The position numbers were made by a program, and so were the translations under genes. Shown one piece after another: positions 1-64,000 of a stretch of DNA of 64,000 bases. Source of the stretch: an uncultured Bacteroidales bacterium (lineage in GTDB: Bacteria; Bacteroidota; Bacteroidia; Bacteroidales; JAAYJT01); contig CAYQRU010000001.1 in assembly GCA_964419945.1 (NCBI GenBank), positions 29,441 to 93,440 on the forward strand, in the 5' to 3' direction. How positions within the stretch are numbered: position 1 is the stretch's first letter; every line of letters begins with the position of its first letter. Under the pieces are notes generated by a model. It ran no database searches. It was not told the origin of the DNA and worked only from the letters and a program-made list of their open reading frames with translations.

Positions 1-1
1 T

Positions 2-3000
2 TCGTTGTTAGGAGTCAATTCCACAGTACTTGGCGTTGAGCAGGACACTGATAACATCTATTTGGGTGGTTCATTTTCCGGTGCCCAGGGGTTGCAGGCA
101 CGATATGGTGCGCTTTTGGGAACTTCAGACGATAATCCTGCAATGGACTTTCCAACATTCAACAGCACAGTATACGCCAGTATCCCTGACGGTGCAGGCG
201 GATGGTATGTGTCAGGGAGTTTCAGTGGAGTGGGTGGAAAAAATTATTTACTTCGTATTCTTGCCGATAATACTATTGACCCGAACTTCAGTCCTGCGCC
301 CAATAATGTTGTTTATACGCTCCACCTTGACGGCAGTGTGCTATATGTTAGCGGACACTTTTCTCAGATAGGCGGACAACCCCGGCAATCACTCGCAGCT
401 TTAAATGCTTCAACAGGTGCTGCTTTAGCCTGGAATCCCGGCGCAAACAATTATGCCAATTCCATTATCACCGACGATGATAACCTCTTTGTTGGTGGCG
501 CCTTTACTGTTATTGCCGGACAGTCACGGAATTATCTTGCTGCATTTGACAAGGCAACCGGCAATATTACTTCCTGGAATCCGGCACCTAACAGTACGGT
601 TCTTAGGCTTACGCACAGTGGAACTATCGTCTATGCCGTTGGCTCTTTTACCAATATAGGCGGCGAAAACAGAAATTATATCGCTGCATTGGAAAAATCG
701 GGTGGTTCAGCAACTTCCTGGAATCCAAATGCAAATTCCTGGGTGTATGATATTTTGCTGGATGGTGCAAATGCCTATGTTGTTGGTAGTTTCAGTCAGA
801 TTAATAGTCAGGCGAGAAATCGGATCGCTCAGATAAGTCTAAGCACCGGAGTTCCAACTTCATTCAATCCCGATGCCAGTTCCACTGTGCACAACATCCG
901 CAAATCTGGTTCTACGCTCTTTGTGGCGGGAGAATTCACCACTGTTGGAGGCCAAAGCCGTAACTATCTTGCTGCCCTCGATGCTGCAAGTGGAGCCGTG
1001 CTAAGTTGGAATCCTGCTGCCAATTCTTCTGTTTACACCTTAGCATTAAGTGGAACAAAATTATTTGCCGGCGGTAATTTTACTTACATGAAATTTACTA
1101 ACCGAAATTATGTGCTTGCTATTTCCAAAGCTAACGGACAAATTACACCCTGGAACCCCTCAGCTAACAGTACCGTTTACACTATATTCCCTGATGGTAG
1201 CAACGCATATATTGGAGGCTTCTTTTCAGTTATTGGTGGTGAAACACGTAACAGGCTTGCACAAGTTAGTCTGAGTACCGGAACAGCAACTGCCTGGAAT
1301 CCAGGCGCAAGCAATACAATTTACCAATTTGTCAAATCAGGTTCAACATTATATGTAGCAGGTGAGTTTACAACCATTGCCGGAGAATCACGTAATTATA
1401 TGGCTGCTTTGGATGCATCCACTGGCAATGCACTTGCATGGAATCCACAGCCCAACGCTTCGGTTTACACCATAACAGTTCAGGGAACCAAGATATTTGC
1501 CGGCGGTGCTTTCACTTTTATGAAAGCTTTGAACCGAAACTTTTTGTTAGCTATTGCCAAAACTACCGGAAACATCACACCCTGGAACCCTTCACCCAAC
1601 GGCACAGTGCACGGTATCTTTCCTGATGGCGGCAATGCATATATTGGCGGAAACTTTTCTATGGTTGGCAGCGATTCACGAAGCCGGATTGCCCAGGTTA
1701 GCCTGAGTACTGGAGTGGCTACCACATGGAATCCGGGTGCTAATAGTACTGTCTACAAATTTGCCAAATCGGGTTCTACCATATATGCTGCCGGCGAATT
1801 TACCTCTATTTCCGGAGAACCACGCAATTACATAGCTGCCCTCGATGTAACCAGCGGCAATGCACTTTCCTGGAATCCACAACCCAACTCATCAGTTTAT
1901 ACCGTATCACTTCAAAGTAATAATGTATTTATGGGTGGGAATTTTACTTACATGAAATTTGTCAGCCGCAGTTTCATCCTCGCTGTTTCCAAGTCAACCG
2001 GATATTTCACATCGTGGAACCCCACGGCCAACGGAACCGTATTCGCTTTGCTGTGTAATGGCAGTAATATCTATGCAGGTGGTAATTTTACCAATATTGG
2101 CGGCCAGAACCGAAACCGAATAGCAGAACTCAGCCTGATTACCGGTAATGCATCGTCATGGAATCCTGATGCAAACAACACAGTGTACGCAATTGCTAAA
2201 AATGGAAGTACTATATATGCTGGTGGCTGGTTTACCAATATAGGTGGACAGCCGCGTAACTATTTAGCTGCTATTGATAACAATGGATCCAGCCTGCCAT
2301 GGAATCCCAAACCTAACAGTGTGGTTTACCAGATTAGAATTTCGGGCAATAATGTAGTTGTTGGGGGCAATTTCAACTTTATTAATGCGACATCAAGAAG
2401 CAACCTGCTGGCAATTTCAAAAGCGAGCGGCGAGGTTACACCGTGGAACCCTGCTCCCAACTCAACAGTAGTCACAATGAAGCTCAACGGAAGTAATTTG
2501 TATATTGGTGGTTCATTCTCTGTTGTAGGTGGACAATCAAGGTCAAGCATTGCAGAGATAAGTTTAAGTACAGGTAATGCTACTGCATGGAACCCGGGTG
2601 CCAATTCAACCGTGAATTCAATTGATCATTACAATGGTACAGTTTATGCCGGTGGAACTTTTACAAGTATCGGAGGAGAGCCGCGTAACTACCTCGCCGC
2701 CCTCGACGGTATCAGTGGTAGTGCACTCGCCTGGAATCCGGCACCCAACTTTTGGATCAGGAAAATCTATATTGATGAAAACACGCTCTATGTCGGTGGC
2801 GACTTTACTTTAATTGGAGGAGAGACCAGGAGAAGGTTGGCTTCTTTTAGCCTGCCTTCAGAAACACTTACAGCATGGGATCCCAACGTAAATAATACAG
2901 TATTTGACATATTCTCAACGGCTACAACACTTTACATCTCTGGCTCCTTCAGTCAGGTTTCAGACGAAGAAAGAGGGCGTGCAGCTTCTTTTAATAAAAG

Positions 3001-4141
3001 CTCAGGTGTATTAAGTGATTGGAATCCAATGGCTAACAACAGCATTTACAGTATCGTTAAGAAAGGCAAGCTGTTGTTTATGGCAGGAAACTTCAGCAAC
3101 ATTGGTGGTAATCCTGCCGGAGGTTTTGCATCCATAAACCTCAACACCATGGAGTTTATACCCTTTTTCCCGGTTGCCAACAACATAGTCTATTCTGTGC
3201 TTCCCTCCGGTAAGCTGGTTTATCTTGGCGGTGCATTCTCTGTGATTGGTGGTGTTCCCCTGAATGGGCTTGCAACAATTTCTTACACCAATGATTTACT
3301 CATGCCCGATGTGGAAGACTATAATCCAAAACTTGCTGCGAATAATGGAACGGCTGCGGTAACAATCCTCGGCAATGGATTCCTGGGTGCTGTTACTGTG
3401 AAACTAACCAAAAACGGCGAGGCTGACATACCCATGCAAAATATTGTCATTATGGACGGTATTAAAATTGAAGGAACTTTCAATATCAATGGTGCTGCTT
3501 TAGGCTTGTGGGATATTGTAATTGAAGTTCCTGGCTTCGGTCTCGTTACCTCCTGTGCGCATGGCTGTACGTTCAGAGTCATTGCTCCGGGTTTTCCCTT
3601 GAACCTGCCGGTTCAAAACATCACCATGAACAGCCCCGACAACGAATGTTTTGCAGCCCTTGAAACCATTACCATTGCCGGGAGCGGAACCACAGTAATC
3701 GTAAACTCAGGAGCCAGCGCTGAGTTTGTTGCCTATAACAGTGTTACTGCCAAACCTGGCGCCCATTTCAGATCAGGTTCCAATGTTCTGATGCGCATCG
3801 AAACGGTGCATTACTTCTGTTTCAACGATGATTCGGAACTGCAAGCAACAGAACTCGTCGAAGAGCAAAAGCCTGATCCTGATTTTATTGATGACAATGA
3901 GGATTTCTTGTTCAGAGTATTTCCGAATCCTACCTCAGCAAGGTTTAATCTTGAATTTGCTGAACCAATTGAAAAAGTAAGCGTTGAAATATTCAATCTG
4001 CTGGGCAACCGTATTGCTTCATGGGAGTTATCAGGTTCAAACATCTATGAACTTGACATGCAATCTCAACCCAACGGTATTTATTTCATCAGAATTTCTG
4101 ATGGAAGCTCGGGCAGGATGGAAAAGCTTATAAAAGACTGA
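2..4141 (+). CDS. Secreted beta-propeller-type repeat protein. It has at least 20 units of ~48 aa (possibly DUF5122/delta-60-like), an IPT/Ig-like segment, a ~70-aa pre-CTD module and a type-A T9SS C-terminal sorting domain. The 5' end lies outside the window.
   Basis: The frame is open from the window edge with no upstream stop, so the N-terminus is missing. The unit WNPxxNxxVY...GxxxYxGGxFxxIGGxxRN recurs with a 144-nt period. The C-terminus FRVFPNPTSARFNLEF...GIYFIRISDG...KLIKD matches the Por/T9SS CTD pattern (TIGR04183 type). Confidence 0.85.
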   Translation, partial: SLLGVNSTVLGVEQDTDNIYLGGSFSGAQGLQARYGALLGTSDDNPAMDFPTFNSTVYASIPDGAGGWYVSGSFSGVGGKNYLLRILADNTIDPNFSPAPNNVVYTLHLDGSVLYVSGHFSQIGGQPRQSLAALNASTGAALAWNPGANNYANSIITDDDNLFVGGAFTVIAGQSRNYLAAFDKATGNITSWNPAPNSTVLRLTHSGTIVYAVGSFTNIGGENRNYIAALEKSGGSATSWNPNANSWVYDILLDGANAYVVGSFSQINSQARNRIAQISLSTGVPTSFNPDASSTVHNIRKSGSTLFVAGEFTTVGGQSRNYLAALDAASGAVLSWNPAANSSVYTLALSGTKLFAGGNFTYMKFTNRNYVLAISKANGQITPWNPSANSTVYTIFPDGSNAYIGGFFSVIGGETRNRLAQVSLSTGTATAWNPGASNTIYQFVKSGSTLYVAGEFTTIAGESRNYMAALDASTGNALAWNPQPNASVYTITVQGTKIFAGGAFTFMKALNRNFLLAIAKTTGNITPWNPSPNGTVHGIFPDGGNAYIGGNFSMVGSDSRSRIAQVSLSTGVATTWNPGANSTVYKFAKSGSTIYAAGEFTSISGEPRNYIAALDVTSGNALSWNPQPNSSVYTVSLQSNNVFMGGNFTYMKFVSRSFILAVSKSTGYFTSWNPTANGTVFALLCNGSNIYAGGNFTNIGGQNRNRIAELSLITGNASSWNPDANNTVYAIAKNGSTIYAGGWFTNIGGQPRNYLAAIDNNGSSLPWNPKPNSVVYQIRISGNNVVVGGNFNFINATSRSNLLAISKASGEVTPWNPAPNSTVVTMKLNGSNLYIGGSFSVVGGQSRSSIAEISLSTGNATAWNPGANSTVNSIDHYNGTVYAGGTFTSIGGEPRNYLAALDGISGSALAWNPAPNFWIRKIYIDENTLYVGGDFTLIGGETRRRLASFSLPSETLTAWDPNVNNTVFDIFSTATTLYISGSFSQVSDEERGRAASFNKSSGVLSDWNPMANNSIYSIVKKGKLLFMAGNFSNIGGNPAGGFASINLNTMEFIPFFPVANNIVYSVLPSGKLVYLGGAFSVIGGVPLNGLATISYTNDLLMPDVEDYNPKLAANNGTAAVTILGNGFLGAVTVKLTKNGEADIPMQNIVIMDGIKIEGTFNINGAALGLWDIVIEVPGFGLVTSCAHGCTFRVIAPGFPLNLPVQNITMNSPDNECFAALETITIAGSGTTVIVNSGASAEFVAYNSVTAKPGAHFRSGSNVLMRIETVHYFCFNDDSELQATELVEEQKPDPDFIDDNEDFLFRVFPNPTSARFNLEFAEPIEKVSVEIFNLLGNRIASWELSGSNIYELDMQSQPNGIYFIRISDGSSGRMEKLIKD
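815..2827 (+). repeat. Higher-order coding repeat. Three distinguishable 48-aa units form a 144-aa (432-nt) super-unit, present in ~4.7 copies.
   Basis: The type-1 unit head (RNRIAQISLSTG / RNRLAQVSLSTG / SRSRIAQVSLSTG / RNRIAELSLITG / RSSIAEISLSTG) starts at 815, 1247, 1679, 2111 and 2540. The spacings are 432, 432, 432 and 429 nt. Type-2 (RNYxAALDxxSG) and type-3 (RNxxLAISKxxG) units interleave in fixed order. Confidence 0.85.
3905..4138 (+). other. Type-A T9SS C-terminal sorting domain (CTD) of the repeat protein.
   Basis: FLFRVFPNPTSARFNLEFAEPIEKVSVEIFNLLGNRI...NGIYFIRISDGSSGRMEKLIKD. Confidence 0.85.
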
Positions 4142-4568
4142 ACGATTCTAATATTTTTCAGTGTTAATCAGTGATCTCGAAATGCAGTCAATTAATCAGT
4201 TTCAGGGTGATAACTATATACCTGACATGATACAATATCATATGCTATCAATTGACTGAGCTTTTCCTGTACTTAAAATTGAAGTCAATTTTACCGTTTG
4301 AAACTTATTTTTAATTCTTCCTATGCGGATGGTAAACTAGATAGTGAACCACCCGCCTTTTTGTTATTTGTTAACGAAATGTTAAATTTTTCAGCAGGCT
4401 CAAAATGAAATTACCCCTATACATTGAATATCAGCTTTTTAATATTTTGTTTTAAAAATTATTTAGAAACATTATTAATAACCTATTGTTTACGGCGGTA
4501 TGGTTTAATTACAGGTATTATCACCCCCTTAGTTCTACCGTTTGTCTAACCAAAAAACAAAATCTGTT

Positions 4569-7500
4569 ATGCGGAATCTTTCTACACGTCAATTCGCGCT
4601 AACTGCAGTTATTGCTGCTTTTACAACAATTTTTAGCGCAGGCAACATTTTTAGTCAAACCCCGGTTGCCCATTATCCTTTCAGCGGAAACGCCAACGAT
4701 GCAGTGGGCAGCAACCACGGCACAGTAAATGGCGCCACCCTCACCACCGACCGCTTTGGCAATGCCAATAATGCGTATAGCTTTGATGGGGTGGATGATT
4801 TTATTGGACTGGATTACAATTTTGGACCATTTACCGAATTAACAGTTTCGGCATGGTATAAAGTAACCGCCACTTCGCCTGATTTGCAGGCCATCGTTTC
4901 CAGTGATCATACGGCGAAGCTACTGCACATTCAAATATCAACTTCAGGAGATGTAGATAATGCAATTTATTTCAATCCGGGCCCGGGTAATTTGCTATTA
5001 AACCATCCGCAGCCCGCATTAAACCAATGGAGGCAAGTTACCATTACATCAAAGTCTGGCGAATCAAAATTGTACATCAACGGTGTGTTGATTGACACGA
5101 AAAATGCAACCTTTACAAGCATTACCGCAGCCAATTTGCTGAGAATTGGCTCAGGCTATTTAAATGGCCGCTTTTTTAATGGCTCTATTGACGAAGTAAA
5201 AATCTACAACACAGCCCTAACGGCTGCACAGGTATTGGCAGAGTATAATGCTACCAGCAACAATGGCCTAGTTGCCCATTACCCCTTTACCGGCAATGCC
5301 AACGATGCCGTGGGCACCAACCACGGCACGGTAAATGGCGCCACCCTCACCGCGGACAGGTTTGGCAATGCTAACAGTGCGTATAGCTTTGATGGGGTGG
5401 ATGATAATATCAACATTAATCATAGCGAAGTTTTCAATTTCAGCAGTTACACGGTTTCCTTGTGGTTTAAATACAATGCCCCGGGAACTGCCGGAAAGGT
5501 TTATTGGTCGCTTATTTCGAAGAATAGTATTGGAGATGGCTATCAGGATGCGATTCACCTGTGGATTACAGAGAGTACTAAACAAACAGGTGGAAGAATT
5601 GGTGGTGGCGGCTCTTACGAAGTTACTTTTGGTTCTCCACCTGCGGTAAACGATGGCAGTTGGCACCAAACAACCGTTGTTTGTGATAACGCTAATGATG
5701 AAATCCGCCAATATTTAGATGGCATACTTATTTCAACCTCGCCTTTTACCGGCAATCCATTTAACAATAGTGCAAGCATTAAACTTGGCTTTTGGGAGGC
5801 TTATAATAATTTTTTTAATGGGGCAATAGATGAGGTCAAACTCTATAATACTGCCCTGACAGATGCACAGGTTAAAAGTGAATATAATGCAAGTCTGGGG
5901 CTGGTAGCCTACTACCCCTTTACCGGCAATGCCAACGATGCCATAGGCAGCAACCACGGCACGGTAAATGGCGCCACCCTTACCACCGACCGCTTTGGCA
6001 ATGCCAACAGCGCTTATAGTTTTGATGGGGTGGATGATTTTATAAATCTTGGCAACTCGTCAACGTTCCAGTTTGCCAATCAGGTTACGGTTAGTGCTTG
6101 GTTTAAAACTACTTTGACAAGTGGCAACTTTAAAACCCTGGTTAGCAAGTGGTTTAGTGGAGGCACCACCCCCAATGGCGGCACCTTCAGCCTTAGCTAT
6201 GAAACCAACGGGTTGCGGGTGATGCTGCAAAACCAGTCAGGGCAGAATTTAATAGCCCAAAGCAATGCCATGTGCAACGATGATGTTTGGCGCATGGCCA
6301 CATTTACATGGGATGGCACAAACCTGCGTTTATTTATCAACGGGGCGCAAGTGGCAATCAACACTAATGCAGCGTTCGGCCCGCCGGAACTCAATAACCG
6401 CGATGTCATTATTGGTTCTGACACGCGATTTTCTCCCGGAACAGGCGACAGGCACTTTCCCGGTAGCCTGGATGATGTAAAATTCTACAACACAGCATTA
6501 AGCCCAACAGAGGTTTTAATCGAGTATTTGAATTCCGCTCCGAACCTGGCAAACTATGGCGAACAGTTCGGAAATATTGTTTACCTGAATGGAACCAACA
6601 ATTACATCAACTGCTCCGGCAATTCGCAAAACCTTACTGATGCCCTTACCATAGAGGCCTGGATAAAAGTTCGTTCGCTGCCTGCTTCGGGCAAACTTTA
6701 TGAAATTGTAAGCAAGCGCAGCTATTTTGCCACATCCCATCAGGATTTCCCCGTTTCGTTGACGCTGGGTTCGTCAGGCAAAGTTGGTTTTAACCTTTCG
6801 AAAGGTGATGACTTTACCAGTGACCTGAGTTTGACATCAACAACCACTATTCAGCCTGATGTCTGGTATCATGTTGCAGCCTCTTACACCGCAAACGGGA
6901 CAGCACGCTTATTTGTCAATGGGGCACAGGAAGCCTCTGGTGATGCAACTTTTACCATCAGCAGCAACAACCAGCCCTGGGTAATTGGTCGAGCTTCGCA
7001 GGAAAATGGCGGCGGCGCCAATGCAACCTATTTTAAAGGCCATCTCGATGAAATTCGCCTCTGGAGTGCTGCCCGCACCCAGGAGGAGATTATCGCCCAT
7101 ATGAACAGCCAGCTTGCCGGCAATGAAACAGGCCTGATTGGCTACTGGGACATGAACCGCAACGGTCAGGGCGCCGGTTTGACTGTCGAAAACAAAGCAA
7201 CTGCCACCGGTTCAGCGATGAACGGAACCACATTCGGTGATGCTTCCACACCGGTATTTTCCGTTGGATCAGATCAAACCAAACCCGGCAGCGGCAACGC
7301 CATCAGTTTCGATGGGGTGAATGACAGGGTATTAACGTCCCAGCAAACCCAGGCAAAGAACAATTTTACGATGGAGGCCTGGGTAAAACCTACCGGAACC
7401 ACTACATTGCATGCCCAAAGTACATCTGGAACAAGTGGTGTGGGAGGAACCAACCGTTACCTGATTTTTCCGGGGCAATATGGCTCAGATGCGGGATCGG

Positions 7501-10500
7501 GATTTACAGTCGGAACCAATGGTGTTTGCGTTTTGGAGCACGGTCCCAATTATTTGCCTTCGCTATTGACATGGTCGGGAAGCATTTCGGGCTGGACACA
7601 TATTGCCATAGTCTATACCAATAAACAGCCGTCTTTGTATGTGAATGGAATCCATGTGGCCACCGGGTTGCAGAGCATCAGGCCTAATGTTTATCCAACC
7701 AACTATATCATCGGTGGCGATGCTTACGGGTATTTTTTGGGTGAAGCAGATGAAATCCGCATCTGGGATTATCCGATGACTGAAGAAGATATCCGCGACA
7801 GGATGTGCCGCAAAATCACAGCATCCGATCCCAAATTCAGCAGCCTGGTTTCTTACTTCAACTTTGATGAGAGTGAAGGCGTAATAGCTTTCGACCTTAG
7901 TGGTAAAGGGTTTGATGCTACATTAACCAACGGACCAACCAGGATTGCAAGTGGCGCGCACATTGGTAATCAGAGCGTTCACAGTTATGTAAGCTCAGGT
8001 TTGCCAACAGCAAGTCTTAGCTACACGAATCAGGACAACCTTTCAGTTAGCTACACTTTTGGTTCATACACCGGGCAGGCCGGTACACATGTATATTATG
8101 TAAACGCAAAACCCACATCAGAAGCCGGTATTCCCAACGTAGGAACCAACGACCGGTATTTTGGGGTGTTTAGCGCCGGAATAAGTAACCCTGCTTACAC
8201 AGCCACCTACAACTACGATGGAAATCCTTATGTTACCGGCAGCAATGAGCCGCTGCTGAAACTTTTCAAGCGCGGCAGCAATGCTGAGGAGGCCTGGGTA
8301 TCCGCACAAGCCAGCCTTGATATTGGTTCCAAGACGCTGACCGCCACAGGACAAAGTACCGAATATATGCTCGGCGCTTCGATGGACGATTTCCTTGCCG
8401 CCTGGTATCCAATGGATGGTAATGCCCTTGATTCGATCGGATCTAACCATGGTACGATCAATGGAGCAACCCCAACAACCGATCGGTTTGGCAATCCCAA
8501 CAAAGCCTTTTTGTTTGATGGGGTGAGCAACAGAATCAGTTTTTCCTCTCCGTGGACAACGCTGACCAACAATTACTCATTTTCAGCCTGGGTAAAACCT
8601 TCGGGGGATGGAGGTTATATATTGATTAACGGGCAAAACAGCTATCCCGCCCCTCCTCCGGCTCCATTTAACGGAACAAGTATGGGAGTTAACAATGAGC
8701 GTCGTCTTTTTGGCGATCACAGTGGAGTGGCGAATTTCACTTCAAATCCTGTTGTTTCAGACCAGGATTGGAATTGGTTGGTTTTTGTGCGTGAAAATGG
8801 CGTTTCCAAACTCTATATCAATGGAATTTTGCAGCCTAATACCAGCAACAGCGCCCCCAACACTCCGGCTGGTGGCGCATTTATTGGGGCGCTCACTAAT
8901 TCACTTGGTTTCTTTAGTGGCGCCATTGATGACGTAAAAATCTACAACAAAGCCCTGACGCTCACTGAAATTCAGCAGGAAATGGAGCAATTTGTGGTGG
9001 ATTCCAGGTTTGGAAATCATGTAAAAATGAATGGCAACAACGATTTTATCAACTGCAGCAGCGACCCGGCACTGAACATCACCGGGGCATTAACAGTAGA
9101 AGCCTGGGTTCGTCCATCTTCTTTTACCACAGTAAATCAGATTCTTCAAAAAGGTGGAACTGTAGGAACGCAGATTGACCGCGAAGGCTATCAACTCAGA
9201 TTTGATGGGGGCACTTCACTCGGTTTTACGGTATCCAATGCAGGCAGCCAGGACGGTATTGGTATGAATGTGCAGCCCGGCGACCTGAATCGCTGGATGC
9301 ATGTGGCTGCCACTTACGATGGCAGCACCATCAAGATATACCGCAACGGACAACTGGCTAACCAGAAGAATACTTCTCTGGTTATCTCACACAACAGCAA
9401 TCCTTTGCTAATTGGTAAACGGCAGGATTCCTGGCACTTCAATGGAGACATTGACGAAGTAAGGATCTGGAATGTTGCCAGGACGAAGGTAGAAATCCTG
9501 AACAGTTTATCAGAGCAGCTCAATGGTGATGAGACCGGTTTGGTGGGATATTGGGATATGAACCGCGAAGGACAGGGGCAGGGACTGGTTGTGGAGAACA
9601 AAGCATTGGCCACTGGCAGCGCTTTGAACGGAACTACCAATGGCACTGCTTCAACTCCCGTCTTCAGGATGACCGAAGAAGGCGATCCCGGAGTTATCGG
9701 AGGTAATCAATCCATCTGTCAAACATCGGTTCCTGCCATGCTGACCAATGTTTCATCTGCCGTAAGTAATGGAACTTACCCTGTTTTTTATCAATGGCAT
9801 GACAGCATCAGCAACGGTAACTGGAATTCGATCCCGGGTGCAGTAAACGCAACCCATCAACCGGCCTTGCTCAGCCAAACGACTCATTTCAGAAGGGAGG
9901 CCTCCATTGGCGATTTTGTCGGATTCAGCAATGTTGTTACGGTTGATGTGATTCAGATTACCGGTAATCCCGAAGAATTTCCGCAGGAGGAATGGAACAT
10001 TTATGCTTACAATGGGGCTATCCTGAATTTAACAGGACTAACCTATCGTGGTTACTATTCAGCCAGCACGGTGAATATTGATACCCGAAATCACTGGGAT
10101 CAGAATGCTTCGCCTTCGCAGGCTGCCGGTTACGAGGGCTGTTCAGTGCCCAACGATAATTTTACCTTTGTAATGAAACGCCGCGGTTTCCCAGAGGGGC
10201 AATATGTAATCAATATTCCGGGGCACGATGACAATATCAGGATTTATGTGAATGGTATCCAGGTGTTCGAGTACAACGGATGTTGCGTTAGTCATAGCAA
10301 TATCACCGCAGGAACTTTGGATGAAAACTCGACCGTTGAGGTCAGAGTAATTGAAGGCGGTGGCGGTGCTTATGCCGCTATAAATTTTGTTCAGACCTCA
10401 CTGCAACCCGGTGTAATCGCCGGAAACCAGAACAGTTGCGGCAGTTTTACTCCTTCGTTGCTCACCAGCACCCAAAATGCCTACGGCGGAGAAACCCTGA

Positions 10501-13500
10501 CCATCACCTACCAGTGGCAGGATAGTATTGCCGGAGGAGCCTGGAACAATATTGCTGACGCATTTAATGCCACATACCAGCCACCGGCGCTCAGTGAGAC
10601 GACATGGTATCGCCGGTTAGCCATCAATGGCAGCGAAACACTTCCCGGCAACGAAATTCAGATTACCATCAGCTATCTTGCCGGCGACCCGGCTATTTTT
10701 GGTGAAAATCTCTGGAATATTTATGCTTACAATGGCAATGATATCAATTTGGGCAGCGCTGTGTACCGTGGTTTTTATTCGGTTGGAAGCGTGAATGTAG
10801 ATACCCGCCACCAATGGGATCAAAACGCTTCACCATCATCGGCAGCTGGCTATGAGGGCTGCCTGGTGAATAATGACAATTTTACCTTTGTAATGAAGCG
10901 CCAGGGTTTTGCTGAAGGTTATTACCTGATGAATATTCCGGCACATGATGATGGTATCAGGGTGTATGTGAACGGGCAGATTGTGTTTGAACACCTGAGT
11001 TGTTGCGACAGCCACTTCAATATTCCGTTAGGAAATCTGGATGCAACCTCTACTGTTGAGATCAGGTGTACTGAAGTCAGCGGACCGGGTTATGCAGCCG
11101 TTGAGTTCCTTTTGAATCCGATTATTCTAAATTACAGAAGCAAAGCTTCCGGCAACTGGAGTGCTGCATCCACCTGGGAAGTATCGGATGGCGGACCCTG
11201 GACTGACGCAACACAAGCTCCCACAGATGCAAATGGAACCATTACCATCCGGGCTGATCACACTGTAACCATAAACAGTTCTGTAACAGCCGACCAGATT
11301 ACCGTGGAAACAGATGGCGTTCTGATGATCAATTCAACATTAACCTTGGGATATGCTCCCGGCGATGACCTCGTGGTTAATGGTACTTTGATTTTGGAAT
11401 CTGCTACCATACAGGGTACAGGATCCGTGGTGATAACTGCCGCGGGAGTCGCTAACCTTAATGGGGGTGGGACCAAGAATCTGAATGCTTCGTTTATCAA
11501 CAACGGCGTCTTTAACTGGAACGGCGGAACCATCGGCTACAACAATGTTCTGACCAACAACGGTACGATGAATATCAACGGAAATAATGATATTCAATCC
11601 TGGTTCAACAACCTGTTCTTTGTCAACACCGGAACCATCATTAAAAGCAGTTCAGGGACAACCCGCTTTCTGTATATGAATGTTCAGAACAACGGTACAT
11701 ATATACTTAATGCCGGTACCCTCAGGCTTGAACCAGGCGGGCAGTTCCAGAACAATGGTTTGCTGACGCTTAACAATTCCACACTTTCAAACGGTGGTTA
11801 CACTTTTAGTCATAACGAAGGCGCTACAATAGCTGGAACAGGTAATTTTACCACCTCCGGTATCACCCTGAATGCATCGCTGGTGGTAGCCGAAGGAATT
11901 ACCTTCAGTTCCACCGGAAATATTGAGGGTAGCGGAAGCCTGACAATCAACAATGATTTATCCATCCAGTACAATATAACCGGCAGCGGAAGCCTCACCA
12001 TCAATGGTAATATTACATGGATCAGTGGAACTATCAACCGGCCTTTAACTATTAATGAGGGCCGAACCATGACTGCTAACGGTGGTAATGATAAAAACCA
12101 TAACGCACCCATCGTCAACAACGGAACCATTAACTGGCAGGATGGAAGGCTGCTGCAATCGGCCACGATCACCAACAACGGCGTTTTCAACATTAACGGC
12201 GGTAACATATACCAGCGTTGGTTTGCCGAAGTGTTCTTCGTAAATAACGGAACCCTTGTTAAAAACAGCGCCGGCACCAATACTTTTGACTATATGTATG
12301 TGCAGAATAATCCCACCGGCACGATCAAGGGAATTGGAACCATCAACTTTACCAATGGATTCCAGTTTATCAGCAACGGAACCATTGCACCCGGAACTTC
12401 GCCGGGGATCCTCAACATCAACAATGCCCAACCCTTATCTGTCAACAGCATACTGGAAATTGAAATGAACAGCGGCAGTGGACCCGGAACCGGGCACTCA
12501 CAACTGCAACGCAGCGGTAACCTAACGCTTGGTGGAACACTCAGAGTCATCGAAACCGGCAGTGTTCCAAACGGGACTTACATCATCATACAGCTTACTT
12601 CCGGATCCATTTCAGGAAATTTCTCAACTGTCGAACTACCGGCAGGCTACGAACTCATGCTCAGCTCCACCACTGTTGCCGTATCGCGTAATGCTCCCTC
12701 CATTGCATGTCCCACCGACAGGATTGTCAATGCTCCTGCCGGACAATGCAGCACGGTTGTAAACAATATTGATCCGGCTGTTGAGCTGGGTCAGGACTAC
12801 ACCTATACCCTCAGCGGTGCTACCACCGGATCAGGAAATGGTTCGGCAAGCGGATTATCATTCAATGCAGGTGTTACCACAGTTTCCTATGCACTGACCG
12901 GAAATCCGGGTGAAAGCTGCTTATTCACGGTAATGGTGAATACGAATGTTGTTCCTGCGGTCAGCATCAGCGCCAGTGCCAATAATATCTGTCCCGGAAC
13001 CACGGTTACATTCACTGCATTTCCAACTTTGGGCGGAATCCCATCGTATCAGTGGAAAGTTAACGGCCAGCCCGTTGGAACCAACAGCAACCAGTTTGAA
13101 TCGAATACCTTGGTCAACAATGATGTTGTAACGGTTGAAATGACCTCTTCACTTTTCTGTGCGAATCCTTCAGTTGTTACATCCAATACTGTAGGAATGG
13201 TTGTAAACCAGGTAGTTACTCCATCGGTGAGTATCAGCATCCCTTCAACAGAAGTATGTCAGGGTGCGAATGCAGTATTTTCTGCTACACCTGAAAATGG
13301 CGGAAATCCTTCATATCAGTGGAAACTCAACGAGATTAACGTGGGAGAAAATAGTCCGGTTTTCGTCTCCAACAGCCTGTCTGATGGTGACGTCGTGCAT
13401 GTGGTGATGACCTCCTCCCTGCTATGTGTAACCCAACCTACCGCCACATCCAACGCTATCACCGTAAGCATCATTCCACCTGTTGCTGCATCGGTCAGCA

Positions 13501-16500
13501 TTCAGGCTTCTGATAATGCCATCTGTGCCGGAACCGAAGTTGTCTTCACTGCCTCACCAGTGAACGGGGGCAGTAATCCATCCTATCAGTGGCGCATCAA
13601 TGGACAGCCTGTCGGATTAAACAGTCCGGTATTTGCTTCGGCTAACTTTCAGAACGGCGACCTCATTAGCGTTGTGATGACTTCAGATATTCAATGTGCG
13701 GTAAATCCAATCTTTTCGAATGTCATTCAAATGACTGTGTACCCCTTGCCTGTTGTTACCATAAGCGGTTCTACACTCATCTGCTCCGGAAATCCTGTGG
13801 TTCTTACCGCAACCCAGGGTGCATCCTATCTTTGGAGTAATGGCGCTACAACGCAAAACATCAGTGTTTCCCAGCCCGGTTTGTACTCGGTAGTCGTAAA
13901 CAGCGTGAATGGCTGTGAAGGATCGGCACAAGTAAATGTAAGCCTTGGACCTCAAGATGTTACTGCATTCAGTCTTTTAACACCGACCGATAATTCATTT
14001 GGTGTTCAGGAACCTGTATTTTTCTCCTGGGAACCATCGGACAATGTTGCGGTATATGACTTTTACCTGTGGCGAACCAACCAGCAAAAGCCTGATAATC
14101 CGACAGTTGCCGAACTGACCGGAAACAGCTATACCTACCCCGACTACCTGAATAAGAACTTCATGTACAACTGGCAGGTAGTTGCTCGAAATTCCTGTTC
14201 GGAGTTTCAGAGTGCCATTGGTACTTTCTCATTCCAGGTATTTACTGACCTTGAGGTTTCCATCGTTAGCAGCCCGGCAACAGCATTCGCAGGAGAAACC
14301 AAATCGGTGAGCTTCACGGTTACCAATACCGGCAGCGTGGGTACCGGAATCATTCCCTGGCGTGATGATGTAATCATTTCACAGTCAGCGGTTTTCAATC
14401 CGACAACAGCTACCAGGCTTACCTCAGCCAATAATATACAGTCGCTGGCTCCGGGGCAGAGCTATACCCGGACTATAAATTTCACATTACCGGTCAATAT
14501 CGAAGGTGATTACTATGTCTATATCAGGATTGACGCTACCAACACCATACCCGAAACTGATGAAACCAACAATGTGGTTCGTCCTGAAGAACCTATGGTC
14601 GTGAACTTACCTCCTTTACCTGATATTGCAGCGAGCGATGTGCAGTCTTTATCAGGAACCATCATCCCCGGGCAGAATCTTACGGTCGGATGGAATGTTG
14701 AAAACATAGGTAATGCTACTGCTGCTGGAGGCTGGAGCCAGAGGGTTGCTGTGATTTCAGGGCAGCAAACTTTGGTGCTTGGATTTTTGTCCTATAACGG
14801 CGCATTGGAAGCCGGAGCAATTTTATCGCAAAGCAGCAGTTTCCAGGTGCCACAATTTCCCTCAGCAGAAGGAGATGTTTATTTGCAGGTTCGTCTGATC
14901 CCCAATTCGGCTCTGGTCGAACGACCCAATGCTACAGCCAACAACACAGCGCTTTCGGATCAGACCATAGTTTTCGAAAAACGCCTGAGCCTGACACCTG
15001 CACAGCACAGCCTGCCCGAAAATTCGACCAGTCCGATGCAGGTGATGGTTTACAGAAGCGGAAACCGTGATGAGGCCTTAACTGTAAACCTGAACGTTTC
15101 GCAATCCGGTCGCATGAACCTTCCCGCATCGGTGGTCATTCCTGCCAGTCAGGCGGGTGCTCCGTTCCACATCACAGCCATTGATAATGCGCTAATAGAT
15201 GGCGATATAGCACTCGACATCACAGCCTCTGCCACCGGCTTCCCGTCTGCTTCAACCAGCCTGACCATTGTGGATGATGAAATTCCTTCAATCAGCGTTT
15301 CGGTCAGCCCCGCTGAAGCAACCGAAGGTGAGACTTTCCAACTCACTGCAACCCGAAACCTTGTTACACAAAGCCCACTTACAGTAAGCCTGTTCACAAC
15401 CAAATCTCATCAGATTACATTGCCTGCAGGCGTCGTAATTCCGGCAGGTGAGAGTGCTGCCAGCCTCGATGTCCCGGTGGTGGACAACAATATTCCTGAA
15501 GTTACTGATAATGTTACGATTACAGCTTCGGCAACCGGGTTCATACCGGCACAGACCAACATCACCATCCTTGATGATGACATACCCCAGATAACGTTGT
15601 CCATCAATCCCGCTACGATCTCCGAAGGAGGCGGCCCACACGCTTCCTGGGGAGTAGTGCAGCTGGTGCAACCGGTCAATACACCCATACAGGTTCATAT
15701 CAGCACCAATGTTGCGAACCAGGTGTTTTTCCCGGCAATGATAACCATTCCTCAGGGTCAGATTCAACAGCAGTTCAACATAGGGGCGATTGATAACAGC
15801 ATCCTTGATGGGAGCAGGACTATTGTGATCACCGCATCTGTGTTTATTTCATCCTGCGGTTGCAGTGCGTCGGCCTCATCAGGTGGAGTTTCATCGCAAT
15901 CGCTTACCATACTCGACAACGATGGCCCGACGCTTTCCGCAGCGGTGAATCCGTTTGTGGTTCCTGAAAATCAAAGCAATGCAGGCATCCTGACCATTAC
16001 CCGCAATACATTGGGGGGAAGTGCCATTACCGTGAGCATCCAGAACAACCGTCCCGATGAGATTGAAATTCAAAACGAGGCGGTTATTCCCGAAGGTGCT
16101 ACCTCTGTGGACGTTTCCTTTAACACCCTCGATGATGGTATTGAAGATGGCCAGCAGATTGTTTCTCTCACTGTTTCGGCAGCAGCTTATGCTTCAGGCT
16201 CTTGCTGGGTAATGGTTAGCGACCGCAATTTGCCGGATTATGTAGCTAAGAATCTTATCATTTCGGGCAATTCAGTATATCTGAACCAGGCTCTCAACAT
16301 CAGTTTTGAGGTAACCAACCAGGGATTTGCCCTTGCAGCTGCAGGAGCTGAAGTGAAAATCTTCCTTTCAAAAGATCAAACCATTGACAACAACGACACG
16401 GTTCTGCTCACGCAACTTACTGTATCACCGTTAAACATCGGGCAATCATTTGCAGTGTCGCACAATTTCATACCCATAAATACTGTAGGAAACTACTTCG

Positions 16501-19500
16501 TGATTGCATCCATTAATGCCAATGGTGCCCGAAATGAGTTGATTTCAATCAACAACACCACCAATGCTGTACCGGTTACCATTCTGCCCGATTATACAGC
16601 CACTGCATCGGTTAACGGCGATGTTTTCAATGGAACTACTCCCATAACCATTAACGGGGTTACGCAAATGGTCAATCGCGCTCCGGCTCCCAATAAACCT
16701 GTGGAGGTTTATATTGTGGTGAACGGAGCAAGGCGCACCCTTAACGCAACCAGCAATGCCAACGGACAATTTTCTGTAAGTTTCGTTCCGCTCAACGGCG
16801 AAGCCGGTGATTATCATGTGGGTGCCTGCTACCCGGGGCAGGGACTGAACGAAGTACAGGACACTTTTGTGATTCTTGGCGCCAGACATACAGTCACTGA
16901 TTTCATTGTTTGGGACATATTTGTAGATCAGCCCCAATCGTTTACGCTCGAAATAGCAAACGCAAGCAGCCTTCCTGTCAGCAATGTTCAGTTGCAGGTG
17001 TTGTCGGCACCTGCCGGATGTAATATTGAGTTTACTCCCATAGGAAATCTTACTGGCAATTCAGTGGCCACATTGAATTATACAATTACCGCCTCAGCGA
17101 TCACACCCGGAAACAGATACCGCGAAGTGAGTCTGATGCTTACAACCGCAGAAGGAACACAATTCAGGTTCAGTACCTGGTTTTTCAGCAGGGCAACCAA
17201 AGGCAACATGAAGGTTGAACCTGTTTCACTCAATGCAGGAATGGTAGTGGGAACCTCAAACATTGTGGAGTTTGGAATATTGAACAATGGCATGGCCGCC
17301 ACAGGTGATATAAATGTGTTGTTACCGGAATTAGGCTGGATGAGCCTGCTGAGTCCCGCTGTGATTCCTTCACTGCAACCCGGACAGTCTTCAGTTGTTA
17401 CACTGCGGCTCACTCCGGGCAGTGATCTGCAACTGAACAATCCTATTTCTGGCCAGATTGTACTCACTGCATCAAATGCCAACAGTGTTCCCGTGCCATT
17501 CGTGTTTGAACCCATATCGGTTGAAACCGGCGACCTGCTGGTGGATGTGGTGAACGAATACACTTACAATACCGTTGCTGCTCCCCACCTGGCAGGTGCT
17601 TCAGTCAGAGTACTGCACCCCTATACAGGGCAGGTCATTGCACAAGGCACCACCAACCAGGACGGTCATTTCCTGGTTCAGGGCATCAACGAAGGATTTT
17701 ATACCCTGCGGGTGAGTGCTGACCGCCACAGCAGTTATGATAACAACATTTTTGTCAGAAAGGGCCAGGTAAATCTTGAGGTGGTGTTCCTCGCTTTCCA
17801 GGCCATCACTTACTCCTGGAATGTGGTTCCTACCATGATTCAGGATGAATACTCCATTAACCTTGTGGCAACATTTGAAACGAATGTACCAGCACCAGTT
17901 GTAACCATCAATATGCCGGACACCCTTCCTCAACTAAATTTTGGCCAGACTTTCCCGTTCATCGTGACTTTAACCAATCATGGTTTGATCCGTGCCAGTG
18001 ATGTACAGTTGAAATTGCCGGAAGATGCTGAATATGAATTCTTTGCCAATGTTAACCTCATTGATATTCTGCCCAATACCTCTGTTCAGATTCCGGTATT
18101 GATGCAACGCCGTCAGGTTCAAACGTTAAGCCGTGAAACAAAATGTCGCGATTTTGCCATTGTAAGCTTCAAGTTTGAATGCGGACCCGACGATCAGATG
18201 CGGGTAGTCGTTGATGAAGTTTATTACCAGGGCAGGGTCTGTTATGATGTTACATCTCATACCCTGGACCTACCCTGTTTTAATTGCGATATCGGATATG
18301 GACCGGGTGGTGATGGAGGTTCTTATTATTTTCCATTCAAAATACCAACAGCACCCTACCAAAAGAAAAAGCAAGGGTGTGATCCCTGCCTTGCCGATTT
18401 TCTTAATGCAGCCCTCGATTGCTCGCCGGCTCCGAATGTATTTCTGGTTGCCGGTAAAAGCCTTGTCACAGGTGGAAAAGATTCATCAGTTCCTAATTTG
18501 ATTGATCCAGCTATAAAAGAAGTTGTTGATAAGTTGGTATGTGCCTTCAAACTTGGGCATTCTGTTGGTTGTAAGCTCAATAAGGAGTTCTTCGGCGGTG
18601 ATCCTCCCTTGCCACTGAATGTGCTGGCTGCACCACCTGAATTTCTACGCGCTTTTGATGATCTGGAGATGTTTGTAAGAAGCGCATTCGCGGTTAAAAA
18701 CTCAGCGGAAGAAGTATATGGTCAGGCTCTGTTCAATGCGCAGGACTTCGATGTTTTGCATGGCTCATTCCTGGCCAACATTCAGCAGTTATTGCCTGTT
18801 GATCCAATCCAGCAGAACGAATTGACTGACCTGTTGTCACAATCCGATATCAGTCAGGCGCTACTAACCGGGTTTATCAACCGATGGAATACCAGCCTCG
18901 AAGCCTGGGGGCAAAATATCTTTACTCCCAATCCTCAGTACCCGGGTATTATCAACAAAGAATTGCTCGACGAATACGGACTGTCTTTTGATACAGTGGT
19001 GAATTATACTGTGCAGAGGGGCCTGGAATATATTACTGATCTGTTCAATATCTCCTTTGACTTCATGAATGAATATGCCGACCAGGATCGCAGTTCGGTT
19101 TGTGCTACGGTTACCGTTCAGTTTTCGCAACGCCTGACCATGACCCGCGAAGCATTTGAAGGGACACTCACCATTTTCAACGGTCATGGTTCTGATCCGA
19201 TGCAGAATATTTTGCTGGATCTCGAAATCCGTGATGAAAATGGGGTGCTGAGCAATGAATTATTCCAGGTAGAAACTAAATCACTGAATCAGCTATCCGG
19301 AATAGATGGCAACGGCACTTTGAACGCACAGGTTGAAGGATCAGCAGTCATTCAGTTCATTCCCGAACGTGGTGCTGCACCGCTTTCTCCGAAGTATTAT
19401 TCTTTTGGCGGGACCTTGTCATACCTTGACCCATTCACCAATACAATTTATGAACAGAAGCTTTTCCCGGTAACCCTTCAGGTCAATCCCAGTCCCGATT

Positions 19501-22500
19501 TGTATATTAATTACTTCATGCAACGCGATATTTATGGAGATGATGCCCTTACCGAACCCATTGAACCTATGATCCCTGCTGAACTGGCAGTGATGATTGA
19601 AAATCGTGGATTTGGGACCGCTTTTGCTGTGAACATCGAATCAGCTCAACCCCAGATCATCGAAAATGAGAAAGGCGTGCTGATTGATTTTGAGATTATT
19701 GGTTCGAGCCTGAGCGGACAGCCCAGACAACTCGGATTGCTCAATGTGGACTTTGGTGATATTCCTGGTGGTGAGATCCGGGTTGGGCAGTGGTGGTTTA
19801 CCAGCACGCTGCTTGGTCATTTTATCTCTTATGAGGTAGAGGTGAACCATCTCAACAGCTTTGGCAATCCCGATCTGAGCCTGGTGAGTGAGGTGAAAGT
19901 TCATGAACTTATTAAAGGGGTAAGGGTTTACGGTACCCAGGATGATAGCATTGGCGACTTCCTGGTCAATGACATACCAGATTCGGGCGATATTCCTGAT
20001 GCGCTTTATTACTCCAATGGTACAGTAGCTCAGGTATTCCAGGCCGTTTCTTCTTCAGTTGATGGACAGGTAAGCCTCAATGACATTGAAATTCAGCTTA
20101 CTGTAAATCCATTTGTTTCGGGATGGAATTATACCCGGCTCAACGATCCCGGCAACGGCTTGTACCGGATTGTGAGTTGCACACGTCAGGATGGACAGGT
20201 TATCCCACTCGACAACATTTGGCTCACCTATGTTACCATTCCTGATGGCGGCGAACCAATCTACGAAAACAAACTTCATTTCCTTGATATTTTCAGCAGT
20301 ACTGATCCGGTAAGCTATACAATTGTTTTTGAAGCCATTGACCAAAACTTCCCGGAGGTTCTTTCCATCAACGGCTTGCCTGCCAGTGGTGTTACTGACA
20401 CCCCGATTACCAATCTCGAAGTTGTTTTCAACAAACCGATTGATCCAGGCACTTTCGACTACCAGGATATCACACTTAGAAACCAGGGAGGCGCTAACCT
20501 TGCTGACTCAACCTTAACAATAACCCAGGTCAATGCAACAACGTTTGATGTGGATATTTCATCAAAAACAACTGCCAACGGATTCTTCACCTTTACGGTT
20601 CAAACCGCAGGCATTGCCGATCTGATCGGAAACTTCGGACAGGTGGGTAAACAGGTTTCGTGGATACAATCCATCAATACGCCGGCTATTATTTTCTTCT
20701 CCGGGCTTCCGGAAATTCCCGGCCCACCAATTGACGAACTAACTGTAATGTTCAACATGCCTATCAATCCGGCAACGTTTACGACCAATCAGTTGGTTCT
20801 CACCGATTCTGAAAATAATCTCATTTCCACAGCATCCCTTGTGATTACAACAGAGAGTCCCAACAATAATCTGTTCCGCATCAGTGGGCTACTTGCTCTT
20901 TCGGGAGTTGATGGCGCCTATGGCCTCACCTTCAAACTAACCGAAATAGTCGGAGAAACCGGTCTGACCGGCTTTATGGATCAAACCGTATCCTGGATGG
21001 TGTGCCAGATACCTGCTCCACAAGCAAATGCAGGACCTGATGCAGCAATCTGTCAGGGAACTTCTTATCAACTTAACGGAAGTTTAAGCAATGCCGGATC
21101 ATTCTTATGGAGCACTTCCGGCACCGGTACTTTTGACAACAACCTGGTACTTGATCCGGTTTACACCCCGAGCCAGTCAGACATTCTGAATGGTTTTGTA
21201 AACCTTACACTGACAGTTCAGGCTCTGCATCCCTGTGCACCTTCAGCAACCGATGTGTTGAAGCTAACATTTATTCCGGCAAATAATAATTCAGTAAGTA
21301 TCATTTCAACAGCATATTATTTGTGTTCAGGTACTCTTGTAAAATTCACTGCTACGCCCTCTAACGGAGGAGCTGTCCCGGTATACCAGTGGAAGGTCAA
21401 CGGACAAAATGCCGGAACCAATGGATCTGTTTTTGAAACATATGATCTGATGCCCGGCGATCAGGTATGGGTGGAAATGACTTCATCGCTTGCTTGCCCT
21501 GCACCGGCTACAGCAGTATCCAATGTCATAGCTCCTACTATCCAGTTAACGCTTGTTCCCGAAGTGAGCATCACGGCTACTGATACCGTTATTGTTGAGG
21601 GAACGATGGTTACATTTACAGCAACGTACGACAACGGTGGTGAGTTTCCAACATTTATCTGGATGTTGAACGATATTCCTGCAATAGCGGACCTTCCTGT
21701 ATTCTCCAGCAACAATCTTCAGAACGGTGACCAGATACATGTGTTACTGTATTCGGATTATGAATGTGCTCTGAACCCGGCTGTTTCCAATATCATACAA
21801 ATGACGGTTCAACCTGATACAACAGTCAGATGCCCCGGGCTTGTGGTTGCTTCAATACATCAGCCACCGTTTGCATTAACAGGTGGTTTACCTGTTGGAG
21901 GCATATACAGCGGCATCGGGGTTACGGGCAATGTTTTCGATCCGGCAGTGGCAGGCCTGGGTGAAAAAATCATCACCTATACCTATACCAATCCTGAAAC
22001 CAATTACACCAAGAATTGTACATTTGTGCTCGCCGTGAATGACCTGCCTCTCACGCAGTTGGTTCAGGATTTGATTGTTACGCAAGATTATGACACATGC
22101 TTTGCAGCTATGCAAAGCATTACGATCGCGGGCAACGGAACTTCAGTTGTTGTTGAACCTGAAGGTTCGCTTCATGTCGCTGCAGCACAAAATATTCTTA
22201 TTAAAGATGGTACATGGGTGATGCCAGGTGCTCATGCGCATTTCAGGATCGAAAAAGGAAATAATTTCTGCATAAATCCAACGCCGGTTGTTGCTGTGGT
22301 TGACTCTGTTCCTTCTGACAAATCTCCGGCCAAGAATCAGCTAAGTGCAGCAACTTTGAGTGATCAGGAAATGTTCAAGATTTATCCAAATCCTACAAAT
22401 GGGCGGTTTAATCTTGAAATTACCGGTTCAACCGGGTCTGTTATCGTTGAAATATTCAAAGCAACCGGCGAACTGGTGTTCGAACGGAAACTACTGAGTG

Positions 22501-22604
22501 AGCAGTTATGTGAATTTGACCTGAGCACTTTTTCCAGGGGAATATACATCGTACGAATTACAAATGATTTAAAAACCAGTTTCCGGAAACTGATATTGAA
22601 ATAG
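4569..22604 (+). CDS. Giant secreted mosaic surface protein of ~6011 aa (6020 codons from the TTG at 4542). It is T9SS cargo and a paralog of the 32006-48787 product.
   Basis: One uninterrupted ORF spans 4542-22604. The ATG at 4569 gives MRNLSTRQFALTAVIAAFTTIFSAGNIFSQ, a signal peptide. Recognised by eye, in order: 7 LamG/Laminin_G_3-type units (YPFxGNANDAxGxNHGTxNGAT..FDGVDD ... IDEVKIYN); 2 PA14-like units; a beta-helix passenger-like region; an HYR-like unit; 5 Ig/PKD-like units (YQWKVNGQ); CARDB; 4-5 Calx-beta-like units; a CarboxypepD_reg-like unit; a Cys-rich linker; a conserved 400-aa core; 2 SbsA/Big-like Ig units; a pre-CTD module; and a T9SS CTD (KIYPNPTNGRFNLEI...GIYIVRITND). Confidence 0.85.
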   Translation: MRNLSTRQFALTAVIAAFTTIFSAGNIFSQTPVAHYPFSGNANDAVGSNHGTVNGATLTTDRFGNANNAYSFDGVDDFIGLDYNFGPFTELTVSAWYKVTATSPDLQAIVSSDHTAKLLHIQISTSGDVDNAIYFNPGPGNLLLNHPQPALNQWRQVTITSKSGESKLYINGVLIDTKNATFTSITAANLLRIGSGYLNGRFFNGSIDEVKIYNTALTAAQVLAEYNATSNNGLVAHYPFTGNANDAVGTNHGTVNGATLTADRFGNANSAYSFDGVDDNININHSEVFNFSSYTVSLWFKYNAPGTAGKVYWSLISKNSIGDGYQDAIHLWITESTKQTGGRIGGGGSYEVTFGSPPAVNDGSWHQTTVVCDNANDEIRQYLDGILISTSPFTGNPFNNSASIKLGFWEAYNNFFNGAIDEVKLYNTALTDAQVKSEYNASLGLVAYYPFTGNANDAIGSNHGTVNGATLTTDRFGNANSAYSFDGVDDFINLGNSSTFQFANQVTVSAWFKTTLTSGNFKTLVSKWFSGGTTPNGGTFSLSYETNGLRVMLQNQSGQNLIAQSNAMCNDDVWRMATFTWDGTNLRLFINGAQVAINTNAAFGPPELNNRDVIIGSDTRFSPGTGDRHFPGSLDDVKFYNTALSPTEVLIEYLNSAPNLANYGEQFGNIVYLNGTNNYINCSGNSQNLTDALTIEAWIKVRSLPASGKLYEIVSKRSYFATSHQDFPVSLTLGSSGKVGFNLSKGDDFTSDLSLTSTTTIQPDVWYHVAASYTANGTARLFVNGAQEASGDATFTISSNNQPWVIGRASQENGGGANATYFKGHLDEIRLWSAARTQEEIIAHMNSQLAGNETGLIGYWDMNRNGQGAGLTVENKATATGSAMNGTTFGDASTPVFSVGSDQTKPGSGNAISFDGVNDRVLTSQQTQAKNNFTMEAWVKPTGTTTLHAQSTSGTSGVGGTNRYLIFPGQYGSDAGSGFTVGTNGVCVLEHGPNYLPSLLTWSGSISGWTHIAIVYTNKQPSLYVNGIHVATGLQSIRPNVYPTNYIIGGDAYGYFLGEADEIRIWDYPMTEEDIRDRMCRKITASDPKFSSLVSYFNFDESEGVIAFDLSGKGFDATLTNGPTRIASGAHIGNQSVHSYVSSGLPTASLSYTNQDNLSVSYTFGSYTGQAGTHVYYVNAKPTSEAGIPNVGTNDRYFGVFSAGISNPAYTATYNYDGNPYVTGSNEPLLKLFKRGSNAEEAWVSAQASLDIGSKTLTATGQSTEYMLGASMDDFLAAWYPMDGNALDSIGSNHGTINGATPTTDRFGNPNKAFLFDGVSNRISFSSPWTTLTNNYSFSAWVKPSGDGGYILINGQNSYPAPPPAPFNGTSMGVNNERRLFGDHSGVANFTSNPVVSDQDWNWLVFVRENGVSKLYINGILQPNTSNSAPNTPAGGAFIGALTNSLGFFSGAIDDVKIYNKALTLTEIQQEMEQFVVDSRFGNHVKMNGNNDFINCSSDPALNITGALTVEAWVRPSSFTTVNQILQKGGTVGTQIDREGYQLRFDGGTSLGFTVSNAGSQDGIGMNVQPGDLNRWMHVAATYDGSTIKIYRNGQLANQKNTSLVISHNSNPLLIGKRQDSWHFNGDIDEVRIWNVARTKVEILNSLSEQLNGDETGLVGYWDMNREGQGQGLVVENKALATGSALNGTTNGTASTPVFRMTEEGDPGVIGGNQSICQTSVPAMLTNVSSAVSNGTYPVFYQWHDSISNGNWNSIPGAVNATHQPALLSQTTHFRREASIGDFVGFSNVVTVDVIQITGNPEEFPQEEWNIYAYNGAILNLTGLTYRGYYSASTVNIDTRNHWDQNASPSQAAGYEGCSVPNDNFTFVMKRRGFPEGQYVINIPGHDDNIRIYVNGIQVFEYNGCCVSHSNITAGTLDENSTVEVRVIEGGGGAYAAINFVQTSLQPGVIAGNQNSCGSFTPSLLTSTQNAYGGETLTITYQWQDSIAGGAWNNIADAFNATYQPPALSETTWYRRLAINGSETLPGNEIQITISYLAGDPAIFGENLWNIYAYNGNDINLGSAVYRGFYSVGSVNVDTRHQWDQNASPSSAAGYEGCLVNNDNFTFVMKRQGFAEGYYLMNIPAHDDGIRVYVNGQIVFEHLSCCDSHFNIPLGNLDATSTVEIRCTEVSGPGYAAVEFLLNPIILNYRSKASGNWSAASTWEVSDGGPWTDATQAPTDANGTITIRADHTVTINSSVTADQITVETDGVLMINSTLTLGYAPGDDLVVNGTLILESATIQGTGSVVITAAGVANLNGGGTKNLNASFINNGVFNWNGGTIGYNNVLTNNGTMNINGNNDIQSWFNNLFFVNTGTIIKSSSGTTRFLYMNVQNNGTYILNAGTLRLEPGGQFQNNGLLTLNNSTLSNGGYTFSHNEGATIAGTGNFTTSGITLNASLVVAEGITFSSTGNIEGSGSLTINNDLSIQYNITGSGSLTINGNITWISGTINRPLTINEGRTMTANGGNDKNHNAPIVNNGTINWQDGRLLQSATITNNGVFNINGGNIYQRWFAEVFFVNNGTLVKNSAGTNTFDYMYVQNNPTGTIKGIGTINFTNGFQFISNGTIAPGTSPGILNINNAQPLSVNSILEIEMNSGSGPGTGHSQLQRSGNLTLGGTLRVIETGSVPNGTYIIIQLTSGSISGNFSTVELPAGYELMLSSTTVAVSRNAPSIACPTDRIVNAPAGQCSTVVNNIDPAVELGQDYTYTLSGATTGSGNGSASGLSFNAGVTTVSYALTGNPGESCLFTVMVNTNVVPAVSISASANNICPGTTVTFTAFPTLGGIPSYQWKVNGQPVGTNSNQFESNTLVNNDVVTVEMTSSLFCANPSVVTSNTVGMVVNQVVTPSVSISIPSTEVCQGANAVFSATPENGGNPSYQWKLNEINVGENSPVFVSNSLSDGDVVHVVMTSSLLCVTQPTATSNAITVSIIPPVAASVSIQASDNAICAGTEVVFTASPVNGGSNPSYQWRINGQPVGLNSPVFASANFQNGDLISVVMTSDIQCAVNPIFSNVIQMTVYPLPVVTISGSTLICSGNPVVLTATQGASYLWSNGATTQNISVSQPGLYSVVVNSVNGCEGSAQVNVSLGPQDVTAFSLLTPTDNSFGVQEPVFFSWEPSDNVAVYDFYLWRTNQQKPDNPTVAELTGNSYTYPDYLNKNFMYNWQVVARNSCSEFQSAIGTFSFQVFTDLEVSIVSSPATAFAGETKSVSFTVTNTGSVGTGIIPWRDDVIISQSAVFNPTTATRLTSANNIQSLAPGQSYTRTINFTLPVNIEGDYYVYIRIDATNTIPETDETNNVVRPEEPMVVNLPPLPDIAASDVQSLSGTIIPGQNLTVGWNVENIGNATAAGGWSQRVAVISGQQTLVLGFLSYNGALEAGAILSQSSSFQVPQFPSAEGDVYLQVRLIPNSALVERPNATANNTALSDQTIVFEKRLSLTPAQHSLPENSTSPMQVMVYRSGNRDEALTVNLNVSQSGRMNLPASVVIPASQAGAPFHITAIDNALIDGDIALDITASATGFPSASTSLTIVDDEIPSISVSVSPAEATEGETFQLTATRNLVTQSPLTVSLFTTKSHQITLPAGVVIPAGESAASLDVPVVDNNIPEVTDNVTITASATGFIPAQTNITILDDDIPQITLSINPATISEGGGPHASWGVVQLVQPVNTPIQVHISTNVANQVFFPAMITIPQGQIQQQFNIGAIDNSILDGSRTIVITASVFISSCGCSASASSGGVSSQSLTILDNDGPTLSAAVNPFVVPENQSNAGILTITRNTLGGSAITVSIQNNRPDEIEIQNEAVIPEGATSVDVSFNTLDDGIEDGQQIVSLTVSAAAYASGSCWVMVSDRNLPDYVAKNLIISGNSVYLNQALNISFEVTNQGFALAAAGAEVKIFLSKDQTIDNNDTVLLTQLTVSPLNIGQSFAVSHNFIPINTVGNYFVIASINANGARNELISINNTTNAVPVTILPDYTATASVNGDVFNGTTPITINGVTQMVNRAPAPNKPVEVYIVVNGARRTLNATSNANGQFSVSFVPLNGEAGDYHVGACYPGQGLNEVQDTFVILGARHTVTDFIVWDIFVDQPQSFTLEIANASSLPVSNVQLQVLSAPAGCNIEFTPIGNLTGNSVATLNYTITASAITPGNRYREVSLMLTTAEGTQFRFSTWFFSRATKGNMKVEPVSLNAGMVVGTSNIVEFGILNNGMAATGDINVLLPELGWMSLLSPAVIPSLQPGQSSVVTLRLTPGSDLQLNNPISGQIVLTASNANSVPVPFVFEPISVETGDLLVDVVNEYTYNTVAAPHLAGASVRVLHPYTGQVIAQGTTNQDGHFLVQGINEGFYTLRVSADRHSSYDNNIFVRKGQVNLEVVFLAFQAITYSWNVVPTMIQDEYSINLVATFETNVPAPVVTINMPDTLPQLNFGQTFPFIVTLTNHGLIRASDVQLKLPEDAEYEFFANVNLIDILPNTSVQIPVLMQRRQVQTLSRETKCRDFAIVSFKFECGPDDQMRVVVDEVYYQGRVCYDVTSHTLDLPCFNCDIGYGPGGDGGSYYFPFKIPTAPYQKKKQGCDPCLADFLNAALDCSPAPNVFLVAGKSLVTGGKDSSVPNLIDPAIKEVVDKLVCAFKLGHSVGCKLNKEFFGGDPPLPLNVLAAPPEFLRAFDDLEMFVRSAFAVKNSAEEVYGQALFNAQDFDVLHGSFLANIQQLLPVDPIQQNELTDLLSQSDISQALLTGFINRWNTSLEAWGQNIFTPNPQYPGIINKELLDEYGLSFDTVVNYTVQRGLEYITDLFNISFDFMNEYADQDRSSVCATVTVQFSQRLTMTREAFEGTLTIFNGHGSDPMQNILLDLEIRDENGVLSNELFQVETKSLNQLSGIDGNGTLNAQVEGSAVIQFIPERGAAPLSPKYYSFGGTLSYLDPFTNTIYEQKLFPVTLQVNPSPDLYINYFMQRDIYGDDALTEPIEPMIPAELAVMIENRGFGTAFAVNIESAQPQIIENEKGVLIDFEIIGSSLSGQPRQLGLLNVDFGDIPGGEIRVGQWWFTSTLLGHFISYEVEVNHLNSFGNPDLSLVSEVKVHELIKGVRVYGTQDDSIGDFLVNDIPDSGDIPDALYYSNGTVAQVFQAVSSSVDGQVSLNDIEIQLTVNPFVSGWNYTRLNDPGNGLYRIVSCTRQDGQVIPLDNIWLTYVTIPDGGEPIYENKLHFLDIFSSTDPVSYTIVFEAIDQNFPEVLSINGLPASGVTDTPITNLEVVFNKPIDPGTFDYQDITLRNQGGANLADSTLTITQVNATTFDVDISSKTTANGFFTFTVQTAGIADLIGNFGQVGKQVSWIQSINTPAIIFFSGLPEIPGPPIDELTVMFNMPINPATFTTNQLVLTDSENNLISTASLVITTESPNNNLFRISGLLALSGVDGAYGLTFKLTEIVGETGLTGFMDQTVSWMVCQIPAPQANAGPDAAICQGTSYQLNGSLSNAGSFLWSTSGTGTFDNNLVLDPVYTPSQSDILNGFVNLTLTVQALHPCAPSATDVLKLTFIPANNNSVSIISTAYYLCSGTLVKFTATPSNGGAVPVYQWKVNGQNAGTNGSVFETYDLMPGDQVWVEMTSSLACPAPATAVSNVIAPTIQLTLVPEVSITATDTVIVEGTMVTFTATYDNGGEFPTFIWMLNDIPAIADLPVFSSNNLQNGDQIHVLLYSDYECALNPAVSNIIQMTVQPDTTVRCPGLVVASIHQPPFALTGGLPVGGIYSGIGVTGNVFDPAVAGLGEKIITYTYTNPETNYTKNCTFVLAVNDLPLTQLVQDLIVTQDYDTCFAAMQSITIAGNGTSVVVEPEGSLHVAAAQNILIKDGTWVMPGAHAHFRIEKGNNFCINPTPVVAVVDSVPSDKSPAKNQLSAATLSDQEMFKIYPNPTNGRFNLEITGSTGSVIVEIFKATGELVFERKLLSEQLCEFDLSTFSRGIYIVRITNDLKTSFRKLILK
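4665..6041 (+). repeat. Three ~135-nt near-identical LamG head segments (4665-4802, 5271-5405, 5904-6041) at ~606 and ~633-nt spacing. A diverged fourth copy lies at 8398-8530.
   Basis: The nucleotide strings ...taccggcaatgccaacgatgcc...aaccacggcacggtaaatggcgccaccct...tttggcaatgc.aacag.gc.tatag.tttgatggggtggatgat... were aligned by eye. The remainder of each LamG unit is not alignable at nucleotide level. Confidence 0.8.
9691..11120 (+). repeat. Tandem 720-nt (240-aa) duplication. Each unit is an Ig-like segment plus a PA14-like domain.
   Basis: GVIGGNQSIC at 9691 matches GVIAGNQNSC at 10410. The TGG of WNIYAYNG lies at 9993 and 10713, exactly 720 nt apart. Shared strings include WDQNASPS.AAGYEGC, NDNFTFVMKR.GF and HDD.IR.YVNG. 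Confidence 0.85.
13953..22604 (+). repeat. Colinear paralogous segment of ~8.65 kb (C-terminal ~2884 aa of giant A) matching 39897-48787.
   Basis: The same order of blocks is seen in both proteins: FFSWEP..YDFYLWRTNQQKP, CARDB, Calx-beta, CARDB, Ig, CarboxypepD_reg, KFECGPDxQMRVV, core, Ig x2, NAGPDAxIC, YQWKxNG x2, pre-CTD module, CTD. Confidence 0.9.
22371..22601 (+). other. Type-A T9SS CTD of giant A.
   Basis: MFKIYPNPTNGRFNLEITGSTGSVIVEIFKATGELV...RGIYIVRITNDLKTSFRKLILK. Confidence 0.85.
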
Positions 22605-22625
22605 CTTTCTAAATTCGCACGAACA

Positions 22626-22651
22626 TGGCCTTCTGTTATGGTTTAAGGCCA
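22626..22651 (+). terminator. Weak hairpin after giant A. It may attenuate rather than terminate, since the next gene starts 57 nt later.
   Basis: TGGCCTT (22626-22632), 12-nt loop, AAGGCCA (22645-22651). No T-tract follows. Confidence 0.3.
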
Positions 22652-22708
22652 GGGTTCAGTATTTGCTCCCATCTGAAATGTTGCTGTTAATCACCTAAAT
22701 AACTAAAA

Positions 22709-24943
22709 ATGAAAAGATTCCACATCGTCCTGATGTTGGTCTTACAACATTTTTCTATCATCGCCCAGGATAATAACCGTCATGTTTCTTGGAGATATTA
22801 CACCACCGGAAACACTGGCATACAGGGTGATTACGCCGAAGCCCTCTGGATTGATCATGATGGCAACCCTTATATTGGTGCCTACAATCCGGGGTGGGAG
22901 GAAGGTGGTTTTGTAAAGTATAAACAATCAGAAAACAGGTGGATTAACTACTCCAACGTGAATTATCCGGTTATTGGAGATATCAACGATGTGGGTGCAT
23001 CGCGAATCAGCGACATGGTGGAGGATGTCAGTGGTGTTTTGTGGATGGCTCACTGGCGTGGTCTTTTAAAATTCGATCCGGCAGTGGGTGCAGGTTCTTT
23101 GCAATTTTGGGGTGCAAACAATTCGATACATCCAGGAGGGCGCAGCCGCGAAATTGCCCTTGCCCCTGATGGTTCGCTGTGGATAGCGGTTATTTCGGTA
23201 ACATGGGGAAATGGTGGATTGGTACACTTTAATCCTGCTACCAACCAGTGGCGCTACTGGGGTTATGGCAGTTCGGCCAACAATTGGCCCAGCCTCGTTC
23301 CTTTTTGCGATAATGTTTCGATACAGGAAAAACCTAGCGGAGGCTATACCGTGTGGGTAGCAGCCTCTGGAGGTGTAATTGCCTTCGACAGCAATACCCA
23401 GCTATTTACCCTCTACACCTTCGATTATAATCCGGGAGAACTTGTCAAAACACCGGGTCATAATTGTGTTGATAACGATAATAATCTTTGGATGATACGT
23501 TTCACCGGAACCGCTCCATTTTACTCACTCGACTACAGAACCCAGGCCGGACAGTGGCACACACCGCCGCAGCCTCCTGTTTCATCAATCCTTAACGAAA
23601 TATGGGCTTTCAAAGCATACGGAAATCTGAATGTATTGCTGGTTGACGGCAACAGCACAGTATGGCATTTTAATGGTGCCTTTTGGGTAAGCAAAGGCGC
23701 CTGGAAGGATGGAGCATACACCTATGCCGTTGATATGGACAACAACGGAAATATCTGGGTTACAGGAGTTGGAGGTGCTGCCAGAAGAAATGCCCAAACC
23801 GGAACCTGGCAGCGTTACCGGATTACAAACAGTTCCCAGATGTCGTACTGGGTAGATGATATTACCATTGATAACCAGGGCAATGTGTGGATGACAGGTA
23901 ATGCAGGACCAGGCGTTGGTGGTTTTCAAAAGTTTGACGGAACCAATTGGAGCAACTTCAATGCTCATACATATGGACTGGGGTTCCCTTTCCCGTTTCA
24001 AACCGATAATGTGGAAGAAATTTGCTACCGTCCGTCAAACAACAACATCGTCATCAATCCTGTGTTTGGTTACCTGCACACCTGGAATGGCAGCTCTTTT
24101 TCATCGCTTAATTATACTCACCACCGTTCGGCTGGCATTGTTGAAGATTCGCAAAACAGACTTTGGAGCCTGGGCGAATATTATAACCTTAAGTATTGTT
24201 CGGGCAACAACTGGGTTTCTGTATCTTTCGATGGCTGGGGTTCACGCATTGTGAAAGATCCCACCCGGCCCGGAACCATATGGGCGAGTTCTGGAGTTCA
24301 GGTGCTACGAACGGATGGAACCTATCAGTTTTCACGCTACAATACCGACTTTCAGCAACTCGATCCGCAGAGTGACCAGTTTACAACGGTGGCTGCCGCC
24401 CCTGATGGCATTGCATGGGTGGGTAGTAACAAAGGCCTTTTCAGGATCAATGCCGGTAACGGTTCTTACCAGTTTTACTCACCGTCGAATTCAAATATCC
24501 CCGGTAATTTGGTTTCACCCCTTGCCACTACAAGCGACGGACGTGTATGGTTCACAAATTTTGGAAGCACCGGCGACCAGGGGCTTGGCTGGTTCGATGG
24601 AATCCAGTTCGGATTCTTTCCCCAACAGCAAACCGGCGGGTTACCTCATGCCCAAATTTACGATATTGAAGTAAAATATATTGAGCATGGCTACGAACTG
24701 TGGATCAGTTGTGCAAGCCGCGGTATTGCTGTGCTTTCGGTAATTGACGATGTGATCAGCGGCGACTCAAACTGCGATAACGCCACCAACGTGCTTGATG
24801 CTATTACCACGGTAAACTACGTTATTGGTCTGAACCCTCAACCATTCTGCTTCAATAATGCCGATGTTTCGCAGGATGGAATGATCAATGTGCTGGATGT
24901 CATAGCGATAGTGAATTTGATTCTCGGGAACAAACAACTCTGA
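22709..24943 (+). CDS. Secreted Reg_prop-type (two-component-regulator-propeller-like) beta-propeller protein with a C-terminal dockerin module and no T9SS CTD.
   Basis: The ATG start gives the signal peptide MKRFHIVLMLVLQHFSIIAQ. Blades of the type DGxxWxxxxxGLxxFD recur (LWMAHWRGLLKFD, IWVTGVGGAARRN, VWMTGNAGPGVGGFQKFD, AWVGSNKGLFRIN, VWFTNFGS). The last ~60 aa contain two DxNxDxxxxxxD Ca-loop plus helix repeats: GDSNCDNATNVLDAITTVNYVIG and ADVSQDGMINVLDVIAIVNLILG. Confidence 0.8.
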   Translation: MKRFHIVLMLVLQHFSIIAQDNNRHVSWRYYTTGNTGIQGDYAEALWIDHDGNPYIGAYNPGWEEGGFVKYKQSENRWINYSNVNYPVIGDINDVGASRISDMVEDVSGVLWMAHWRGLLKFDPAVGAGSLQFWGANNSIHPGGRSREIALAPDGSLWIAVISVTWGNGGLVHFNPATNQWRYWGYGSSANNWPSLVPFCDNVSIQEKPSGGYTVWVAASGGVIAFDSNTQLFTLYTFDYNPGELVKTPGHNCVDNDNNLWMIRFTGTAPFYSLDYRTQAGQWHTPPQPPVSSILNEIWAFKAYGNLNVLLVDGNSTVWHFNGAFWVSKGAWKDGAYTYAVDMDNNGNIWVTGVGGAARRNAQTGTWQRYRITNSSQMSYWVDDITIDNQGNVWMTGNAGPGVGGFQKFDGTNWSNFNAHTYGLGFPFPFQTDNVEEICYRPSNNNIVINPVFGYLHTWNGSSFSSLNYTHHRSAGIVEDSQNRLWSLGEYYNLKYCSGNNWVSVSFDGWGSRIVKDPTRPGTIWASSGVQVLRTDGTYQFSRYNTDFQQLDPQSDQFTTVAAAPDGIAWVGSNKGLFRINAGNGSYQFYSPSNSNIPGNLVSPLATTSDGRVWFTNFGSTGDQGLGWFDGIQFGFFPQQQTGGLPHAQIYDIEVKYIEHGYELWISCASRGIAVLSVIDDVISGDSNCDNATNVLDAITTVNYVIGLNPQPFCFNNADVSQDGMINVLDVIAIVNLILGNKQL
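24761..24940 (+). other. C-terminal dockerin module (two EF-hand-like repeats) of the 744-aa propeller protein.
   Basis: GDSNCDNATNVLDAITTVNYVIGLNPQPFCFNNADVSQDGMINVLDVIAIVNLILG. Confidence 0.75.
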
Positions 24944-24991
24944 ATTTCCGCCAAAAGCATCAGAGGAACCTACTCTGCAACCCCTTTTAGG

Positions 24992-25014
24992 TCTTATCTT
25001 TATTACAGATAAGA
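24992..25014. terminator. Hairpin after the 744-aa gene; possible terminator.
   Basis: TCTTATCT (24992-24999), loop ttattac, AGATAAGA (25007-25014). The stem is 8 bp in an AT-rich context, ~50 nt after the stop. Confidence 0.4.
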
Positions 25015-25480
25015 TCCTCAATACTGGTTTTCTTTTCGAGACCTTTGAAAAAATCAGTAAAGAAAAATTTCTCATCATTGCAGTTAATAATTTTCTCCTT
25101 CATGCACCAGGTCATAATTTTTGGGAAATGATTCCAATATCTATATTGCTTGTAGGTCTGTCTTTCAATCTGTTTCCAGTCAAATGTTTTATCTGTCTAA
25201 AGGAAAAATGTACCTTTTCAATAGCGATTCTCAAAGTAATAGCCTGAAAAATTCATGAGTATTCGTTTGTTAGTGATTCGAACTAAAGATCGGAATATTA
25301 TTGTCGGAAATTTTCACAAATATAATACAAATTATTAATAATCAAATGTTTATAACCAGAGAACTTTGCAAGGATCTTTATATATTGGTAATTTTTGATT
25401 TTGAAACGTCTGAACCTGCGTATATGTCTTATGCATACAATTGTTCCTGCAACTTTTTATATTAATTTTTTATTAAAAGA

Positions 25481-25511
25481 TTGCTTTTTGGCTTTTCTTG
25501 AGTTAATTTTG
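25481..25511 (+). promoter_or_regulatory. Candidate promoter for the 2124-aa/5593-aa gene pair.
   Basis: TAatTTTG lies at 25504-25511, 38 nt upstream of the ATG at 25549. An aTTG at 25481-25483 lies 20 nt upstream of it. Confidence 0.3.
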
Positions 25512-25548
25512 TATCATTATTTAAATCCCTAATTTTAAATCCTGAATT

Positions 25549-28500
25549 ATGAAAAAGATCATTACACTTATGGTCATGGTGGCTTTGGTTATCTCTTCAG
25601 CCATCGCACAAAATCCCTTCGGTAATGGCTCCGATGGAGTTTTGACAGTTAACCTTACCGAAACTATAACTATCAATACTGAGCGGGCTGCAGTTTCTGG
25701 TTATAATCCGGCAGGAAACAATACTATTTTTGTTGACAACCCAAACGGTATTGAAGTCGGCGATGAAGTTCTGATTATTTGTATGACCGATCCCGAAACC
25801 CCCATTGCGGAGAATATTGTGGGACAATGGGAAACACACTATGTTTCAGCCAGTGGATTTAATTTTATTGTACTTGAAACACCCCTGGTCAATTCTTACA
25901 ATGCCGCAAGCGGAAAGAAACACCAGGTGGTAAAAATTCCAAATTACACTCTGGTAGAAGTTAATGGTACCCTTACGTGTCCTGCATGGGACGGTAGTAG
26001 CGGTGGGATTTTATTTTTCAGGGCAAGCCAGGAAGTGGAAGTTTATGCTACCGGCATTATCACTTCCACCGGAAAAGGCTACCTAGGAGGCAGTCAGTTT
26101 GGAGATGGTCATGGTGGAGGCCAGGGAGGTGAAAGTTTTACAGGCTCAGGTGGTTATGGCGGGCATTCTTATGATCCTCATGGAAAAACCGGAGCCGCAG
26201 GTGGAGGTGCTTATTATGCGAACAAGAATGGTGGACATGCCATTTCGGGTGGCGGTGGCGGTTCTACCGGAGGAAGTATTGGTCTTGGCTCAACAAATAC
26301 AGGCGGAGCCGGTGGTGGCGGTGGCGGGCATACCGGAAGTGGCGGTGGTGCGGGTTATGGTACTTCCGGCTTTGGCGGCAATAGCTATAATAATAGCAAT
26401 AATGGACAAAACGGGGGTGAAAATTATTCAGGAAATGGTGGCAGCAATTACACCGGTGGCGGAGGCGGAGGCGGTGGAACTTATGGTTCAGCCGAACTCA
26501 GCAGACTTTTTCAGGGTTGCGGTGGTGGTTGTGGTGGCCGTCATGATGGATATACTCCTGGTTTTGGCGGTGCTGGAGGCGGATTACTTTATATCTCAGC
26601 AAGTGCTGTTGAATGTGCCGGAATCATTGTTTCTGCAGGTGGAAATGGAGGTAATGGTACGACATATTGCGGCGGCGGTGGCGGAGGAGCAGGGGGCTCA
26701 TTGTTGATTCAGGCTGTGGACATGAACCTGTCTAATAGTATCAGCACAGCCGGAGGGACCGGCGGAAGCAGCTATTATGGCAATAATGGGGGAAATGGTG
26801 GTAACGGACGCATCAGATTGAATTACTTCAATCTGGTTAATACCGGAACAATTACCCCCGATCCTTACATCAGCCAATTTGCTGCAAATATATTCCATCA
26901 TCCTCTCGTAAATACCAGTAACATCACCGGCCCCTATACAGTGTCGGCTTTAATTTATGATAATGAAGGTGATCCCATTACTTCAGCAAGCATTTATTAC
27001 AGGATAAATGGTGGAGCATTTTCACAGATCGTAATGAGCGAGAATAAAAACCTTCAGTCTTTTACAGGCAATATTCCAGGTCAGGTAGCTAATTCAACCA
27101 TCGAATATTATTTAAATGCTACTGATGGTACTGATATTTACACACTTCCACTGAGTGCCCCGGATGATCTTTTCAGTTTCCAGATTACCGGCCTTCCGGT
27201 CAGTGCATTTTCAGTAACTGATAACAACAACGGCACTGTCAGCCTCAACTGGAGAGAACCTTTGGAGATGACCTTCTTTACACATTACAGCATTTACCGC
27301 AGCGAGCAGGATGGATTCATTCCCAATTCGTTTAACCGCCTGGACAATAATATCACTGATACTACATATCTCGATATTACTGCTCAGGATTTTCATACCT
27401 ATTATTATGTTATTTCAGCCAACTTTAATTTCGGTGGAACAGTGGTTGAAGCGTTTTCAAATCAGTTATCGCTTCTGGTCAGTAACACAAGCCAAACCAC
27501 CGTACTCGGATATGCTTTTCTTGAGGACAGGAGTAACCATGCAAACATTAAGGTTAAATTTTTACCCCTCTCACCCAGCGCAGTTGCCGACAGCATTTAC
27601 ACCAACGCACTCGGATATTTCGAGTCACATAATATACTGCCTGGTATTTATACCATCATACTGAGCAAAACTGGCTTTCAAACTACTTATATCCGGGAGA
27701 ATTTGCTTATTCTCCAGGACACAGACCTTGGAGAATCAACTATTTATGATATGGGCACCACTGTTTCGGGCAATGTGTCAGGAAACTGGGAAGGTTTTTA
27801 CAGTGTTTCCGGAAACATTACCATTCCACAGGGGGACTCACTTATTATTGGTGCAGGAACAAAAATCCGTTTTCTAGGAGACTATGCTATGATTGTCTAC
27901 GGATACCTTGCCTGTAATGGTGCTGAAGGTGATACGGTACTTTTCACCTCAGCCCCGGCAAACCAGAACCAGCAGCCCAACCAATGGCAGCGTATTCGCT
28001 TTTACGACGCTGCCAACGATAATTCATACCTGAAATATACCAAAATTGAATACGCCAATGATGGTTTATACTTCGGATGGAGCGGGGCTTTGGTTGAAAA
28101 CTGCCTGATTCAGCGACATCAACGATATGGCATTTATTTTGAAAACTCTTATGCTGCCGTAATAAAAAATACCACAATAAGGAATCTGGGAGATGATGGA
28201 TTTCATTTGCAGGCATCGTATGTATCAGCCAGGAATGTGAATATATCTGATTACACCCACGAAGGCGCTTACCTGAACAACTACTCAAAACTTACCATCA
28301 GTTCGTCTGTGATACAAACAGGTCAATCAGGTGTTTATCTGGAAAATAGTTCTAATATTCAAGCTGATAGTTGCACCTTCACAGGAAATACTGAAATGGC
28401 ACTGTTTTTTCATTATTGCTATAGCAGGGGAAAAGTTACCAATTGTACAATTATCTCAAATTACAGGGGAATTTACCTGTACCATGTGTCGAGTCCGCAG

Positions 28501-31500
28501 ATTCTTAATAATGTCATAACCCAAAATTCCTGGGTTGGCATTGAATACTACTACGATTGCGATGCCCTTATCAAAGGAAACCAGATCATCAGTAATAATT
28601 ACGGAATTATTTTTAATTCTTCAAGTCATTACTGCGAGACACTGATAACGGGAAACCTGATAGCAAACAATACGGAAGATGGTATTCATAAAAACTCACA
28701 CACGGGTTATGTAACCAATCCTACAATAACCTACAATACCATTGCCGGCAATGGCAGATATGGCATTTATCTCGACAGGCCCGGTACGGAGGTCATCACC
28801 AATAATATTATTGTGAATAATGGCGCATGGGGTGTTTGTAATATTACAGCAGTTGAATCATTCGAAAATAACAATGTGAACGCAAATGCTTCAGGTGCAA
28901 TCTATAATCTTGCCAATATGCCTGTAGCCACATGGAACTTTGTATCAATAAATCCGAATAACAACGCGGTGTGCGATATTTACCGCAATATCAATGAAGA
29001 TCCTGTGTTTATGGGAACCGGATCTGAATTCTACCATCTTCAGGCTGTATCAAAGTGCATAAACGGTGGTACAAGTACCGTTTCAGATCCCGATGGCTCT
29101 ATCTCCGATATTGGCGCCTTCCCCTTTGATTTGGGGAATCCTCACCGGTTGTATACTACAGGAACCGGAGACCAGTATGTTTCGCTCGCCTGGGAGCCGG
29201 TTGGTAACGATTCACTCATTGATTACAATGTTTATTACAGACTTTCAGGGTTAAAAACCGCTTATACCTTTTTCGGGAATACAGCCGATACTGCTATCAA
29301 TGTTACTGGTTTGACCAATAACGAGCTGTACGATTTTACTATAACCGGCAATTATACTGACTATGAATCACCCTATGCACCTGAAGTAAGTGAGAAACCC
29401 GGAATTTCTTCAGCAGATTACGATCCAGGCTCTTTCAGTGTGTTAATCCCCACCGGATCACCCAATGCGGTTGAAAATTTCACCATTACCAATAACGGAA
29501 CAAGGGATCTGCATGTACAATTTGCCGAAGGTAACCCCAACCAGGCTTACGCTTACTTTGACGGCAGTGGCGATTTTGTGAGTTATGGTTACAAGAGTCA
29601 TTTGCAGGGGATGAGTGCGATGACAATGGAATGCTGGATATATCGCCAGAATAACGGCCATTTTGAGTTTATGGGAAAGTATTTCAGAAATTATCAACTG
29701 GCCATCAACAGCGGCCAAAGGGTGCATTTCTATAAAGGATACGGGACCATCAGCAATTATTCTTATCAGGAATGGGATACCTGGTATACAATCAATGCCA
29801 ACCAATGGTATCACATTGCTATGACCTGGCAGGGATCAACCTTGCGGTTGTACGTTAACGGAGCATTAGCCTGGTCAACAAATGATGCAAACTCAAATCC
29901 CATTCCGCTTGATTTTCACCAATACCCTTTTGAATTTGGCCGGAGGTCTGGCGAGAATTCTTATTACTTCCAGGGCCGGCTGGCCGAAGCCCGCATGTGG
30001 AATTATGCCCGCTCACAGGAGGAGATCAACAACAACATGTTTACCTCCCTCACAGGCAATGAAGAAGGTCTTTTAGGGTACTGGCCTCTGAGGGACGACT
30101 TCAATGACTACTCCTCTTACGGGATCAGTGGAACTCCGTATGGTAATGTAAACCTGCAGGCATCCGGAAACCTACCTTTTACCTTGTTTTCGGTTCCGCA
30201 GACTAACTATCAGGTAGCACCCGGACAATCTGAGATTATTCCGATCACCTTTATCAACCGTACTGATGTAAATTCAAAATATTTTACCACCAGATTGTTT
30301 TCCGATGATCCGGCAAAAAGTGATTATGAGATGGAAATCTTCCTTCAGTATGGCGAGATCGTTCCTGCAACCCCGGTATATTTCATCCCTGTGGCAGCTA
30401 CCGGAAAACCATACCCAATCGTAATAAAGGATGCTAAAATTGATGGCCAGACCATCGCCGTTGGCGACGAGATTGGGGTGTTTGACGGGGAGTTATGCGT
30501 TGGGGCAGGTATTTTTAACGGTACATTCAACTTTATCATCACAGCATGGGAAAGTGATCCTGCAAAGAGCCAACCAGGATTTACACCCGGAAATAATATG
30601 TCGTTCAGAATGTATGATACATCTGCCGACCTTGAAACCAACGAAGCAGAAGAGACCTATTTTATTGGCGATGATACCTTCGGTTACGGTTCTTTCTCGG
30701 CATTATCGCTCCTTGCCTCAGTGTTCAATATTCAAAGTGTGCCGGTTACGGGTGGACAGTTCAATCTTGTTTCGTTTAACATGTTTCCACGGTATGCCAA
30801 TGCATGGACAGTTTTCGGAGGTCTGGGCAACTTGCAGATTGTTTACAACGACGATGGCCAGGTACTCATTCCCGCATACAACATCAACACCATTGGTGAT
30901 ATCAATTTTTTAGATGGATTTTATCTTTTCAGCAATCAGAACGAAACCATTGAATACGAAGGCACTTTTATCCGCGCTGAGGACTGGGACATCACTGTGC
31001 AACCTAACAAATGGAACTATATCGCCATGTTGAGCCACAATCCGGTTGCTGTTACTGATGTATTTGCAGGATTGGAGAGCAGCATCAGCATTGTTCAGTC
31101 AGCAACGGGTAATGCCTGGATTCCATCCGAAAGTATTAATACATTGGGCAATATGCAACCCGGGCAAGGATATAAAATTGCCCTTGCGGTACCCAATCCT
31201 GTCACTTTTAGCTATCCTGCTTCAGGCAAATTCAGTCCTGCTTATGTACAAAATGTCTCTGGTCCTTCAGTCAAAGGCAAAGAAATTTCCCATTTTGATT
31301 TTACTGTTACAGGCCTGCCTTATGCAGTGATAGTAAGATTGATACCTGCATCCATTGCACTTTATGGTCTTGAACCCGGTGACGAGATCGGACTTTTTGA
31401 CGGGCAACAGTGCGTTGGAGCAGCTATCTATGAGGGATTTGACCAGTTGCTGATCACCACATGGCAAAAAGACCTGGCTCAGGGATTAAATGGTTATACA

Positions 31501-31923
31501 CCGGGGCATACTATCACTGCGGGAATTTACAGGCAATATTTTGGGTCAGAAACCAGGCATATGCTTAAAAAACCTTCAGGTGCTGTACCAACGTTTGGTG
31601 AGGGCAATTTTGCCAAAGCAGTACTTGATGTTGTGCCTGCAAGCGAAGAACCCATAAATTTCAATATCCAGCCTAATCCATTTAAGAACAATACTCTGAT
31701 AACACTTGGCTTGAATCAGAAGGAATATATTCGGTTAAGCGTTTATGACAATACAGGCCGCATGGTTAAAACCTTTGTCAACGGGCAACTGTCTCCTGAA
31801 ACATACTTTTTCAATTGGTATGGCACCGATGGAATTGGTAATAAATTGCATCCGGGTGTATACTTCATGATAACTGAAACTTCAGGAAGGATCATTACCG
31901 AAAAAGTGATTATTCTGCAATAA
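25549..31923 (+). CDS. 2124-aa secreted mosaic protein. Order: Gly-rich beta-helix-like N-region, Fn3, CarboxypepD_reg-like, right-handed parallel beta-helix (PbH1/NosD-like) repeats, Fn3, LamG, two copies of a ~115-aa module shared with the next gene, T9SS CTD.
   Basis: Signal peptide MKKIITLMVMVALVISSAIAQ. Poly-Gly tracts lie at ~26090-26830. PbH1-like repeats are seen (GIYFENSYAAVIKNTTI, GVYLENSSNIQADSCTF, GIYLYHVSSPQILNNVI, GIIFNSS, GIYLDRPGTEVITNNII). The LamG tail motif is LAEARMWNYARSQEEINNNM. The C-terminus NIQPNPFKNNTLITL...GVYFMITETSG is a T9SS CTD. Confidence 0.85.
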   Translation: MKKIITLMVMVALVISSAIAQNPFGNGSDGVLTVNLTETITINTERAAVSGYNPAGNNTIFVDNPNGIEVGDEVLIICMTDPETPIAENIVGQWETHYVSASGFNFIVLETPLVNSYNAASGKKHQVVKIPNYTLVEVNGTLTCPAWDGSSGGILFFRASQEVEVYATGIITSTGKGYLGGSQFGDGHGGGQGGESFTGSGGYGGHSYDPHGKTGAAGGGAYYANKNGGHAISGGGGGSTGGSIGLGSTNTGGAGGGGGGHTGSGGGAGYGTSGFGGNSYNNSNNGQNGGENYSGNGGSNYTGGGGGGGGTYGSAELSRLFQGCGGGCGGRHDGYTPGFGGAGGGLLYISASAVECAGIIVSAGGNGGNGTTYCGGGGGGAGGSLLIQAVDMNLSNSISTAGGTGGSSYYGNNGGNGGNGRIRLNYFNLVNTGTITPDPYISQFAANIFHHPLVNTSNITGPYTVSALIYDNEGDPITSASIYYRINGGAFSQIVMSENKNLQSFTGNIPGQVANSTIEYYLNATDGTDIYTLPLSAPDDLFSFQITGLPVSAFSVTDNNNGTVSLNWREPLEMTFFTHYSIYRSEQDGFIPNSFNRLDNNITDTTYLDITAQDFHTYYYVISANFNFGGTVVEAFSNQLSLLVSNTSQTTVLGYAFLEDRSNHANIKVKFLPLSPSAVADSIYTNALGYFESHNILPGIYTIILSKTGFQTTYIRENLLILQDTDLGESTIYDMGTTVSGNVSGNWEGFYSVSGNITIPQGDSLIIGAGTKIRFLGDYAMIVYGYLACNGAEGDTVLFTSAPANQNQQPNQWQRIRFYDAANDNSYLKYTKIEYANDGLYFGWSGALVENCLIQRHQRYGIYFENSYAAVIKNTTIRNLGDDGFHLQASYVSARNVNISDYTHEGAYLNNYSKLTISSSVIQTGQSGVYLENSSNIQADSCTFTGNTEMALFFHYCYSRGKVTNCTIISNYRGIYLYHVSSPQILNNVITQNSWVGIEYYYDCDALIKGNQIISNNYGIIFNSSSHYCETLITGNLIANNTEDGIHKNSHTGYVTNPTITYNTIAGNGRYGIYLDRPGTEVITNNIIVNNGAWGVCNITAVESFENNNVNANASGAIYNLANMPVATWNFVSINPNNNAVCDIYRNINEDPVFMGTGSEFYHLQAVSKCINGGTSTVSDPDGSISDIGAFPFDLGNPHRLYTTGTGDQYVSLAWEPVGNDSLIDYNVYYRLSGLKTAYTFFGNTADTAINVTGLTNNELYDFTITGNYTDYESPYAPEVSEKPGISSADYDPGSFSVLIPTGSPNAVENFTITNNGTRDLHVQFAEGNPNQAYAYFDGSGDFVSYGYKSHLQGMSAMTMECWIYRQNNGHFEFMGKYFRNYQLAINSGQRVHFYKGYGTISNYSYQEWDTWYTINANQWYHIAMTWQGSTLRLYVNGALAWSTNDANSNPIPLDFHQYPFEFGRRSGENSYYFQGRLAEARMWNYARSQEEINNNMFTSLTGNEEGLLGYWPLRDDFNDYSSYGISGTPYGNVNLQASGNLPFTLFSVPQTNYQVAPGQSEIIPITFINRTDVNSKYFTTRLFSDDPAKSDYEMEIFLQYGEIVPATPVYFIPVAATGKPYPIVIKDAKIDGQTIAVGDEIGVFDGELCVGAGIFNGTFNFIITAWESDPAKSQPGFTPGNNMSFRMYDTSADLETNEAEETYFIGDDTFGYGSFSALSLLASVFNIQSVPVTGGQFNLVSFNMFPRYANAWTVFGGLGNLQIVYNDDGQVLIPAYNINTIGDINFLDGFYLFSNQNETIEYEGTFIRAEDWDITVQPNKWNYIAMLSHNPVAVTDVFAGLESSISIVQSATGNAWIPSESINTLGNMQPGQGYKIALAVPNPVTFSYPASGKFSPAYVQNVSGPSVKGKEISHFDFTVTGLPYAVIVRLIPASIALYGLEPGDEIGLFDGQQCVGAAIYEGFDQLLITTWQKDLAQGLNGYTPGHTITAGIYRQYFGSETRHMLKKPSGAVPTFGEGNFAKAVLDVVPASEEPINFNIQPNPFKNNTLITLGLNQKEYIRLSVYDNTGRMVKTFVNGQLSPETYFFNWYGTDGIGNKLHPGVYFMITETSGRIITEKVIILQ
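31651..31920 (+). other. Type-A T9SS CTD of the 2124-aa protein.
   Basis: PINFNIQPNPFKNNTLITLGLNQKEYIRLSVYDNTGRMV...PGVYFMITETSGRIITEKVIILQ. Confidence 0.85.
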
Positions 31924-32005
31924 GGGTCAGGTTAAGCGCTTCAGCAAATCTCAGGATTTCTGATGATAGTACCTTGAAATAATGGAACTTAAACAACCTT
32001 GAATC

Positions 32006-35000
32006 ATGAATGCAAATAATATCAATATAAAAAACAGGCTGTTAAGCACAATCGTGCTCCTGATGCTTATCGCCGGAGCCCAAACTGCATTTTCACAAAA
32101 TTTTGCACTTAACTTTGATGGGAACGGGGATTTTGTGAATTTTGGAAATCCATCCGGGTTGCAGATTACAGGAAATCAAACCATTGAGATGTGGATTTAT
32201 CCAACTGCTCTGGATGCCAGACGTAACCCGGTGGCAAAAGCTTACGGTGGCGAGGGTACTGTTACGCTCGAAACCGATGGGTCTTTGTCATATTACTATG
32301 GCACCGGCGGTGGAAACAATAATCCTTACCAGGGAATTGGCTCTACCCCGATCCAGGCAAACACCTGGACACATATTGCCATTGTCAGAGACCTGACAAC
32401 CATGCGATTGTACTGGTATATCAACGGTAATCAGGTAGTGCATATTCCTGCGCAGTTTTCCTACGCCCAGAGCAGCACACTTCCTTTTTATATCGGCAGG
32501 GGTTATGTCAGCGATTTTAAAGGGATGATTGATGAGGTTAGAATCTGGAATGTGGCACGCTCTGCCTCAGAAATTGTGGCTTTTAAAAGCGTTGGATTAA
32601 CTGGCTCTGAGTCGGGACTGGCTGCTTACTGGCCTTTTGATGAAGGCAGCGGAACAATCATATCCGACAATACCTCCAGCGGCAACAACGGCACACTAAA
32701 TGGCAATACAGGTTTTGTTGCCAGTACGGCACCCATTATTCCATATCAGCCCGGCGGAGAACCCTTCGAACCAGTTCCACCAACCGGACTGCCTTATACA
32801 ATTGTCCTTTCAAATCTTACTATCAACGGAGAAGATATTTCATATGGTACCCAGATTGCTGTTTTTGACGATGAATTATGTGTAGGAACCACTTTTTATG
32901 ATGGCGAACCCAATCAGAGCCTTATAGCCTGGGAAGCTGATCCGGGTCAGAATCTCGCCGGTTTTACAGCCGGCAACCCCATGTCGTTCAAATTTCATGC
33001 TGCCTGGTATTCCGAACCGGTAAATTTCGACGCAGATGTAACCATCATGAAAGGGGATGGAAATTTCGGTTATGAAACTTTCAGCGTTGTAAATCTGAAT
33101 GCAATCACAACATTGGCTCCTGAAATAATGCTTTCTGCTGAATTGATGAATTTCAATGCGGTTATTGTGAATCAAAGCATTTCACTGCCTCTCGCTTTTG
33201 AAAACACCGGAACGGCAAATCTCTTCATTGGTTCAATGCAAAACAATACAACCTTTTTTACCAGGTCGGCCACCTCATTACTTATTGAGCCCGGTACACG
33301 CGATACCCTTTGGATCACCTTTACCCCTTTATCTGTAACTACTTACAGTGATATTCTGACATTTGTAACTGATGATCCAGGATTGCCTTCGGTAACAATT
33401 CCGCTTCACGGAACCGGGCTGCCGGTGCCAACACCTCAGATCACAGTTACACCTTTGAACCTGAATTTTGGCAGCATTGCCATGAATACATCCAAAACAA
33501 TGGTGATTAATATTTTAAATTCCGGAAACGGTAATTTATTGATTACCAATGTCACTTCATCCAATACAGCGTTTTCTGTATTGGGAAATACTGCCTTTTC
33601 GCTGGGGCAAAATGAAAATATCAATGTTGCCATGTCATTTGCGCCTGTGCAGGCCGGGGCTTACACCGGGCAGCTTACAATTCAGAGCAACGCACAGAAT
33701 ATAACGGTTCCGCTGTCCGGTATCGCTTTGCAGGGGCACTTCAGTGTTGTGTCTCCCACCGGAAAACCCTATGCTGTTATTGTCGAAAATGTTGATATTG
33801 ATGGCTTTAGCCCGCTTACTACCGATGAGGTAGCTGTTTTTGACGGAGAACTTTGTGTGGGAGTCGGTTCGTACGCTCAAGGCGGCAACAGCCTTCAGTT
33901 GAGTGGTAATGGTTATGTGATAAACAATAATTCCAACGCTTTTGATCTGCAGCAACTCACGATATCCGCATGGGTATATTCTTCCAATTTCAATCAAAAT
34001 GGGTTCGTATTTGAAAAAGGACCTGTAAACAGTCAGTATTCTTTGTTTTTTGAAGGCAGCAACATCAATTTCAGAACCTATCACACATCAGGCGGTTACG
34101 ACGATTTTTATCTGAACTGGTCTTCGATAGGAATTCAAAACAACAAATGGAATCACATCACAGCCACCTATGATGGTGTTCATAAACGTATGTATGTCAA
34201 CGGTCAGTTGAAAGCTATATTAAGTTACAACAAGACGCTGCGTACAGGTCAGGTAGGCCAGATCATTGGTGCTTACGGTGGTTCCGGTTCGAATTCTTAC
34301 TTCTTCAATGGAAATATTGATGAGGTCAGGGTTTGGAATCATGCGCGTTCGGTTTTTCAAATACAAAAGGAAATGTACCGGCAATTGGTTGGAAATGAAC
34401 CCGGACTGGTTGGCTACTGGAACTTTAACGATGGTAACATCAATAACCTTGTAGCAGGTTCAACACCTTCCTATCTTTCAGGTAATGCAAACACTCAGGG
34501 AATACAAAATATTGAAATTCTGACAAAATTAATGATTACTGCCTGGGAAAAGGATTTGCAACTGGGTTTGCCAGGTTATACTTCTGGCAATCCAATGAGT
34601 TTTAAGGTTTGGACTGAGGTTTACGATAATTGGGTAGAGGTCGAAACTATTCCGGAATATATTGTTGGTGATGGCAATTTTGGCTTCGGACAGTTGAGTA
34701 TCGTAAATCTCGAAGGGACTTCAGGATTGCAACCTGATATAGATGTAGCAGTTGAAAATATTTATGTGGGGCAGGTAACTGTTGGCTCGAGCGTCCAGAG
34801 TATTTTGCAGGTTACGAATCAGGGGAATGCTCCGCTTCAGATTTATGTAAGTGATAATTCGGATGTTTTTAGTACCGATATTGGTAACACAACAATTGCT
34901 CCGCTCAGCGCGACAAACATTCAGGTTACTTTTGCACCAGCTACCGCAGGAGGCTATGCAGGACTTTTGACAATCTCAGCCAATGATCCGGACCAACCGA

Positions 35001-38000
35001 CGGTTACTGTGGGGCTAGAAGGTTTTGCACTGCCTGCAGGAGTTGCCAATATTGCAACATCGGTTAACAGCCTGAACTTTGGTAATGTGATCAACGGCAC
35101 ATCCAAAACAGTATCTCTTTTTATTATTAATACAGGAACTTCGGCTCTCACCGTCAGTAATATCACGTCAGGCAATGCTGTTTTTTCTGTTAGTCCGACT
35201 GCGTTTACTTTGCCGAATACCAATGATATACGGGAAGTATTTGTAACATTTCAACCGGGAAACAAAGGTCTTTTCAGTGCTCTGCTGACTATCTCTTCCA
35301 ATGCTCCTCAAAAACAGATAAGCCTTTCAGGAATAGGATTTGACAATCACTTTGGAATTACAGAACCTACCGGAATACCTTACACGATTATCGTTCAGCA
35401 GACAAACCTGCAGGGATCAATCTTACCTGGGGATGAATTATCGGTTTTTGATGGTGGATTGTGCGTAGGCATGGTAAACAGTTTTACCGGATCAAATACG
35501 CAGTCGGTCAGATTTAACGGGAGCAACGCTTATCTCCAGGTTCCGAATACCGCTTCATTGAATCCTGCTGCAATAACAGTTGAATCCTGGGTTAAAACAA
35601 CTGATGGTGGTGCGTCAAGATCCATTCTGAGTAAAACGAATGGTTGTGCCAGTTCTGGATATCTCATGTGGTTGAACCAGAATGGGGTTGGAGCCGGCAA
35701 ACCCGGTTTCTGGGTGGGTGATGGCCCCTGGCTTGATGCAAATGTAACCGTTCACGACGGCCAATGGCACCATATAGCCGGTACTTTCGACGGAACAACT
35801 GCTAGGATCTATGTGGATGGTGTGTTGAGCAATTCAAGGGTTTCAACTGAGAACCTCTCGTCTTCCAATGCTTTGCAGATTGGAGGTTCTACCTATTGCG
35901 GAAACTTGCTGAACGGAAATATTGATGAGGTCAAAATCTGGAATTATGTCCTTACACCTCAACAGGTTCAGCAATCTATGAACAGCATTCCACAGGCAAA
36001 TTCAGCAGGTCTCGTTGGATATTGGCCGTTTGAAGGAGATTTCGACGATAAATCGCTCAGTAATCACCACACACAGGTACTGGGATCACCGGTTTTTGAA
36101 ATCATTGCCCCTCAACTGCTTAATGAACTTGAAATGATTATCGTTGCCTGGCAGGCCGATCCCGGCAACAATCTTCCGGGATATACTCCCGGTAATCCCA
36201 TGTCATTCAAATTATGGACTGGCATAAATGGTTTCCCGACCGAGTTAACTGCATCGGCAAATTATATAATTGGTGATGGTACTTTTGGTTTTGGGCAATT
36301 CTCGATCGTGAACCTGGATTTTAACCTTCCTGCAATTAATGTTGATCCGGAAGAAATTTTTGTTGCCCTGGCCGAGCCTGACTCAACAGAAGTTACCCTC
36401 ACAATATACAATACCGGAACCGGTGACCTGCGGTTCAGCTTACCTGATCCATTCACCAACGGAAAGTTCAGGGCTTCTTATTATTACAGTCCCGGCACCG
36501 GGGCATCACCGAACTTTGGAACTTTCATGTTTGAGATTGATGACGAATATATTGATAGTAGCTGGGGAAATGGTGGACCCGGTAACGGTGTTGGCAACGA
36601 CGATTTTCAGATAAAATGGATAGGTAAGATATATGCTGAAAGTGCCGGAAATTACCAGTTCAGAAGCTACACGGATGATGGGCTGAGATTATATATTGAC
36701 GGGCAGCCCGTTATTAATCAATGGTATGACATGGCTACAACGAATCACTATGGCACGGTTAGCCTTTCCCAGGGTTTTCATGATCTCGAATTTCATTATT
36801 ATGAAAATGGTGGATGGGCTGATGCCTATCTGTACTGGACCCCACCCGGTCAGGCAGAAGAACTGGTTCCTGCAGCAAATCAAAGTTGGATGAGTATCTC
36901 ACCCTCATCGGGTATAATCGCTCCTGCTCAGTATGTTGAAATTACAATCTCCTTTAATTCCACCGGCTTGATAGATGGTTTATACGCTGCTGATTTGTTG
37001 ATTGTCAACAACACTTCCACACAATCACCGCTTGTTGTTCCGACCCTCATGAATGTTACGGGCACTCCTCAGATCTCATCATCTTTACCTGAAGTAAATT
37101 TTGGCCAGGTGGTTGTAAACAGTACGTTGGAAAAGAGTTTGAATATTATGAATATCGGTACCCAGGCTCTTATCATACAGGATATTTTTGTTCAGGATGA
37201 GATAAACAGCGGATTTACTTACCAATTGAATGATAAATCTTTTCCTTTAAGCATTGATCCGGGGCAATCCATTGTTACTGTTATTGCTTTTACACCTTTA
37301 TTGCCCGGTGAAGTAAATGATACCCTGATGATATTATCAAATGCCGGGAATGCTGAAACCTATTTAATTCCACTGTCGGGTTCAGGGATCACCCCACCTG
37401 AGATTTTTCTGACCGAAACTGTTTTTGAGTTATCCTATGTATGCAATGACCAGTTCACCGATTCTCTGAAAATATTCAATTTCGGCCAGGACACTTTAAG
37501 TGTTAGCATGAGTTCTGATCAAACCTGGCTTGCTACTAATCCCGTTCAGGCTCATATTGCCGGCGGTGACAGTATCAGTGTTACAATACACATTTCAACA
37601 CTTGATTTATTTGCGGGTGTTCATGAAGCTTTCCTGAGTATCCAGTCGAATGACCCCGGCCAGCCACTCCTGGAAGTGTTATGCACATTAACGGTTACAG
37701 GCGATCCAGCCATCCTTTGCAACGATTTTCTGAACATGGGCTCAGCAAACATTGGCGATACTTTAGTGGGTCAACTGACAGTAGCTAACAGCGGTTGCGA
37801 TGTACTCGAAGTATTTTCGGTTGGGATTCAAAGCCAGTTTCCGGTATTTTCGGTGCTGAATCCTGCTTTTGAGGTGCAGCCTGGTGATGCAGCTATTTTG
37901 CAGATCGCTTTCGTTCCATTGGCTTCAAATCAGTATAATGCCATCATCACCATCAACACCAACGATCCGGCAACTCCGGCTTTTGATGTTGTTGTATCGG

Positions 38001-41000
38001 CAACGGGGATTGAACCTCCAAAACTATCAGTTATTCCACAGAATATATCAGAAATATTACAGTCAGGCACTACCGGACAGGAATCTTTCAGCGTTAAAAA
38101 CACAGGTGGCCAGGTGCTTGAATTCAGTACTGTCAAAGATCCGGTAAATCCTTTTATGCTCCACCTCGATGGCAATGGCGATTATATCAATGTTGTGCAT
38201 GCTCCGGCGCTGAATCCCACTCAGGAGATAACACTTGAAGCATGGATTTACCTGATTGATAATGTGAACGAATTCATAATAGGGAAGGAAAATTCAACCG
38301 AGGGCAAATACCGTCTTTTGGTGAACAGCAGCAGTCGCCTGGAGTTCAAACTTAACAATCTGCATGTTATCACTTCAAACACTGTTGTCGTTAAAAATCA
38401 GTGGTATCATGTGGCAGCGACCTTTGACGGATCTACCATGCGGATTTTCATCAATGGTGTTCAGGATGTTGTTCAAACATTTGACCCGTTCACCATCGAG
38501 CCCAATACGGATAACCTCCGGATTGGAAGGTCATACCAGTTTCACTACTTCTATGGCAGGATTGATGAGATTAGGATATGGAGCATTGCCAGAAATCAAT
38601 CAGAAATTCAAAGCGCTATGTACCAGCATCTACTGGGTTCCGAACCTGAATTGCTGTTGTATTTCCCTATTCTGAACTTAACCGGAAGTATTGTTACTGA
38701 TGCTTCAAACAATCCGCATAACGGAATTTTGTTTGGCAATCCGGTAATATTGGGTGCAACTGTTCCATTTACAGATTATCTCACAATCTCAAACGGAAAC
38801 GGAAACCTGACTGCCAACCAGCAGCAAAATGTACTGCTCAGTTTGGGTACCGCCGGGTATTTTGCACGCAACTATCAAAGGCAGCTTTCTGTGAGCAGCA
38901 ATGCCGTCATTAACCCGGTGCAGCAGGTTACGCTTGACTTTACCATTGAAGGAAGCAGCAATATTGTTCCCAATCCTGCACAGATTACCTTTGAGGATAC
39001 TTATATAGGATTAATGGACACTTTGGAACTCATTCTTCCAAATTCAGGCGCAATGGCCGCCGGCATAACTGAAATATCGTTCAGCTCTCCGGTTTTTTCT
39101 GCGCCTGTTCCGGTCAGCAAGGTTTTCCCGTTTTCACAACGTACACTGCTGATTGTTTTTGAACCCCAACTGGTGCAGTTGTATGAAGCAACTCTGACCA
39201 TATCAACCTCAGACGGGAAATCACAACAGATTGAAATTCCTCTCACTGGTTTAGGTCTTAGTCCGCCTGTACCTGATTTTTCACCGGTTGCTGCAAACTT
39301 TGGTCAGGTTGTCATAAACAACACAAGTGTTGTTGGGATCACTCTGTCCAATCTGGGCAATCCACCTTTGGAAGTTTATTCTTATTCATTTTCTGATCCT
39401 GCTTACTTCAGCAGTGACCTGGCGGTTCCTTTCGCATTGAATTTTGAACAGCAGGTGCAGTTTAATGTTTCGTTTACCCCACTTAATTATAATGCTATCA
39501 GTGAATCAATGGTTTTCAATACCAATGTGGGTCAGGTCAGTCTTCCTCTCAGCGGTACGGGAACACCACCGGATCATGATCTTGCAATCACACAGATTAT
39601 ATCTCCGCAAAGCGGATGCGGATTAAGTGCTTCAGAAATAGTAACTGTAAGAATAAGAAATTTCGGGATGCTTCCGCAAAACAATTTTGATGTCGCATAT
39701 TCACTGAATAATGGCGCTGATGTTGTTGAAACGGTGAATCAAACCATTCTATCCGGCGATGTACTTAATTATATATTTTCCCAAACCCTTGATCTTGCTG
39801 TGACAGGAGGTTATGGACTGCGTGCATTCACAATGCTGGGATCAGATCAAAACAAAGCAAATGATACATTAAGTGTCACCATCACCAATTCACCATCAGT
39901 AGGCATGATAAGTGATATGTTGCCGCCTGACAGCACATTCAGTGTTTCAGAACCTGTGGTGTTTTCATGGAATCCTGCGGCAAATGCCACTTTTTATGAT
40001 CTCTACCTCTGGCGCACCAACCAGCAGAAGCCCTCAATACCCACAGTTTCAGGTATTACAGCAACTACATACACCTACCTTGATTACCTGAATAAGAATT
40101 ATCTGTATAAGTGGCAGATTGTAGCCCGCAACCAGTGCTCGCAGAGCTTAAGCCCAATCCATGTATTCTCATTCAATGTTTTCAGCGATCTTATGGTTAC
40201 CTCTGTTGACGCTCCGGTCACGGCAACTTCAGGGCAGCCGGTAAACATCTCCTGGAATGTTAAAAATTTCGGAACGGGCGGTACGGGCATCATACCCTGG
40301 AAAGATGATGTGTACCTTTCGCCATCAACATTCTTTGATGTGAATACGGCCGTAAAAGTAGCTTCGCTGAGTAATCTGTCGGCACTGGTACAAGGTCAGA
40401 GTTATACCAATACGACAACCATTACGCTCGATCCATATCTGAATGGAAATCACTATGTATTTGTGCGAACTGACGTTAACAACACCATACAGGAGGTGAA
40501 CGAGAACAACAATATACAGCGCACAGAGAATCCAATGCTCGTCAGCCTGCCGCCTTATCCTGACCTTGCTGTTGGCAACATACAGTCGCTGGGTGGAAAC
40601 ATTATCCCGGGTCAGCAACTGACTGTTGGCTGGACTGTTGGAAATACCGGCGATGCTTCAGCTATTGGAGGTTGGAGCCAGCGTGTGGCGATTGTGTCAG
40701 ACGCACAGACATATGTTCTTGGTTTTGTTCAGAGCATTGAAAGCCTCGATCCACTTGTTGAGTTGAACCTTAGCTCCACCTTTATGGTACCCCATCAGTT
40801 GGGAATGGACGGGGAAGTATATCTGCAGGTTCGGATCACACCAAATCCTGCACTAATTGAGAAGCCCAATGCAACAGCTAACAACACAGCATTGAGCAAT
40901 CAGGGAGTATTGCTTGAACAGCGACTTTTCCTGTCTCTGCCACAGCCAACGCTTCCTGAAAACGCCGGCTCACCCATACAATGCATAGTCAACAGGAGCG

Positions 41001-44000
41001 GAAGCAGGGCAAGTGCACTGAGTGTGAGTTTTGATGTTTCTCAGGAGAACAGAATTACCATTCCGGCTTCAGCGATTATTCCGGCAAACCAGGCAGGAGC
41101 TGCTTTTCAGGTCGCTGCAATCAACAACACCTGGATAGAAGGAAACATTGATGTGGTAATAACGGCTTCAGCCGCCGGCCATCCTGATGCTATTGCAAAT
41201 CTTGCTGTTATTGACGATGAGGTACCTTCGCTAAACTTGAATTTGAGCGTTGGCAGCGCAAACGAAGGTGATACCTTCCAACTGACACTTACAAGGGATG
41301 TGGTTTCGGCCAATCCTTTGAATGTTATGCTGTCTGTCAGCAAGGCCAATCAACTTGTATTACCTGCCAGCATGACAATTCCTGCCAATGAGGCTTCGGC
41401 AGTTATGTCGGTTGAGGTGATAAACAACAGCACACCTGAACTTACTGAGGCTGTTGCCATCAATGCCTCAGCGGTTGGATTTATACCTGCCACTGCAAAT
41501 ATTACCATTCTTGACGAGGATATACCGCAGCTTTCACTCACCATTATTCCCTCTGTGGTTTCTGAAGGAGCTGGCCCTTATGCTTCCTGGGCAACACTGC
41601 AATTGAATTCTCCTGTCATTGCCAATCTTATTGTGGTTATTTCTGCCGAAACAGCAGGCCAGCTATTCTTTCCCTCATCTGTAAGCTTTGCTCCGGGGCA
41701 AATTCAGAAGCAGTTCAATATCGGGGTGGTTGACAATGGAATACTCGATGGTGACAGAACTGTCGCTGTGACGGCTGCTGTGTTTATTTCGTCATGCAAT
41801 TGTGGCGCTCCCCCCGAAACCGGAGGAGCTGATACTCAAAATATTAACATACTTGATAACGATGGTTTGTCGCTTTCGGTAAATTCAACGCCATTTTTGG
41901 TACCTGAAAATCAAACTAACGCAGGATTGCTCACCATCACGAGAAATACAACTGGAGGCCCGCCAATCGCTGTAAATATTCAGCATAATGGCCCAAATGA
42001 AATATTGCTGCCGTCTTCTGCTGTGATTCCTGAAGGAGCTACTTCCGTGAATGTTCCGTTCAGCACACTCGATGATGGGATCAGCGATGGCGATCAGGTC
42101 GTTACAATTTCTGTTACATCCCCCGATTTTACTCCCGGATCGTGTTGGATCATTGTTACTGACAAAAACCTGCCTGATTATGTTGCTCAGGAGCTTACCT
42201 TATCGCAGGCTGAAATCCTTATCAATGATTCTGTGGGTATGAGCATTTGGATCGCAAACAAGGGCTTTGCCCCGGCACCCGCCAACGCCGAAGTCAGGTT
42301 TTACAGATCAGCCAACAACCACCTCGATAACAGCGATCTTTTAATTGCAACCCAAAACATCCCGGCTATTCTGAATTTAGGCGACTCCGTCCAGATTGGA
42401 GCATTCTATAAACCAGTGGATGTTGTGGGCAATTTCTTTATCATTGCATCGGTAAACATGAACGGGACAATTACCGAATTGATCGGGATTAATAATACCT
42501 CATCCGCAGTGCCATTTGCTATCCTTCCCGATTATACAGCTACGGCCTCAGTAGCTGGCGATGTTTTCAACGGCACTGCGCCCATTATCATCACCGGCAC
42601 CACACAAACCGTAACCAGAGGTCCGGTACCCAACAAGGCTGTGGATGTTTACGTGGTTGTTAACGGTACCCGGCGCGTGCTTAATGCGGTAAGTGATCAG
42701 AATGGGACATTCAGTTTGAATTTTATTCCATTGAACGGCGAAGGAGGTGCATACCATGTTGGTGCCTGCTATCCGGGTCAGAATCTGGATGTGGCACAGG
42801 ATGAATTCACAATCCTTGCTGCCCGGCACAATGCTTCAGGTTATATTATCTGGAATATGTGGCTAAACGAAACAAGGGATTTTACACTTGAATTAATGAA
42901 TATCAGCCCGCTCGGACTGAACAATCTTCAACTCGAGGTATTATCTGGCCCCCCTGGTTGTATAGTAAATTTTACACCTTTGAGCTTACTTCCTGGCAAC
43001 GCGACAGCTCTGTTGAATTATTCCGTAACCGCTACTGAAGTTACAACCGGTACGCTCTATGAAGAAGTTAAACTGCAACTTACCAGTGCGGAAGGCACTA
43101 AATTCAGGTTCAGTGCCTGGTTTTTCAGCCAGGCAACCATGGGAAACCTGAAACTTACTCCTGCCTCTCTAAACAAGGCAATGGTCACAAATGCCATCAA
43201 TTATGCTGAATTTGAAATACTCAATAACGGTTTGGCTGAAACCGGGCAAATAACCATTCAATTGCCTCAGGCCAACTGGCTTTCCCTGGCCAGCCCCCCA
43301 ACCATTGAATCACTCATGCCCGGGCAAAAAGCGATAGTAACGCTCAAACTCATGCCCGGCAGCGATTTGCAACTGAATAATCCGATCAGTGGTCAGATTG
43401 CTTTATCCGGTACGAACTCAAACAGTGTTCTGTTACCCTTTTTATTCGAACCCGTTTCGCTTGAAACCGGCAACCTGCTGGTGGATGTGGTGGATGAGTA
43501 CACATACAACACTGTCGCTGCACCCCATTTGCAGGGTGCAACGGTGACGCTGTCGCATCCTTACAGCGGTCAGGTGATTGCACAGGGTATAACAGATGAG
43601 AACGGGCATTTTCTTGCAGAAGGTATCTATGAAGGTACTTATATGTTGCATGTGCAGGCTCCGCAACATGCCAGCTATCAGAATATCGTTTTTATTGAAA
43701 AGGGTGTAACCAGGACTCAACTGGTGTTCATCGCATTCCAGGCTATTACGTATACCTGGCAGGTAGTTCCTACCTTGATTCAGGATCAGTATGAAATAAA
43801 ATTAATCACTGTTTTTGAAACCAATGTACCCGCTCCGGTGGTTGAGATGAACATGCCGGATACACTCCCTCAACTGGGTGTTGGAGAGGTATTTCCATTC
43901 CTCCTCACGCTTACAAACCGCGGGTTGATCACCGCACAGGATGTAGAGATAACATTTCCGGATGATGAGGAATATATGTTTATCGCCAATGTCAATACCC

Positions 44001-47000
44001 TTGACATTCTTCCCAACACATCCGTTCAGATACCTGTTCTCATGAAGCGAAAACCTGATGTAAAATTATCAGGTCGCAGCCTTAATTGCACCGACATAAC
44101 AATTACGAAATACAAATTTGAGTGCGGTCCCGACAACCAGATGCGGGTAGTGGCTGCCTGGAGTATTTATCTTGGCAGGGTTTGTTCAGGTCCGGGTGGA
44201 CCGTCAATACCCTTTTATTGGCCAGTTTTTCCAGGTGGAGGAGGGGTGGGTCCCGGAGGACCCGGTGGAGGTTCTGGCCCGGGATGGGGCCCGGGTTTAG
44301 GACCTTCAACTCCTTACCAAAGCAGCAATACCGGGTGCGATCCATGTATTGCCGAAGCTTTAAACTGTGCACTTGACTGCATTAATCCCATTCCTCCCGT
44401 TCTCGACTGCGGTGCAGATGTATATGCCAATGGCCTGAATTGGTCCAATGGCATTTCGTGTTTCTGGGGACTTGTTGACACCTTCTCAGGTGGATCATTT
44501 GGCTGTGCCTGGTGTATCGGCACAACCATTGGTTGTTTCATCAACCAGGCAATCGGCAATACCAAAGCTGCAGCAGGAAGCCGATATCCTGCCGAACTTG
44601 AGCAGGCATTTGAGGATATGGAAATGCTCGACAAAGCTTTTACTGCCATTGAAAATGCCGCAAAAGAAACCTGCGGGAACGATGATCTGGTTGTCAGGGA
44701 ATTTTTTGGTTCGTTTAAAGATTCAGTTGCACAATATATTGATACTGAAACCCCGATCAATCTTCAGGCACAAAACGATTTGCTGATTTATTTTGCCGGC
44801 AGTGATATTACTGAATCAGAAATTCTTGATTTCATCACTTACTGGAACACCACGCTTCAGGCCCGCGCACTCGGCGTGTACTCTCCATCTCCGGAGTTTC
44901 CTCATATCATTGACACACTTCTGCTGCATCATTATCAATTGCAGCTCGACACAGTAATCCAGTACACAAAAGCCCGGGGTTATAATTCTATTGACCAACT
45001 GTATAATCAAGCAGCAGAAATTTATGCCGGCTATTTACAGGCAAAAAATTCGGCTGTTTGCGCCACAGTAACAGTAGAGTTTTCTCAAACCCTGACAATG
45101 ACCCGGGAAGCCTTTGAGGGAACACTGACCATCTTTAATGGCCATGAAACCGATGCCATGGAAAACATTATGCTTGCACTCGAGATTAAGGATGAAGATG
45201 GAGCAATCAAAAACGATCTGTTCCAGATAAATACGAAATCACTCAATCAAATATCCGGAATTGATGGCTCAGGTATTTTGGAAGCTCTTACTGAGGGTAC
45301 GGCGGTAATTACTTTTATTCCTGAAAGGGGAGCCGCTCCTGATGTACCAAAGTACTATTCCTTTGGCGGAACACTGTCTTACCTCGATCCGTTTACAGGC
45401 GAGATTTTTGAACAACAACTGTTTCCGGTTACACTTCAGATTAATCCAAGTCCTGACCTGTATATTGATTATTTTATGCAGCGTGATATTTTAGGTGACG
45501 ATGCTCTCACACCTGATATCGAGCCCATGGTTCCAGCTGAACTCGCGGTGATGATTGATAACAGGGGAACAGGAACTGCGTATAGCGTAAATATCGAATC
45601 TGCCCAACCCAGAATCATTGAAAATGAAAAAGGACTGCTGATTGATTTTCAGATCGTTGGATCAAACCTGAGTGGAAAACCCAGGCAACTTGGTTTACTG
45701 AATGTTGACTTTGGAGATATTCCTGGTGGCGAAATTGCCATAGGCCAGTGGTGGTTTACGAGTACGTTGCTCGGGCACTTTATTTCTTATGAAGTGTCAA
45801 TCAACCACCTGAACAGTTTTGGAAATCCTGATTTGAGTCTTGTAAGCAGCGTGCAGGTACATGAATTGATCAGGGGCGTAAGTGTGTACGGGCCACCTGA
45901 CGACAGCATCAGCGATTTTCTGGTTAATGATATACCTGATACGCATGACATCCCCGACGCATTATATTATTCGAACGGCGCCATTGCCCAGGTTTATCAG
46001 GCAACTGCATCGCAAACCGATGGCCAGGTCAATATGAGCAACCTGGAAATCCAGCTCACAGTTACACCTTTTACAATGGGATGGAATTACACCAAACTGA
46101 ACGATCCGGGCAACGGACTTTTCCGGATTATCAGTTGCACCCGCCAGGATGGCCAGGTCATCCCACTTGATAATATCTGGCTTACCCACGTTACCATTCC
46201 TGACGGCGGGGAACCGGTTTATGAGAACAAACTGCATTTCCTCGACTACTTTAGCTCGACGGTTCCTTATAGTTATACTGTTGTTTTTGAACCGGGAAAT
46301 CTTGATGTGCCCGAAGTAGTTGCCATCACTGGAATTCCTGCCGGAATCACTGACACACCGGTTATAAATATTGAGGTGGTATTCAATAAGCCCATTGACC
46401 CAGCAACCTTCGACTACGAAGATATGGTACTCAGTAACCAGGGAGGTCCAAACATGATGGACAACTCGGTGATCGTTTCACAGGTTAATGATACTGTTTT
46501 CAATGTGGATATTTCTACCAAAACCACAGCCAACGGTTTTTATGCACTTACCGTTCAGGCAGCCGGCATCGCTGATCTGATGGGTAACTTTGGCCAGGTG
46601 GGAAAACAGGTTACCTGGGTTCAGGCACTGTCAACTCCTGCCATAGTTCTCTTTATCGGACTGCCGGAGGACGGACATCCCATTGATTCGCTTCTTGTTA
46701 TGTTTAACATGCCAATTAATCCGGCCACCTTCACAACAGCTCAGCTGGTATTGACCGGACCTGACGGAATACTAATTCCTGCTGAATCATTGGTGATTTC
46801 GGACGCAAGTATCAACAACATGTTGTTTAAGATCAGCGGATTACTTCCTCTCACATCAGATGATGGTAATTATCAGCTTTTATTTAAACTCACAGAGATT
46901 CAGGGCGAGAATGGAGTAAGTGGCTTGCTTGACCAGCCAGCACAATGGACAGTTTGCCAGGTACCGCCGCCCGCTGCCAATGCAGGGGAAAATGCCACTA

Positions 47001-48787
47001 TTTGCAGCGATCAGACTTATCAGCTAAGTGGGCTTGTTGAAAATGCAGATTCGTTTGCATGGTCAACCTCCGGAACAGGTACATTTGATAACAATCAGGT
47101 CCTTAATCCGGTTTATACACCCAGCCTGGCCGATAAGATTACAGGTGTGGTTCATCTCACACTTACAGCACAGCCACTGCATCCCTGTGCTCCTGTTGCT
47201 ACAGATGTGATGACGCTATATATCACTCAAACCGTTGTAAATTCAGTAAGCGTCAGGGCATCAGCAAATTATATCTGTTCCGGAACAAATGTTGTCTTTA
47301 CAGCTACACCGATTAATGGAGGTTCACAACCAACCTACCAGTGGAAACTGAATGGTGAAGTTGTCGGAACAAATAGCATCATTTATGAAAACAGTAATCT
47401 CTCTGATGATGATGTTGTACAGGTCGTGATGATTTCTTCCCTGCCATGTCCACGCCCGGAAGAAGCCATTTCGAATGCAATAACCATGATTGTATATCCT
47501 TTGATTCATCCTGAGGTAACTCTCACTGCAACTGCCACTGAAATTGTTGAAGGGACCAATGTGATATTCACAGCCACGCCAACCAACGGAGGTATCGAAC
47601 CTTTTTATCAGTGGTTACTTAACGGCAATGCAGTTGGGAGTTATTACAACACATTCGAAAGCAATACCCTGCAGCACGGCGATCAGATTCAGGTATTGAT
47701 GGATTCAGATCTTCCCTGCGCCGTTAATCCTGCCGTTTCGAATATAATTCAGATGACGGTGAATCCTGATACTACTGTGCGATGTCCGGCTGTTGTGGTG
47801 ACTTCAATATACCATCCTCCTTTCCTGCTTGAGGTTTCATTACCTGAAGGCGGTACCTATAGCGGACCGGGTGTAAGCGGTAATATATTTAATCCGGTTA
47901 CGGCAGGTTTGGGAATCCACGTGATAACATACACCTATATCAATCCGGAAACCAACTTTACCAAGAACTGCAACTTCCCACTGGTTGTCAATGATTTGCC
48001 TTTGTCAGTGCCACTTCAAAACATGCTTGTTTCGCATTACAGTGATGTATGTTTTGCAGCCATGCAGACGATAAGCCTTGCCGGTGATGGAACCTACTTT
48101 ATTATTGCTGATAATGCGCAAGCAGAATTTACTGCTGGCAAAAATATTTTATTGCTGGAGGGAACACACGTCAATGCTGGCGCACATGCGATCTTCAGGA
48201 TCGAAACAGGCAACGGCTTTTGCGAACCACATCAGACTCTGGTGCTTCAAAACCACACGCTTACGGGCACGGTTGATACCTGCTTCGCTTCACAGGAGGT
48301 GATATCCCTTGCTGGAAATGGAACAATCTTCATTGTTGATAATGGTGTAATAGCTGAATTTGAAGCCGGAAAACTTATCAGTATGAACGATGTAACACAT
48401 GTTAAAGCCGGAGCTTATGCCCTCTTCAGGATTGAAACCGGTGATGACTTCTGTACCAATTCACGTTCTGTTGTTGCTGGGAGCGATGTAAAACCTGAAG
48501 AAAAAATTATCGGGGACATGAACCACTACCCAAATAGCGCTTTTGAACCTCAGCCTTTCATAATATATCCGAATCCAACCACCGGAATTTTCAACATTGA
48601 ATTTTCTGAACCGGTTACAGATGCTTTCATCGGAATTTATACCATGTTAGGCCAGAAGGTTCTGATCCGGCATTCTGAAGGATCTTCGCACATTGAACTC
48701 AATCTTGCTGCCCAGCCGAAAGGCATTTACATCATTCGCGTTATACAGGGAGAAGCACATCATTCTAAACGGTTGATTAAAAATTAG
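32006..48787 (+). CDS. Giant secreted mosaic surface protein of 5593 aa. It is T9SS cargo and a paralog of the 4569-22604 product.
   Basis: The ATG start gives the signal peptide MNANNINIKNRLLSTIVLLMLIAGAQTAFSQ. By eye: 4 LamG units (2 of them nested inside another module); ~10 choice-of-anchor-D/ASH-like units (LNFGxVxxxxSxxxxLxIxNxGxxxLxI...FxP...G); one canonical PA14 (FQIKWIGKIYAESAGNYQFRSYTDDGLRLYIDGQPV); and CARDB. From 39897 onward it is colinear with gene A through Calx-beta, the Cys-rich linker, the core, Ig units, a duplicated pre-CTD module and the T9SS CTD (IIYPNPTTGIFNIEF...GIYIIRVIQG). Confidence 0.9.
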   Translation: MNANNINIKNRLLSTIVLLMLIAGAQTAFSQNFALNFDGNGDFVNFGNPSGLQITGNQTIEMWIYPTALDARRNPVAKAYGGEGTVTLETDGSLSYYYGTGGGNNNPYQGIGSTPIQANTWTHIAIVRDLTTMRLYWYINGNQVVHIPAQFSYAQSSTLPFYIGRGYVSDFKGMIDEVRIWNVARSASEIVAFKSVGLTGSESGLAAYWPFDEGSGTIISDNTSSGNNGTLNGNTGFVASTAPIIPYQPGGEPFEPVPPTGLPYTIVLSNLTINGEDISYGTQIAVFDDELCVGTTFYDGEPNQSLIAWEADPGQNLAGFTAGNPMSFKFHAAWYSEPVNFDADVTIMKGDGNFGYETFSVVNLNAITTLAPEIMLSAELMNFNAVIVNQSISLPLAFENTGTANLFIGSMQNNTTFFTRSATSLLIEPGTRDTLWITFTPLSVTTYSDILTFVTDDPGLPSVTIPLHGTGLPVPTPQITVTPLNLNFGSIAMNTSKTMVINILNSGNGNLLITNVTSSNTAFSVLGNTAFSLGQNENINVAMSFAPVQAGAYTGQLTIQSNAQNITVPLSGIALQGHFSVVSPTGKPYAVIVENVDIDGFSPLTTDEVAVFDGELCVGVGSYAQGGNSLQLSGNGYVINNNSNAFDLQQLTISAWVYSSNFNQNGFVFEKGPVNSQYSLFFEGSNINFRTYHTSGGYDDFYLNWSSIGIQNNKWNHITATYDGVHKRMYVNGQLKAILSYNKTLRTGQVGQIIGAYGGSGSNSYFFNGNIDEVRVWNHARSVFQIQKEMYRQLVGNEPGLVGYWNFNDGNINNLVAGSTPSYLSGNANTQGIQNIEILTKLMITAWEKDLQLGLPGYTSGNPMSFKVWTEVYDNWVEVETIPEYIVGDGNFGFGQLSIVNLEGTSGLQPDIDVAVENIYVGQVTVGSSVQSILQVTNQGNAPLQIYVSDNSDVFSTDIGNTTIAPLSATNIQVTFAPATAGGYAGLLTISANDPDQPTVTVGLEGFALPAGVANIATSVNSLNFGNVINGTSKTVSLFIINTGTSALTVSNITSGNAVFSVSPTAFTLPNTNDIREVFVTFQPGNKGLFSALLTISSNAPQKQISLSGIGFDNHFGITEPTGIPYTIIVQQTNLQGSILPGDELSVFDGGLCVGMVNSFTGSNTQSVRFNGSNAYLQVPNTASLNPAAITVESWVKTTDGGASRSILSKTNGCASSGYLMWLNQNGVGAGKPGFWVGDGPWLDANVTVHDGQWHHIAGTFDGTTARIYVDGVLSNSRVSTENLSSSNALQIGGSTYCGNLLNGNIDEVKIWNYVLTPQQVQQSMNSIPQANSAGLVGYWPFEGDFDDKSLSNHHTQVLGSPVFEIIAPQLLNELEMIIVAWQADPGNNLPGYTPGNPMSFKLWTGINGFPTELTASANYIIGDGTFGFGQFSIVNLDFNLPAINVDPEEIFVALAEPDSTEVTLTIYNTGTGDLRFSLPDPFTNGKFRASYYYSPGTGASPNFGTFMFEIDDEYIDSSWGNGGPGNGVGNDDFQIKWIGKIYAESAGNYQFRSYTDDGLRLYIDGQPVINQWYDMATTNHYGTVSLSQGFHDLEFHYYENGGWADAYLYWTPPGQAEELVPAANQSWMSISPSSGIIAPAQYVEITISFNSTGLIDGLYAADLLIVNNTSTQSPLVVPTLMNVTGTPQISSSLPEVNFGQVVVNSTLEKSLNIMNIGTQALIIQDIFVQDEINSGFTYQLNDKSFPLSIDPGQSIVTVIAFTPLLPGEVNDTLMILSNAGNAETYLIPLSGSGITPPEIFLTETVFELSYVCNDQFTDSLKIFNFGQDTLSVSMSSDQTWLATNPVQAHIAGGDSISVTIHISTLDLFAGVHEAFLSIQSNDPGQPLLEVLCTLTVTGDPAILCNDFLNMGSANIGDTLVGQLTVANSGCDVLEVFSVGIQSQFPVFSVLNPAFEVQPGDAAILQIAFVPLASNQYNAIITINTNDPATPAFDVVVSATGIEPPKLSVIPQNISEILQSGTTGQESFSVKNTGGQVLEFSTVKDPVNPFMLHLDGNGDYINVVHAPALNPTQEITLEAWIYLIDNVNEFIIGKENSTEGKYRLLVNSSSRLEFKLNNLHVITSNTVVVKNQWYHVAATFDGSTMRIFINGVQDVVQTFDPFTIEPNTDNLRIGRSYQFHYFYGRIDEIRIWSIARNQSEIQSAMYQHLLGSEPELLLYFPILNLTGSIVTDASNNPHNGILFGNPVILGATVPFTDYLTISNGNGNLTANQQQNVLLSLGTAGYFARNYQRQLSVSSNAVINPVQQVTLDFTIEGSSNIVPNPAQITFEDTYIGLMDTLELILPNSGAMAAGITEISFSSPVFSAPVPVSKVFPFSQRTLLIVFEPQLVQLYEATLTISTSDGKSQQIEIPLTGLGLSPPVPDFSPVAANFGQVVINNTSVVGITLSNLGNPPLEVYSYSFSDPAYFSSDLAVPFALNFEQQVQFNVSFTPLNYNAISESMVFNTNVGQVSLPLSGTGTPPDHDLAITQIISPQSGCGLSASEIVTVRIRNFGMLPQNNFDVAYSLNNGADVVETVNQTILSGDVLNYIFSQTLDLAVTGGYGLRAFTMLGSDQNKANDTLSVTITNSPSVGMISDMLPPDSTFSVSEPVVFSWNPAANATFYDLYLWRTNQQKPSIPTVSGITATTYTYLDYLNKNYLYKWQIVARNQCSQSLSPIHVFSFNVFSDLMVTSVDAPVTATSGQPVNISWNVKNFGTGGTGIIPWKDDVYLSPSTFFDVNTAVKVASLSNLSALVQGQSYTNTTTITLDPYLNGNHYVFVRTDVNNTIQEVNENNNIQRTENPMLVSLPPYPDLAVGNIQSLGGNIIPGQQLTVGWTVGNTGDASAIGGWSQRVAIVSDAQTYVLGFVQSIESLDPLVELNLSSTFMVPHQLGMDGEVYLQVRITPNPALIEKPNATANNTALSNQGVLLEQRLFLSLPQPTLPENAGSPIQCIVNRSGSRASALSVSFDVSQENRITIPASAIIPANQAGAAFQVAAINNTWIEGNIDVVITASAAGHPDAIANLAVIDDEVPSLNLNLSVGSANEGDTFQLTLTRDVVSANPLNVMLSVSKANQLVLPASMTIPANEASAVMSVEVINNSTPELTEAVAINASAVGFIPATANITILDEDIPQLSLTIIPSVVSEGAGPYASWATLQLNSPVIANLIVVISAETAGQLFFPSSVSFAPGQIQKQFNIGVVDNGILDGDRTVAVTAAVFISSCNCGAPPETGGADTQNINILDNDGLSLSVNSTPFLVPENQTNAGLLTITRNTTGGPPIAVNIQHNGPNEILLPSSAVIPEGATSVNVPFSTLDDGISDGDQVVTISVTSPDFTPGSCWIIVTDKNLPDYVAQELTLSQAEILINDSVGMSIWIANKGFAPAPANAEVRFYRSANNHLDNSDLLIATQNIPAILNLGDSVQIGAFYKPVDVVGNFFIIASVNMNGTITELIGINNTSSAVPFAILPDYTATASVAGDVFNGTAPIIITGTTQTVTRGPVPNKAVDVYVVVNGTRRVLNAVSDQNGTFSLNFIPLNGEGGAYHVGACYPGQNLDVAQDEFTILAARHNASGYIIWNMWLNETRDFTLELMNISPLGLNNLQLEVLSGPPGCIVNFTPLSLLPGNATALLNYSVTATEVTTGTLYEEVKLQLTSAEGTKFRFSAWFFSQATMGNLKLTPASLNKAMVTNAINYAEFEILNNGLAETGQITIQLPQANWLSLASPPTIESLMPGQKAIVTLKLMPGSDLQLNNPISGQIALSGTNSNSVLLPFLFEPVSLETGNLLVDVVDEYTYNTVAAPHLQGATVTLSHPYSGQVIAQGITDENGHFLAEGIYEGTYMLHVQAPQHASYQNIVFIEKGVTRTQLVFIAFQAITYTWQVVPTLIQDQYEIKLITVFETNVPAPVVEMNMPDTLPQLGVGEVFPFLLTLTNRGLITAQDVEITFPDDEEYMFIANVNTLDILPNTSVQIPVLMKRKPDVKLSGRSLNCTDITITKYKFECGPDNQMRVVAAWSIYLGRVCSGPGGPSIPFYWPVFPGGGGVGPGGPGGGSGPGWGPGLGPSTPYQSSNTGCDPCIAEALNCALDCINPIPPVLDCGADVYANGLNWSNGISCFWGLVDTFSGGSFGCAWCIGTTIGCFINQAIGNTKAAAGSRYPAELEQAFEDMEMLDKAFTAIENAAKETCGNDDLVVREFFGSFKDSVAQYIDTETPINLQAQNDLLIYFAGSDITESEILDFITYWNTTLQARALGVYSPSPEFPHIIDTLLLHHYQLQLDTVIQYTKARGYNSIDQLYNQAAEIYAGYLQAKNSAVCATVTVEFSQTLTMTREAFEGTLTIFNGHETDAMENIMLALEIKDEDGAIKNDLFQINTKSLNQISGIDGSGILEALTEGTAVITFIPERGAAPDVPKYYSFGGTLSYLDPFTGEIFEQQLFPVTLQINPSPDLYIDYFMQRDILGDDALTPDIEPMVPAELAVMIDNRGTGTAYSVNIESAQPRIIENEKGLLIDFQIVGSNLSGKPRQLGLLNVDFGDIPGGEIAIGQWWFTSTLLGHFISYEVSINHLNSFGNPDLSLVSSVQVHELIRGVSVYGPPDDSISDFLVNDIPDTHDIPDALYYSNGAIAQVYQATASQTDGQVNMSNLEIQLTVTPFTMGWNYTKLNDPGNGLFRIISCTRQDGQVIPLDNIWLTHVTIPDGGEPVYENKLHFLDYFSSTVPYSYTVVFEPGNLDVPEVVAITGIPAGITDTPVINIEVVFNKPIDPATFDYEDMVLSNQGGPNMMDNSVIVSQVNDTVFNVDISTKTTANGFYALTVQAAGIADLMGNFGQVGKQVTWVQALSTPAIVLFIGLPEDGHPIDSLLVMFNMPINPATFTTAQLVLTGPDGILIPAESLVISDASINNMLFKISGLLPLTSDDGNYQLLFKLTEIQGENGVSGLLDQPAQWTVCQVPPPAANAGENATICSDQTYQLSGLVENADSFAWSTSGTGTFDNNQVLNPVYTPSLADKITGVVHLTLTAQPLHPCAPVATDVMTLYITQTVVNSVSVRASANYICSGTNVVFTATPINGGSQPTYQWKLNGEVVGTNSIIYENSNLSDDDVVQVVMISSLPCPRPEEAISNAITMIVYPLIHPEVTLTATATEIVEGTNVIFTATPTNGGIEPFYQWLLNGNAVGSYYNTFESNTLQHGDQIQVLMDSDLPCAVNPAVSNIIQMTVNPDTTVRCPAVVVTSIYHPPFLLEVSLPEGGTYSGPGVSGNIFNPVTAGLGIHVITYTYINPETNFTKNCNFPLVVNDLPLSVPLQNMLVSHYSDVCFAAMQTISLAGDGTYFIIADNAQAEFTAGKNILLLEGTHVNAGAHAIFRIETGNGFCEPHQTLVLQNHTLTGTVDTCFASQEVISLAGNGTIFIVDNGVIAEFEAGKLISMNDVTHVKAGAYALFRIETGDDFCTNSRSVVAGSDVKPEEKIIGDMNHYPNSAFEPQPFIIYPNPTTGIFNIEFSEPVTDAFIGIYTMLGQKVLIRHSEGSSHIELNLAAQPKGIYIIRVIQGEAHHSKRLIKN
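39897..48787 (+). repeat. Colinear paralogous segment of ~8.9 kb (C-terminal ~2963 aa of giant B) matching 13953-22604. It carries one extra pre-CTD module copy.
   Basis: See the partner segment. The extra ~73-aa module lies at 48236-48455. Confidence 0.9.
48550..48784 (+). other. Type-A T9SS CTD of giant B.
   Basis: PQPFIIYPNPTTGIFNIEFSEPVTDAFIGIYTMLGQKV...KGIYIIRVIQGEAHHSKRLIKN. Confidence 0.85.
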
Positions 48788-48861
48788 AACGCTGATACCG
48801 TGTGATCCATTAGTAGTAATTTGCCTGAAAATCAGTTAAACCAGATAGTCCTGACATCTTT

Positions 48862-48892
48862 TCCTGCCTGGAGTGCATGATTCCAGGCAGGA
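48862..48892 (+). terminator. Strong hairpin 75 nt after the stop of giant B; likely transcription terminator.
   Basis: TCCTGCCTGGA (48862-48872), loop gtgcatgat, TCCAGGCAGGA (48882-48892). The stem is a perfect 11 bp and is followed by ttatat. Confidence 0.6.
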
Positions 48893-48941
48893 TTATATGA
48901 GAATATGATACAACGAAAGAAGCATTCAGGGTCAAAAATAG

Positions 48942-48949
48942 TATCTTTG
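48942..48949 (+). promoter_or_regulatory. Candidate -7 box (TAtcTTTG) for the TonB-C gene.
   Basis: It is an exact TAnnTTTG match 20 nt upstream of the ATG at 48969. No clear -33 TTTG was seen. Confidence 0.35.
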
Positions 48950-48968
48950 CCACGATAAAGCTGAATAC

Positions 48969-49403
48969 ATGACCGAATTTCAAAAAAAGAAAAGGTTCCT
49001 TGATCTTCCTCGTTATGGTGGGGGAAACGAGGAGTTCAGAAAATTTATTGCCGAAAATCTACGATACCCAAAAGAGGCACTCAAGGCAGGCATCGAAGGC
49101 AAAGTCTTGGTCGAATATGAAATTGACGATAACGGATTCGTACATAACCCGCGTGTACTCAATGGCATAGGACATGGATGCGACGAAGAGGCCATGCGGG
49201 TGGTTGCTTTGCTACGGTTTAAAAAAGTGAAAAACAGGGGAATGCGCGTTAGGGTTACCACAAAAACCAACATCAGTTTTAAACTTCCGGCTACAACTAT
49301 CAGTTACTCCATCACTCCAAATCCTGAACAGAAGAAAGCCCCGGATACCCCACCGCAACCAAAGAGCGGACACATTACTTACGAATATACCATCAACTTC
49401 TGA
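48969..49403 (+). CDS. TonB C-terminal domain-containing protein (stand-alone, 144 aa).
   Basis: RYPKEALKAGIEGKVLVEYEIDDNGFVHNPRVLNGIGHGCDEEAMRVVALLRF matches the TonB_C pattern (A...gieG.V.v.f.id..G.v....v....g.g.dea..a.r). A TAtcTTTG box lies 20 nt upstream. Confidence 0.7.
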   Translation: MTEFQKKKRFLDLPRYGGGNEEFRKFIAENLRYPKEALKAGIEGKVLVEYEIDDNGFVHNPRVLNGIGHGCDEEAMRVVALLRFKKVKNRGMRVRVTTKTNISFKLPATTISYSITPNPEQKKAPDTPPQPKSGHITYEYTINF

Positions 49404-49514
49404 ATCTGGACTAATGGTTCATGGTTCTTATCAGCATATGGCATATATATGGTAAATCGTTTCATGTGCATTTATAAAATTTCAAAATTTTAGTCTGCTT
49501 GAAATTTGCATTGC

Positions 49515-50066
49515 ATGCACTACCTACCGACATTACATACAGAAAGGCTTCTCCTCCGTCCATTTTCAAAAGCCGATGCACCAGCAGTTCAATTGCTGGC
49601 TGGGAATGAAAATGTTTCGGCTACCACCCTCAACATTCCTTATCCTTACCCTGATGGACTGGCAGCAGAATGGATTGCCACCCACGAAGAAGATTTCTTT
49701 CAGCAAAGATCACTCATTCTGGCGGTTTGTCTGAAGCCGGAACTTATGCTCATTGGGGCAATCGGTCTCATGATCAACCGGAGGCATGACCATGCCGAAA
49801 TGGGATACTGGATTGGCGAACCATACTGGAACCGTGGTTACTGCACTGAAACTTGCAGGGCCATTATTTCCTTCGGATTTTCTGAGTTGAAACTCAACAG
49901 GATTTTTGCACACTATTTCATCCACAATGTGGCCTCAGGCAAAGTTCTGCAAAAGTCAGGCATGACAAGGGAGTCGCACCTGCGAAGTCATGTAAGGCAC
50001 CAGGGACGATACCTTGACCTGGTTGGGTACGGAATCCTCAGGGATGATTTCTTACAGCAGTTTTAA
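49515..50066 (+). CDS. GNAT family N-acetyltransferase (RimJ/RimL-like, Acetyltransf_3 type).
   Basis: TERLLLRPFSKADAP...MGYWIGEPYWNRGYCTE...NRIFAHYFIHNVASGKVLQKSGM is the typical GNAT/RimJ-like pattern. The ATG at 49515 is preferred over the TTG at 49506 in the ORF track. Confidence 0.8.
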   Translation: MHYLPTLHTERLLLRPFSKADAPAVQLLAGNENVSATTLNIPYPYPDGLAAEWIATHEEDFFQQRSLILAVCLKPELMLIGAIGLMINRRHDHAEMGYWIGEPYWNRGYCTETCRAIISFGFSELKLNRIFAHYFIHNVASGKVLQKSGMTRESHLRSHVRHQGRYLDLVGYGILRDDFLQQF

Positions 50067-50310
50067 ATTACACTGAGCATTTTGATGAATGTATTCCTGG
50101 TTGCCTTTTGAAGGCATCCGGTATATAGACATTTAAGGTGATTCCGGATTTTTACATGCTTTGTTGAGCATTACGAATATCTTTTGAATTCGAATTTGTG
50201 CATATAAAGTAAATGCTTGATTTTAATCAGGTTATTTTATTAAGCGCCAATGAAACAATTCATTTTTTCCAATGAGTCGCAGCGCTGATGACAAATCCGG
50301 ATTGAAACAA

Positions 50311-52437
50311 TCATTGTGCAAGGATTATATTTACCATGTTTGTGATATCTAGCAGATCAATGTTTCCGCTTGCATTTATATCGGCCTGGTTCACACAAAA
50401 CGGTTGGGGATCATTACCCAGGATTTGACTGATGACAACGATTACATCCATGGTGTTTACCATTCCGTCGCAATTGGCATCGCCCACCAAACCGGATGTT
50501 GATTGCAATGCAATTTGAAATGAACCAGTATGAATCTCAATGGGTTCTAGAGAGTAGTGCTGTGCTCTCAGGCTTCCAAACGATATCAAAACTTGCCGTA
50601 AATCACCGGGCATAACCGCTTCTGAAAGCATGAACTGAAGCATTCCAATTTTTCCGAATCCTGAAATTTGCTGATGATTGTTACGGGTAATTCCTATGTC
50701 GGTAATTCCTGTATTAGCCTGATGCATTACCAGCGACCAAACGCTGCCGTTAAGTTCGCCCATCCAGTTTTCCTGCTGATCAAAAACGGTACTACCAGAA
50801 ACAACAGCCGGAGAATCAATAAAAACGCTGAACCGTATGCCATAAAGGTTATCAATGGGTTTTTCCTGCGACCCTAAATAAACGGGTATCTGAACCTGGA
50901 CGCTATCCAAAAGCTCGGCTTCGGAAGGCACAATGTAGAGATCATACACATTAACCGGGGTAGCTGGCGCGATAGAATTTATTGATATTGCCTTATGATT
51001 GAAGCCATAATTTTGGATGATGGCCATGGTATCATTGATATTTACCATGCCATTGCCATCGGTATCTGCATGTTTGTAGTTAATACCGGTAACTACCGTA
51101 TCAGCCCAATCGGTGGCATATTGCGGGAACCAGTCAAGAGAGGCATTTACCCTTGCCGAACCGTTAGCTCCTGCCGTTACGCCCAGCACAAGGAGGTCGT
51201 CAATGTTCACGGTGCCATCGTAATTTATATCACCTGGCCATACATAATCAATGCCAATACCATTGACAACTCCTGCTGAGTCAGATTTTAAAACAAAAAG
51301 ATCCTGTTCTCCGGCAATCATGTATTCGTTGATCTCGCCAGCCATCACAAATCCTCCATCGCCTGTGGCCCGCATTTTAGTGATGTTGATTGACGAATCG
51401 GAAGCCATGATCATATCACGTCCGATAAATGTACCATTACTGTCGAGCCTGAGCAGAGCTGATTTAAAAAATAAAGATCCGGCCCCCTGAAAACGCTTTT
51501 CTGTCACGAGATACTCTCCGTTTCGCCAGGGTATAATATCCATTGCCTGGGTGTTGAACGGATAGTCAGGATAATTTTTTGACCATAGTACATTGCCTGC
51601 AGCATCCACGCGCATAACGCTGGAATGTTCGGAATTCGGGCTTGAAAACCCGGCAAGTACATAGCCACCATCAGGCAGTTCCTTTACCGACTGTGCGCCT
51701 CGCATCAGTTGGCCGGGCGCATTGTACAGCCTTGTCCATACCGAATCGGCATTCATGTCAAATTTCCACAAAAATGCTTTTGAACTGCTACCCGATCCTG
51801 CTGTGCCTGTGAGCATGAACCCTCCATCGGAGGTAGGCTCAATGGCCGACACAAAAGTTCCGGAGTACCATCCCGGCAATACAACAGGATTCAGCAGCCT
51901 CTGCTCAAGTAAAAACCCATCCTGTGAAATGATAAACATGCGTGGTCTTGCGCCGATGAATCCTTCACCTCCAATGACGATAATCGTGCTGTCGGGCAAG
52001 ATGGTTCCATGCGCAATCAAAGCCGAATTCATCGGTAATATATTCGTCCATTGCGAAGTCCAGAGGGTGTCGCCCGATTGATTGAGTTTTACCAGCCACG
52101 GTGCGCGATTATTGGTAGCAATTCCAACAACAATATAATTTCCATCAGGAGTTTCTAACACTGAGTAGGCATTTTCGGAGTAATTATCCTTACTGATGCT
52201 GCGCTCCCATTGCAACATGCCAGCTTCATTCAGCTTTACAATATAATAATCAGACGTAAAACCTTGATTACCATAGCCTGCAACAATATAACCCTGATCG
52301 GTGGTTTGCCGGATATCGGTGGCAAATTCAGGCCCCGAACCGCCAAAAAATGCTGACCAGGGAAATTGCTGGCTAAATGATGAAGGTGTAAAATAATCAA
52401 GAAGAAGTATAGCAAGAAAAAGGGTGGGTCTTTTCAT
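50311..52437 (-). CDS. Secreted beta-propeller-like repeat protein with an internal dockerin, a cohesin-like beta-sandwich module and a C-terminal dockerin (708 aa).
   Basis: Signal peptide MKRPTLFLAILLLDYFTPSSFSQ. N-terminal repeats are of the type DGGYxxxGxxxx...xxxKLxxxGxxxW. Internal dockerin: GDINYDGTVNIDDLLVLGVTAG ... ADTDGNGMVNINDTMAIIQNYG. A ~165-aa segment (VQVQIPVYLGSQEKPIDNLYGIRFSVFID...GKIGMLQFMLSE...) looks cohesin-like. C-terminal dockerin: GDANCDGMVNTMDVIVVISQILG ... ADINASGNIDLLDITNMVNIIL. Confidence 0.8.
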   Translation of the reverse strand: MKRPTLFLAILLLDYFTPSSFSQQFPWSAFFGGSGPEFATDIRQTTDQGYIVAGYGNQGFTSDYYIVKLNEAGMLQWERSISKDNYSENAYSVLETPDGNYIVVGIATNNRAPWLVKLNQSGDTLWTSQWTNILPMNSALIAHGTILPDSTIIVIGGEGFIGARPRMFIISQDGFLLEQRLLNPVVLPGWYSGTFVSAIEPTSDGGFMLTGTAGSGSSSKAFLWKFDMNADSVWTRLYNAPGQLMRGAQSVKELPDGGYVLAGFSSPNSEHSSVMRVDAAGNVLWSKNYPDYPFNTQAMDIIPWRNGEYLVTEKRFQGAGSLFFKSALLRLDSNGTFIGRDMIMASDSSINITKMRATGDGGFVMAGEINEYMIAGEQDLFVLKSDSAGVVNGIGIDYVWPGDINYDGTVNIDDLLVLGVTAGANGSARVNASLDWFPQYATDWADTVVTGINYKHADTDGNGMVNINDTMAIIQNYGFNHKAISINSIAPATPVNVYDLYIVPSEAELLDSVQVQIPVYLGSQEKPIDNLYGIRFSVFIDSPAVVSGSTVFDQQENWMGELNGSVWSLVMHQANTGITDIGITRNNHQQISGFGKIGMLQFMLSEAVMPGDLRQVLISFGSLRAQHYSLEPIEIHTGSFQIALQSTSGLVGDANCDGMVNTMDVIVVISQILGNDPQPFCVNQADINASGNIDLLDITNMVNIILAQ
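50314..50484 (-). other. C-terminal dockerin module of the 708-aa protein, paralogous to 24761-24940.
   Basis: GDANCDGMVNTMDVIVVISQILGNDPQPFCVNQADINASGNIDLLDITNMVNIILAQ. It shares the linker (N/D)PQPFC(F/V)N.AD(V/I) with the 744-aa protein. Confidence 0.75.
50494..50994 (-). other. Cohesin-like beta-sandwich module between the two dockerins.
   Basis: YDLYIVPSEAELLDSVQVQIPVYLGSQEKPIDNLYGIRFSVFIDSPAVVSGS...ISGFGKIGMLQFMLSEAVMPGD...IEIHTGSFQI has the alternating beta pattern and the xVxVxVxL...IxGxxFxIxYD-like layout of cohesins. This was judged by eye only. Confidence 0.4.
51004..51234 (-). other. Internal dockerin-like module with a long inter-repeat insert.
   Basis: GDINYDGTVNIDDLLVLGVTAG, then a 31-aa insert, then ADTDGNGMVNINDTMAIIQNYG. 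Confidence 0.65.
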
Positions 52438-52630
52438 AATAATTTTGAATCTGTATGTATGTTATCTGATAATGGTAAATGAACAGAAAATCTGGCAGAT
52501 TGTTTGAAAAGCAGAACAGGCGAAACCCACTGAAAGCCTGTGGAAGGAAATTATCAGACACATTTTTTCAGAAACAGTGGTTGCGAAATATTGTTGAAAC
52601 CATTTTTATGACCTGTTGCTGATACCAGGA

Positions 52631-53437
52631 TTAGATTGCCCGCATTCGTTGCCGGACAGCCTCATACAAAAGAATAGCTGTTGATGTTGACACATTCAGC
52701 GAATCAATTTTTCCGAGCATGGGTATTTTAACATGGACTTTTGTATTTCGGAGCCAGAAATCAGTGAGGCCCTCTGCTTCTGAACCCATAATGAACGCTA
52801 CTGGTCTGCTGAAATCGGCAAGGAAATGATCGCGGCTGGTAGCAAGTGCTGCTGCGACGGGTTCAATTCCATTTTTTCTGAGCCACTGCAGCGCCTCTGA
52901 CGATGAGCAAACAGCAACCTGTTTTGAAAAAATGCTTCCCAGCGAGGAGCGGATTACATTGGGATTATAAATATCAGTCAACGGATCGCAAACGAGCACA
53001 GCATCAACACCTGCTGCATCGGCGGTGCGAAGAATGGCTCCAAGATTGCCGGGTTTTTCGACCGACTCAAGCACCACAATGAGCGGATTGGCTGACAGGC
53101 TGATCCTGCTTAGCAAAGGTTCAAAAACCTTTACTACTGCAATGAGACCGTCAGCCTGCTCCCGGTAAGCCATTTTTGCAAACACCTGTGTGCTGACTTC
53201 AAAACATGGGCTACCAGCAATAATCTTATTGATGACAGCAGAATTTGCAGGATCAAAAAGTGGTGGACAAACCATCAGATGCACAGTTTGCAAACCTGAT
53301 TCAAGTGCAAGCATGATTTCCCTGAGCCCTTCAATGATGGCCACACCGAAGTCCCGGCGTTCGCGCGATCGGTGAAGCCGGACAACATCTTTTACCTTTG
53401 GGTTTTGCAGGCTGCTGATTTTTTCAAGGATGGGCAT
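52631..53437 (-). CDS. TrmH/SpoU family RNA 2'-O-methyltransferase (RlmB-like).
   Basis: There is an N-terminal substrate-binding segment (NPKVKDVVRLHRSRERRD). SpoU motifs are present: LESVEKPGNLGAILRTADAAG, FIMGSEAEGL, IPMLGKIDSLNVSTSTAILLYE. Confidence 0.85.
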   Translation of the reverse strand: MPILEKISSLQNPKVKDVVRLHRSRERRDFGVAIIEGLREIMLALESGLQTVHLMVCPPLFDPANSAVINKIIAGSPCFEVSTQVFAKMAYREQADGLIAVVKVFEPLLSRISLSANPLIVVLESVEKPGNLGAILRTADAAGVDAVLVCDPLTDIYNPNVIRSSLGSIFSKQVAVCSSSEALQWLRKNGIEPVAAALATSRDHFLADFSRPVAFIMGSEAEGLTDFWLRNTKVHVKIPMLGKIDSLNVSTSTAILLYEAVRQRMRAI

Positions 53438-53479
53438 AGGAGAGAGGATTGGAGAAAATAAATTTAATGGATTAATTAA

Positions 53480-53503
53480 TTTCGGATTTTTTCTGTGCCG
53501 AAA
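53480..53503 (-). terminator. Weak hairpin just after the methyltransferase stop.
   Basis: Plus strand TTTCGG (53480-53485), 12-nt loop, CCGAAA (53498-53503). The flanks are A/T-rich. Confidence 0.3.
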
Positions 53504-53519
53504 ATTGAAATCAACACTC

Positions 53520-55997
53520 TTACTCTTTCAAAAAGCCATAGTCATACACTTTGGGTTCTATCTTTTTGGCGAGGGTTTTCAGGGCGGAGCGCAGTTGGGT
53601 GATGAGGGCTGTGTAGGTTTCGTCATCGCTTTTGTTGTTCATTTTTCCTTTTTCGTTTCTACCCTGAAAGTGTTCTCTGATGTCGTACAGCGAAGCATTC
53701 ACATTGCAGCCGGGCTGCCGGTGATAATACCTCCAAAGTTCGCGGCCGGCTGCGAAAACCGCTGTTGCTTCCGAAGAAAATTTCAACGGCGTTTCATAAT
53801 GAACCTCCGGCTCAAGTAAAACGGAAAAAATATCAATCGAGAACTTCCCGGGCTTTATCTTCCCCTTGATAAACTTACTCATAAAATTGCTTTCAAACTT
53901 TTCCCTTGCATCCACTTCCTGCTCGGTAAAAGGAATCCAGTGGTTGGTTCCAAATTTCGATTGGATGTTGTTGCTGAATAGAGTATAAGTAAGGCAATCA
54001 TTCTGGAATTCTTTATCGCTTTCCCAGCCGTCGTTTGGAAACAGGAACTGATCACGATCATTGAGCCAGGTGGCTTCGATGCATTTGCGTACGGCAAGGT
54101 AAATGCAGGATTTCAACAAATTTTTCTCTGTGATAGGCTTATAGAATGTTGAGGTTTCGTTGTTTTTGAAATTCTGAATAACAATTTCATTTTGGTGCTG
54201 AAAGTCATTGCTGTTGCAAGCAAGATAGCCAAGGCTTGATTTATCTTCCTGCCATGAAGGGCGTAACCAATCATTCAGGAACTTCACACGATCATAGCTC
54301 ATAATAAGTTTTGTTCCGAAAAATTCTCCATTTGCATTATAAACATCAACATTGAACATTTTGAATAATTCACTAAAAGAGGAGTCCCAAATCATAAAAC
54401 CAATAGGAAAACGACCAGCAACATTATCAAACGTATTCGCAGGAACAATAAATGCCCTTTTCAATTTTGGTTGAAAAGCCCTTCTGAAATCAATAAAATA
54501 GGGTGATTGCAAAATTTTGGTTTTCGAAAAATGAGCAATAATACAACCATCAATTTCTTTATAGACACGGAAAATAAATTGAACGAACATTTCTCTTTTG
54601 GAGAATTTCCCAATCATGGTTGAATATCTTTGATGAGTCAGGGTTTCATTTGAAACTCCTTTTTTAGCATCTCTCTTTAATGTGCTTCCAGCCTCCGCAT
54701 ACGGCGGATTAATATACATCACCAGCTTCCGGCGTTTCTCAGGGTTGTTGATAATATCCTGAAGTGGCTTAGGAAGTTTGGTAAACTCATCGTTCAGAAA
54801 ATCGAACTGGAAAACATGGTCTTCGAGGAGGTTGGCTCCGTTTTTAATGCGGTCTTTCATTACCTCCACATCCTGTGTATCGAGCGTGGAAGCCCAGATA
54901 TTGTATTTGTTGATAAGCCCTGTAAGCAGGTTGCCGGTCCCGGCGGCGCAATCCCAGATGTAATATTCGTCCTGCCAGTCTTCGCCCAGCACATCGGTAA
55001 GGTATCTTTGCGAGAGTTCCACCCACATCTGCGGCGTAAAGAAACTGCCTTTGCGTTCGCGCACATCCTGCGGCACCAGCAAATCGCGGCGTTCTACAAT
55101 GTAATCCCAGTATTCTTCCCTGGGCGGGCGCTCGTATTTGTTCCAGAACTGGTTGTGTGCTTTCTGGCTATCATTAAAAGAAGTCGTGCGGGAGCTGAAC
55201 AGTCCGATTTCGTCAATCTTTCGATCCAGTTCATAATGGTCTTTTTTAAGAAGTACAAAGAGTTTTTCTTTGAGTGATTCGTTTTCGATGGCCAGCAGAT
55301 CGGCCAGGTAGAAATCGCCGTCAATGATTCCGCTCTTTTTGGCAAGCTCCCAGTTCACCGAAATGCTTGGTTTCACCACACTCAGCCATTTGTTGTAAAT
55401 CACCACAAAGTTGTTTTTGTCAATCCTGATCTTGTTCAACCCAAATTTGCCAACCACAAAGTTGTTTTTGATAAAGCGCTTCAGGTCTTTATCATCTTTC
55501 TCAAAATTGAAAAGCAGGGCTTTTTGATCAATGCTGCTTTTTACCTTTGCATACAACAGTTGAAATTCTTTAGTTTCGTGGTTTGAGGGTGTTACATTCC
55601 AGTTGAAATCGTTCAGGTAAAATACATCCTGAATGTCGTTGTAAGCGATGAAGGCAATTTTTTCGGCATCAAAAGCGCCCAGCATGGATGGAGGGAGGTG
55701 TTTGCCGAAAGTACGGGCCTTGCCGATGGTTAGGATAAGCTGCACAATGGATTTATAAATATCGGACGAACCTTTTTTGGCTTCGGCCCACAGCAGCGAT
55801 TCCTTTTCAATCGAGGAGGTTTCGCTTTGGTGCATGCTTACACAGAAGTCAACATCTCCGATGATACGGGTGCAGTCGTAAATCCAGAAATAATCGTGCG
55901 CCACTTTGTTTTTCAGTCCTTCCTCTCTGATGTCTGCGTATTTCATTTGTTTGTTGGTGTCGATGATTTGGAAAGCGGGGGGGGTAAAGTCTTGCAT
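53520..55997 (-). CDS. Gamma-class N6-adenine DNA methyltransferase, 825 aa. It is a candidate fused type IIG/IIL-like restriction-modification enzyme.
   Basis: SAM-binding motif I WDCAAGTGNLL lies at 54927-54956 on the minus strand. Catalytic motif IV NPPY (MYINPPYAEAGS) lies at 54699-54710, downstream of motif I, which is the gamma order. The N-terminus GDVDF...LLWAEAKKGSSDIYKSIVQL fits a D...ExK nuclease layout like MmeI-family enzymes. About 390 aa after NPPY could be a target-recognition region. Confidence 0.75.
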   Translation of the reverse strand: MQDFTPPAFQIIDTNKQMKYADIREEGLKNKVAHDYFWIYDCTRIIGDVDFCVSMHQSETSSIEKESLLWAEAKKGSSDIYKSIVQLILTIGKARTFGKHLPPSMLGAFDAEKIAFIAYNDIQDVFYLNDFNWNVTPSNHETKEFQLLYAKVKSSIDQKALLFNFEKDDKDLKRFIKNNFVVGKFGLNKIRIDKNNFVVIYNKWLSVVKPSISVNWELAKKSGIIDGDFYLADLLAIENESLKEKLFVLLKKDHYELDRKIDEIGLFSSRTTSFNDSQKAHNQFWNKYERPPREEYWDYIVERRDLLVPQDVRERKGSFFTPQMWVELSQRYLTDVLGEDWQDEYYIWDCAAGTGNLLTGLINKYNIWASTLDTQDVEVMKDRIKNGANLLEDHVFQFDFLNDEFTKLPKPLQDIINNPEKRRKLVMYINPPYAEAGSTLKRDAKKGVSNETLTHQRYSTMIGKFSKREMFVQFIFRVYKEIDGCIIAHFSKTKILQSPYFIDFRRAFQPKLKRAFIVPANTFDNVAGRFPIGFMIWDSSFSELFKMFNVDVYNANGEFFGTKLIMSYDRVKFLNDWLRPSWQEDKSSLGYLACNSNDFQHQNEIVIQNFKNNETSTFYKPITEKNLLKSCIYLAVRKCIEATWLNDRDQFLFPNDGWESDKEFQNDCLTYTLFSNNIQSKFGTNHWIPFTEQEVDAREKFESNFMSKFIKGKIKPGKFSIDIFSVLLEPEVHYETPLKFSSEATAVFAAGRELWRYYHRQPGCNVNASLYDIREHFQGRNEKGKMNNKSDDETYTALITQLRSALKTLAKKIEPKVYDYGFLKE

Positions 55998-56329
55998 TGG
56001 AAGTGTTTTTCCTTTAACTATTTCCCAGATCCAGGTTTTTCGGGATGGTTTTCGATTACTTAGATAAGATATTGTTGGGATGTGAAGCCACTTTGCTGCA
56101 TTGCACCAAGTTTGGGTCGAATGTCAGGCAAAAATAGAAATTTTCACAACGTGACCGGATTCAGGTTATGATGCAAAAATTCGATATCAACTTTTATCAG
56201 TGAATTTTGAAACCAATGCTATTCTGCACCGGATAGGCTGCCCGAAATGAATAAAAGCCAACATTTTGATTGCTTATTAAGAAGTATGTTTTTGATGATA
56301 ACCTTGATCTGCTGAAAAGCTGCCGGTTC

Positions 56330-56986
56330 TTATCCGGCCAGTTTTTTCATTGCTGCGATCACTGCAGCCGGGTCATTGGCATTGAATATTGCATTGCCTG
56401 CTACCAGCACATTGGCGCCTGCTTGTATCAATGTTGCGGCATTCTCAGAATTTACGCCCCCATCCACTTCGATCAGAGCAGAGGAGTTTTTTCTTAATAA
56501 CAGATCTTTCAGCCGGCTGATTTTGGCGTAAGTGTTCTCAATAAAGTGTTGCCCTCCGAAACCAGGATTTACGGCCATGATCAACACCAGGTCGAGGTCG
56601 CTGATAATGTCTTCGAGTTGGCTCACAGGAGTATGAGGATTTAATGCAACACCTTTTTTCATGCCTGCTTCAGCAATAGTATGAACCGTACGGTGCAAAT
56701 GCGTGCAGGCCTCAAATTGCACTGTCAACATATCAGCACCTGCCATGTAAAACTCCAAAATATAGCGCTCAGGTTGTACAATCATCAGGTGTACATCGAG
56801 GGGTTTATTGGCATGTCGCTTAATAGCTTTCACCACGGGCAGGCCAAACGAAAGATTAGGCACAAAAACCCCGTCCATAATATCGAGGTGAAACCAGTCG
56901 GCATCGCTGGCGTTTATCATTTCAACATCTTTCTGGAGGTTTGCAAAATCTGCTGATAGCAGGGAGGGTGCGATAAGATGTTTCAT
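56330..56986 (-). CDS. rpe: Ribulose-phosphate 3-epimerase.
   Basis: [48 protein letters not shown]...VNPGFGGQHFI...EVDGGVN is the canonical Rpe sequence. Confidence 0.95.
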   Translation of the reverse strand: MKHLIAPSLLSADFANLQKDVEMINASDADWFHLDIMDGVFVPNLSFGLPVVKAIKRHANKPLDVHLMIVQPERYILEFYMAGADMLTVQFEACTHLHRTVHTIAEAGMKKGVALNPHTPVSQLEDIISDLDLVLIMAVNPGFGGQHFIENTYAKISRLKDLLLRKNSSALIEVDGGVNSENAATLIQAGANVLVAGNAIFNANDPAAVIAAMKKLAG

Positions 56987-57849
56987 TATCCCAGGTAAGA
57001 TTTCAGGATTTTACATCTTGAGGTTTGTTTGAGCCGGCGGATGGCTTTTTCCTTGATCTGGCGTACACGCTCGCGGGTGAGCTGGAACTTCTCGCCAATT
57101 TCTTCAAGGGTCATGGGGTGGCTGCCGTTTAAGCCGAAGTATAATTTGATCACATCGACTTCGCGTCCCGTAAGTGTCGAAATAGCCCTGTCAATTTCTT
57201 TTCTTAAACTATCGTACAAAAGTTCGGTTTCCGGTGTAATTACCTCATCACTTTTCAGTACGTCATAGAGGTTATTGTCTTCGTCCTGCACTAGTGGAGC
57301 ATCCATCGAAATATGACGTCCGGAATTGCGCATGGAGTCTTTTACTTCAGTTTCTGTGATCTCAAGAAGCTCGGCAATTTCTTCGGCATTAGGCTCGCGT
57401 TCATACACTTGTTCAAGTTTTGCATAAGCCTTGTTAATCTTGTTAATAGAGCCTATTTTGTTCAGCGGTAACCTGACAATGCGCGATTGCTCGGCCAGTG
57501 CCTGCAGGATGGATTGTCGAATCCACCATACTGCATAGGAAATAAATTTGAAGCCACGTGTTTCGTCAAAACGTTGGGCAGCCTTGATAAGACCAAGATT
57601 ACCTTCGTTGATCAGGTCGGGAAGGCTAAGTCCCTGGTTCTGGTATTGTTTTGAGACAGAAACCACGAAGCGCAGGTTCGATTTGGTTAATTTTTCAAGG
57701 GCTGCACGATCGCCTTGCTTAATGCGTTGGGCCAATGCAACTTCCTCGTCGGCTGAAATCAGATCAACTTTTCCGATTTCCTGCAAATATTTATCAAGTG
57801 ACGCTGTTTCGCGGTTGGTTACCTGCTTGGTGATCTTAAGTTGCCTCAT
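56986..57849 (-). CDS. rpoD: Primary RNA polymerase sigma factor (Bacteroidota-type short sigma-70/SigA, 287 aa).
   Basis: Regions 1.2-4 are recognisable: [99 protein letters not shown]. Confidence 0.95.
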
Positions 57850-57942
57850 GGTAATGACGAATTGATAGCTTCCTTATTACGAAAAGAGATAAGCATTGGT
57901 TTCAAAAAAATGAAAAATAATTTCAATCCGGGTCACACGCTT

Positions 57943-60075
57943 TTATTGTTCCTGACGCGGAGGGCGGGGTAACAAAACCTTTCGTGAAAGCTTCAGTTTG
58001 CCTGTTTTACTGTCAATATCAATAAGCTTAACATCTATTTCATCGCCAACCTTTAAGGCGCTTTCCACGTCTTTGAGCCGAGTCCAGTCAATCTCTGAAA
58101 TATGAAGCAGGCCATCTTTTCCGGGCAAAATTTCAACGAATGCACCAAAAGTAGTGATATTCTTTACCTTGCCATGGTACACCTCGCCAATTTCAGGAAC
58201 AGCTACAATCTGCCTGATACGGCGTTTCACTTTCTCAATTGATTCCTGGTCGCTGGAGACAATGTCAATAATTCCGAATTCACCAACTTCTTCAATAACA
58301 ATGGTTGAATTGGTCTCACGTTGCATTTCCTGGATGATTTTTCCACCAGGTCCGATCACTGCACCGATAAATTCGCGGGGAATAGTCATCTTGACAATAC
58401 GGGGAACAAAAGGTTTGTAATCTTCTCTGGGCTTCGAAATTACTTTTTCCATTTCTCCCAGGATATGTAAACGGCCACGCTTCGCCTGTTCCAGGGCTTC
58501 GGAAAGTACCTGGTACGATAGTCCGTCAACCTTTATGTCCATCTGGCAGGCGGTAATTCCACCCGTTGTTCCGGTAACTTTGAAATCCATGTCACCCAGG
58601 TGGTCTTCGTCGCCCAGAATGTCTGATAATACGGCGTATTTTCCTTTTTTTGTATCTGCAATCAATCCCATTGCAATGCCCGAAACAGGTCGCTTTATTT
58701 TTACGCCGGCATCCAGGAGCGATAATGTACCAGCACACACTGTTGCCATGGAGGACGAACCATTGGATTCAAGTATATCGGAAACTACCCTGATAGTATA
58801 AGGATTCTCGTCAGCATCCGGGATCATGTTTTTCAATGCCCTGTGCGCCAGATTACCATGCCCGATTTCGCGGCGACTGGTACCTGTTACACGTTTGACT
58901 TCACCGGTAGAAAATGGCGGGAAATTATAATGCAGTATGAAATTGATCTTTTCTTCGATCACTGCACCATCTATCACTTGCTCATCCAGCTTTGTTCCCA
59001 GCGTAACTGTGGCAAGTGCCTGGGTTTCGCCACGGGTGAAAATAGCTGAACCATGCACAGCCGGCAGGTAATCCACTTCCCCCCAGATAGGTCTGATCTC
59101 GTCAAGTTTGCGGCCATCGAGGCGTATGCGTTCATCCAACACTACATTACGGACGGCTTCTTTATGAACTTCCTTGAAATAGCGGTCAACCATAGCTGCT
59201 GTTTCTTCACCTTCTTCTTCGGTGAGTGAGGCAATAAAATCAGCTTTTATCTGGTCGAAAGCCTCACTGCGTTCTTTCTTACCGGTTCCTTTGGTGGCTA
59301 CCTCATAAATCCTATCGTAAACAGCAGCCCGCAGTTTTTCACGGATTGTACTGTTATTGGTTTCGTGGCAATATTCGCGTTTAACCAGAGCTTTTTCTAC
59401 TTCTGCAGAAAGTTCTTTCTGGGCGTTGCATTGAATCCTGATGGCTGCGTGAGCTACCTTTAACGCTTCAATAAGATCGTTTTCAGAAACTTCTTTCATT
59501 TCTCCCTCCACCATCATGATGTTGTCTTCAGAAGCAGCAACGATGATATCAATATCGAGTTCCGGCAGCACATTGACACCTGGATTGACAATGAATTGTC
59601 CATGGAGTCTGCCAACGCGAACTTCTGAGATAGGTCCGTTAAAAGGGATGTCAGACACGGAAAGTGCAGCTGAAGCAGCCAGTCCTGCCAGTGCATCAGG
59701 CATGATGTTGTTATCGCTCGAAATGAGCGTTACAAGCAGTTGGACCTCGGCGTGAAAATCATCGGGAAACAACGGACGTATAGCCCTGTCAATGAGCCGG
59801 GAGATTAGCACTTCATGGTCTGAAGGACGGGTTTCTCTTTTGAAAAAACCTCCGGGAAACCGGCCACTCGAGGCATATTTTTCACGATAATCAACGGTTA
59901 ATGGTAAAAAGTCTACACCTTCATCAGCTTCTTTTTTAGCCACTACGGTGGCCAGGAGCATGGTATCACCCATTTTTACAACAACAGCACCATCGGACTG
60001 TTTGGCGAGTTTGCCGGTTTCAATGCTAATTATCCTTCCATCACCAAGATCGAAGGATTTTGTAATTACTTTCAT
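57943..60075 (-). CDS. pnp: Polyribonucleotide nucleotidyltransferase (PNPase).
   Basis: There are two RNase PH domains ([35 protein letters not shown]), a KH domain ([16 protein letters not shown]) and an S1 domain ([20 protein letters not shown]) over 710 aa. Confidence 0.97.
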
Positions 60076-60158
60076 ACAGGATTTGGTTATTATATCTGAA
60101 AAAAATCGTGGTCTTATTACAGAGCTATAAGCCTTATCAAAACCATTTTATACAATAC

Positions 60159-60185
60159 AAAAAAAGGCAATCAGTAAATTGCCTT
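60159..60185 (-). terminator. Rho-independent terminator after rpsO, between rpsO and pnp.
   Basis: On the minus strand the sequence is AAGGCAAT-TTACTG-ATTGCCTT followed by TTTTT. The perfect 8-bp stem lies at 60164-60171 and 60178-60185. The T-tract corresponds to the plus-strand A-run at 60159-60163. Confidence 0.7.
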
Positions 60186-60207
60186 TCTGATAAGGTAAGA
60201 ATGGATG

Positions 60208-60477
60208 TTATTTCCTGATACCAAGCTTTTTGATAATTGAGCGGTACCGGGTAATGTCTTTTTCCTTTAAATAATCGAGCAACCTTCTTCTTTTACCAAC
60301 GAGCCGCACCAGCGCACGTTCGGTTGCTTTGTCTTTACGGTTGTCTTTCAGATGTTCGGTAAGATGCTTGATCCTGTGTGAAAACAGCGCAATCTGCCCT
60401 TCGGGCGAACCAGTATCGAATTCCGATTTCCCGTACTCCTTGAAAAATTCTGTCTTAATTTCTTTTGTAAGGTACAT
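60208..60477 (-). CDS. rpsO: 30S ribosomal protein S15.
   Basis: The 89-aa product contains GSPEGQIALFSHRIKHLTEHLKDNRKDKATERALVRLVGKRRRLLDYL. It sits in the classical rpsO-pnp arrangement. Confidence 0.97.
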   Translation of the reverse strand: MYLTKEIKTEFFKEYGKSEFDTGSPEGQIALFSHRIKHLTEHLKDNRKDKATERALVRLVGKRRRLLDYLKEKDITRYRSIIKKLGIRK

Positions 60478-60520
60478 ATCCTTAATTCTATAAGCTTTAT
60501 AATTGTCTTAAAACGGGGTG

Positions 60521-60550
60521 CAAAGGTACAACTTCTTATTTGATTAGCAA
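60521..60550 (-). promoter_or_regulatory. Candidate Bacteroidota sigma-A promoter for rpsO.
   Basis: The minus strand reads TAccTTTG (plus caaaggta, 60521-60528), matching the Bacteroides -7 consensus TAnnTTTG. A cTTG lies 19 nt upstream (60548-60550) as a partial -33 TTTG. The -7 box is ~44 nt from the rpsO ATG. Confidence 0.4.
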
Positions 60551-60857
60551 GAGGGAAATTGACATTTTTCCCCAACATACATGGTTTTTGTTCTGAACCA
60601 TCAGCCATACATGATCGCTGATACAGAAATTCTTCAATGAACAACTGATAATCAGCAAGGTGTAATTATGAAAAAGGATTTTTGATTACCTGAGCTGATT
60701 GAGTATGCATATCGCAATGATGCTCTTCAACTTCCGGTAATGGCCTTTCAGGTGCAAAAATACACAACTGAATGACATTTTATTTTCCAAACACATAAAA
60801 TTATTTACTTTTACCTCTTTATTTCGGATCAGATGCAATTTATAAAATTTTCATGCC

Positions 60858-61196
60858 ATGGATTACCAAAAGATTGAATTATTTTTAGCCACCCAGGGAA
60901 GCAAATTTCAACCCGAACAGTTGCCGGTTATTAAAAATTACCTTGAGAAAATGGACGACAACCAGTTCAACCGGATTCTAAGTCAGTCATATAAGGATCC
61001 CACCATGCTTCTGGTAATTTCGATACTGGGCGGTCACTTTGGTATTGACCGTTTCCTGATTGATCAAACCGGAACAGGTGTTGTCAAGCTACTCACCTGT
61101 GGCGGTCTGGGTATATGGACGCTGGTTGATTGGTTTCTTATCATGGGTCTGACACGCGATTACAATTTCAATAAATTTCTGCAGGTTGCCGGCTAA
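60858..61196 (+). CDS. TM2 domain-containing membrane protein.
   Basis: LLVISILGGHFGIDRFLIDQTGTGVVKLLTCGGLGIWTLVDWFLI matches the TM2 pattern (G.lG.hrFY.g....gi..l.t.G..giw...D). Confidence 0.75.
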   Translation: MDYQKIELFLATQGSKFQPEQLPVIKNYLEKMDDNQFNRILSQSYKDPTMLLVISILGGHFGIDRFLIDQTGTGVVKLLTCGGLGIWTLVDWFLIMGLTRDYNFNKFLQVAG

Positions 61197-61590
61197 GATA
61201 TGTAAGACTTTGTATTTCAGAAACCTGTTTGCAATTGCACTGATAACAGGAGGCTATGGATTGTATTTGTTGCCTCAGTTATTTAATATTGGCGGGGTAA
61301 AAGGTTTCTGTATATTTCATGCACTTACGGGAATTCCATGCCCGGGTTGCGGAATGGGAAAAGCAAGTGTTCTTTTCCTCCGGGGCAGTTTATACGAATC
61401 ATTGATTGAGCATCCGCTGGCAATTCCTTTTACTGTTGCCACGCTCGCAGCACTATTCTGGCTAAGTTCAGATCTCTTCAGAAATAAAGAAACGCTGTTA
61501 CACTTGCTAAAGCAACGGTTAAAATGGCCCTATTCCCTGTTGCTGTTCGTGGTGGTGATGGCTGCATGGATATATAATATGCTGAAATAG
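61186..61590 (+). CDS. DUF2752-like small membrane protein. The start codon is uncertain.
   Basis: There are four hydrophobic segments and a CPGCGMGKA motif, which resembles the CPxCGxTR-type motif of DUF2752. The ORF has no early ATG. The TTG at 61186 overlaps the TM2 gene by 11 nt. Confidence 0.6.
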   Translation: MPAKICKTLYFRNLFAIALITGGYGLYLLPQLFNIGGVKGFCIFHALTGIPCPGCGMGKASVLFLRGSLYESLIEHPLAIPFTVATLAALFWLSSDLFRNKETLLHLLKQRLKWPYSLLLFVVVMAAWIYNMLK

Positions 61591-61790
61591 TTGATTTACA
61601 AGCAAACCAAATTCCGTATTGTGATTTCTTTATCATCATCCTGATCCGTTTTCAACAACCTTAGAGCATGCTCAAAATGTGTTTCTGTCAGCATTGGTTA
61701 TAATCCCCTCAGATAGATTATATTCACATAGTGATAATTCAATGGTTTAACTATGTTCCTTACATGTTTGGCATGAGCATGTTTGGTTCA

Positions 61791-61910
61791 TCACTCTTTC
61801 CGGAGAGGACTTTTGATTAAAACCGGAAGAAGAAAAAATACCAATTCCCGGAATAAACCGATGCATAGAAAATACCAGGGGAGAAGCGATCCTATCACCA
61901 TCCCTACCAT
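61791..61910 (-). CDS. Possible unannotated 39-aa hydrophobic peptide immediately after the tolC-family gene.
   Basis: Hand translation of the minus strand starts at an ATG at 61910-61908, 1 nt after the TAA of the TolC gene. It gives MVGMVIGSLLPWYFLCIGLFRELVFFLLPVLIKSPLRKE followed by TGA at 61793-61791. It is below the ORF-track size cutoff. Confidence 0.3.
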   Translation of the reverse strand: MVGMVIGSLLPWYFLCIGLFRELVFFLLPVLIKSPLRKE

Positions 61911-61911
61911 A

Positions 61912-63228
61912 TTATCTTACTCTATTCATAATCGAACCACTGATTTCCTTCAGTCCTACTTCCACGATTTTCGCCTGGTAGCGTGCAGTGATCAGCCTGC
62001 TTTCAACTGCAAGATAATTTTTCTGTGCTTCCCGTAATTCAAAACCCGATAGTTCACCAAGCCTGAAACGTTCCATGGCAATGGCCAGGTTCCTGTTGGC
62101 CACTTCAAGATTATGCTGTTCAAAATCAACCAACTGTATTTTGCTTTGCAGGCTGATGAAGGTTGCCATCAAATCGGCTTCGAGGCGGGAACGTGAATCA
62201 TTGAGTTCAATTTCTGCATTTTCAAGAGTAATCCGGGCGTTAGAGATCTGCCGGTTCAGATTAAATCCGTCAAACAGATTCCATCCTACAGAAAGGCCGT
62301 AATTCAGACCTGATGTACGGTTCGACTTGGTAAATCCTGATTCTGATTCAGACTTCAGGTAATTGTAACCGAGGATTGCATTGAGACGGGGCGACCGGCT
62401 TGCGTTTACCTGTCGCAGTTCCAATGCTGCAATCCGGTTATCGCTTTGACTCATCCTGAGGTAGGTATTGCCTGACATGGCATCAGCATAAAGTAAGCTC
62501 CATTCCGGTATCGCAACAGTATCAATGGTAGCTTCAACTTCAAATTCCTGGTCAATTTTCCTCGCAAGCATATTATTCAGCCTGATTTTGGAAATTCTGA
62601 AATTTTCCTGGTTATTTAATAACTCTGAACGGTCGGCATTATAATCTACCTGTGCCTGAAGGATGTCGAGCCGTGATGCGGCGCCTAATCCGAATTTCTC
62701 TTCTGCCAGCCTGATTCTTTCTTCCGAAATCGAAATAGACTTGTCAATAACCTGTAAATGTTGTTTTTGCCTGACGAGGTCATAATATGCTGAGAGCACC
62801 TCCACTATAGTGCGTTCGATCACAGCATGGGCTGCCAGTTCCCCCATTGCTTCAAATTCCCTGAGTTTGTCATAATTAAGAAACATTGCCAGGCCATCAA
62901 ACAATGTCCAGTTCAATGTAACAGACCAATTGTGTGAGTTAGACCTTGCATTTTCCCGCTCATTGATCTGTCCGGAAAAATATTCCTGCCTGGAGTTTTG
63001 AATGTTGTTATTTTGGGCTGCACTCAGATCAATTGCTGGCAGAAAACCGGCATTTCCGTAAGTGAGATTATTCGAAGAAATCTCAACCTGGTTACGTGCC
63101 ATGCGTATGGAGAAATTGTTCTCAAGAGCAATATTGACTGCCTGCCCGGGAGTGAGTAGTTCCTGCGCAGATATGAGCTGAGTGAATTGAAAGAGATGAA
63201 ATAAAATAAAAGTTCTGGTTAATAGCAT
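61912..63228 (-). CDS. TolC-family outer-membrane efflux protein.
   Basis: A signal peptide is followed by LTPGQAVNIALENNFSIRMARNQVEISSNNLTYGNAGFLP and a second repeat half (RIAALELRQVNASRSPRLNAILGYNY). It lies directly downstream of an RND permease gene. Confidence 0.85.
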   Translation of the reverse strand: MLLTRTFILFHLFQFTQLISAQELLTPGQAVNIALENNFSIRMARNQVEISSNNLTYGNAGFLPAIDLSAAQNNNIQNSRQEYFSGQINERENARSNSHNWSVTLNWTLFDGLAMFLNYDKLREFEAMGELAAHAVIERTIVEVLSAYYDLVRQKQHLQVIDKSISISEERIRLAEEKFGLGAASRLDILQAQVDYNADRSELLNNQENFRISKIRLNNMLARKIDQEFEVEATIDTVAIPEWSLLYADAMSGNTYLRMSQSDNRIAALELRQVNASRSPRLNAILGYNYLKSESESGFTKSNRTSGLNYGLSVGWNLFDGFNLNRQISNARITLENAEIELNDSRSRLEADLMATFISLQSKIQLVDFEQHNLEVANRNLAIAMERFRLGELSGFELREAQKNYLAVESRLITARYQAKIVEVGLKEISGSIMNRVR

Positions 63229-63312
63229 GATGTAATTCAGTTAATGAATGGATAGGATTGATCTGGTAAAATGTTTTCACTTCCTCATCAACAGAGTTGC
63301 TTTTCAGACAAA

Positions 63313-64000
63313 CTAAGGAATGGAAATGTCTTTTCGTTTTTCGGAAATATAGGAATACATAGCTGGGATCACATATAGGGTTAATAAAGTGGCAAAAAGC
63401 ATCCCTCCGATGATGGCGGTACCCATCGAAGCACGGCTTTCTGAACCAGCTCCAAGCGCCAGAGCAATGGGGATTACTCCGAGGATCGTTGAAAGGCTGG
63501 TCATAAGAATGGGTCTGAAACGTGCAACAGCAGCATCTTTGATAGCTTCTATCTTTTCCAGTCCCTGTAATTTACGCTGGTTGGCAAACTCTACGATAAG
63601 AATTCCGTTTTTCGCAACCAATCCTATGAGCATGATTATGCCTATCTGGCTGAAGATATTCATGGTATTTTCAAAGTACCATGTGGTAAGTATGGCACCT
63701 GCCAGAGCTAAAGGTACGGTAAACATGATGATCAGGGGGTCGCGGAAACTTTCAAACTGTGCTGCAAGAACAAGATAGATCAGAATGAGTGCAAACACAA
63801 ATGCAAATATGAGGCTGGAGGAACTTTCTTCAAAATCTTTTGAAGGGCCGGCGAGGGATGTGCTAAACCGATCGTCAAGCACTTTGTCAGCAATGCGGTC
63901 CATTTCTTTGATCCCCTGGCCTATGGTTATTCCTTCAACAGGATTTGCCGAAACTGTTGCCGACACAAAACGGTTGTAGCGAAATAATTGCGGCGGATTG
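63313..64000 (-). CDS. RND (AcrB/HAE1-type) efflux permease, C-terminal ~228 aa only. The gene continues beyond the right edge.
   Basis: The frame stays open past the GTG listed at 63966 up to the window end (..NPPQLFRYNRFVSATVSANP..). It contains FESFRDPLIIMFTVPLALAGA, LIGLVAKNGILIVEFANQ, AAVARFRPILMTSLSTILGVIPLAL and GGMLFATLLTLYVIPAMY. Confidence 0.9.
   Translation of the reverse strand, partial: NPPQLFRYNRFVSATVSANPVEGITIGQGIKEMDRIADKVLDDRFSTSLAGPSKDFEESSSSLIFAFVFALILIYLVLAAQFESFRDPLIIMFTVPLALAGAILTTWYFENTMNIFSQIGIIMLIGLVAKNGILIVEFANQRKLQGLEKIEAIKDAAVARFRPILMTSLSTILGVIPIALALGAGSESRASMGTAIIGGMLFATLLTLYVIPAMYSYISEKRKDISIP

What the first reader, a model, noticed from the sequence alone, without database searches (positions are those of the whole stretch)
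30361..31640. Unassigned ~115-aa module shared between the 2124-aa protein and giant B
The 2124-aa protein contains two copies, at 30361-30720 and 31293-31640. Giant B contains three: 32780-33110 intact, and two split copies (see the next finding). The signature is TG(K/L/I)PYx(I/V)(I/V)(I/V)...(I/L)xG......(G/T)DE(I/V)(G/A/S)VFDGxLCVGxxxx...(I/L)(I/T)AW(E/Q)xDxxxxxxG(F/Y)TxGNxM(S/T)F(K/R)x(W/Y)...(G/I)GD(G/D)(N/T)FG(Y/F)G.FS...L. I do not recognise it as a named family. Because it is shared by adjacent genes, the two genes have exchanged modules. It is also a candidate docking surface for the locus dockerins, although this is speculative.
Basis: seen in the sequence. Interest (0 to 1): 0.55.

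Follow-up and report, generated by a model that had tools for sequence, protein, structure and literature searches.

The report
Unnamed beta-sandwich module of surface proteins
The repeated ~115-residue module is real and belongs to a large, widespread but still unnamed family of small beta-sandwich domains found in secreted, cell-surface-anchored bacterial proteins; the two neighbouring genes inherited their copies long ago and did not swap them recently, and nothing tested supports the idea that it is a dockerin receptor.

Summary
There are five copies: two in the 2124-aa protein, and one intact plus two split copies in giant B. There are no others in the window. No Pfam, NCBIfam or PDB sequence match exists for these copies or for 55 diverse relatives.

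AlphaFold2 gives a very confident seven-stranded beta-sandwich (pLDDT 96) with no significant Foldseek match.

The family is large. In the 147 best representative proteins I counted 499 intact and 21 split copies, up to 15 per protein. It occurs in MAGs of Bacteroidales, Ignavibacteriota, Marinimicrobia, Cloacimonadota, Lentisphaerae, Verrucomicrobia and others. The proteins inspected are exported, and most carry a surface anchor: a T9SS C-terminal domain, a dockerin or IPTL-CTERM.

Each window copy is closest to the copy at the same position in orthologues from other organisms (58-78% identity, against 26-50% among the window copies). The A-then-B gene pair with the same module layout recurs in about 15 MAGs, so the copies are old paralogues and recent exchange is not supported.

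The split copies are true LamG insertions in the beta3-beta4 loop. Two orthologues have the third copy intact.

The cohesin-like docking idea has no support: the module has no cohesin sequence or fold similarity, and a canonical cohesin lies next to a module-dockerin gene elsewhere. The most likely role is a surface-displayed binding or accessory module; this is an inference.

The parts
30382..30726 (+). Module copy A1 (aa 1612-1726 of the 2124-aa T9SS protein), intact
   Evidence: HMM independent E-value 2.3e-51. Best external match is P0184 aa 1608-1720 at 78% identity.
31291..31647 (+). Module copy A2 (aa 1915-2033), intact and the most divergent copy. It lies directly before the T9SS C-terminal sorting domain (aa 2042-2122).
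   Evidence: HMM independent E-value 7.5e-42. Por_Secre_tail at aa 2042-2122 is a weak match (E 0.0013, 19.4 bits, below Pfam's 27-bit cut-off). Best external match is P0184 aa 1915-2022 at 58% identity.
32765..33115 (+). Module copy B1 (aa 254-370 of giant B), intact. This is the copy that was modelled.
   Evidence: HMM independent E-value 8.6e-53. AlphaFold2 pLDDT 96.1, pTM 0.89, seven strands.
33737..33883 (+). B2 N-terminal half (aa 578-626; strands beta1-beta3)
   Evidence: HMM positions 1-56, independent E-value 8.2e-19. Confident strands in the model of the split copy.
33884..34516 (+). LamG/ConA-like domain nested in the beta3-beta4 loop of B2 (aa 627-837)
   Evidence: Pfam Laminin_G_3, three stretches in the N-terminal 1664 aa of giant B. 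The model of the split copy matches pentraxin/LamG structures at E about 1e-8.
34517..34729 (+). B2 C-terminal half (aa 838-908; strands beta4-beta7)
   Evidence: HMM positions 41-116, independent E-value 1.9e-29. pLDDT 86-96 over aa 270-330 of the model.
35348..35494 (+). B3 N-terminal half (aa 1115-1163)
   Evidence: HMM positions 1-53, independent E-value 7e-16.
35495..36118 (+). LamG domain nested in the beta3-beta4 loop of B3 (aa 1164-1371). It is absent from the orthologues in L006 and L014.
   Evidence: The best Laminin_G_3 stretch is aa 1171-1322. Pairwise alignment with the orthologues shows a clean gap of about 200-215 residues.
36119..36334 (+). B3 C-terminal half (aa 1372-1443)
   Evidence: HMM positions 50-115, independent E-value 2.7e-28.
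25549..31923 (+). Host gene A, a 2124-aa exported protein: signal peptide, Gly-rich region, right-handed beta-helix, fn3, LamG, two modules, T9SS tail
   Evidence: Pfam scan and translation.
32006..48787 (+). Host gene giant B, 5593 aa: LamG, then three units of [module + two ASH/HYDIN-type Ig domains], then PA14, further LamG, CARDB, CarboxypepD_reg and a T9SS tail
   Evidence: Pfam scans and translation.

Best explanation
The module is an autonomous, exported domain of about 110 residues with a seven-stranded beta-sandwich fold. It belongs to a large, ancient family that has no name in Pfam, NCBIfam or the PDB. The family is spread through FCB-group and PVC-group bacteria, all of them uncultured MAGs in this sample.

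In every protein inspected the domain is exported, and most of these proteins carry a cell-surface anchoring device. It occurs in four settings:
- as the only cargo of small proteins built as signal peptide + module + T9SS C-terminal domain, dockerin or IPTL-CTERM;
- in tandem arrays of up to 15 copies;
- alternating with ASH/HYDIN-type Ig domains in giant adhesin-like proteins;
- as an accessory to enzymes such as an S8 subtilase.

In this window the five copies are old paralogues inherited with a conserved A-then-B gene pair. They are not products of recent exchange. The beta3-beta4 hairpin loop of the module tolerates insertion of a whole LamG (lectin-like) domain, so two copies in giant B act as hosts that display a nested LamG.

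Inferred mechanism: the module is a surface-displayed binding or accessory unit (adhesin or CBM-like, for a glycan or protein ligand, possibly Ca2+-dependent), and not an inert spacer. Two observations point that way. It is the sole payload of many anchored mini-proteins. It also keeps a strongly conserved polar/aromatic signature across phyla: G-D-E-I-G-V-F-D, C-V-G, A-W..D, G-F..G-N, W, E.

Shown: the family, the fold prediction, the distribution, the architecture, the nested insertion and the age of the copies. Inferred: the binding function and the ligand.
For: - **Copies and significance:**
- **No named family:**
- **Fold:** pLDDT 96.1, pTM 0.89, seven strands. There is no Foldseek hit at E<=1e-3 in the PDB or BFVD.
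- **Family size:** the deep HMMER search found 4907 clusters at E<=1e-3 and 532 at E<=1e-30. All 147 newly returned proteins among its 150 best hits hold at least two stretches matching a module-only HMM. Together they carry 499 intact and 21 split copies.
- **Small single-module proteins:** Sec signal peptides are visible in those read in full. C-terminal anchors are a T9SS C-terminal domain, a dockerin or IPTL-CTERM.
- **Partner domains:** ASH/HYDIN Ig, FG-GAP, Peptidase_S8, PPC and Por_Secre_tail.
- **Taxonomic spread:**
- **Positional orthology of each copy:**
- **Conserved A-then-B layout:** about 15 MAGs.
- **No long DNA identity between copies:**
- **Nested LamG:** orthologues L006 and L014 have copy 3 intact, with a clean gap of about 200-215 aa exactly after the C-V-G strand. 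In the model of the split copy both halves are confident and reproduce the strand order of B1. The insert matches pentraxin/LamG folds.
- **Conservation profile over 628 copies:**
Against: - No ligand, metal site or interaction was demonstrated.
- I had no access to model coordinates, so I could not show that the conserved polar residues cluster on one surface.
- Strong conservation of G/D/F/C/V could partly reflect folding constraints such as tight turns and the core.
- The module often sits directly before the T9SS C-terminal domain, like the IgSF domain of gingipain RgpB. That placement would also fit a purely structural or secretion-related role.
- The 4907-cluster count comes from a profile that also contained C-terminal tail columns, so it is an upper bound.
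Confidence: 0.72

Rival explanations
1. The module is a purely structural spacer or stalk domain, comparable to Ig-like repeats in giant adhesins or to the IgSF domain preceding the T9SS C-terminal domain in gingipains. It would serve only to extend and space the functional domains (LamG, PA14, beta-helix) away from the cell surface.
For: - It forms tandem 'beads on a string' arrays of up to 15 copies.
- It alternates with ASH-type Ig domains.
- It is frequently the last domain before the T9SS tail.
- Weak Foldseek resemblance to CnaB/pilin and RgpB Ig-like sandwiches.
Against: - More than 100 small proteins of 350 residues or fewer carry the module, and many consist of only a signal peptide, one module and an anchor. 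These would have no function if the module were only a spacer.
- The polar/aromatic signature is conserved across phyla at 60-100% per position, which is unusual for spacer Ig-like repeats.
Confidence: 0.2
2. The module is a non-canonical, cohesin-like receptor for the dockerins encoded in the locus (C-termini of the 744-aa and 708-aa propeller proteins). It would tether those proteins onto the giant surface proteins.
For: - Real Dockerin_1 domains flank the giant genes.
- No canonical cohesin was found in any window ORF scanned.
- The module is displayed on T9SS-anchored scaffolds, as cohesins are in the Cloacimonadota scaffoldin-like proteins described in PMC8542988.
Against: - There is no Cohesin HMM hit.
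- hhalign against a canonical cohesin gives probability 0.2%.
- The fold has seven strands in about 110 aa, and no cohesin appears in the top 50 PDB matches.
- The module is itself fused to dockerins in P0001, P0003 and P0012.
- 1.5 kb downstream of P0001 lies an S8 peptidase with a canonical cohesin (E 4.9e-13), a dockerin and a T9SS tail. So module-bearing organisms have ordinary cohesins, and there the module looks like the docked payload.
- Homologues of the 744-aa protein (66-71% identity) have no module gene within 10 kb. At least one ends in a T9SS tail where the window protein has a dockerin.
- About 30 kb of the source contig lies outside the window and was not examined.
Confidence: 0.06
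3. The adjacent genes recently exchanged modules, by recombination or gene conversion between the 2124-aa gene and giant B.
For: Only the adjacency of two genes sharing the same module.
Against: - Copies in A versus copies in B are 26-44% identical. Each is 58-78% identical to its positional equivalent in orthologues from other organisms.
- There is no extended DNA identity between copies.
- The same layout recurs in Bacteroidales, Lentisphaerae, Verrucomicrobia and Neomarinimicrobiota MAGs.
Confidence: 0.02

Closest known systems
Ig-like / prealbumin-like beta-sandwich accessory modules of bacterial surface proteins (CnaB, the RgpB IgSF domain, CarboxypepD_reg, ASH/HYDIN-type Ig)
   Same: Size of about 100-115 aa, an all-beta sandwich, extracellular location, tandem arrays in giant adhesin-like proteins, and placement just before a T9SS C-terminal domain. 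These are the best, though weak, Foldseek neighbours.
   Different: There is no significant structural match: the best hit has E 0.013 and TMq 0.55, and the CnaB and RgpB hits have E of 0.04 or more. There is no sequence or profile match: Pfam gives nothing, and hhalign against the window's own ASH Ig region gives probability 0.1%. The module has its own strongly conserved signature, GDEIGVFD...CVG...W..D...GF..GN.
Cohesin (PF00963), the dockerin receptor of cellulosome-type assemblies
   Same: A beta-sandwich displayed in multiple copies on cell-anchored scaffold proteins, in organisms that also encode dockerins.
   Different: Cohesins are nine-stranded jelly rolls of about 140 aa (established knowledge). 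The module has seven strands in about 110 aa. It shows no HMM, profile or Foldseek similarity to cohesins. The module is found fused to dockerins beside a canonical cohesin gene.
Carbohydrate-binding modules and lectin-like accessory domains of secreted enzymes
   Same: A small beta-sandwich appended in one or several copies to enzymes (an S8 subtilase with five copies) and to surface proteins. It has conserved aromatic and acidic residues.
   Different: There is no match to any Pfam CBM family, and no ligand is known. Assignment as a CBM would need binding data.
Nested (inserted) domains, for example LamG/ConA-like modules inserted into a host domain loop
   Same: Two copies host a complete LamG_3 domain in one hairpin loop. 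Orthologues with and without the insert exist.
   Different: The host domain here is an undescribed family. The insertion is at the identical loop in two paralogous copies and is polymorphic among orthologues.

Membership tests
Cohesin (PF00963) | Significant match to the Cohesin profile | tested here: not met
   There is no Cohesin hit at E<=10 for the five copies or at E<=0.1 for 55 family members. hhalign of the module profile against a canonical cohesin (L077, Pfam E 4.9e-13) gives probability 0.2%.
Cohesin (PF00963) | Nine-stranded jelly-roll fold similar to solved cohesins | tested here: not met
   The model has seven strands in 117 aa. No cohesin structure is among the 50 best PDB Foldseek matches, and no match has E<=1e-3.
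Cohesin (PF00963) | Ca2+-dependent binding of a dockerin | not testable with these tools
   No multimer prediction or binding assay was available.
Any Pfam / NCBIfam CBM, Ig-like or DUF family | Score above the family's gathering cut-off | tested here: not met
   The only hits are isolated chance-level ones with E of 0.017 or more.
Unnamed module family defined here | Match to the module HMM with the signature T-G...G-D-E-I-G-V-F-D..C-V-G...A-W..D...G-F..G-N...F.W...G.G.F...L | tested here: met
   All five window copies match. 110 of 115 small database proteins match the HMM built from the window copies alone. A further 520 copies were found in 147 large proteins. Conservation table.
Unnamed module family defined here | Independent folding unit (a domain) | tested here: met
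   pLDDT 96.1 and pTM 0.89 for the isolated 117 aa. It occurs as the sole non-anchor domain of small proteins. This is prediction only, with no experimental structure.
T9SS cargo (type A C-terminal-domain proteins) | N-terminal Sec signal peptide plus a C-terminal Por_Secre_tail domain in the host proteins | tested here: met
   Giant B has Por_Secre_tail at E 7.4e-12. Protein A has a weak Por_Secre_tail (E 0.0013, below the cut-off) with the typical sequence. Signal peptides are visible in the translations. The role of the C-terminal domain is taken from PMC8545088.
LamG / ConA-like (PF13385 Laminin_G_3), for the inserts only | Profile match and jelly-roll fold | tested here: met
   Laminin_G_3 at E 3.6e-83 with three stretches. 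The model of the split copy matches pentraxin, PAPP-A LamG and BACOVA_03559 at E about 1e-8.

The most novel reading that the evidence does not exclude
The module may be a new ligand-binding family: either a new CBM or lectin-like family, or a non-cohesin protein-protein docking or self-association unit. Through it, FCB- and PVC-group bacteria would assemble giant T9SS-anchored proteins, dockerin-bearing proteins and single-module mini-proteins into a surface matrix. The beta3-beta4 loop would serve as a natural 'display site' for nested lectin domains.
Probability: 0.3. Interest if true: 0.6.

Novelty: new member of a known kind. Interest (0 to 1): 0.35.

Why it matters
The module is a sizeable piece of protein 'dark matter'. 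It is a confidently folding domain present in hundreds to thousands of protein clusters from uncultured Bacteroidota, Marinimicrobia, Cloacimonadota, Lentisphaerae, Verrucomicrobia and others, and it has no family entry and no solved relative.

Naming it would improve annotation of giant T9SS surface proteins. It would also give a handle on the many mini-proteins whose only payload is this domain.

The naturally polymorphic LamG insertion in one loop is a clean example of nested-domain evolution and points to a permissive display site.

It is not, on present evidence, a new mechanism. It is one more beta-sandwich accessory module of bacterial surface proteins.

Tried and rejected
- **Family and PDB searches.** Pfam, NCBIfam and PDB sequence searches of the copies and of 55 relatives found nothing.
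- **Fold searches.** Foldseek of the B1 model against the PDB and BFVD gave only generic beta-sandwich resemblance. The best hits were E 0.013 and 0.0048.
- **Profile comparisons.** hhalign against a canonical cohesin and against the window's ASH Ig region showed no relationship.
- **First split-copy alignment.** The first alignment for the split copy (A4) was unusable. MAFFT placed the N-halves of intact modules inside the LamG, because the LamG motif 'GxIDEVRVWN' resembles the module motif 'GDEIGVFDG'. I fixed this by giving the N- and C-halves as separate rows (A5).
- **The search for related loci.** A1 worked.
- **Source contig.** Looking up the window's own genes to see the rest of the 93.9-kb contig failed: the products are not on record. 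Whether a canonical cohesin lies just outside the window is therefore unknown.
- **Context of a single-module mini-protein (P0019).** The neighbours are only housekeeping genes, which is uninformative.
- **Synteny of the 744-aa dockerin protein.** Its homologues are not next to A/B-like genes.
- **Literature.** Two searches found no paper naming this domain.
- **Recent exchange or gene conversion.** Rejected on protein and DNA identity.


Full report
**1. The observation**

The window carries a run of very large genes on the + strand. The 2124-aa protein (25549-31923) and giant B (32006-48787, 5593 aa) were translated and the motifs located.

The five copies are real:
- A1: aa 1612-1726 (nt 30382-30726).
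- A2: aa 1915-2033 (nt 31291-31647).
- B1: aa 254-370 (nt 32765-33115).
- B2: aa 578-626 plus 838-908.
- B3: aa 1115-1163 plus 1372-1443.

Otherwise the coordinates are right.

An HMM built from the five copies, run on the six-frame translation of the whole window, finds exactly these pieces and nothing in giant A or any other ORF. Independent E-values range from 8.6e-53 to 7e-16. Among themselves the copies are 26-50% identical.

**2. Is it a named family?**

No.
- Pfam-A and NCBIfam give no hit for any copy, even at E<=10.
- A Pfam scan of 55 diverse relatives gives only five isolated chance-level hits.
- A profile search of all PDB sequences gives nothing.

**3. The family**

Word-indexed searches, which returned only proteins of up to about three times the query length, found about 110 small proteins. 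Of 115, 110 match an HMM built from the window copies alone.

Typical architectures are a Sec signal peptide and one module, followed by one of three anchors:
- a T9SS sorting domain (PF18962/PF13860);
- a type I dockerin (P0001, P0003; P0012 has two modules);
- IPTL-CTERM (P0007, from a Cloacimonetes MAG).

The exhaustive HMMER search of 1.84 billion representatives gave 4907 clusters at E<=1e-3, 2706 at E<=1e-10 and 532 at E<=1e-30. That profile included some C-terminal tail columns, so the totals are upper bounds. All 147 newly returned proteins among the 150 best hits contain at least two stretches matching the module-only HMM. Together they hold 499 intact and 21 split copies, up to 15 per protein.

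Partner domains in a sample are ASH/HYDIN-type Ig domains (alternating with the module), FG-GAP, PPC, an S8 subtilase followed by five modules, and almost always a T9SS tail.

A scan of one genome per species found the module in MAGs only:
- Bacteroidales and Lentimicrobiaceae, which are closest at 62-68% identity to B1;
- Kapaibacterium and Ignavibacteria;
- Chlorobiota;
- Neomarinimicrobiota;
- Cloacimonadota;
- Fidelibacterota;
- Gemmatimonadota;
- Lentisphaerae;
- Verrucomicrobia.

**4. Structure**

AlphaFold2 on B1 with a 55-sequence alignment gives pLDDT 96.1 and pTM 0.89. The model has seven strands, at residues 10-20, 30-35, 38-44, 51-57, 74-79, 86-96 and 106-113.

Foldseek finds no match at E<=1e-3 in the PDB. 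The best is the N-terminal beta-sandwich of a cyanobacterial lipoxygenase (E 0.013, TMq 0.55). After it come CnaB/pilin, transthyretin-like and RgpB Ig-like sandwiches. BFVD also gives nothing at E<=1e-3. The module is therefore a generic beta-sandwich with no close solved relative.

Conservation over 628 copies highlights these positions, numbered as in B1:
- T7;
- G28-D29-E30-I31-G32-V33-F34-D35;
- C39-V40-G41 (G41 about 100%);
- A55-W56 and D59;
- G66 (100%), F67 and G70;
- F75, W78, E85, G97, F101 and L111.

**5. The split copies are nested-domain insertions**

The break in B2 and B3 falls in the beta3-beta4 hairpin loop of the B1 model. The inserted 208-211 residues are Laminin_G_3 domains.

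Orthologues of giant B in two MAGs (L006, Lentimicrobiaceae; L014, Bacteroidales) have the third copy intact. Aligned to the window protein, they show a single clean gap of about 200-215 residues right after the C-V-G strand. L001 has the insert, like the window. Among the 147 representatives, the 21 split copies have gaps of 179-226 residues. Many sit at the same positions (about 627 and about 1160) in giant-B-like proteins.

A model of B2 with its insert (pLDDT 78) has three features:
- confident N-half strands (11-21, 31-36, 39-45) and C-half strands (265-271, 286-295, 298-310, 320-327), which reproduce the B1 strand order;
- a confident LamG core (74-229);
- low-confidence connectors.

This model matches pentraxin, PAPP-A LamG and Bacteroides carbohydrate-binding jelly rolls at E about 1e-8. 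I could not inspect coordinates, so the packing of the two halves is inferred from their high confidence and from the intact orthologues.

**6. 'The two genes have exchanged modules'**

This is not supported.
- Each window copy is most similar to the positionally equivalent copy in orthologous proteins from other organisms. A1 is 78% and A2 is 58% identical to P0184. B1 is 70% identical to P0144. B2 is 68% identical to the split copy of P0138. B3 is 61-62% identical to P0138 and P0144. Copies in A versus copies in B are only 26-44% identical.
- DNA comparison shows only short patches of 69-83% identity at the conserved motifs.
- The arrangement recurs in about 15 MAGs. These include Lentisphaerae (L015), Neomarinimicrobiota (L017) and Verrucomicrobia (L027), as well as Bacteroidales. 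The arrangement is two modules at the C-terminus of the upstream gene, followed by a gene with one intact and then split copies.

The copies are ancient paralogues carried by a conserved gene pair. The module is so widespread that sharing it implies nothing about exchange.

**7. 'Docking surface for the locus dockerins'**

The dockerins are real: Dockerin_1 occurs at the C-termini of the 744-aa protein (E 2.6e-4, just below the cut-off) and the 708-aa protein (E 2.5e-9). No canonical cohesin was found in any window ORF scanned.

The evidence against the idea is as follows.
- The module shows no cohesin similarity by HMM, by profile-profile comparison with a bona fide cohesin (probability 0.2%) or by fold.
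- The module is itself fused to dockerins. On contig L077 the module-dockerin gene P0001 lies 1.5 kb upstream of an S8 peptidase that carries a canonical cohesin (E 4.9e-13), a dockerin and a T9SS tail. There the module looks like a docked payload, not a receptor.
- Canonical cohesin scaffolds with T9SS tails have also been described in Cloacimonadota (PMC8542988).
- Homologues of the 744-aa protein (66-71% identity) in metagenome contigs have no module and no A/B-like genes within 10 kb. At least one (L078) ends in a T9SS tail where the window protein has a dockerin. The dockerin therefore appears to be an interchangeable anchoring device.

Binding was not testable here, so the idea is unsupported but not disproved. 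About 30 kb of the source contig outside the window could not be retrieved.

**8. Most likely function**

Shown:
- The domain is autonomous, and every protein inspected that carries it is exported.
- It forms arrays, accompanies enzymes and hosts nested LamG domains.

Inferred: it is a binding or accessory module (adhesin or CBM-like), not an inert spacer. Many proteins consist of nothing but this module and an anchor, and the polar/aromatic signature is conserved across phyla.

The spacer reading remains a serious rival. It is supported by the tandem arrays, by the module's position next to the C-terminal domain, and by the weak resemblance to CnaB and RgpB Ig-like domains.

**9. Verdict**

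- The 'unassigned' claim is confirmed.
- The exchange interpretation is rejected.
- The docking idea is unsupported.

The finding is a new, large, unnamed domain family of a familiar kind: a beta-sandwich accessory module of bacterial surface proteins. It is useful for annotation and a good candidate for structural and biochemical characterisation, but it is not a new mechanism.

Noticed in passing
window 35495-36118 versus L006:5593-5937 and L014:5560-5892: The LamG insert in the third module of giant B is polymorphic among orthologues. It is present in the window and in L001 and absent in L006 and L014, where the module is intact. In L017 (Neomarinimicrobiota) the second copy is intact and the third is split.
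   Followed up: yes
window 22709-24943 versus L078:9968-12355: The 744-aa beta-propeller protein ends in a dockerin in the window. Its 71%-identical homologue in a metagenome contig ends in a T9SS C-terminal sorting domain. This looks like swapping of the C-terminal anchor between close relatives.
   Followed up: partly
L014:1477-2202, L017:1526-2245, L020:802-1587, L021:26-850, L022:2106-2912: In several MAGs a short reading frame of about 240-275 codons, carrying a single module, lies immediately upstream of the giant-B orthologue. In L014, L017 and L022 it sits between the A and B orthologues. The window has no such gene in the 82-nt A-B gap.
   Followed up: partly
L077:394-978 and L077:2539-5286: A module-dockerin mini-protein (P0001) lies 1.5 kb upstream of an S8 peptidase that carries a canonical cohesin, a dockerin and a T9SS tail. 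This looks like a compact cohesin-dockerin system in a T9SS organism.
   Followed up: partly
window 26071-26829 (aa 175-427 of the 2124-aa protein): There is a glycine-rich low-complexity region, about 38% Gly over roughly aa 171-440, upstream of the beta-helix. A glycine-rich, halomucin-like, dockerin-bearing protein is mentioned for Cloacimonadota in PMC8542988.
   Followed up: no
window 48014-48223 and 48245-48454; also 47246-47368 and 47516-47638: Near the C-terminus of giant B, just before the T9SS tail, there are two adjacent repeats of about 70 aa (LQN...ISLAG(D/N)G...HV(N/K)AGA(H/Y)A(I/L)FRIETG..FC). Further upstream are two Cys-containing repeats ending in a 'YQW.LNG' motif. Pfam did not assign either pair in my scan.
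   Followed up: no
window 25549-48787 and L001-L027: The gene pair (protein A, then giant B) with the same domain order is conserved in MAGs labelled Bacteroidales, Lentisphaerae, Verrucomicrobia and Neomarinimicrobiota. This suggests either an ancient cassette or horizontal transfer of a cassette larger than 20 kb. MAG binning errors cannot be excluded.
   Followed up: partly
window 33884-34516 / 35495-36118 versus the module N-halves: The LamG motif 'GNIDEV(R/K)(V/I)WN' resembles the module motif 'GDEIGVFDG' closely enough to mislead MAFFT. This is probably coincidental, but it is a trap for automated domain parsing.
   Followed up: partly
window 53520-55997 (- strand): This 825-aa ORF has no Pfam family at E<=1e-3.
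   Followed up: no

Follow-up and report, generated by a model that had tools for sequence, protein, structure and literature searches.

Comparison with described systems

The organization closest to that reported here is found in the T1SS RTX adhesins MpIBP, FrhA and AhLap, in which split Ig-like domains project ligand-binding domains (PMC12077191, PMC10865825, bioRxiv 10.1101/2025.09.30.679566). Two units (M2 and M3) of a giant protein encoded in the window, which is the whole 64,000-nucleotide stretch of an uncultured Bacteroidales bacterium that was analysed, share with these adhesins a sequence-discontinuous beta-sandwich domain of the stalk, from which a lectin-like or carbohydrate-binding-type domain buds off before the chain returns to complete its host. 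In both cases the split units are also spaced by ordinary Ig-like domains along a giant fibrillar surface protein. However, several differences were found. The RTX adhesins use a T1SS and have an RTX beta-roll and an N-terminal retention module, whereas the window protein is of the T9SS type (Por_Secre_tail) and has neither of these elements. Their host is the BIg extender domain, while that of the window protein belongs to an uncatalogued family with no Big or Pfam match; and the split follows strand 1 or precedes the last two strands in the RTX adhesins, whereas it follows strand 3 of 7 here. Unlike in those adhesins, the projected domain is a Laminin_G_3 (LamG) domain and the nested units are close to the N-terminus, the ligand-binding region of the RTX adhesins being near the C-terminus. 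Finally, both the presence or absence of the insert at orthologous slots and the polymorphism of its type are documented for the family of the window protein, which also sets it apart from the RTX adhesins.

With respect to the individual domains, the inserts are similar in profile score and modelled fold to Laminin_G_3/ConA-like lectins (PF13385), pentraxins and the LamG of PAPP-A, but differ from these in being nested in a loop of another domain. The best fold matches of the host module, all of them weak (TM 0.38-0.44, E of at least 0.03), were the nested domains of Gram-positive pilins such as RrgB, in which one sandwich domain is inserted in another, and CnaB/transthyretin-like sandwiches. 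The module has no sequence relationship with either group and shows no evident isopeptide or sortase features. Our literature searches found no description of a host-nested LamG in T9SS proteins.

We consider it probable that M2 and M3 each consist of a split host and a projected LamG that is carried as an exchangeable cassette, that is, an RTX-adhesin-like design in a T9SS protein. While the split-domain design itself is known from RTX adhesins, the new elements are, on our best reading, its presence in a T9SS protein, the new host fold and the exchange of LamG cassettes. The rule that a split domain projects a ligand-binding head would thereby be extended from T1SS RTX adhesins to the giant proteins that uncultured Bacteroidales secrete by T9SS. 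As this rule has lately been used to find binding domains in giant adhesins, it would allow likely binding heads to be picked from sequence only.

The giant protein and its two split modules

The features identified in the window are the following:

25549-31923 (ORF), 30385..30717, plus strand: U1, intact module copy in the upstream 2,124-aa T9SS protein (alignment, HMM scan)
31294..31641, plus strand: U2, second intact module copy of the same upstream ORF (alignment, HMM scan)
32006..48787, plus strand: giant surface protein secreted by T9SS, one ORF of 5,593 aa (putative signal peptide, LamG, module/Ig repeats, PA14, CARDB, C-terminal sorting domain)
32093..32725, plus strand: LamG0, N-terminal LamG, aa 30-240, un-nested and in tandem before M1 (Pfam Laminin_G_3)
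32768..33103, plus strand: M1, intact uninserted host module of ~110 aa, aa 255-366 (alignment, module HMM, AF2 model)
33104..33745, plus strand: Ig-like pair a, ASH/HYDIN/Cep192-type, aa 367-580 (Pfam)
33746..33886, plus strand: N-half of M2, strands 1-3 and start of the loop, aa 581-627 (alignment, pairwise BLAST, AF2 model)
33887..34525, plus strand: LamG cassette inside M2, aa 628-840 (Pfam core aa 633-787 plus structured return linker)
34526..34714, plus strand: C-half of M2, strands 4-7, aa 841-903 (alignment, pairwise BLAST, AF2 model)
34715..35359, plus strand: Ig-like pair b, aa 904-1118 (Pfam)
35360..35485, plus strand: N-half of M3, aa 1119-1160 (alignment, pairwise BLAST)
35486..36133, plus strand: LamG cassette inside M3, aa 1161-1376 (Pfam core aa 1171-1322; polymorphic segment in syntenic loci)
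36134..36319, plus strand: C-half of M3, aa 1377-1438 (alignment, pairwise BLAST)
36536..36871, plus strand: PA14 domain, directly after the third module unit (Pfam)
48563..48778, plus strand: T9SS C-terminal sorting domain, Por_Secre_tail, PF18962 (49 bits, cutoff 27)

The N-terminus of the 5,593-aa protein is hydrophobic (MNANNINIKNRLLSTIVLLMLIAGAQTAFSQ) and was read by eye as a putative signal peptide; together with PF18962 at the C-terminus, this is the combination that characterizes T9SS cargo. Pfam analysis identified the T9SS sorting domain, PA14, CARDB and Ig arrays, which is an adhesin context, and the same scan revealed no RTX repeats. M2 and M3 are two LamG-split modules of this protein and are located inside repeats formed by one module and two Ig-like domains.

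A six-frame HMM scan located exactly five copies of the module (~110 aa) in the 64-kb window, namely U1, U2, M1, M2 and M3. The last two (33746-34714 and 35360-36319) are each interrupted at an equivalent point, corresponding in both to HMM positions about 45-51, by a complete Laminin_G_3 domain (88.7 bits in M2 and 112.6 bits in M3, with a cutoff of 27.6), and the insert between the halves measures ~213-216 aa. In the five-copy alignment, which has 17 invariant columns, both halves of M2 and M3 are colinear with the intact M1, U1 and U2. Pairwise BLAST, a comparison independent of any profile, gave identities between M1 and the N- and C-halves of 45 and 43% for M2 and of 47 and 48% for M3, with E-values from 1e-9 to 3e-18. 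In addition, the motifs encoding VFDGxLCVG lie 975 nt apart in M1 and M2 but 1,608 nt apart in M2 and M3, and the difference (633 nt) equals the length of one LamG.

The original prediction, made from the sequence of the window, was that a LamG is nested in a loop of the module in two copies. This was borne out by the colinear halves, the Laminin_G_3 inserts, the uninserted orthologues and the strands of the AlphaFold2 (AF2) models described below, and the coordinates and peptides given there were accurate. The two comparisons that it had proposed agreed as well: the alignment of the five copies placed the split halves colinear with the intact ones, and the survey of homologues yielded hundreds of uninterrupted copies plus orthologous slots without insert. 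Because the halves match an uninterrupted family, empty orthologous slots exist and the nested model keeps the seven strands, M2 and M3 are confirmed as true domain-in-domain insertions and not as pairs of small independent flanking domains. That the halves were two such domains flanking a LamG in tandem, or that they came from an assembly artefact, is hardly credible. The flanks are not recognised by Pfam, which is the one point in its favour, but their 3 + 4 strands add up to the complete strand set of the intact module, hundreds of module copies and some orthologous alleles are contiguous, and the nested unit is in frame in nine independent MAG assemblies. Independent flanking domains are refuted by the colinearity of the halves and by the uninserted orthologues.

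Host module family and predicted fold

The module family comprises 3,087 cluster representatives (clusters at 50% identity), and ~457 uninserted and ~26 nested module copies were counted in the best 150 of them. In all 26 nested homologue copies the break is at HMM positions about 42-50. Proteins of ~150 aa consisting of a signal peptide and the module also exist (e.g., P0004 and P0007). These small proteins and the predominance of uninserted copies indicate that the module folds on its own; it would be an autonomous seven-stranded all-beta building block of extracellular proteins, alternating with Ig-like pairs. Inserts other than LamG were not found at the loop between strands 3 and 4 in the best 150 family members, save a short expansion of ~20-35 aa in P0103. 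Separately, P0012, which is on a 666-nt contig, may hold another inserted domain.

No match of the host module was obtained in Pfam-A at E<=10, except a spurious one at 0.05, nor in NCBIfam, nor among PDB sequences at E<=1. Among PDB folds no match was better than E=0.03 and TM 0.44, and the best one in BFVD had E=4.6e-3 and TM 0.41. The host module is a large, uncatalogued family without Pfam or PDB entry and, having ~3,000 clusters at 50% identity and a confident model, is a candidate for curation.

For the intact M1, AlphaFold2 predicted an all-beta domain (pLDDT 95) whose seven strands are located at 9-19, 29-34, 37-43, 50-56, 71-80, 83-95 and 105-111. Modelling of the nested M2 unit, also proposed in the original prediction, retained the seven host strands (pLDDT 91, pTM 0.78): those at 9-19, 29-34 and 37-43 precede the LamG and those at 263-269, 286-293, 296-308 and 318-324 follow it, the LamG sitting between strands 3 and 4. 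The three strands of the N-half and the four of the C-half account for all those of the intact module; the secondary structure, the pLDDT and the pTM are consistent with the M2 halves reassembling into one predicted host domain around the LamG. The middle of the model is a LamG/pentraxin-like jelly roll, with a Foldseek probability of 1.0 to LamG, pentraxin and PAPP-A folds (matches to 4dqa, PAPP-A, PTX3, CRP and BoNT Hc, with E-values from 3e-10 to 4e-7). Finally, mean-field DCA of 332 module copies gave the strongest covariation at positions 41-50, 43-49 and 42-51, along with couplings between the N-half and the C-half at 19-87/88 and 23-80/81; these data are supportive only, since the alignment is shallow (Meff about 326), the variable loop between strands 3 and 4 dominates the result and the signal at this turn comes partly from loop-length gaps.

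Polymorphism of the inserted LamG

Giant homologues were gathered by an exhaustive search of the family representatives and by a genome scan for related loci, for which the query was the alignment of four close nested sequences. Related loci, with up to 74% identity, were found in Bacteroidales and Lentimicrobiaceae MAGs. Conservation across the syntenic loci extends to the upstream gene and the flanking segments, and in nine of these MAG loci each segment except the M3 LamG is 46-79% identical to that of the window. The M3 LamG is of the same type in four of the nine (63-71% identity in L005, L006 and L008; by alignment in L004), of an unrelated type in another four (28-32% identity in L002, L003, L009 and L010) and absent in the remaining one, L007. 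Altogether, slot 2 (the M3 position) is empty in L007, P0042, P0046, P0057 and P0058, and slot 1 (the M2 position) in P0056 and P0062, whilst 37 nested units contain 18 LamG types (clusters at >=45% identity).

The distribution of these types is incongruent with the phylogeny of the backbone. In the NJ tree of the latter (864 columns), which is built on MAG-derived sequences, as the other trees are, and in which some "orthologues" could be paralogues, LamG types A and B are interspersed: L003 (type B) groups with L005 (type A) with 97.5% bootstrap, L007 (no LamG) with L008 (type A) with 100%, and this last pair with L009 (type B) with 99.5%. The backbones of L003 and L005 are 73% identical and their LamGs 37%, while for L003 and L009 these values are 59 and 78%. 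The LamG0 type (58-67% identity) is found in N-terminal tandem position in the window and in P0039, but P0049 and P0047 carry it as a nested domain, in slot 1 and slot 2, respectively. LamGs of the M2 type were also detected without host halves in other Bacteroidota (L011-L018), and in a search covering proteins up to ~1.7 times the length of the query the M2 LamG shared 50-56% identity with LamGs that stand alone in unrelated proteins.

Judging from these sequences, the LamG acts as an interchangeable binding head would on a stalk that is itself conserved: the host halves and the flanking domains would be inherited together, and the LamG of each slot would be replaced by unrelated types or lost. 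We infer that the exchange takes place by recombination, most likely homologous and through the conserved flanks. At the cassette junctions of the window no flanking DNA repeats were identified; the cassettes have no GC or GC3 anomaly, and the window contains no close donor LamG, all others being at most 35% identical.

It could also be argued that the LamGs were never exchanged and diverged rapidly in place under diversifying selection, the empty slots being simple deletions. Surface-exposed binding domains often evolve fast, and the loop of L007 still has L-S-N-Q, a motif similar to the one closing the return linker of type A, as would be expected after a deletion. We regard this as quite improbable because the LamG0 type recurs in different slots of different proteins while same-slot orthologues are less than 32% identical, because the LamGs of L003 and L009 are closer to each other than their backbones are, and because the interspersion of types has bootstrap values of 97-100%.

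Proposed architecture of the nested unit

In the exchangeable-cassette reading that we favour, the LamG would be a side branch from the chain of stalk domains and not a link in it; the polypeptide would exit the host after strand 3, form the LamG, come back via the structured linker, finish strands 4-7 and enter the next Ig pair. In the model, the insertion between the consecutive strands 3 and 4, with a pTM of 0.78, suggests that the LamG termini may be adjacent and that the domain may project off the stalk axis, probably sideways. The fixed geometry between LamG and host that had been suggested from the sequence is plausible and agrees both with this pTM and with the linker strands, which are structured in the model. 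LamG domains can be purely structural; those described here are candidate ligand-binding domains, the ligand probably being a glycan. Host halves that stay conserved around a polymorphic LamG offer a natural example of a loop tolerating grafts of whole domains, which would be useful for protein engineering and for the study of how the specificity of surface proteins diversifies.

A broader proposal, which is possible but rather doubtful, is that the strand 3-4 turn is a maintained docking slot and that Lentimicrobiaceae-like Bacteroidales may shuffle LamG heads of 18 or more types among slots, genes and lineages and thereby reprogram the binding specificity of T9SS mega-adhesins. If this were true, the RTX split-domain system would have its equivalent in T9SS, with a new fold and with recombination-driven cassette variation as an integral part.

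Origin of the two nested units

The insertion at the same loop in two copies had also been read as a sign of duplication of the nested unit itself. For the present inserts this was not sustained: the LamGs of M2 and M3 share 27% identity, no more than the background among LamG pairs of the gene cluster (27-35%), versus 53% for their hosts, and the LamG types vary per slot and are incongruent with the backbone tree. An ancestral version, in which a single insertion gave a nested module that was duplicated in tandem and the present LamGs are its diverged descendants, seems unlikely. The break of both copies at the identical loop would agree with it, as would the closeness of the M2 and M3 hosts (either is 41-44% identical to M1), the 35% identity between Ig pairs a and b, and the host tree, where the modules of slots 1 and 2 cluster separately from those of slot 0. 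Against it stand the background identity of the two LamGs, the greater similarity of the M2 LamG to stand-alone LamGs of unrelated proteins, and the contents of the slots, which vary among orthologues and may be missing altogether. A duplication of the nested unit may fit a distant origin but does not explain the present inserts. The M2 and M3 hosts being nearer to each other than to M1, together with the identity of the adjacent Ig pairs, indicates that the unit formed by the module and its two Ig-like domains, with or without a LamG, was anciently duplicated.

Splitting of the host module by LamG domains

Both nested units are enclosed in a single giant ORF, whose position and surroundings are as follows.

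Features of the giant ORF region
25549-31923, + strand, preceding ORF of 2,124 aa, a T9SS protein with beta-helix, fn3 and LamG
32006-48787, + strand, giant ORF of 5,593 codons, enclosing both nested units
32768-33103, + strand, intact module M1, as placed by alignment; the intact copies U1 and U2 lie in the upstream ORF

A six-frame HMM scan found exactly five copies of the module in the 64 kb. When the five were aligned, the N-halves (aa 581-627 of M2 and aa 1119-1160 of M3) and the C-halves (aa 841-903 and aa 1377-1438, respectively) were colinear with the intact M1, U1 and U2, and 17 columns, among them those of the T-G-x-P-Y, F-D, C-V-G and W motifs, did not vary. In BLAST comparisons made without a profile, M1 was 43-48% identical to each of the M2 and M3 halves, and the M2 halves were 50-55% identical to those of M3. 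The inserts of ~213-216 residues were Laminin_G_3 domains, with scores of 88.7 and 112.6 bits (cutoff 27.6). Moreover, the distance between the VFDGxLCVG-coding motifs is 975 nt for M1 and M2 but 1,608 nt for M2 and M3, a difference of 633 nt that equals one LamG. All these results confirmed, as written, the original prediction that LamG interrupts the module in two copies.

Four lines of evidence agree in supporting that this is a true domain-in-domain insertion, as had been proposed. First, the best 150 family representatives contained ~457 uninterrupted and ~26 interrupted copies, and all interruptions fell at profile positions ~42-50. Second, a structure model of the M2 unit, for which 26 nested sequences were aligned (pLDDT 91, pTM 0.78), kept all seven host strands around a LamG-like middle. 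These (9-19, 29-34 and 37-43 before the insert; 263-269, 286-293, 296-308 and 318-324 after it) correspond to the seven of the intact-module model (9-19, 29-34, 37-43, 50-56, 71-80, 83-95 and 105-111). For the middle, matches to LamG, pentraxin, PAPP-A and BoNT-Hc folds had probability 1.0. Third, the insert occupies the six-residue turn joining the consecutive strands 3 and 4, and covariation among 332 module copies, a partly gap-driven signal, was strongest across that turn (41-50, 43-49 and 42-51) and also linked the N-half with the C-half (19-87/88 and 23-80/81). Finally, orthologous genes with an uninterrupted module at an otherwise filled slot provide a natural control. A putative fixed geometry presenting LamG on the host module is plausible.

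Module family and occupancy of the slots

The host module has neither a Pfam nor an NCBIfam model, and PDB sequences yielded no relative at E<=1. When 1.84 billion cluster representatives were searched exhaustively with a profile, 3,087 proteins matched at E<=1e-3 and 1,245 reached E<=1e-10, with up to 15 matched stretches in one protein. Homologue queries with the short domain returned only matches of at most ~1.7 times the query length, thus missing multi-domain giants and understating the family size. Proteins of ~150 aa consisting of a signal peptide and the module alone (e.g., P0004 and P0007) indicate that it folds on its own. A dockerin (PF00404) is also present in the family member P0010.

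The proteins with nested copies form a family of giants that share the N-terminal plan LamG0 - M - Ig-Ig - M::LamG - Ig-Ig - M::LamG - ..., where LamG0 is a non-nested LamG and M the module. With each species represented by one genome, the genome scan located nine syntenic loci (L002-L010) that carry the whole M2 unit with 55-74% identity; they derive from independent Bacteroidales and Lentimicrobiaceae MAG projects, and also give the window its taxonomic placement. The nesting is conserved, and the survey of inserted and uninserted states proposed with the original prediction found both at slots 1 and 2.

Occupancy of the strand 3-4 loop in the surveyed family
Slot 0 (M1): always without insert
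Slot 1 (M2): insert in surveyed homologues, but none in P0056 and P0062
Slot 2 (M3): no insert in P0042, P0046, P0057, P0058 and L007; insert in the others

In L007, on a contig of 272 kb, the slot-2 loop keeps the frame and reads CVGMASIGDSLSNQDVAIIAW.

Two metagenomic proteins, P0012 (aa 89-179) and P0013, share a 91-aa stretch, 100% identical, covering the module C-half (P0012 was matched to L001 6106-6378). Directly upstream of it the two have nothing in common: P0013 has a LamG tail and P0012 a sequence ending in ...NESWGIDNFSCV, without Pfam match, which may be either a different inserted domain or the product of a chimeric 666-nt contig. L001 itself (JGI 3300042985, contig Ga0453631_0006, 900-7700) holds a giant homologous gene, nested units included, broken by frameshifts into many short ORFs; it is either a pseudogene or an error-prone assembly.

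Probable exchange of the LamG domains

It had also been suggested that the nested unit was itself duplicated. The M2 and M3 inserts are only 27% identical, within the background of 27-35% for any two LamGs of three neighbouring genes, whereas their hosts share 53% and the neighbouring Ig pairs 35%. The [module + Ig-Ig] unit did undergo an old duplication, but duplication of a nested unit is not supported as the source of the present inserts, whose types vary at the slots and are incongruent with the backbone.

Identity of syntenic loci to the window
M1, both Ig pairs, M2 halves, M2 LamG and M3 halves: 46-79%
M3 LamG of L005, L006 and L008: 63-71%
M3 LamG of L004: same type as the window, by alignment
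M3 LamG of L002, L003, L009 and L010: 28-32%
M3 LamG of L007: absent

On a neighbour-joining backbone tree (864 gap-free columns upstream of M3, with bootstrap), slot-2 types A, that of the window, and B were interspersed. L003 (B) grouped with L005 (A) at 97.5%, L007 (none) with L008 (A) at 100%, and this last pair with L009 (B) at 99.5%. Backbone and LamG identities are 59% and 78% between L003 and L009, and 73% and 37% between L003 and L005. Clustering at >=45% identity separated 37 nested units into 18 LamG types. One type (58-67% identity) is an N-terminal tandem in the window protein and P0039, and a nested domain in P0049 (slot 1) and P0047 (slot 2). The LamGs behave as cassettes and not as descendants of one nested unit, and the evidence for their gain, loss and replacement at one loop is clean. 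Since the M3 host halves co-segregate in part with LamG type, their sequences suggest exchange tracts ending inside the conserved flanks. Neither junction repeats, nor a donor LamG in the window, nor a compositional anomaly were found.

Stand-alone LamGs of unrelated, non-nested proteins share 50-56% identity with the M2 insert, whose subtype is also present in other Bacteroidota (L011-L018), there lacking host halves. The M2 LamG (33887-34525) has the subtype motif NFNQNGF[IV]FEKGPVN.QYSLFFEG. In the unrelated proteins P0186, P0187, P0191 and P0206, LamGs 41-55% identical to the subtype are joined to prepilin-type N-terminal methylation motifs (PF07963), which hints at a wide spread of the subtype between protein contexts.

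Proposed working and relation to known systems

The [module - Ig - Ig] repeat would form part of an extended surface fibre. Because it is grafted between two consecutive host strands, LamG would enter and leave the host at one point, and therefore should project sideways, hanging off the fibre without transmitting tension along it. In LG/LNS domains ligands usually bind on the face opposite the termini, and putative ligand binding by LamG could be altered by its exchange: recombination between the conserved flanks, also putative, would change binding specificity or antigenicity leaving the stalk undisturbed.

Among described systems, the nearest is the split domain of T1SS RTX adhesins, in which the ligand-binding domain has adjacent termini and a distal binding site (PMC12077191, PMC10865825). 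Projected carbohydrate-binding modules of these adhesins are also highly variable (bioRxiv 10.1101/2025.09.30.679566). The likeness is in the working and not in family membership. The window protein is a T9SS cargo without RTX beta-roll; its host is an uncatalogued fold instead of a BIg extender, split after strand 3 and not after the first strand or ahead of the last two; and, unlike in RTX adhesins, the projected domain is Laminin_G_3. No description of the LamG-in-module arrangement in T9SS proteins was found in the literature. By this comparison, the arrangement would vary a known design, extending the split-domain rule to T9SS adhesins; this extension, the uncatalogued host family and the cassette evidence at one loop give the system its value.

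Gene neighbourhood

The giant protein starts with a hydrophobic, signal-peptide-like N-terminus and ends in a T9SS sorting domain (Por_Secre_tail, 49 bits). Between them Pfam identified four Laminin_G_3 domains, and in the interior many Ig-like domains (ASH/HYDIN/Cep192-type), PA14, CARDB and others. It closes a run of consecutive genes, which is followed by housekeeping genes.

5-48787, + strand, five large secreted surface protein genes in a row (>=1,378, 6,020, 744, 2,124 and 5,593 aa)

At least three of the five proteins carry Por_Secre_tail. Three adjacent genes encode at least 12 LamGs, no pair being more than 35% identical. Dockerin-like ends, unusual beside T9SS cargo for a Bacteroidales-like genome, were seen in the proteins at 22709-24943 (+ strand; Dockerin_1, 21.5 bits, just below the 22.9 cutoff) and 50311-52437 (- strand; judged by eye only). 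The upstream 2,124-aa protein has, before its beta-helix region, a long glycine-rich tract with GGxGG-type repeats (aa ~175-430, 26071-26830) without Pfam assignment. In the giant ORF, a Gly/Pro-rich stretch, GPGGPS...GGGGVGPGGPGGGSGPGWGPG, followed by a cysteine-rich one (aa ~4062-4190, 44189-44570), had no family match, and two tandem repeats of ~75 aa (aa 5337-5485, 48014-48460) with the pattern LQN...ISLAG[DN]GT.FI....AEF.AGK...THV.AGA.A.FRIETG..FC directly precede the T9SS sorting domain.

Follow-up and report, generated by a model that had tools for sequence, protein, structure and literature searches.

CHCH (twin-CX9C) proteins such as Cox17, COA6, and Cox12 are small eukaryotic proteins that reside in the mitochondrial intermembrane space and are imported through Mia40. 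Elastomeric linkers of the GPGGX type are known from flagelliform silk and resilin-like sequences. Variants with a CX9C-CX10C arrangement exist within the CHCH/twin-CX9C family (PMC7909247). Among the gene products of environmental and gut-associated Bacteroidota, few are as large or as poorly understood as the giant T9SS proteins. In two such giants, encoded on one stretch of DNA from an uncultured Bacteroidales bacterium (64,000 nucleotides, referred to as the window), features reminiscent of both kinds of system are found at a single junction. From the N- to the C-terminus, this junction consists of a β-sandwich with a Cys hairpin, a Gly/Pro tether of ~50 residues, an all-α insert of ~250 residues, and a β core. 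The junction recurs in other giant proteins; it is defined here as hairpin, tether, two-part helical insert, and core, with domain boundaries that can be used for expression, structure determination, and annotation.

Host Proteins

The junction lies in two giant open reading frames of the window:

4542..22604, + strand: giant ORF A, 6020 residues
32006..48787, + strand: giant ORF B, 5593 residues

A and B are paralogous giant secreted surface proteins. Both have signal-peptide-like N-termini. The C-terminus of B matches Por_Secre_tail (PF18962, E = 5e-13) in Pfam and TIGR04183 (E = 3.6e-13) in NCBIfam, and the C-terminal tail of A contains the same 'IYPNPT' as B. The two hosts therefore show the combination that characterizes type A cargo of the T9SS, i.e., a Sec signal peptide together with Por_Secre_tail. 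Judging from their Pfam domain types (LamG, ASH/HYDIN Ig, PA14, CARDB, CarboxypepD_reg, and Big_5), the proteins appear to be all-β outside the insert.

A preliminary description of the window had singled out residues 4026–4349 of B and their counterpart in A, residues 4534–4850, as a disulfide knot followed by a helical island, and had counted 12 and 10 Cys, respectively. These counts are borne out: B has 12 Cys in the 150 residues from 4028 to 4177 (binomial P = 1.4e-10), and A has 10 between residues 4535 and 4677 (P = 2e-7). Cys is rare elsewhere in both proteins, with totals of 44 in B and 55 in A and a background frequency of about 0.6–0.8%. The clustered residues are as follows:

Cys of B: 4028, 4040, 4060, 4111, 4114, 4121, 4125, 4135, 4152, 4167, 4170, 4177
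Cys of A: 4535, 4547, 4567, 4579, 4582, 4613, 4616, 4627, 4667, 4677

One additional Cys of B, C4223, lies beyond these 12 within the helical part.

Overall Architecture of the Junction

The supposed knot and helical island are four pieces: a β-hairpin, a tether, a Cys-rich four-helix subdomain, and a six-helix bundle. Together with the flanking domains, they map to the window as follows:

43814..44086, + strand: β-sandwich ('FETNVP...') that precedes the Cys cluster (B residues 3937–4027; AlphaFold2 strands)
44087..44185, + strand: terminal hairpin of the sandwich ('KFECGPD..GRVC'; B residues 4028–4060, with C4028, C4040, and C4060)
44186..44329, + strand: Gly/Pro low-complexity tether (38% G, 23% P; B residues 4061–4108; pLDDT 22–44)
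44330..44575, + strand: hydrophobic Cys-rich helical subdomain (B residues 4109–4190; C-D-P-C-x10-C ... C ... C ... C-x9/10-C)
44576..45052, + strand: acidic six-helix bundle (B residues 4191–4349; motifs 'F..RWN.[ST]' and '[ST]P...[YH]P.I[IV][DN]')
45053..46315, + strand: conserved β core, starting 'AVCATVTVEFSQTLTMTREAFEG', with the invariant C4352 (B residues 4350–4770)
18144..18242, + strand: Cys hairpin of A, the counterpart of that of B by alignment mapping (A residues 4535–4567, with C4535, C4547, and C4567)
18243..18371, + strand: tether of A with an extra CxxC (C4579 and C4582; A residues 4568–4610)
18372..18620, + strand: Cys-rich helical subdomain of A (A residues 4611–4693)
18621..19094, + strand: six-helix bundle of A (A residues 4694–4851)

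The skeleton KFECGPD.QMRVV..GRVC..GCDPC.A..LN.ALDC was found as the preliminary description had quoted it, and the Cys skeleton is 81–100% conserved across 145 non-identical homologs. The term disulfide knot, however, does not hold. The 12 Cys are distributed over three contexts (the β-hairpin, the tether in some homologs, and the helical subdomain), and their probable pairings are nested staples between antiparallel helices. A cystine knot, with its 1-4, 2-5, 3-6 connectivity, in which one disulfide is threaded through the ring closed by the other two in a compact β-rich core of 30–50 residues, does not describe Cys that are dispersed in this way. The boundary drawn between knot and island also has to be moved, as the sequence from GCDPC onward goes with the helical island rather than with the first half.

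The β-sandwich (strands at residues 10–79 of an 834-residue AlphaFold2 model, pLDDT about 70–83) shows 66% identity between A and B. Its terminal hairpin is formed by strands at model residues 93–104 and 107–119, and C4028, C4040, and C4060 are conserved in 100%, 99%, and 99% of the 145 homologs, respectively. In P0010, a relative that lacks the insert, the first and third of these Cys (C1 and C3) are kept and the second (C2) is gone.

The low-complexity run reported earlier is present as a GPGG-type run at B residues 4062–4100 (window positions about 44189–44305). The tether around it is predicted to be disordered in the 834-residue model, so that the proposed role as a hinge is reasonable for the Gly/Pro stretch. 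Among the homologs, the tether is 23–81 residues long (median 46) with a median Gly content of 28%, contains GPGG/GGGG-type runs in 89 of 145 cases, and is only about 16% identical. Two additional Cys, mainly as CxxC, occur in the tethers of 35 of the 145 homologs, including A; the tether Cys count is either 0 or 2 in 141 sequences, and the CxxC is missing from B and from 106 of the 145.

For the stretch of ~160 residues that had been described as helical, AlphaFold2 predicts six helices, and the flanks of the insert are β. The helices occupy residues 260–412 of the larger model (pLDDT 67–91); in a model of the insert alone (pTM 0.73), residues 90–250 form the bundle at pLDDT > 90. The preliminary description had named an ordinary Ig/β fold and a non-conserved Cys pattern as findings that would count against it; the predicted fold of the insert is not Ig/β, and homologs retain the Cys pattern. 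The bundle has a median net charge of −15 and ends directly at the start of the conserved core, and in almost every relative its RWN motif is separated by about 87 residues from the TREAFEG motif of the core that follows. N-glycosylation via 'RWN.[ST]' was set aside, since the motif lies within a helix and has no bacterial D/E-x-N-x-S/T context. Lysozyme-like catalysis via the conserved 'E..[FY]G[DN]..W' was dropped in view of the lack of any fold match.

The core is 70–87% identical among close relatives, and its strands are predicted at high pLDDT. C4352 is kept in all 145 sequences and also in the insert-less variants, and is placed inside a predicted β-strand rather than a loop. A conserved partner for it within the core was ruled out, as C4711 of B is not conserved in the consensus.

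No match to the insert was found in Pfam, NCBIfam, or PDB sequences, nor did the core match any family in these three collections; PDB sequence searches with the insert, the Cys-rich subdomain, and the core were all negative. Among 28 insert members searched against Pfam at E ≤ 1, scattered noise in single members was the only result. Foldseek with the insert model gave a best E of 0.5 and probabilities of at most 0.18, and with the 834-residue model it returned only low-TM chains of Ig-like domains. The widely conserved insert and the adjoining core are unannotated in Pfam, NCBIfam, and the PDB.

Cysteine-Rich Subdomain and Disulfide Pattern

The family motif of the subdomain is C-[DE]-P-C-x10-C ... 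C-x10-C, with CDPC as the consensus of the CxxC. Its Cys are conserved in the 145 homologs at 100% (4111), 98% (4114), 92% (4125), 81% (4135), 81% (4152), 91% (4167), and 98% (4177); A has no inner pair matching 4135/4152 of B. In the insert-only model, the subdomain folds as four helices with moderate confidence (pLDDT only 50–70), CDPC directly precedes helix 1, and both Cx10C motifs fall in predicted helices (insert-model residues 12–23 and 63–84). Of 106 sequences, 100 have the C4114-x10-C4125 spacing; for C4167-x10-C4177 the figure is 79, with x9 in a further 10, including B. Against this fixed Cx10C spacing, loop lengths vary from 5 to 58 residues.

Positions 4135 and 4152 are lost jointly in at least 16 sequences, 4125 and 4167 in four, and 4114 and 4177 in one; in six sequences, 4125, 4167, 4135, and 4152 are all missing. 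From such co-loss patterns, together with spacing and parity, we infer a disulfide map in which the outer Cx10C helices would be stapled in antiparallel orientation by 4114–4177 and 4125–4167, with 4121–4170 added in the clade of B, and the inner hairpin would be stapled by 4135–4152. The extra pair of the B clade matches the antiparallel register, the position sums being 8291, 8291, and 8292. The pattern points to nested, ladder-like pairs, with 4135–4152 within 4125–4167 and the latter within 4114–4177.

An odd number of subdomain Cys is present in 140 of the 145 sequences. In P0114, the subdomain is lost, yet the equivalent of C4111 and the C2 of the hairpin are kept, and the insert-less P0010 and P0011 have neither. 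C4111 probably pairs outside the subdomain, the probable partner being C4040 at the tip of the hairpin. The conserved Cys total 11 in 103 of 145 sequences; because this number is odd, one Cys, probably C4352, would be unpaired or have a partner that was not found. Such an odd Cys might point to a chemical role other than structural stapling.

The subdomain is hydrophobic (GRAVY +0.45; 28% G+A+S; net charge about −2), and a 19-residue Kyte–Doolittle window of transmembrane grade (>1.6) occurs in 67 of the 145 homologs. This hydrophobicity is equally compatible with lipid or membrane binding and with a buried interface.

Distribution and Divergence of the Insert

In an exhaustive HMMER search, the insert profile matched 554 cluster representatives at E ≤ 1e-3 and 287 clusters at E ≤ 1e-10; almost all of the 554 are 2000–7500 residues long. 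The same alignment gave none at E ≤ 1e-3 in a word-indexed homolog search, a result treated as a limitation of the tool. With a query comprising the insert and the start of the core, 454 loci were found in GTDB species genomes, mostly of Bacteroidales. Cultured carriers include Saccharicrinis sp. 156 and Apibacter mensalis R-53146. Residues 4605–4860 of A matched the insert profile with an E of 8e-71, and the insert occurs as a single copy per protein.

The preliminary description had suggested a discrete cassette, and this view is sustained, as the same layout recurs in hundreds of giant proteins and the whole insert is missing from P0010, P0011, and P0199, where a Gly-rich tether is fused directly to the 'SVC..TREAFEG' core. 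Conservation within the region is also lowest in the insert, with an identity between A and B of 26–32%, compared with 80–87% for the core. Similarities of the two parts are incongruent: for the Cys-rich part and the core, respectively, identity is 82% and 78% between B and L001, but 27% and 85% between L005 and L001. Block absence in relatives and this incongruence indicate, at the level of sequence comparison, that the insert is a discrete cassette that diversifies fast and at a pace unlike that of the core.

With respect to the closest orthologs, nonsynonymous differences amount to 0.12–0.29 per site and synonymous sites are saturated, indicating purifying selection; owing to this saturation, pN versus pS is usable and dN/dS is not. 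The fast divergence of the insert could mean relaxed constraint instead of specificity. Between paralogs, swapping or diversification affects the insert and not the core, which is the behavior expected of the part that decides a protein's contacts.

Proposed Role of the Insert

The best explanation, with a probability of roughly 0.5, is that the insert, held on its tether at a composite junction and folded oxidatively, serves as an interaction module specific to each lineage. Its Cys would be oxidized in the periplasm ahead of T9SS export, so that the helical module would be rigid and resistant to proteases once outside the cell. C4111, the odd Cys of the CxxC, would probably be bonded to C4040; this bond would close the tether into a loop and hold the insert next to the junction of sandwich and core. 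The tether would supply the flexibility of this joint, and the insert would provide an accessory, lineage-specific interaction surface adjoining the invariant core.

The hydrophobic character of the subdomain raises the alternative of a lipid- or membrane-active module, which we regard as unlikely. A stapled hydrophobic hairpin like that of saposins or surfactant protein B would perturb or bind the membranes of other cells or hydrophobic surfaces, with the acidic amphipathic bundle providing solubility and the tether presentation, comparable to the diphtheria toxin T domain or the colicin pore hairpin. The GRAVY value, the transmembrane-grade windows in 67 of 145 homologs, and the bundle charge of −15 agree with such a role, and the ~80 residues, four helices, helix-1 CxxC, and putative nested pairing of the 1-6/2-5/3-4 type resemble saposin-like proteins. 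Diphtheria and Cry toxin chains were also among the Foldseek matches to the 834-residue model, though with probabilities of 0.16–0.25 and TM < 0.1. However, the profile–profile probability for saposin is 0.1%, SapB families of Pfam are found in none of 28 members, and Foldseek with the insert alone (best E 0.5) returned no saposin, colicin, Bcl-2, diphtheria toxin, or Cry structure; the hydrophobic helices may simply pack against the bundle or the core. Processing of the chain, which the preliminary description had also proposed, is improbable. The tether would then be a protease-sensitive loop like those of AB toxins, closed by a bond between C4111 and either C4040 or C4060, and the distal array (~4000 residues) and the anchored part (~1500 residues) would stay joined until reduction; in a variant of this scheme, the invariant Cys at the start of the core would drive autoprocessing. 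Invariant Cys do flank the disordered loop, the odd parity would fit a reactive thiol or a bond over a long range, and C4352 is retained at a domain boundary in 145 of 145 sequences and in insert-less variants. On the other hand, conserved cleavage motifs, basic or otherwise, are absent from the tether, which is about 16% identical and, being Gly/Pro-rich, would be a poor protease substrate, and C4352 is predicted in a core strand and not in a loop. Protease families were unmatched, and Pfam and NCBIfam searches over window positions 43502–46801 and the insert members revealed no autoprocessing family (intein/Hint, SEA, GPS, or FrpC-type).

There is likewise little probability that the invariant C-[DE]-P-C at the start of a helix, together with the second CxxC present in the tether of roughly a quarter of the homologs, is a redox or metal center. 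As a redox center, it would act in thiol–disulfide exchange, similar to the CPC of Mia40 with its following twin-CX9C hairpin, and could form mixed disulfides with targets; as a metal center, the two CxxC motifs could jointly build a Zn(Cys)4 site. The two Cys of C-[DE]-P-C are 100% and 98% conserved immediately ahead of helix 1, a tether Cys pair is present in 35 of 145 homologs, and one conserved Cys is apparently unpaired. Yet pairwise gain and loss is the behavior of structural disulfides, no conserved His is present, the fold is not that of thioredoxin, and oxidoreductase families were unmatched; moreover, the route of the protein leads through the oxidizing periplasm to the cell exterior, and the tether CxxC cannot be essential, since it is absent from B and 106 of 145 homologs. 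An accident of composition, or a low-complexity artefact that lacks any specific role, might be suspected from the low-complexity tether and from the low conservation of the insert relative to the rest of the region, but it has next to no probability and is refuted by the conservation data: the Cys cluster has a P of about 1e-10, its skeleton is 81–100% conserved in 145 homologs, 287 clusters match at E ≤ 1e-10, the fold is confidently predicted, and nonsynonymous change is far below synonymous change. A bolder proposal, for which the odds are very low, is an active device in which the stapled hydrophobic hairpin would lie beside an elastomer-like loop closed by C4040–C4111; opening of the loop by thiol exchange (through the CxxC or the unpaired Cys), force, or low pH would set free hidden length and expose the hairpin, which would then enter the envelope of another cell or form a covalent bond with it. 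If this were true, the giants would be contact-dependent effectors with a swappable, lineage-specific 'warhead'.

Comparison with Known Systems

An interaction module at a composite junction can be compared with several described architectures. Like the thioester domain (TED) of α2-macroglobulin and C3, the insert is a helical domain within a long chain of β-sandwiches, and C3b and bacterial α2-macroglobulin chains gave weak Foldseek matches to the 834-residue model (TM about 0.1). Unlike the TED, an α/α toroid of about 300 residues, the insert has 160–250 residues in six plus four helices and is not located within a CUB domain. A TED identity was ruled out, as the CGEQ motif is absent and Pfam gave no TED match. 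One relative has an MG2 Pfam match upstream. The junction also resembles diphtheria toxin in its order of a Cys-flanked flexible loop, an all-α domain with hydrophobic and acidic amphipathic helices, and a β-sandwich, but there is neither a furin-like site nor a catalytic domain, and the hydrophobic helices come first and would be stapled here. A thioredoxin-fold oxidoreductase was ruled out by the predicted all-α structure and the lack of a thioredoxin or DsbA family match.

In its GPGG/GGGG runs with scattered aromatics, predicted disorder, and variable length, the tether is similar to elastomeric GPGGX linkers, from which it differs in its length of just 23–81 residues, its lack of a regular repeat, and its possible closure into a loop by a disulfide.

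The likenesses of the insert to saposin-like and CHCH proteins are best regarded as analogies. The subdomain shares with saposins A–D, NK-lysin, and surfactant protein B a size of about 80 residues, four (here predicted) helices, a CxxC that opens helix 1, and a putatively nested connectivity; it is hydrophobic like surfactant protein B, and as a helical island in a β-rich protein it recalls the plant-specific insert of aspartic proteases. In contrast, its spacing is x10/x10 rather than x2 ... x5, and seven rather than six Cys are conserved. Homology to saposins was rejected on the basis of an hhalign probability of 0.1% against a saposin alignment validated with PDB saposins, with no SapB_1 or SapB_2 found by hmmscan.

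Membership in the CHCH family was likewise ruled out, since no CHCH match occurred among 28 members at E ≤ 1 and the host is a T9SS-secreted bacterial giant. The insert is a subdomain of a bacterial extracellular protein of 5600–6000 residues, a third, inner hairpin would be stapled between its Cx10C helices, and the second Cys of its CxxC is at the same time the first Cys of a Cx10C, all of which differ from CHCH proteins. The resemblance concerns the organization. According to the spacing counts and the insert model, each of two helices carries one C-x(9–10)-C, and these would be antiparallel with two disulfides between them; like the CPC of Mia40, a further Cys motif directly precedes them on the N-terminal side; and oxidative folding would take place in a compartment, the periplasm, similar to that of the mitochondrial proteins. 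The disulfide map is testable and would provide a bacterial extracellular twin-Cx10C staple, a device known mainly from mitochondria.

Architecture of the Junction in Two Giant Proteins

The Cys-rich and helical region lies in B aa 4026–4349, with its partner in A aa 4534–4850. A and B are the two giant ORFs of a gene cluster laid out as follows.

5–4141, +: PQQ_2/DUF5122 beta-propeller protein with Por_Secre_tail
4542..22604, +: ORF A, 6020 aa
22709–24943, +: propeller protein ending in Dockerin_1 (E 2.6e-4)
25549–31923, +: 2124-aa beta-helix (NosD-like), LamG and fn3 protein
32006..48787, +: ORF B, 5593 aa
50311–52437, −: propeller protein ending in Dockerin_1 (E 2.5e-9)

The N-termini of A and B are both signal-peptide-like, and each protein carries a C-terminal sorting domain for type IX secretion (T9SS); for B, the matches are Por_Secre_tail in Pfam (5e-13) and TIGR04183 in NCBIfam (3.6e-13). 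Pfam assigns only beta-type modules to the rest of B, i.e., Laminin_G_3, ASH/HYDIN-type Ig, PA14, CARDB, CarboxypepD_reg, and Big_5. The adjoining ORFs likewise encode multi-domain secreted proteins, some of them propellers, one a beta-helix protein, and two bearing dockerins; given the flanking propeller and beta-helix cargo genes, A and B thus sit within a cluster of large secreted proteins. Apart from the two propellers with terminal Dockerin_1 domains, the secreted proteins of this genome segment carry type IX sorting tails. The nearest genomic relatives are metagenome-assembled genomes of Lentimicrobiaceae and other Bacteroidales.

The listed start of ORF A is a TTG (window 4542–4568). 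An in-frame Met nine codons further on (MRNLSTRQF...), ahead of the signal-peptide-like segment, is the more likely start. In the C-terminal region of B (window ~47900–48500), a Cys-bounded unit of ~58 aa, CFAAMQTISLAGDG...FRIETGNGFC, occurs in two tandem copies, whereas A has a single copy. The GCX_COOH “3-coathanger stack” of NCBIfam matches B weakly at window ~48101–48190 (E 5.7e-4, below the cut-off).

Within 150 aa, B contains 12 Cys (4028, 4040, 4060, 4111, 4114, 4121, 4125, 4135, 4152, 4167, 4170, and 4177), and the equivalent 143 aa of A contain 10, out of only 44 and 55 Cys in the entire proteins (binomial P of 1.4e-10 for B and 2e-7 for A). Chance or a compositional artefact was excluded as the origin of the segment. 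The motifs and the GPGG-type run quoted in the preliminary description were found exactly as given. An AlphaFold2 model of 834 aa (B aa 3937–4770) places six helices at residues 260–412 (pLDDT 67–91) with beta domains on either side, and an insert-only model (B aa 4102–4357, 28-sequence alignment) reached a pTM of 0.73, with pLDDT above 90 across residues 90–250. The Cys-rich segment followed by a helical one is therefore confirmed, and neither outcome named as a refutation was seen: the predicted fold is helical rather than an ordinary Ig/beta fold, and the Cys pattern is conserved in homologs. The segment divides differently from the proposed knot followed by a helical island; the chain is helical from “GCDPC” onward. 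The anatomy below was derived from homolog alignments and 145 non-identical relatives.

Organization of the junction from N- to C-terminus (B numbering)
C4028, C4040, C4060: Cys of the last beta-hairpin of the preceding “FETNVP” beta-sandwich (model strands 93–104 and 107–119)
4061–4108: Gly/Pro tether (pLDDT 22–44)
4109–4190: Cys-rich helical subdomain, four predicted helices (pLDDT 50–70)
4191–4349: six-helix bundle
4350–4770: conserved beta core from “AVCATVTV..MTREAFEG” (window 45053–46315; A counterpart 19095–20357), C4352 kept in 145/145 sequences

The tether measures 23–81 aa in homologs (median 46; median Gly content 28%), with GPGG/GGGG-type runs in 89/145. Two extra tether Cys, mostly with CxxC spacing, occur in 35/145 and likewise in A (C4579/C4582). 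The subdomain is hydrophobic (median GRAVY +0.45, 28% G+A+S, net charge about −2), and a 19-aa hydropathy window exceeds 1.6 in 67 of the 145 homologs. The bundle is strongly acidic (median net charge −15) and conserves “E..[FY]G[DN]..W”, “F..RWN.[ST]”, a proline-rich loop “[ST]P...[YH]P.I[IV][DN]”, and “RG[YF]”.

Cysteine Conservation and Proposed Disulfides

The Cys skeleton is kept among the 145 relatives: C4028 in 100%, C4040 and C4060 in 99% each, and, within the subdomain, 4111 in 100%, 4114 and 4177 in 98% each, 4125 in 92%, 4167 in 91%, and 4135 and 4152 in 81% each. Cys 4121, 4170, and 4223 are restricted to B or its clade. Losses come in pairs: 4135 and 4152 are jointly absent from at least 16 sequences, including A, 4125 and 4167 from four, all four of these from six, and 4114 and 4177 from one. 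Among 106 sequences, C4111-x2-C4114 (consensus C-D-P-C) occurs in 99, C4114-x10-C4125 in 100, and C4167-x10-C4177 in 79, with x9 in 10 more, while the three loops between the fixed-spacing Cys range from 5 to 41 aa; the spacing is rigid over predicted helices and loose elsewhere. The paired losses and this spacing suggest an antiparallel helix pair held by two staples at a distance of three turns, enclosing an inner hairpin stapled once. Such connectivity would be nested, and the “disulfide knot” of the preliminary description does not fit it. The B-clade pair C4121/C4170, found together in B and the related loci L001, L002, L003, and L011, provides an internal check, as its positions match that antiparallel register exactly (position sums of 8291 for 4114+4177, 8291 for 4121+4170, and 8292 for 4125+4167).

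The number of subdomain Cys is odd in 140/145 sequences and that of tether Cys is 0 or 2 in 141/145, so that one subdomain Cys, by elimination C4111, is probably bonded outside the subdomain. The related protein P0114 has lost the subdomain yet retains the “KYCNPD” Cys and the hairpin Cys equivalent to C4040, and the insert-less P0010 and P0011 are without the latter and the CxxC but keep the equivalents of C4028, C4060, and the core Cys. From parity and these three proteins, the most economical map would comprise C4028–C4060, C4040–C4111, three or four staples between helices, and a C4352 that is either unpaired or buried; no conserved partner was found for C4352.

Distribution and Divergence of the Insert

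In an exhaustive HMMER search against cluster representatives, the insert profile matched 554 at E ≤ 1e-3, of which 287 reached E ≤ 1e-10 and 58 reached E ≤ 1e-30; almost all are proteins of 2000–7500 aa with the domain in mid-chain, and the bundle “RWN” motif nearly always precedes the core “TREAFEG” by ~87 aa. A and B each contain a single profile match, and the rest of the window contains none. When one genome per species was scanned with an alignment covering the insert plus 250 aa from the start of the core, 454 loci were recovered, mostly from Bacteroidales (Lentimicrobiaceae, Prolixibacteraceae, Marinilabiliaceae, and Paludibacter), with one locus in Saprospiraceae. Saccharicrinis sp. 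156 and Apibacter mensalis are among the cultured carriers, and the insert also occurs in one Lentisphaeria protein. Its host proteins form a large family of giant surface proteins in Bacteroidota.

In P0010 and P0011 (independent assemblies) and P0199, a Gly-rich tether joins straight to “SVC..TREAFEG”; one subfamily has the CxxC plus one Cys only, and in other relatives the bundle either lacks the Cys-rich part or is preceded by another upstream domain. Judged from these variants, constancy decreases from the core to the bundle to the Cys-rich subdomain. A 7485-aa representative, P0134, contains two or three copies of the supermodule formed by bundle and core (RWN at 3410, 5092, and 6649; core at 3500 and 5182).

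A and B are 66% identical in the sandwich, 61% in the hairpin, 22% in the tether, 26% in the Cys-rich part, 32% in the bundle, and 87% at the core start. Among close relatives, the core is uniformly 70–87% identical, and the insert falls into discrete lineages. L005 is 85% identical to L001 in the core and 27% in the Cys-rich part (85–87% and 26–27% for L001/L011), and B is 78% identical to these loci in the core and 80–82% in the Cys-rich part (82% to L001). This incongruence favors exchange of the insert or its independent diversification and suggests recombination or cassette exchange among paralogs. In comparisons with the nearest orthologs, synonymous differences are saturated and greatly exceed the nonsynonymous ones (0.12–0.29 per site) in every part, so the insert is under purifying selection within a lineage. 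The discrete cassette of the preliminary description is thus borne out as a widespread modular insert that is absent from some relatives and diversifies independently of the core.

In both giants, conservation is highest in the core, with relatives at 70–87% identity and invariant motifs SVCA[ST]VT, MTREAFEG, YSFGG, NPSPDL, YFMQRD..GDD.LT, GQWWF, and HEL. The A–B core identity (80%) is slightly above that of B with its orthologs (78%).

Possible Role of the Insert

A and B are exported by Sec and then secreted by T9SS. T9SS cargo passes through the periplasm, the site of disulfide formation in Bacteroidota; the Cys are therefore read as structural disulfides, which may stiffen the helical module for extracellular life. 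Published work describes essential periplasmic disulfides in the T9SS machinery itself. The insert would most likely serve as an accessory, lineage-specific interaction surface (confidence about 0.5), pinned beside the junction between a distal variable adhesin array and an anchor-proximal invariant core, where the Gly/Pro stretch would provide flexibility or form a loop closed by a disulfide.

A lipid- or membrane-active element, saposin-like or toxin-T-domain-like, would suit the hydrophobicity and acidity of the segment; neither homology nor fold evidence favors it, however, and we regard it as unlikely. Nicking or autoprocessing at the junction seems quite improbable: the Cys on either side and C4352, which is invariant and apparently unpaired, are suggestive of it, but the processing site proposed earlier is not demonstrable, as the region has neither a motif nor a family match for it. 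That the CxxC forms a redox or metal centre seems equally improbable, because Cys are gained and lost in pairs and the second CxxC is optional. An interaction surface remains our preferred reading.

Comparison with Known Families and Folds

The region matched no Pfam or NCBIfam family, and a Pfam search of 28 insert members at E ≤ 1 returned only noise. Neither the insert, the Cys-rich profile, nor the core had a sequence match in the PDB, and the core matched nothing in Pfam or NCBIfam either. With Foldseek, the insert model found nothing better than E 0.5 in PDB and BFVD; hits of the large model were confined to multi-Ig chains at low TM (C3b, alpha-2-macroglobulin, integrin legs, and HYDIN), plus weak ones to diphtheria toxin and Cry toxin. 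Homology of the Cys-rich subdomain to saposins was rejected (profile-to-profile probability of 0.1%), using a profile of five saposin and NK-lysin sequences validated against PDB at E ~1e-30.

Collectively, the insert is a real, unannotated, widespread, and modular helical element with a twin-Cx10C subdomain of putatively nested disulfides. The nearest analogies are in construction and do not imply family membership: the saposin fold, which spans ~80 aa, has nested disulfides, and opens helix 1 with a CxxC, and the CHCH/twin-CX9C hairpin, in which two CX9C or CX10C motifs form a disulfide-joined helix-turn-helix (PMC7909247).

Follow-up and report, generated by a model that had tools for sequence, protein, structure and literature searches.

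A conserved dockerin-cohesin cassette and a predicted terminal dockerin in place of the T9SS C-terminal domain in a propeller protein of an uncultured Bacteroidales bacterium

Introduction

Cohesin-dockerin pairs are best known as the plug-and-socket of Gram-positive cellulosomes; in Bacteroidota they are regarded as rare. The clostridial adaptor scaffoldins (ScaA of Acetivibrio cellulolyticus, ScaA/ScaC of Ruminococcus flavefaciens) carry one or more cohesins together with a C-terminal dockerin of different specificity. Non-cellulosomal proteins with such modules are also known, and Peer and colleagues are said to have surveyed them in 2009. In the normal T9SS route of secretion, the C-terminal domain (CTD) of the cargo is cleaved, and covalent, lipid-linked anchoring follows. 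A survey of the rumen assigned 1-9% of cohesin-dockerin pairs to Bacteroidota (PMC6487960). A cellulosome-like system was predicted from the genome of Ca. Stygibacter, a diderm of the Cloacimonadota (Williams et al. 2021, PMC8542988). It includes signal-peptide proteins that end in a dockerin, S8 and C25 peptidases among them, and a cohesin-bearing protein anchored by a T9SS-type CTD; its scaffoldin, of 3,755 aa, has tandem cohesins and CBMs (PMC8542988).

Here we describe a 708-aa protein encoded by the minus-strand ORF 50311-52437 of a 64,000-nucleotide stretch of Bacteroidales DNA, which in its whole length is referred to as the window, and its relation to a 744-aa propeller protein encoded in the same window. 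Like the adaptor scaffoldins, this secreted polypeptide combines a cohesin-fold module with a C-terminal type-I dockerin, and the cohesins of those scaffoldins are the best structural matches of its cohesin module. Unlike them, it has a single cohesin, a dockerin-like module of its own upstream and no CBM; no dockerin-bearing glycoside hydrolase lies nearby, the host appears to be a diderm T9SS organism and not a Firmicute, and the Pfam cohesin profile fails on the module. The adaptor architecture of cohesin plus dockerin is present, with the cohesin probably paired with the internal dockerin-like module. As with the non-cellulosomal cohesins and dockerins, the modules occur on proteins unrelated to cellulose breakdown, and the Foldseek matches of the dockerin-cohesin pair include the cohesins of Archaeoglobus fulgidus (2xdh) and Clostridium perfringens (2jh2 and 2vo8); the pair described here differs from these in being a cassette of constant spacing, which thousands of Bacteroidota proteins carry just ahead of a T9SS CTD. 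The protease-rich, non-cellulolytic cargo of Ca. Stygibacter resembles the carriers of the terminal-dockerin subtype described below, whereas no multi-cohesin scaffoldin was seen here, the cohesin of the 708-aa protein probably has the adjacent dockerin-like module as its partner, and the protein itself is without a CTD. The orthologs and nearly all relatives with the cassette belong to the type-A T9SS cargo (Por_Secre_tail, PF18962), but the 708-aa and 744-aa proteins do not have the CTD that defines this class.

Results

ORF 50311-52437 is a genuine gene, since its orthologs are 47-59% identical along its length. The encoded protein consists, in order, of a signal peptide, a seven-bladed propeller, an internal dockerin-like module, a cohesin-fold module and a terminal dockerin (Table 1). 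The predicted signal peptide starts with a basic N-terminus and continues into a hydrophobic core; in the AF2 model of the protein aa 5-15 form a helix of low pLDDT, and the N-termini of the orthologs align there. A word-indexed homolog search gave three matches for the protein and two fragments for the terminal dockerin. The relatives counted below were obtained by an exhaustive HMMER search for the cassette and a metagenome scan for the terminal dockerin. No close relative of the full 708-aa protein was found in a scan of GTDB genomes, and an exact look-up of it in public assemblies gave no entry; judged from the closest cassette loci, the host would be Bacteroidales/Lentimicrobiaceae-like.

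Table 1. Coordinates in the window of the modules of the 708-aa protein and of the related dockerin of the 744-aa protein.
Feature	Position	Strand	Evidence
Predicted Sec-type signal peptide, aa 1-~23, MKRPTLFLAILLLDYFTPSSFSQ	52369..52437	-	Read from sequence
Seven-bladed β-propeller, putatively of DUF5122 / delta-60-repeat type, aa 27-384	51286..52359	-	AF2 strands, repeats, Foldseek
Internal dockerin-like module, aa ~399-481, first half of cassette	50995..51243	-	Dockerin_1, Ca loops, AF2
Linker from dockerin-like module to cohesin, aa ~482-495	50953..50994	-	Low pLDDT
Predicted cohesin-fold β-sandwich, aa ~496-646, second half of cassette	50500..50952	-	AF2 and Foldseek
Terminal type-I dockerin, aa ~650-708	50314..50490	-	Dockerin_1, 34.5 bits
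Paralogous terminal dockerin of the 744-aa Reg_prop propeller protein (ORF 22709-24943)	24755..24928	+	Pairwise alignment

The original prediction had listed propeller repeats in the protein, and these were recovered at aa 27-384 by several approaches. The AF2 model contains 28 β-strands, corresponding to seven blades of four strands each, and a blade motif, (T/P)DGG(Y/F), recurs at ~aa 47, 97, 147, 203, 255, 305 and 359 with a spacing of 48-56 aa. The best Foldseek matches were seven-bladed propellers, namely CylK (E 1.5e-16) and then PLL/PHL lectins. DUF5122 (24.0 bits, E 4.5e-5; cutoff 27) and TIGR02608 (29.9 bits, E 3.7e-7; cutoff 76.5) both matched below their cutoffs. The seven-bladed fold of the model is well supported.

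The same prediction had recognised two dockerins and a cohesin-like module, and these module calls proved right, although the Pfam profiles bear them out only in part. On Dockerin_1 (PF00404), the terminal module (aa 652-705) scored 34.5 bits, above the cutoff of 22.9, which classes it as a type-I dockerin, whereas the internal module scored 19.0 bits, below that gathering score. The internal module has two canonical EF-hand-type calcium loops, DINYDGTVNIDD at aa 403 and DTDGNGMVNIND at aa 458, a loop being defined by D/N/S at positions 1, 3, 5, 9 and 12, followed by a helix. These loops are separated by 55 residues and those of the terminal dockerin by 33; the internal module carries an extra ~22 aa between its loops. 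Its helices at 413-420 and 467-475 were modelled with a pLDDT of 86-97. All four repeats of the 708-aa protein, among them the two of the terminal dockerin, which start at aa 653 and 686, have canonical loop residues, and each loop is followed by a helix in the AF2 models. Residues that are invariant across the family of the internal module include V399, P401, G402, D403, D414, R429, W436, W444, D458 and D469.

For the module at aa ~496-646 no Pfam match was obtained even at E<=10, so that its identification as a cohesin did not hold on PF00963; precomputed PF00963 matches do exist on three homologs (P0153, P0185 and P0224). The identification stood at the level of the fold. The AF2 model of the dockerin-like module and the cohesin (pLDDT 87.5, pTM 0.85) was compared with the PDB using Foldseek, and the top 48 matches were all cohesins, with E-values down to 3.4e-8 and target TM-scores up to 0.78. 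By these matches the modelled module has the cohesin fold, which is defined as an elongated nine-stranded β-sandwich (jelly-roll). The family profile also gave weak matches to the PDB sequences of the cohesins 5lxv_A (E 0.013) and 4uyp_A (E 0.034). The window contains one cohesin or cassette module, that of the 708-aa protein, and a search of its other proteins, the giant ones included, found no further one.

The internal dockerin and the cohesin together form one conserved cassette, which is not peculiar to the 708-aa protein. Across Bacteroidota, at least 5,300 protein clusters (50% identity) contain it; the matches among cluster representatives numbered 5,304 at E<=1e-3, 3,949 at 1e-10 and 240 at 1e-30, and most of them cover both modules. 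A cohesin came after the dockerin-like module in 360/360 cases, a count biased by the sequences having been retrieved with the whole cassette. Measured from the HMM ends, the gap that separates dockerin-like module and cohesin ranged from -2 to +5.7 residues (5th-95th percentile). A CTD followed the cassette in 136/157 copies, in ~260/267 in another set, at 78/80 genome loci and, as assigned by Pfam, in 9/10 proteins, and tandem arrangements of two or three cassettes occur in part of the family (e.g. P0004, P0007 and P0009). Neither Pfam nor NCBIfam contains a model of the cassette, and no published description of a fixed dockerin-cohesin cassette before a T9SS CTD was found. The earlier view, in which these two modules were separate components of an adaptor peculiar to this protein, calls for revision in light of this pairing.

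The cassette is modelled as one compact unit (pTM being an indirect measure of packing), so that the dockerin-like neighbour probably fills the cohesin in cis. A different arrangement would be a domain-swapped lattice, in which the dockerin-like module of one molecule inserts into the cohesin of the next and builds chains or sheets on the surface, the terminal dockerin of the 708-aa protein being a second valency. The linker was modelled with lower confidence than the two domains (block-mean pLDDT 54-75), which would suit such swapping; the tandem cassettes would permit daisy-chaining, and almost every member has its cassette beside the anchoring CTD. However, the conserved length of the linker and the confident monomer model fit a cis unit better, and we consider the lattice rather unlikely.

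By its sequence, the terminal dockerin is of a subtype distinct from the cassette dockerin, the HMM of which gave it 5.8 bits. AF2 modelled it with a pLDDT of 38-51 when run without alignment depth. The proposal that it is paralogous to the dockerin of the 744-aa protein was confirmed by an identity of 45% over 56 aa (pairwise E 4e-18). The 744-aa protein matched Reg_prop with 41.1 bits; its dockerin scored 21.5 bits on Dockerin_1, just under the cutoff, and has calcium loops at aa 686 and 719. In metagenomes, 39 distinct close relatives were found, and a cysteine pair (NCD...PFC) is kept in 36 of the 39 members of the subtype. The dockerin is C-terminal in 20 of the relatives, and in 14 it is followed by a module of ~115 aa and a CTD. 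This ~115-aa module, which is absent from the window, was considered as a hidden cohesin and rejected (hhalign probability <2%, no PDB sequence match). Carriers of the subtype comprise S8 and M14 peptidases, Omp28-like, BNR and PKD proteins and propellers, and occur in tandem gene arrays. In related metagenomes, a number of peptidases likewise end in a dockerin where the secretion/anchoring tag would stand.

When 131 metagenomic ORFs with the terminal dockerin were searched, none matched the cohesin-only HMM, and the whole-cassette HMM gave one weak partial match. Neither the window nor related loci yielded a partner for the terminal dockerin; such a partner is probably encoded outside the window. 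These results bear on the suggestion, made in the original prediction, that the cohesin is a free socket, filled in trans by the protein's own terminal dockerin so as to build head-to-tail polymers, by the dockerin of the 744-aa protein, or by both, in a minimal self-contained network. In its favour, a cohesin fold and a true dockerin are present on one secreted polypeptide, another secreted propeller at a distance of 25 kb shares the dockerin subtype, and this cohesin is the only one detected in the window; the gap of ~6-8 residues between cohesin and terminal dockerin may in addition disfavour binding in cis and favour it in trans. Nevertheless, in thousands of proteins without this terminal dockerin the cohesin is always accompanied by the dockerin-like module upstream of it, and the cassette is predicted to be compact. 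Polymerisation and recruitment of the 744-aa protein are unsupported, because the terminal subtype differs from the cassette dockerin and did not co-occur with the cassette cohesin among the 131 ORFs, and a free socket is improbable. A cohesin-dockerin network as such is plausible, the system predicted from the Ca. Stygibacter genome being a precedent.

The most distinctive feature of the 708-aa protein, as judged from sequence comparison, is that a dockerin of a different subtype stands in place of the T9SS CTD of its orthologs. Orthologs L001-L005 and P0006 share the propeller and the cassette, but end in a CTD of 85-89 aa at the position of the terminal dockerin. Neither Pfam (Por_Secre_tail, PF18962) nor a custom CTD HMM matched the 708-aa or the 744-aa protein, and no remnant of a decayed CTD was detected downstream of their stop codons. 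The assignment of the host as a T9SS organism is supported, since four neighbouring proteins in the window carry CTDs. None of the large ORFs of the window matched a glycoside hydrolase or CBM3 family, in agreement with the earlier reading of this neighbourhood, and the hallmarks of a cellulosome (multi-cohesin scaffoldin, cellulose-binding CBM, dockerin-bearing glycoside hydrolases) were not found in the window. The exchange of CTD for dockerin hints at non-covalent docking over covalent anchoring.

Discussion

Based on these observations, we put the odds at about even (roughly 0.5) that the cassette is a cis-paired pedestal and that the terminal subtype dockerin docks the 708-aa and 744-aa proteins to an external partner. 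The 708-aa protein is one of a large group of T9SS surface proteins of Bacteroidota in which a passenger domain, here the propeller, precedes the dockerin-cohesin cassette. The two halves of the cassette would bind each other within one chain and form a rigid, calcium-stabilised pedestal by the anchor point; bound in this manner, the cohesin would be no free socket. Relative to the orthologs, a dockerin of a lineage-specific subtype has taken the place of the T9SS sorting/anchoring domain at the C-terminus, and this subtype also ends the 744-aa protein. Both proteins may thereby be located at the cell surface, attached non-covalently through their terminal dockerins to a partner outside the window.

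A more sceptical reading holds that the dockerin-like and cohesin-like modules are mere structural spacers, calcium-stabilised EF-hand and Ig-like sandwich folds that do not recognise each other, that the terminal dockerin is a stabilising cap or a module binding a ligand such as carbohydrate, and that the propeller is a soluble protein, either periplasmic or released. It would account for the failure of the Pfam cohesin model on the module in the window, for the sub-cutoff score and large insertion of the internal dockerin and for the terminal subtype having yielded no cohesin partner, and the missing CTD argues against standard T9SS export. On the other hand, the fold match is specific to cohesins and does not extend to generic sandwiches among the top 48, the calcium-loop residues are canonical in every repeat, and the strict co-occurrence of the two modules is hard to explain without an interaction, which makes this reading doubtful.

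We give similarly low odds to a widespread, T9SS-coupled cohesin-dockerin surface assembly in which CTD-anchored proteins provide the sockets (the cassette, or in this lineage a dockerin with the ~115-aa module) and CTD-less proteins ending in a dockerin are the plugs. In such an assembly, the dockerin-ended propellers and peptidases might cross the outer membrane as folded complexes on CTD-bearing partners.

The dockerin-cohesin cassette is a common conserved element beside the signal by which T9SS surface proteins are anchored. Attachment through the dockerins, if real, would raise the question of how proteins without a CTD exit the periplasm, and would constitute a second, non-covalent mode of surface display in Bacteroidota.

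Domain architecture of the 708-aa protein

Given its full-length orthologs, found at 47-59% identity in Bacteroidales and Lentimicrobiaceae MAGs and among metagenomic proteins, the 708-aa ORF is a real gene. Read from the sequence, its N-terminus (MKRPTLFLAILLL...SFSQ) resembles a Sec signal peptide. A seven-bladed propeller is predicted behind it: the AlphaFold2 model of the full-length protein has exactly 28 strands (seven blades of four), the blade motif returns at intervals of 48-56 residues, and the top PDB folds, namely CylK (7roo), the PLL/PHL lectins and integrin alpha, are all seven-bladed. A repeat HMM picked up five of the blades, Pfam DUF5122 and TIGR02608 (delta-60 repeat) matched at sub-cutoff level only, and relatives aligned in shifted, overlapping registers, as is typical of repeats. 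As a structural match, the Friedel-Crafts alkylating enzyme CylK (15% identity, E 1.5e-16) outranked the lectin propellers.

The original prediction placed an internal dockerin, a cohesin-like module and a terminal dockerin on this one propeller protein, and the arrangement was borne out. With 34.5 bits, above the Pfam cutoff of 22.9, and with canonical calcium loops, the terminal module is classed as a true type-I dockerin. The internal module reached 19.0 bits only; its loops are canonical as well, with about 22 extra residues between them. No Pfam family matched the middle module, even at E≤10. AlphaFold2 was run on alignment A1 (24 sequences: residues 395-650 and homologs), giving a mean pLDDT of 87.5 and a pTM of 0.85. 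The best 48 Foldseek matches of this model in the PDB were all cohesins (types I, II, III and non-cellulosomal), with E-values as low as 3.4e-8 and target TM up to 0.78. Since, in addition, the family profile weakly matches the cohesin sequences 5lxv_A (E 0.013) and 4uyp_A (E 0.034), and precomputed PF00963 matches are present in three homologs, the middle module is by its modelled fold a cohesin, whose divergence puts it beyond the reach of the Pfam profile.

Features of the window and of related metagenomic loci
Feature	Position	Strand	Basis or content
708-aa protein	50311-52437	minus	ORF
Seven-bladed propeller (predicted)	aa 27-384, 51286-52359	minus	AlphaFold2 model, blade motif, fold matches
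Internal dockerin-like module	aa ~399-481	minus	19.0 bits; loops at 403 and 458
Cohesin-fold module (modelled)	aa ~496-646	minus	AlphaFold2 and Foldseek
Terminal dockerin (type I)	aa ~650-708, 50314-50490	minus	34.5 bits; calcium loops start at 653 and 686
744-aa protein, Reg_prop propeller ending in dockerin	22709-24943	plus	Reg_prop, dockerin similarity
Dockerin of 744-aa protein	24755-24928	plus	Likeness to 708-aa terminal dockerin
1378-aa giant-cluster protein	5-4141	plus	T9SS CTD
6020-aa giant-cluster protein	4542-22604	plus	T9SS CTD
2124-aa giant-cluster protein	25549-31923	plus	T9SS CTD
5593-aa giant-cluster protein	32006-48787	plus	T9SS CTD
825-aa ORF	53520-55997	minus	NPPY motif (YINPPYAEAG); no Pfam match at E≤0.001
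Beta-rich ~115-aa module between terminal-type dockerin and CTD	L084:2067-5813, L090:5873-8293, L094:1629-5822, L100:3-3215 and others		14 distinct metagenomic proteins

A dockerin-cohesin cassette across Bacteroidota

An exhaustive HMMER search with residues 395-650, which span the internal dockerin-like module and the cohesin (hereafter the cassette), matched 5,304 cluster representatives at E≤1e-3, 3,949 at ≤1e-10 and 240 at ≤1e-30, most matches covering both modules. The hosts are all Bacteroidota (Bacteroidales, Saprospiraceae, Chitinophagales, Flavobacteriales, Sphingobacteriales), and the passenger domains preceding the cassette are varied (cadherin/Big_9, SprB/PKD, BNR, Sortilin, DUF5122 propellers). 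Neither Pfam nor NCBIfam holds a model of it, and source databases name these proteins only as "T9SS type A sorting domain-containing protein" or hypothetical. About 75-100 residues trail the cassette in 136 of 157 copies. A scan of 10 proteins identified this tail as the T9SS C-terminal sorting domain (CTD; Por_Secre_tail, PF18962) in 9; the same holds for nearly all precomputed annotations, about 260 of a set of 267 proteins and 78 of 80 genome loci. Some members (P0004 of 1915 aa, P0007, P0009, P0013 and P0026) carry two or three cassettes in tandem.

Separate HMMs for each half picked out 360 dockerin-like modules and 360 cohesins in 354 proteins, paired without exception and spaced by -2 to +5.7 residues (5th-95th percentile) relative to the HMM ends; the count is biased in that the whole cassette had served as the query for retrieving these sequences. 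Given that the modules always pair, at near-constant spacing, and that the two-domain model has a high pTM, we infer that the halves form one compact unit, in its simplest form an intramolecular dockerin-cohesin pair. Next to such pairing, the free cohesin socket or polymer first proposed for the cohesin-like module appears unlikely, and a domain-swapped lattice formed through the cassette seems just as improbable.

Replacement of the sorting domain by a dockerin

The nearest orthologs (L001-L005, P0006 and P0017; ~730 aa) share the signal peptide, propeller and cassette and then end in a CTD of 85-89 aa, the position of which is taken by the dockerin in the 708-aa protein. A custom CTD HMM detected this domain on four neighbours (6020, 5593, 1378 and 2124 aa) and on neither the 708-aa nor the 744-aa protein, and no decayed CTD was found in the 244 nt past the 708-aa stop codon. 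Dockerin-type loops occur at the C-terminus of 2 of 267 cassette proteins (P0013 and P0026) and at none of 80 cassette genome loci; the C-terminal end of P0013 and P0026 is a different dockerin-like loop pair. One ortholog ORF (L007:2789-4732) ends exactly at the cassette end, with no CTD and no dockerin, while its contig runs on; either a further variant lacking the CTD or a frameshift may account for this.

The terminal dockerin subtype

The kinship proposed for the terminal dockerins of the 708-aa and 744-aa proteins was confirmed (45% identity over 56 residues, E 4e-18), and both have the linker NPQPFC. By sequence, this subtype differs from the dockerin-like module of the cassette, the HMM of which gave the 708-aa terminal dockerin only 5.8 bits. 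A metagenome scan yielded 175 relatives, 39 distinct ones being close (at least 60 bits). In 20 of these 39 the dockerin forms the very C-terminus, in 14 a conserved beta-rich module of ~115 aa and a T9SS CTD come after it, in one a Fib_succ-like domain does, and four are truncated by contig ends. In a comparison covering the two window dockerins and L081-L113, a cysteine pair, with one residue in the first calcium loop (NCD) and the other in the inter-repeat linker (PFC), is kept in 36 of the 39, and a disulfide between the two is possible.

Carriers of the subtype include S8 and M14 peptidases, Omp28-like proteins, a BNR propeller and PKD/Ig proteins, with no glycoside hydrolase among them. 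Tandem gene arrays carry it on S8 and M14 peptidases and Omp28-like proteins (L090, with four consecutive genes; L091/L092/L094; L084), and LSQX01010894.1, the contig of L090, holds three separate loci with it. Against 131 ORFs with the subtype, a cohesin-only HMM gave no match and the whole-cassette HMM one weak partial match. The ~115-aa module (...ESDGTLAGLQFE...GKLxGxIFSFDNTPIPAG...NLNAEEV...) is absent from the window; it was considered as a candidate cohesin and set aside as evidence, since hhalign did not relate it to the cassette cohesin (probability below 2%) and neither Pfam nor PDB sequences matched it. In L082:618-2198 and L110:1328-2344 a region of ~220 aa follows the dockerin, recognised by eye as resembling the Fibrobacter succinogenes major paralogous domain (GTVTDIDGNxYxTVxIGxQxWMxENL).

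Genomic context

The 744-aa gene lies in the middle of a cluster (5-48787), all on the plus strand, that encodes giant, secreted, adhesin-like proteins of the T9SS kind with Laminin_G_3 (seven and four copies), HYDIN/ASH/Cep192-type Ig, CARDB, PA14 and beta-helix domains. The 708-aa gene lies outside it, flanked by GNAT acetyltransferase and SpoU methylase genes, with the housekeeping genes rpe, a sigma-70 gene, PNPase, TolC-like and AcrB nearby. As first noted, no glycoside hydrolase family was detected, the search covering the large ORFs of the window. The NPPY motif of the 825-aa ORF is typical of N6-adenine DNA methyltransferases, and the ORF may encode a restriction-modification fusion enzyme.

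Discussion

Cohesins and dockerins are themselves already known, and Peer et al. (2009), cited in PMC8542988 and PMC6487960, reportedly surveyed the non-cellulosomal ones. In a full-text literature search, neither the dockerin-cohesin-CTD cassette nor a CTD-to-dockerin swap was found described. Dockerins are on record in rumen Bacteroidetes (PMC6487960). For Ca. Stygibacter (Cloacimonadota), dockerin-ended enzymes including S8 and C25 peptidases, and a CTD-anchored multi-cohesin scaffoldin, were proposed from the genome (PMC8542988); S8 peptidases are likewise among the carriers of the present subtype.

Of the minimal network originally envisaged, the modules and the paralogous dockerin are confirmed; the reading as a self-contained network is supported in part only. 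That the modules are purely structural, without a recognition role, is another improbable reading, set beside the canonical loops. Every docking model requires the CTD-less protein to pass the outer membrane. Our preferred reading, to which we give a probability of about 0.5, is that the 708-aa protein would be a T9SS-family surface protein with its cassette as a self-associated pedestal, in which a lineage-specific dockerin stands in for the lost CTD. This dockerin would hold it, like the 744-aa propeller, non-covalently on a partner encoded elsewhere.
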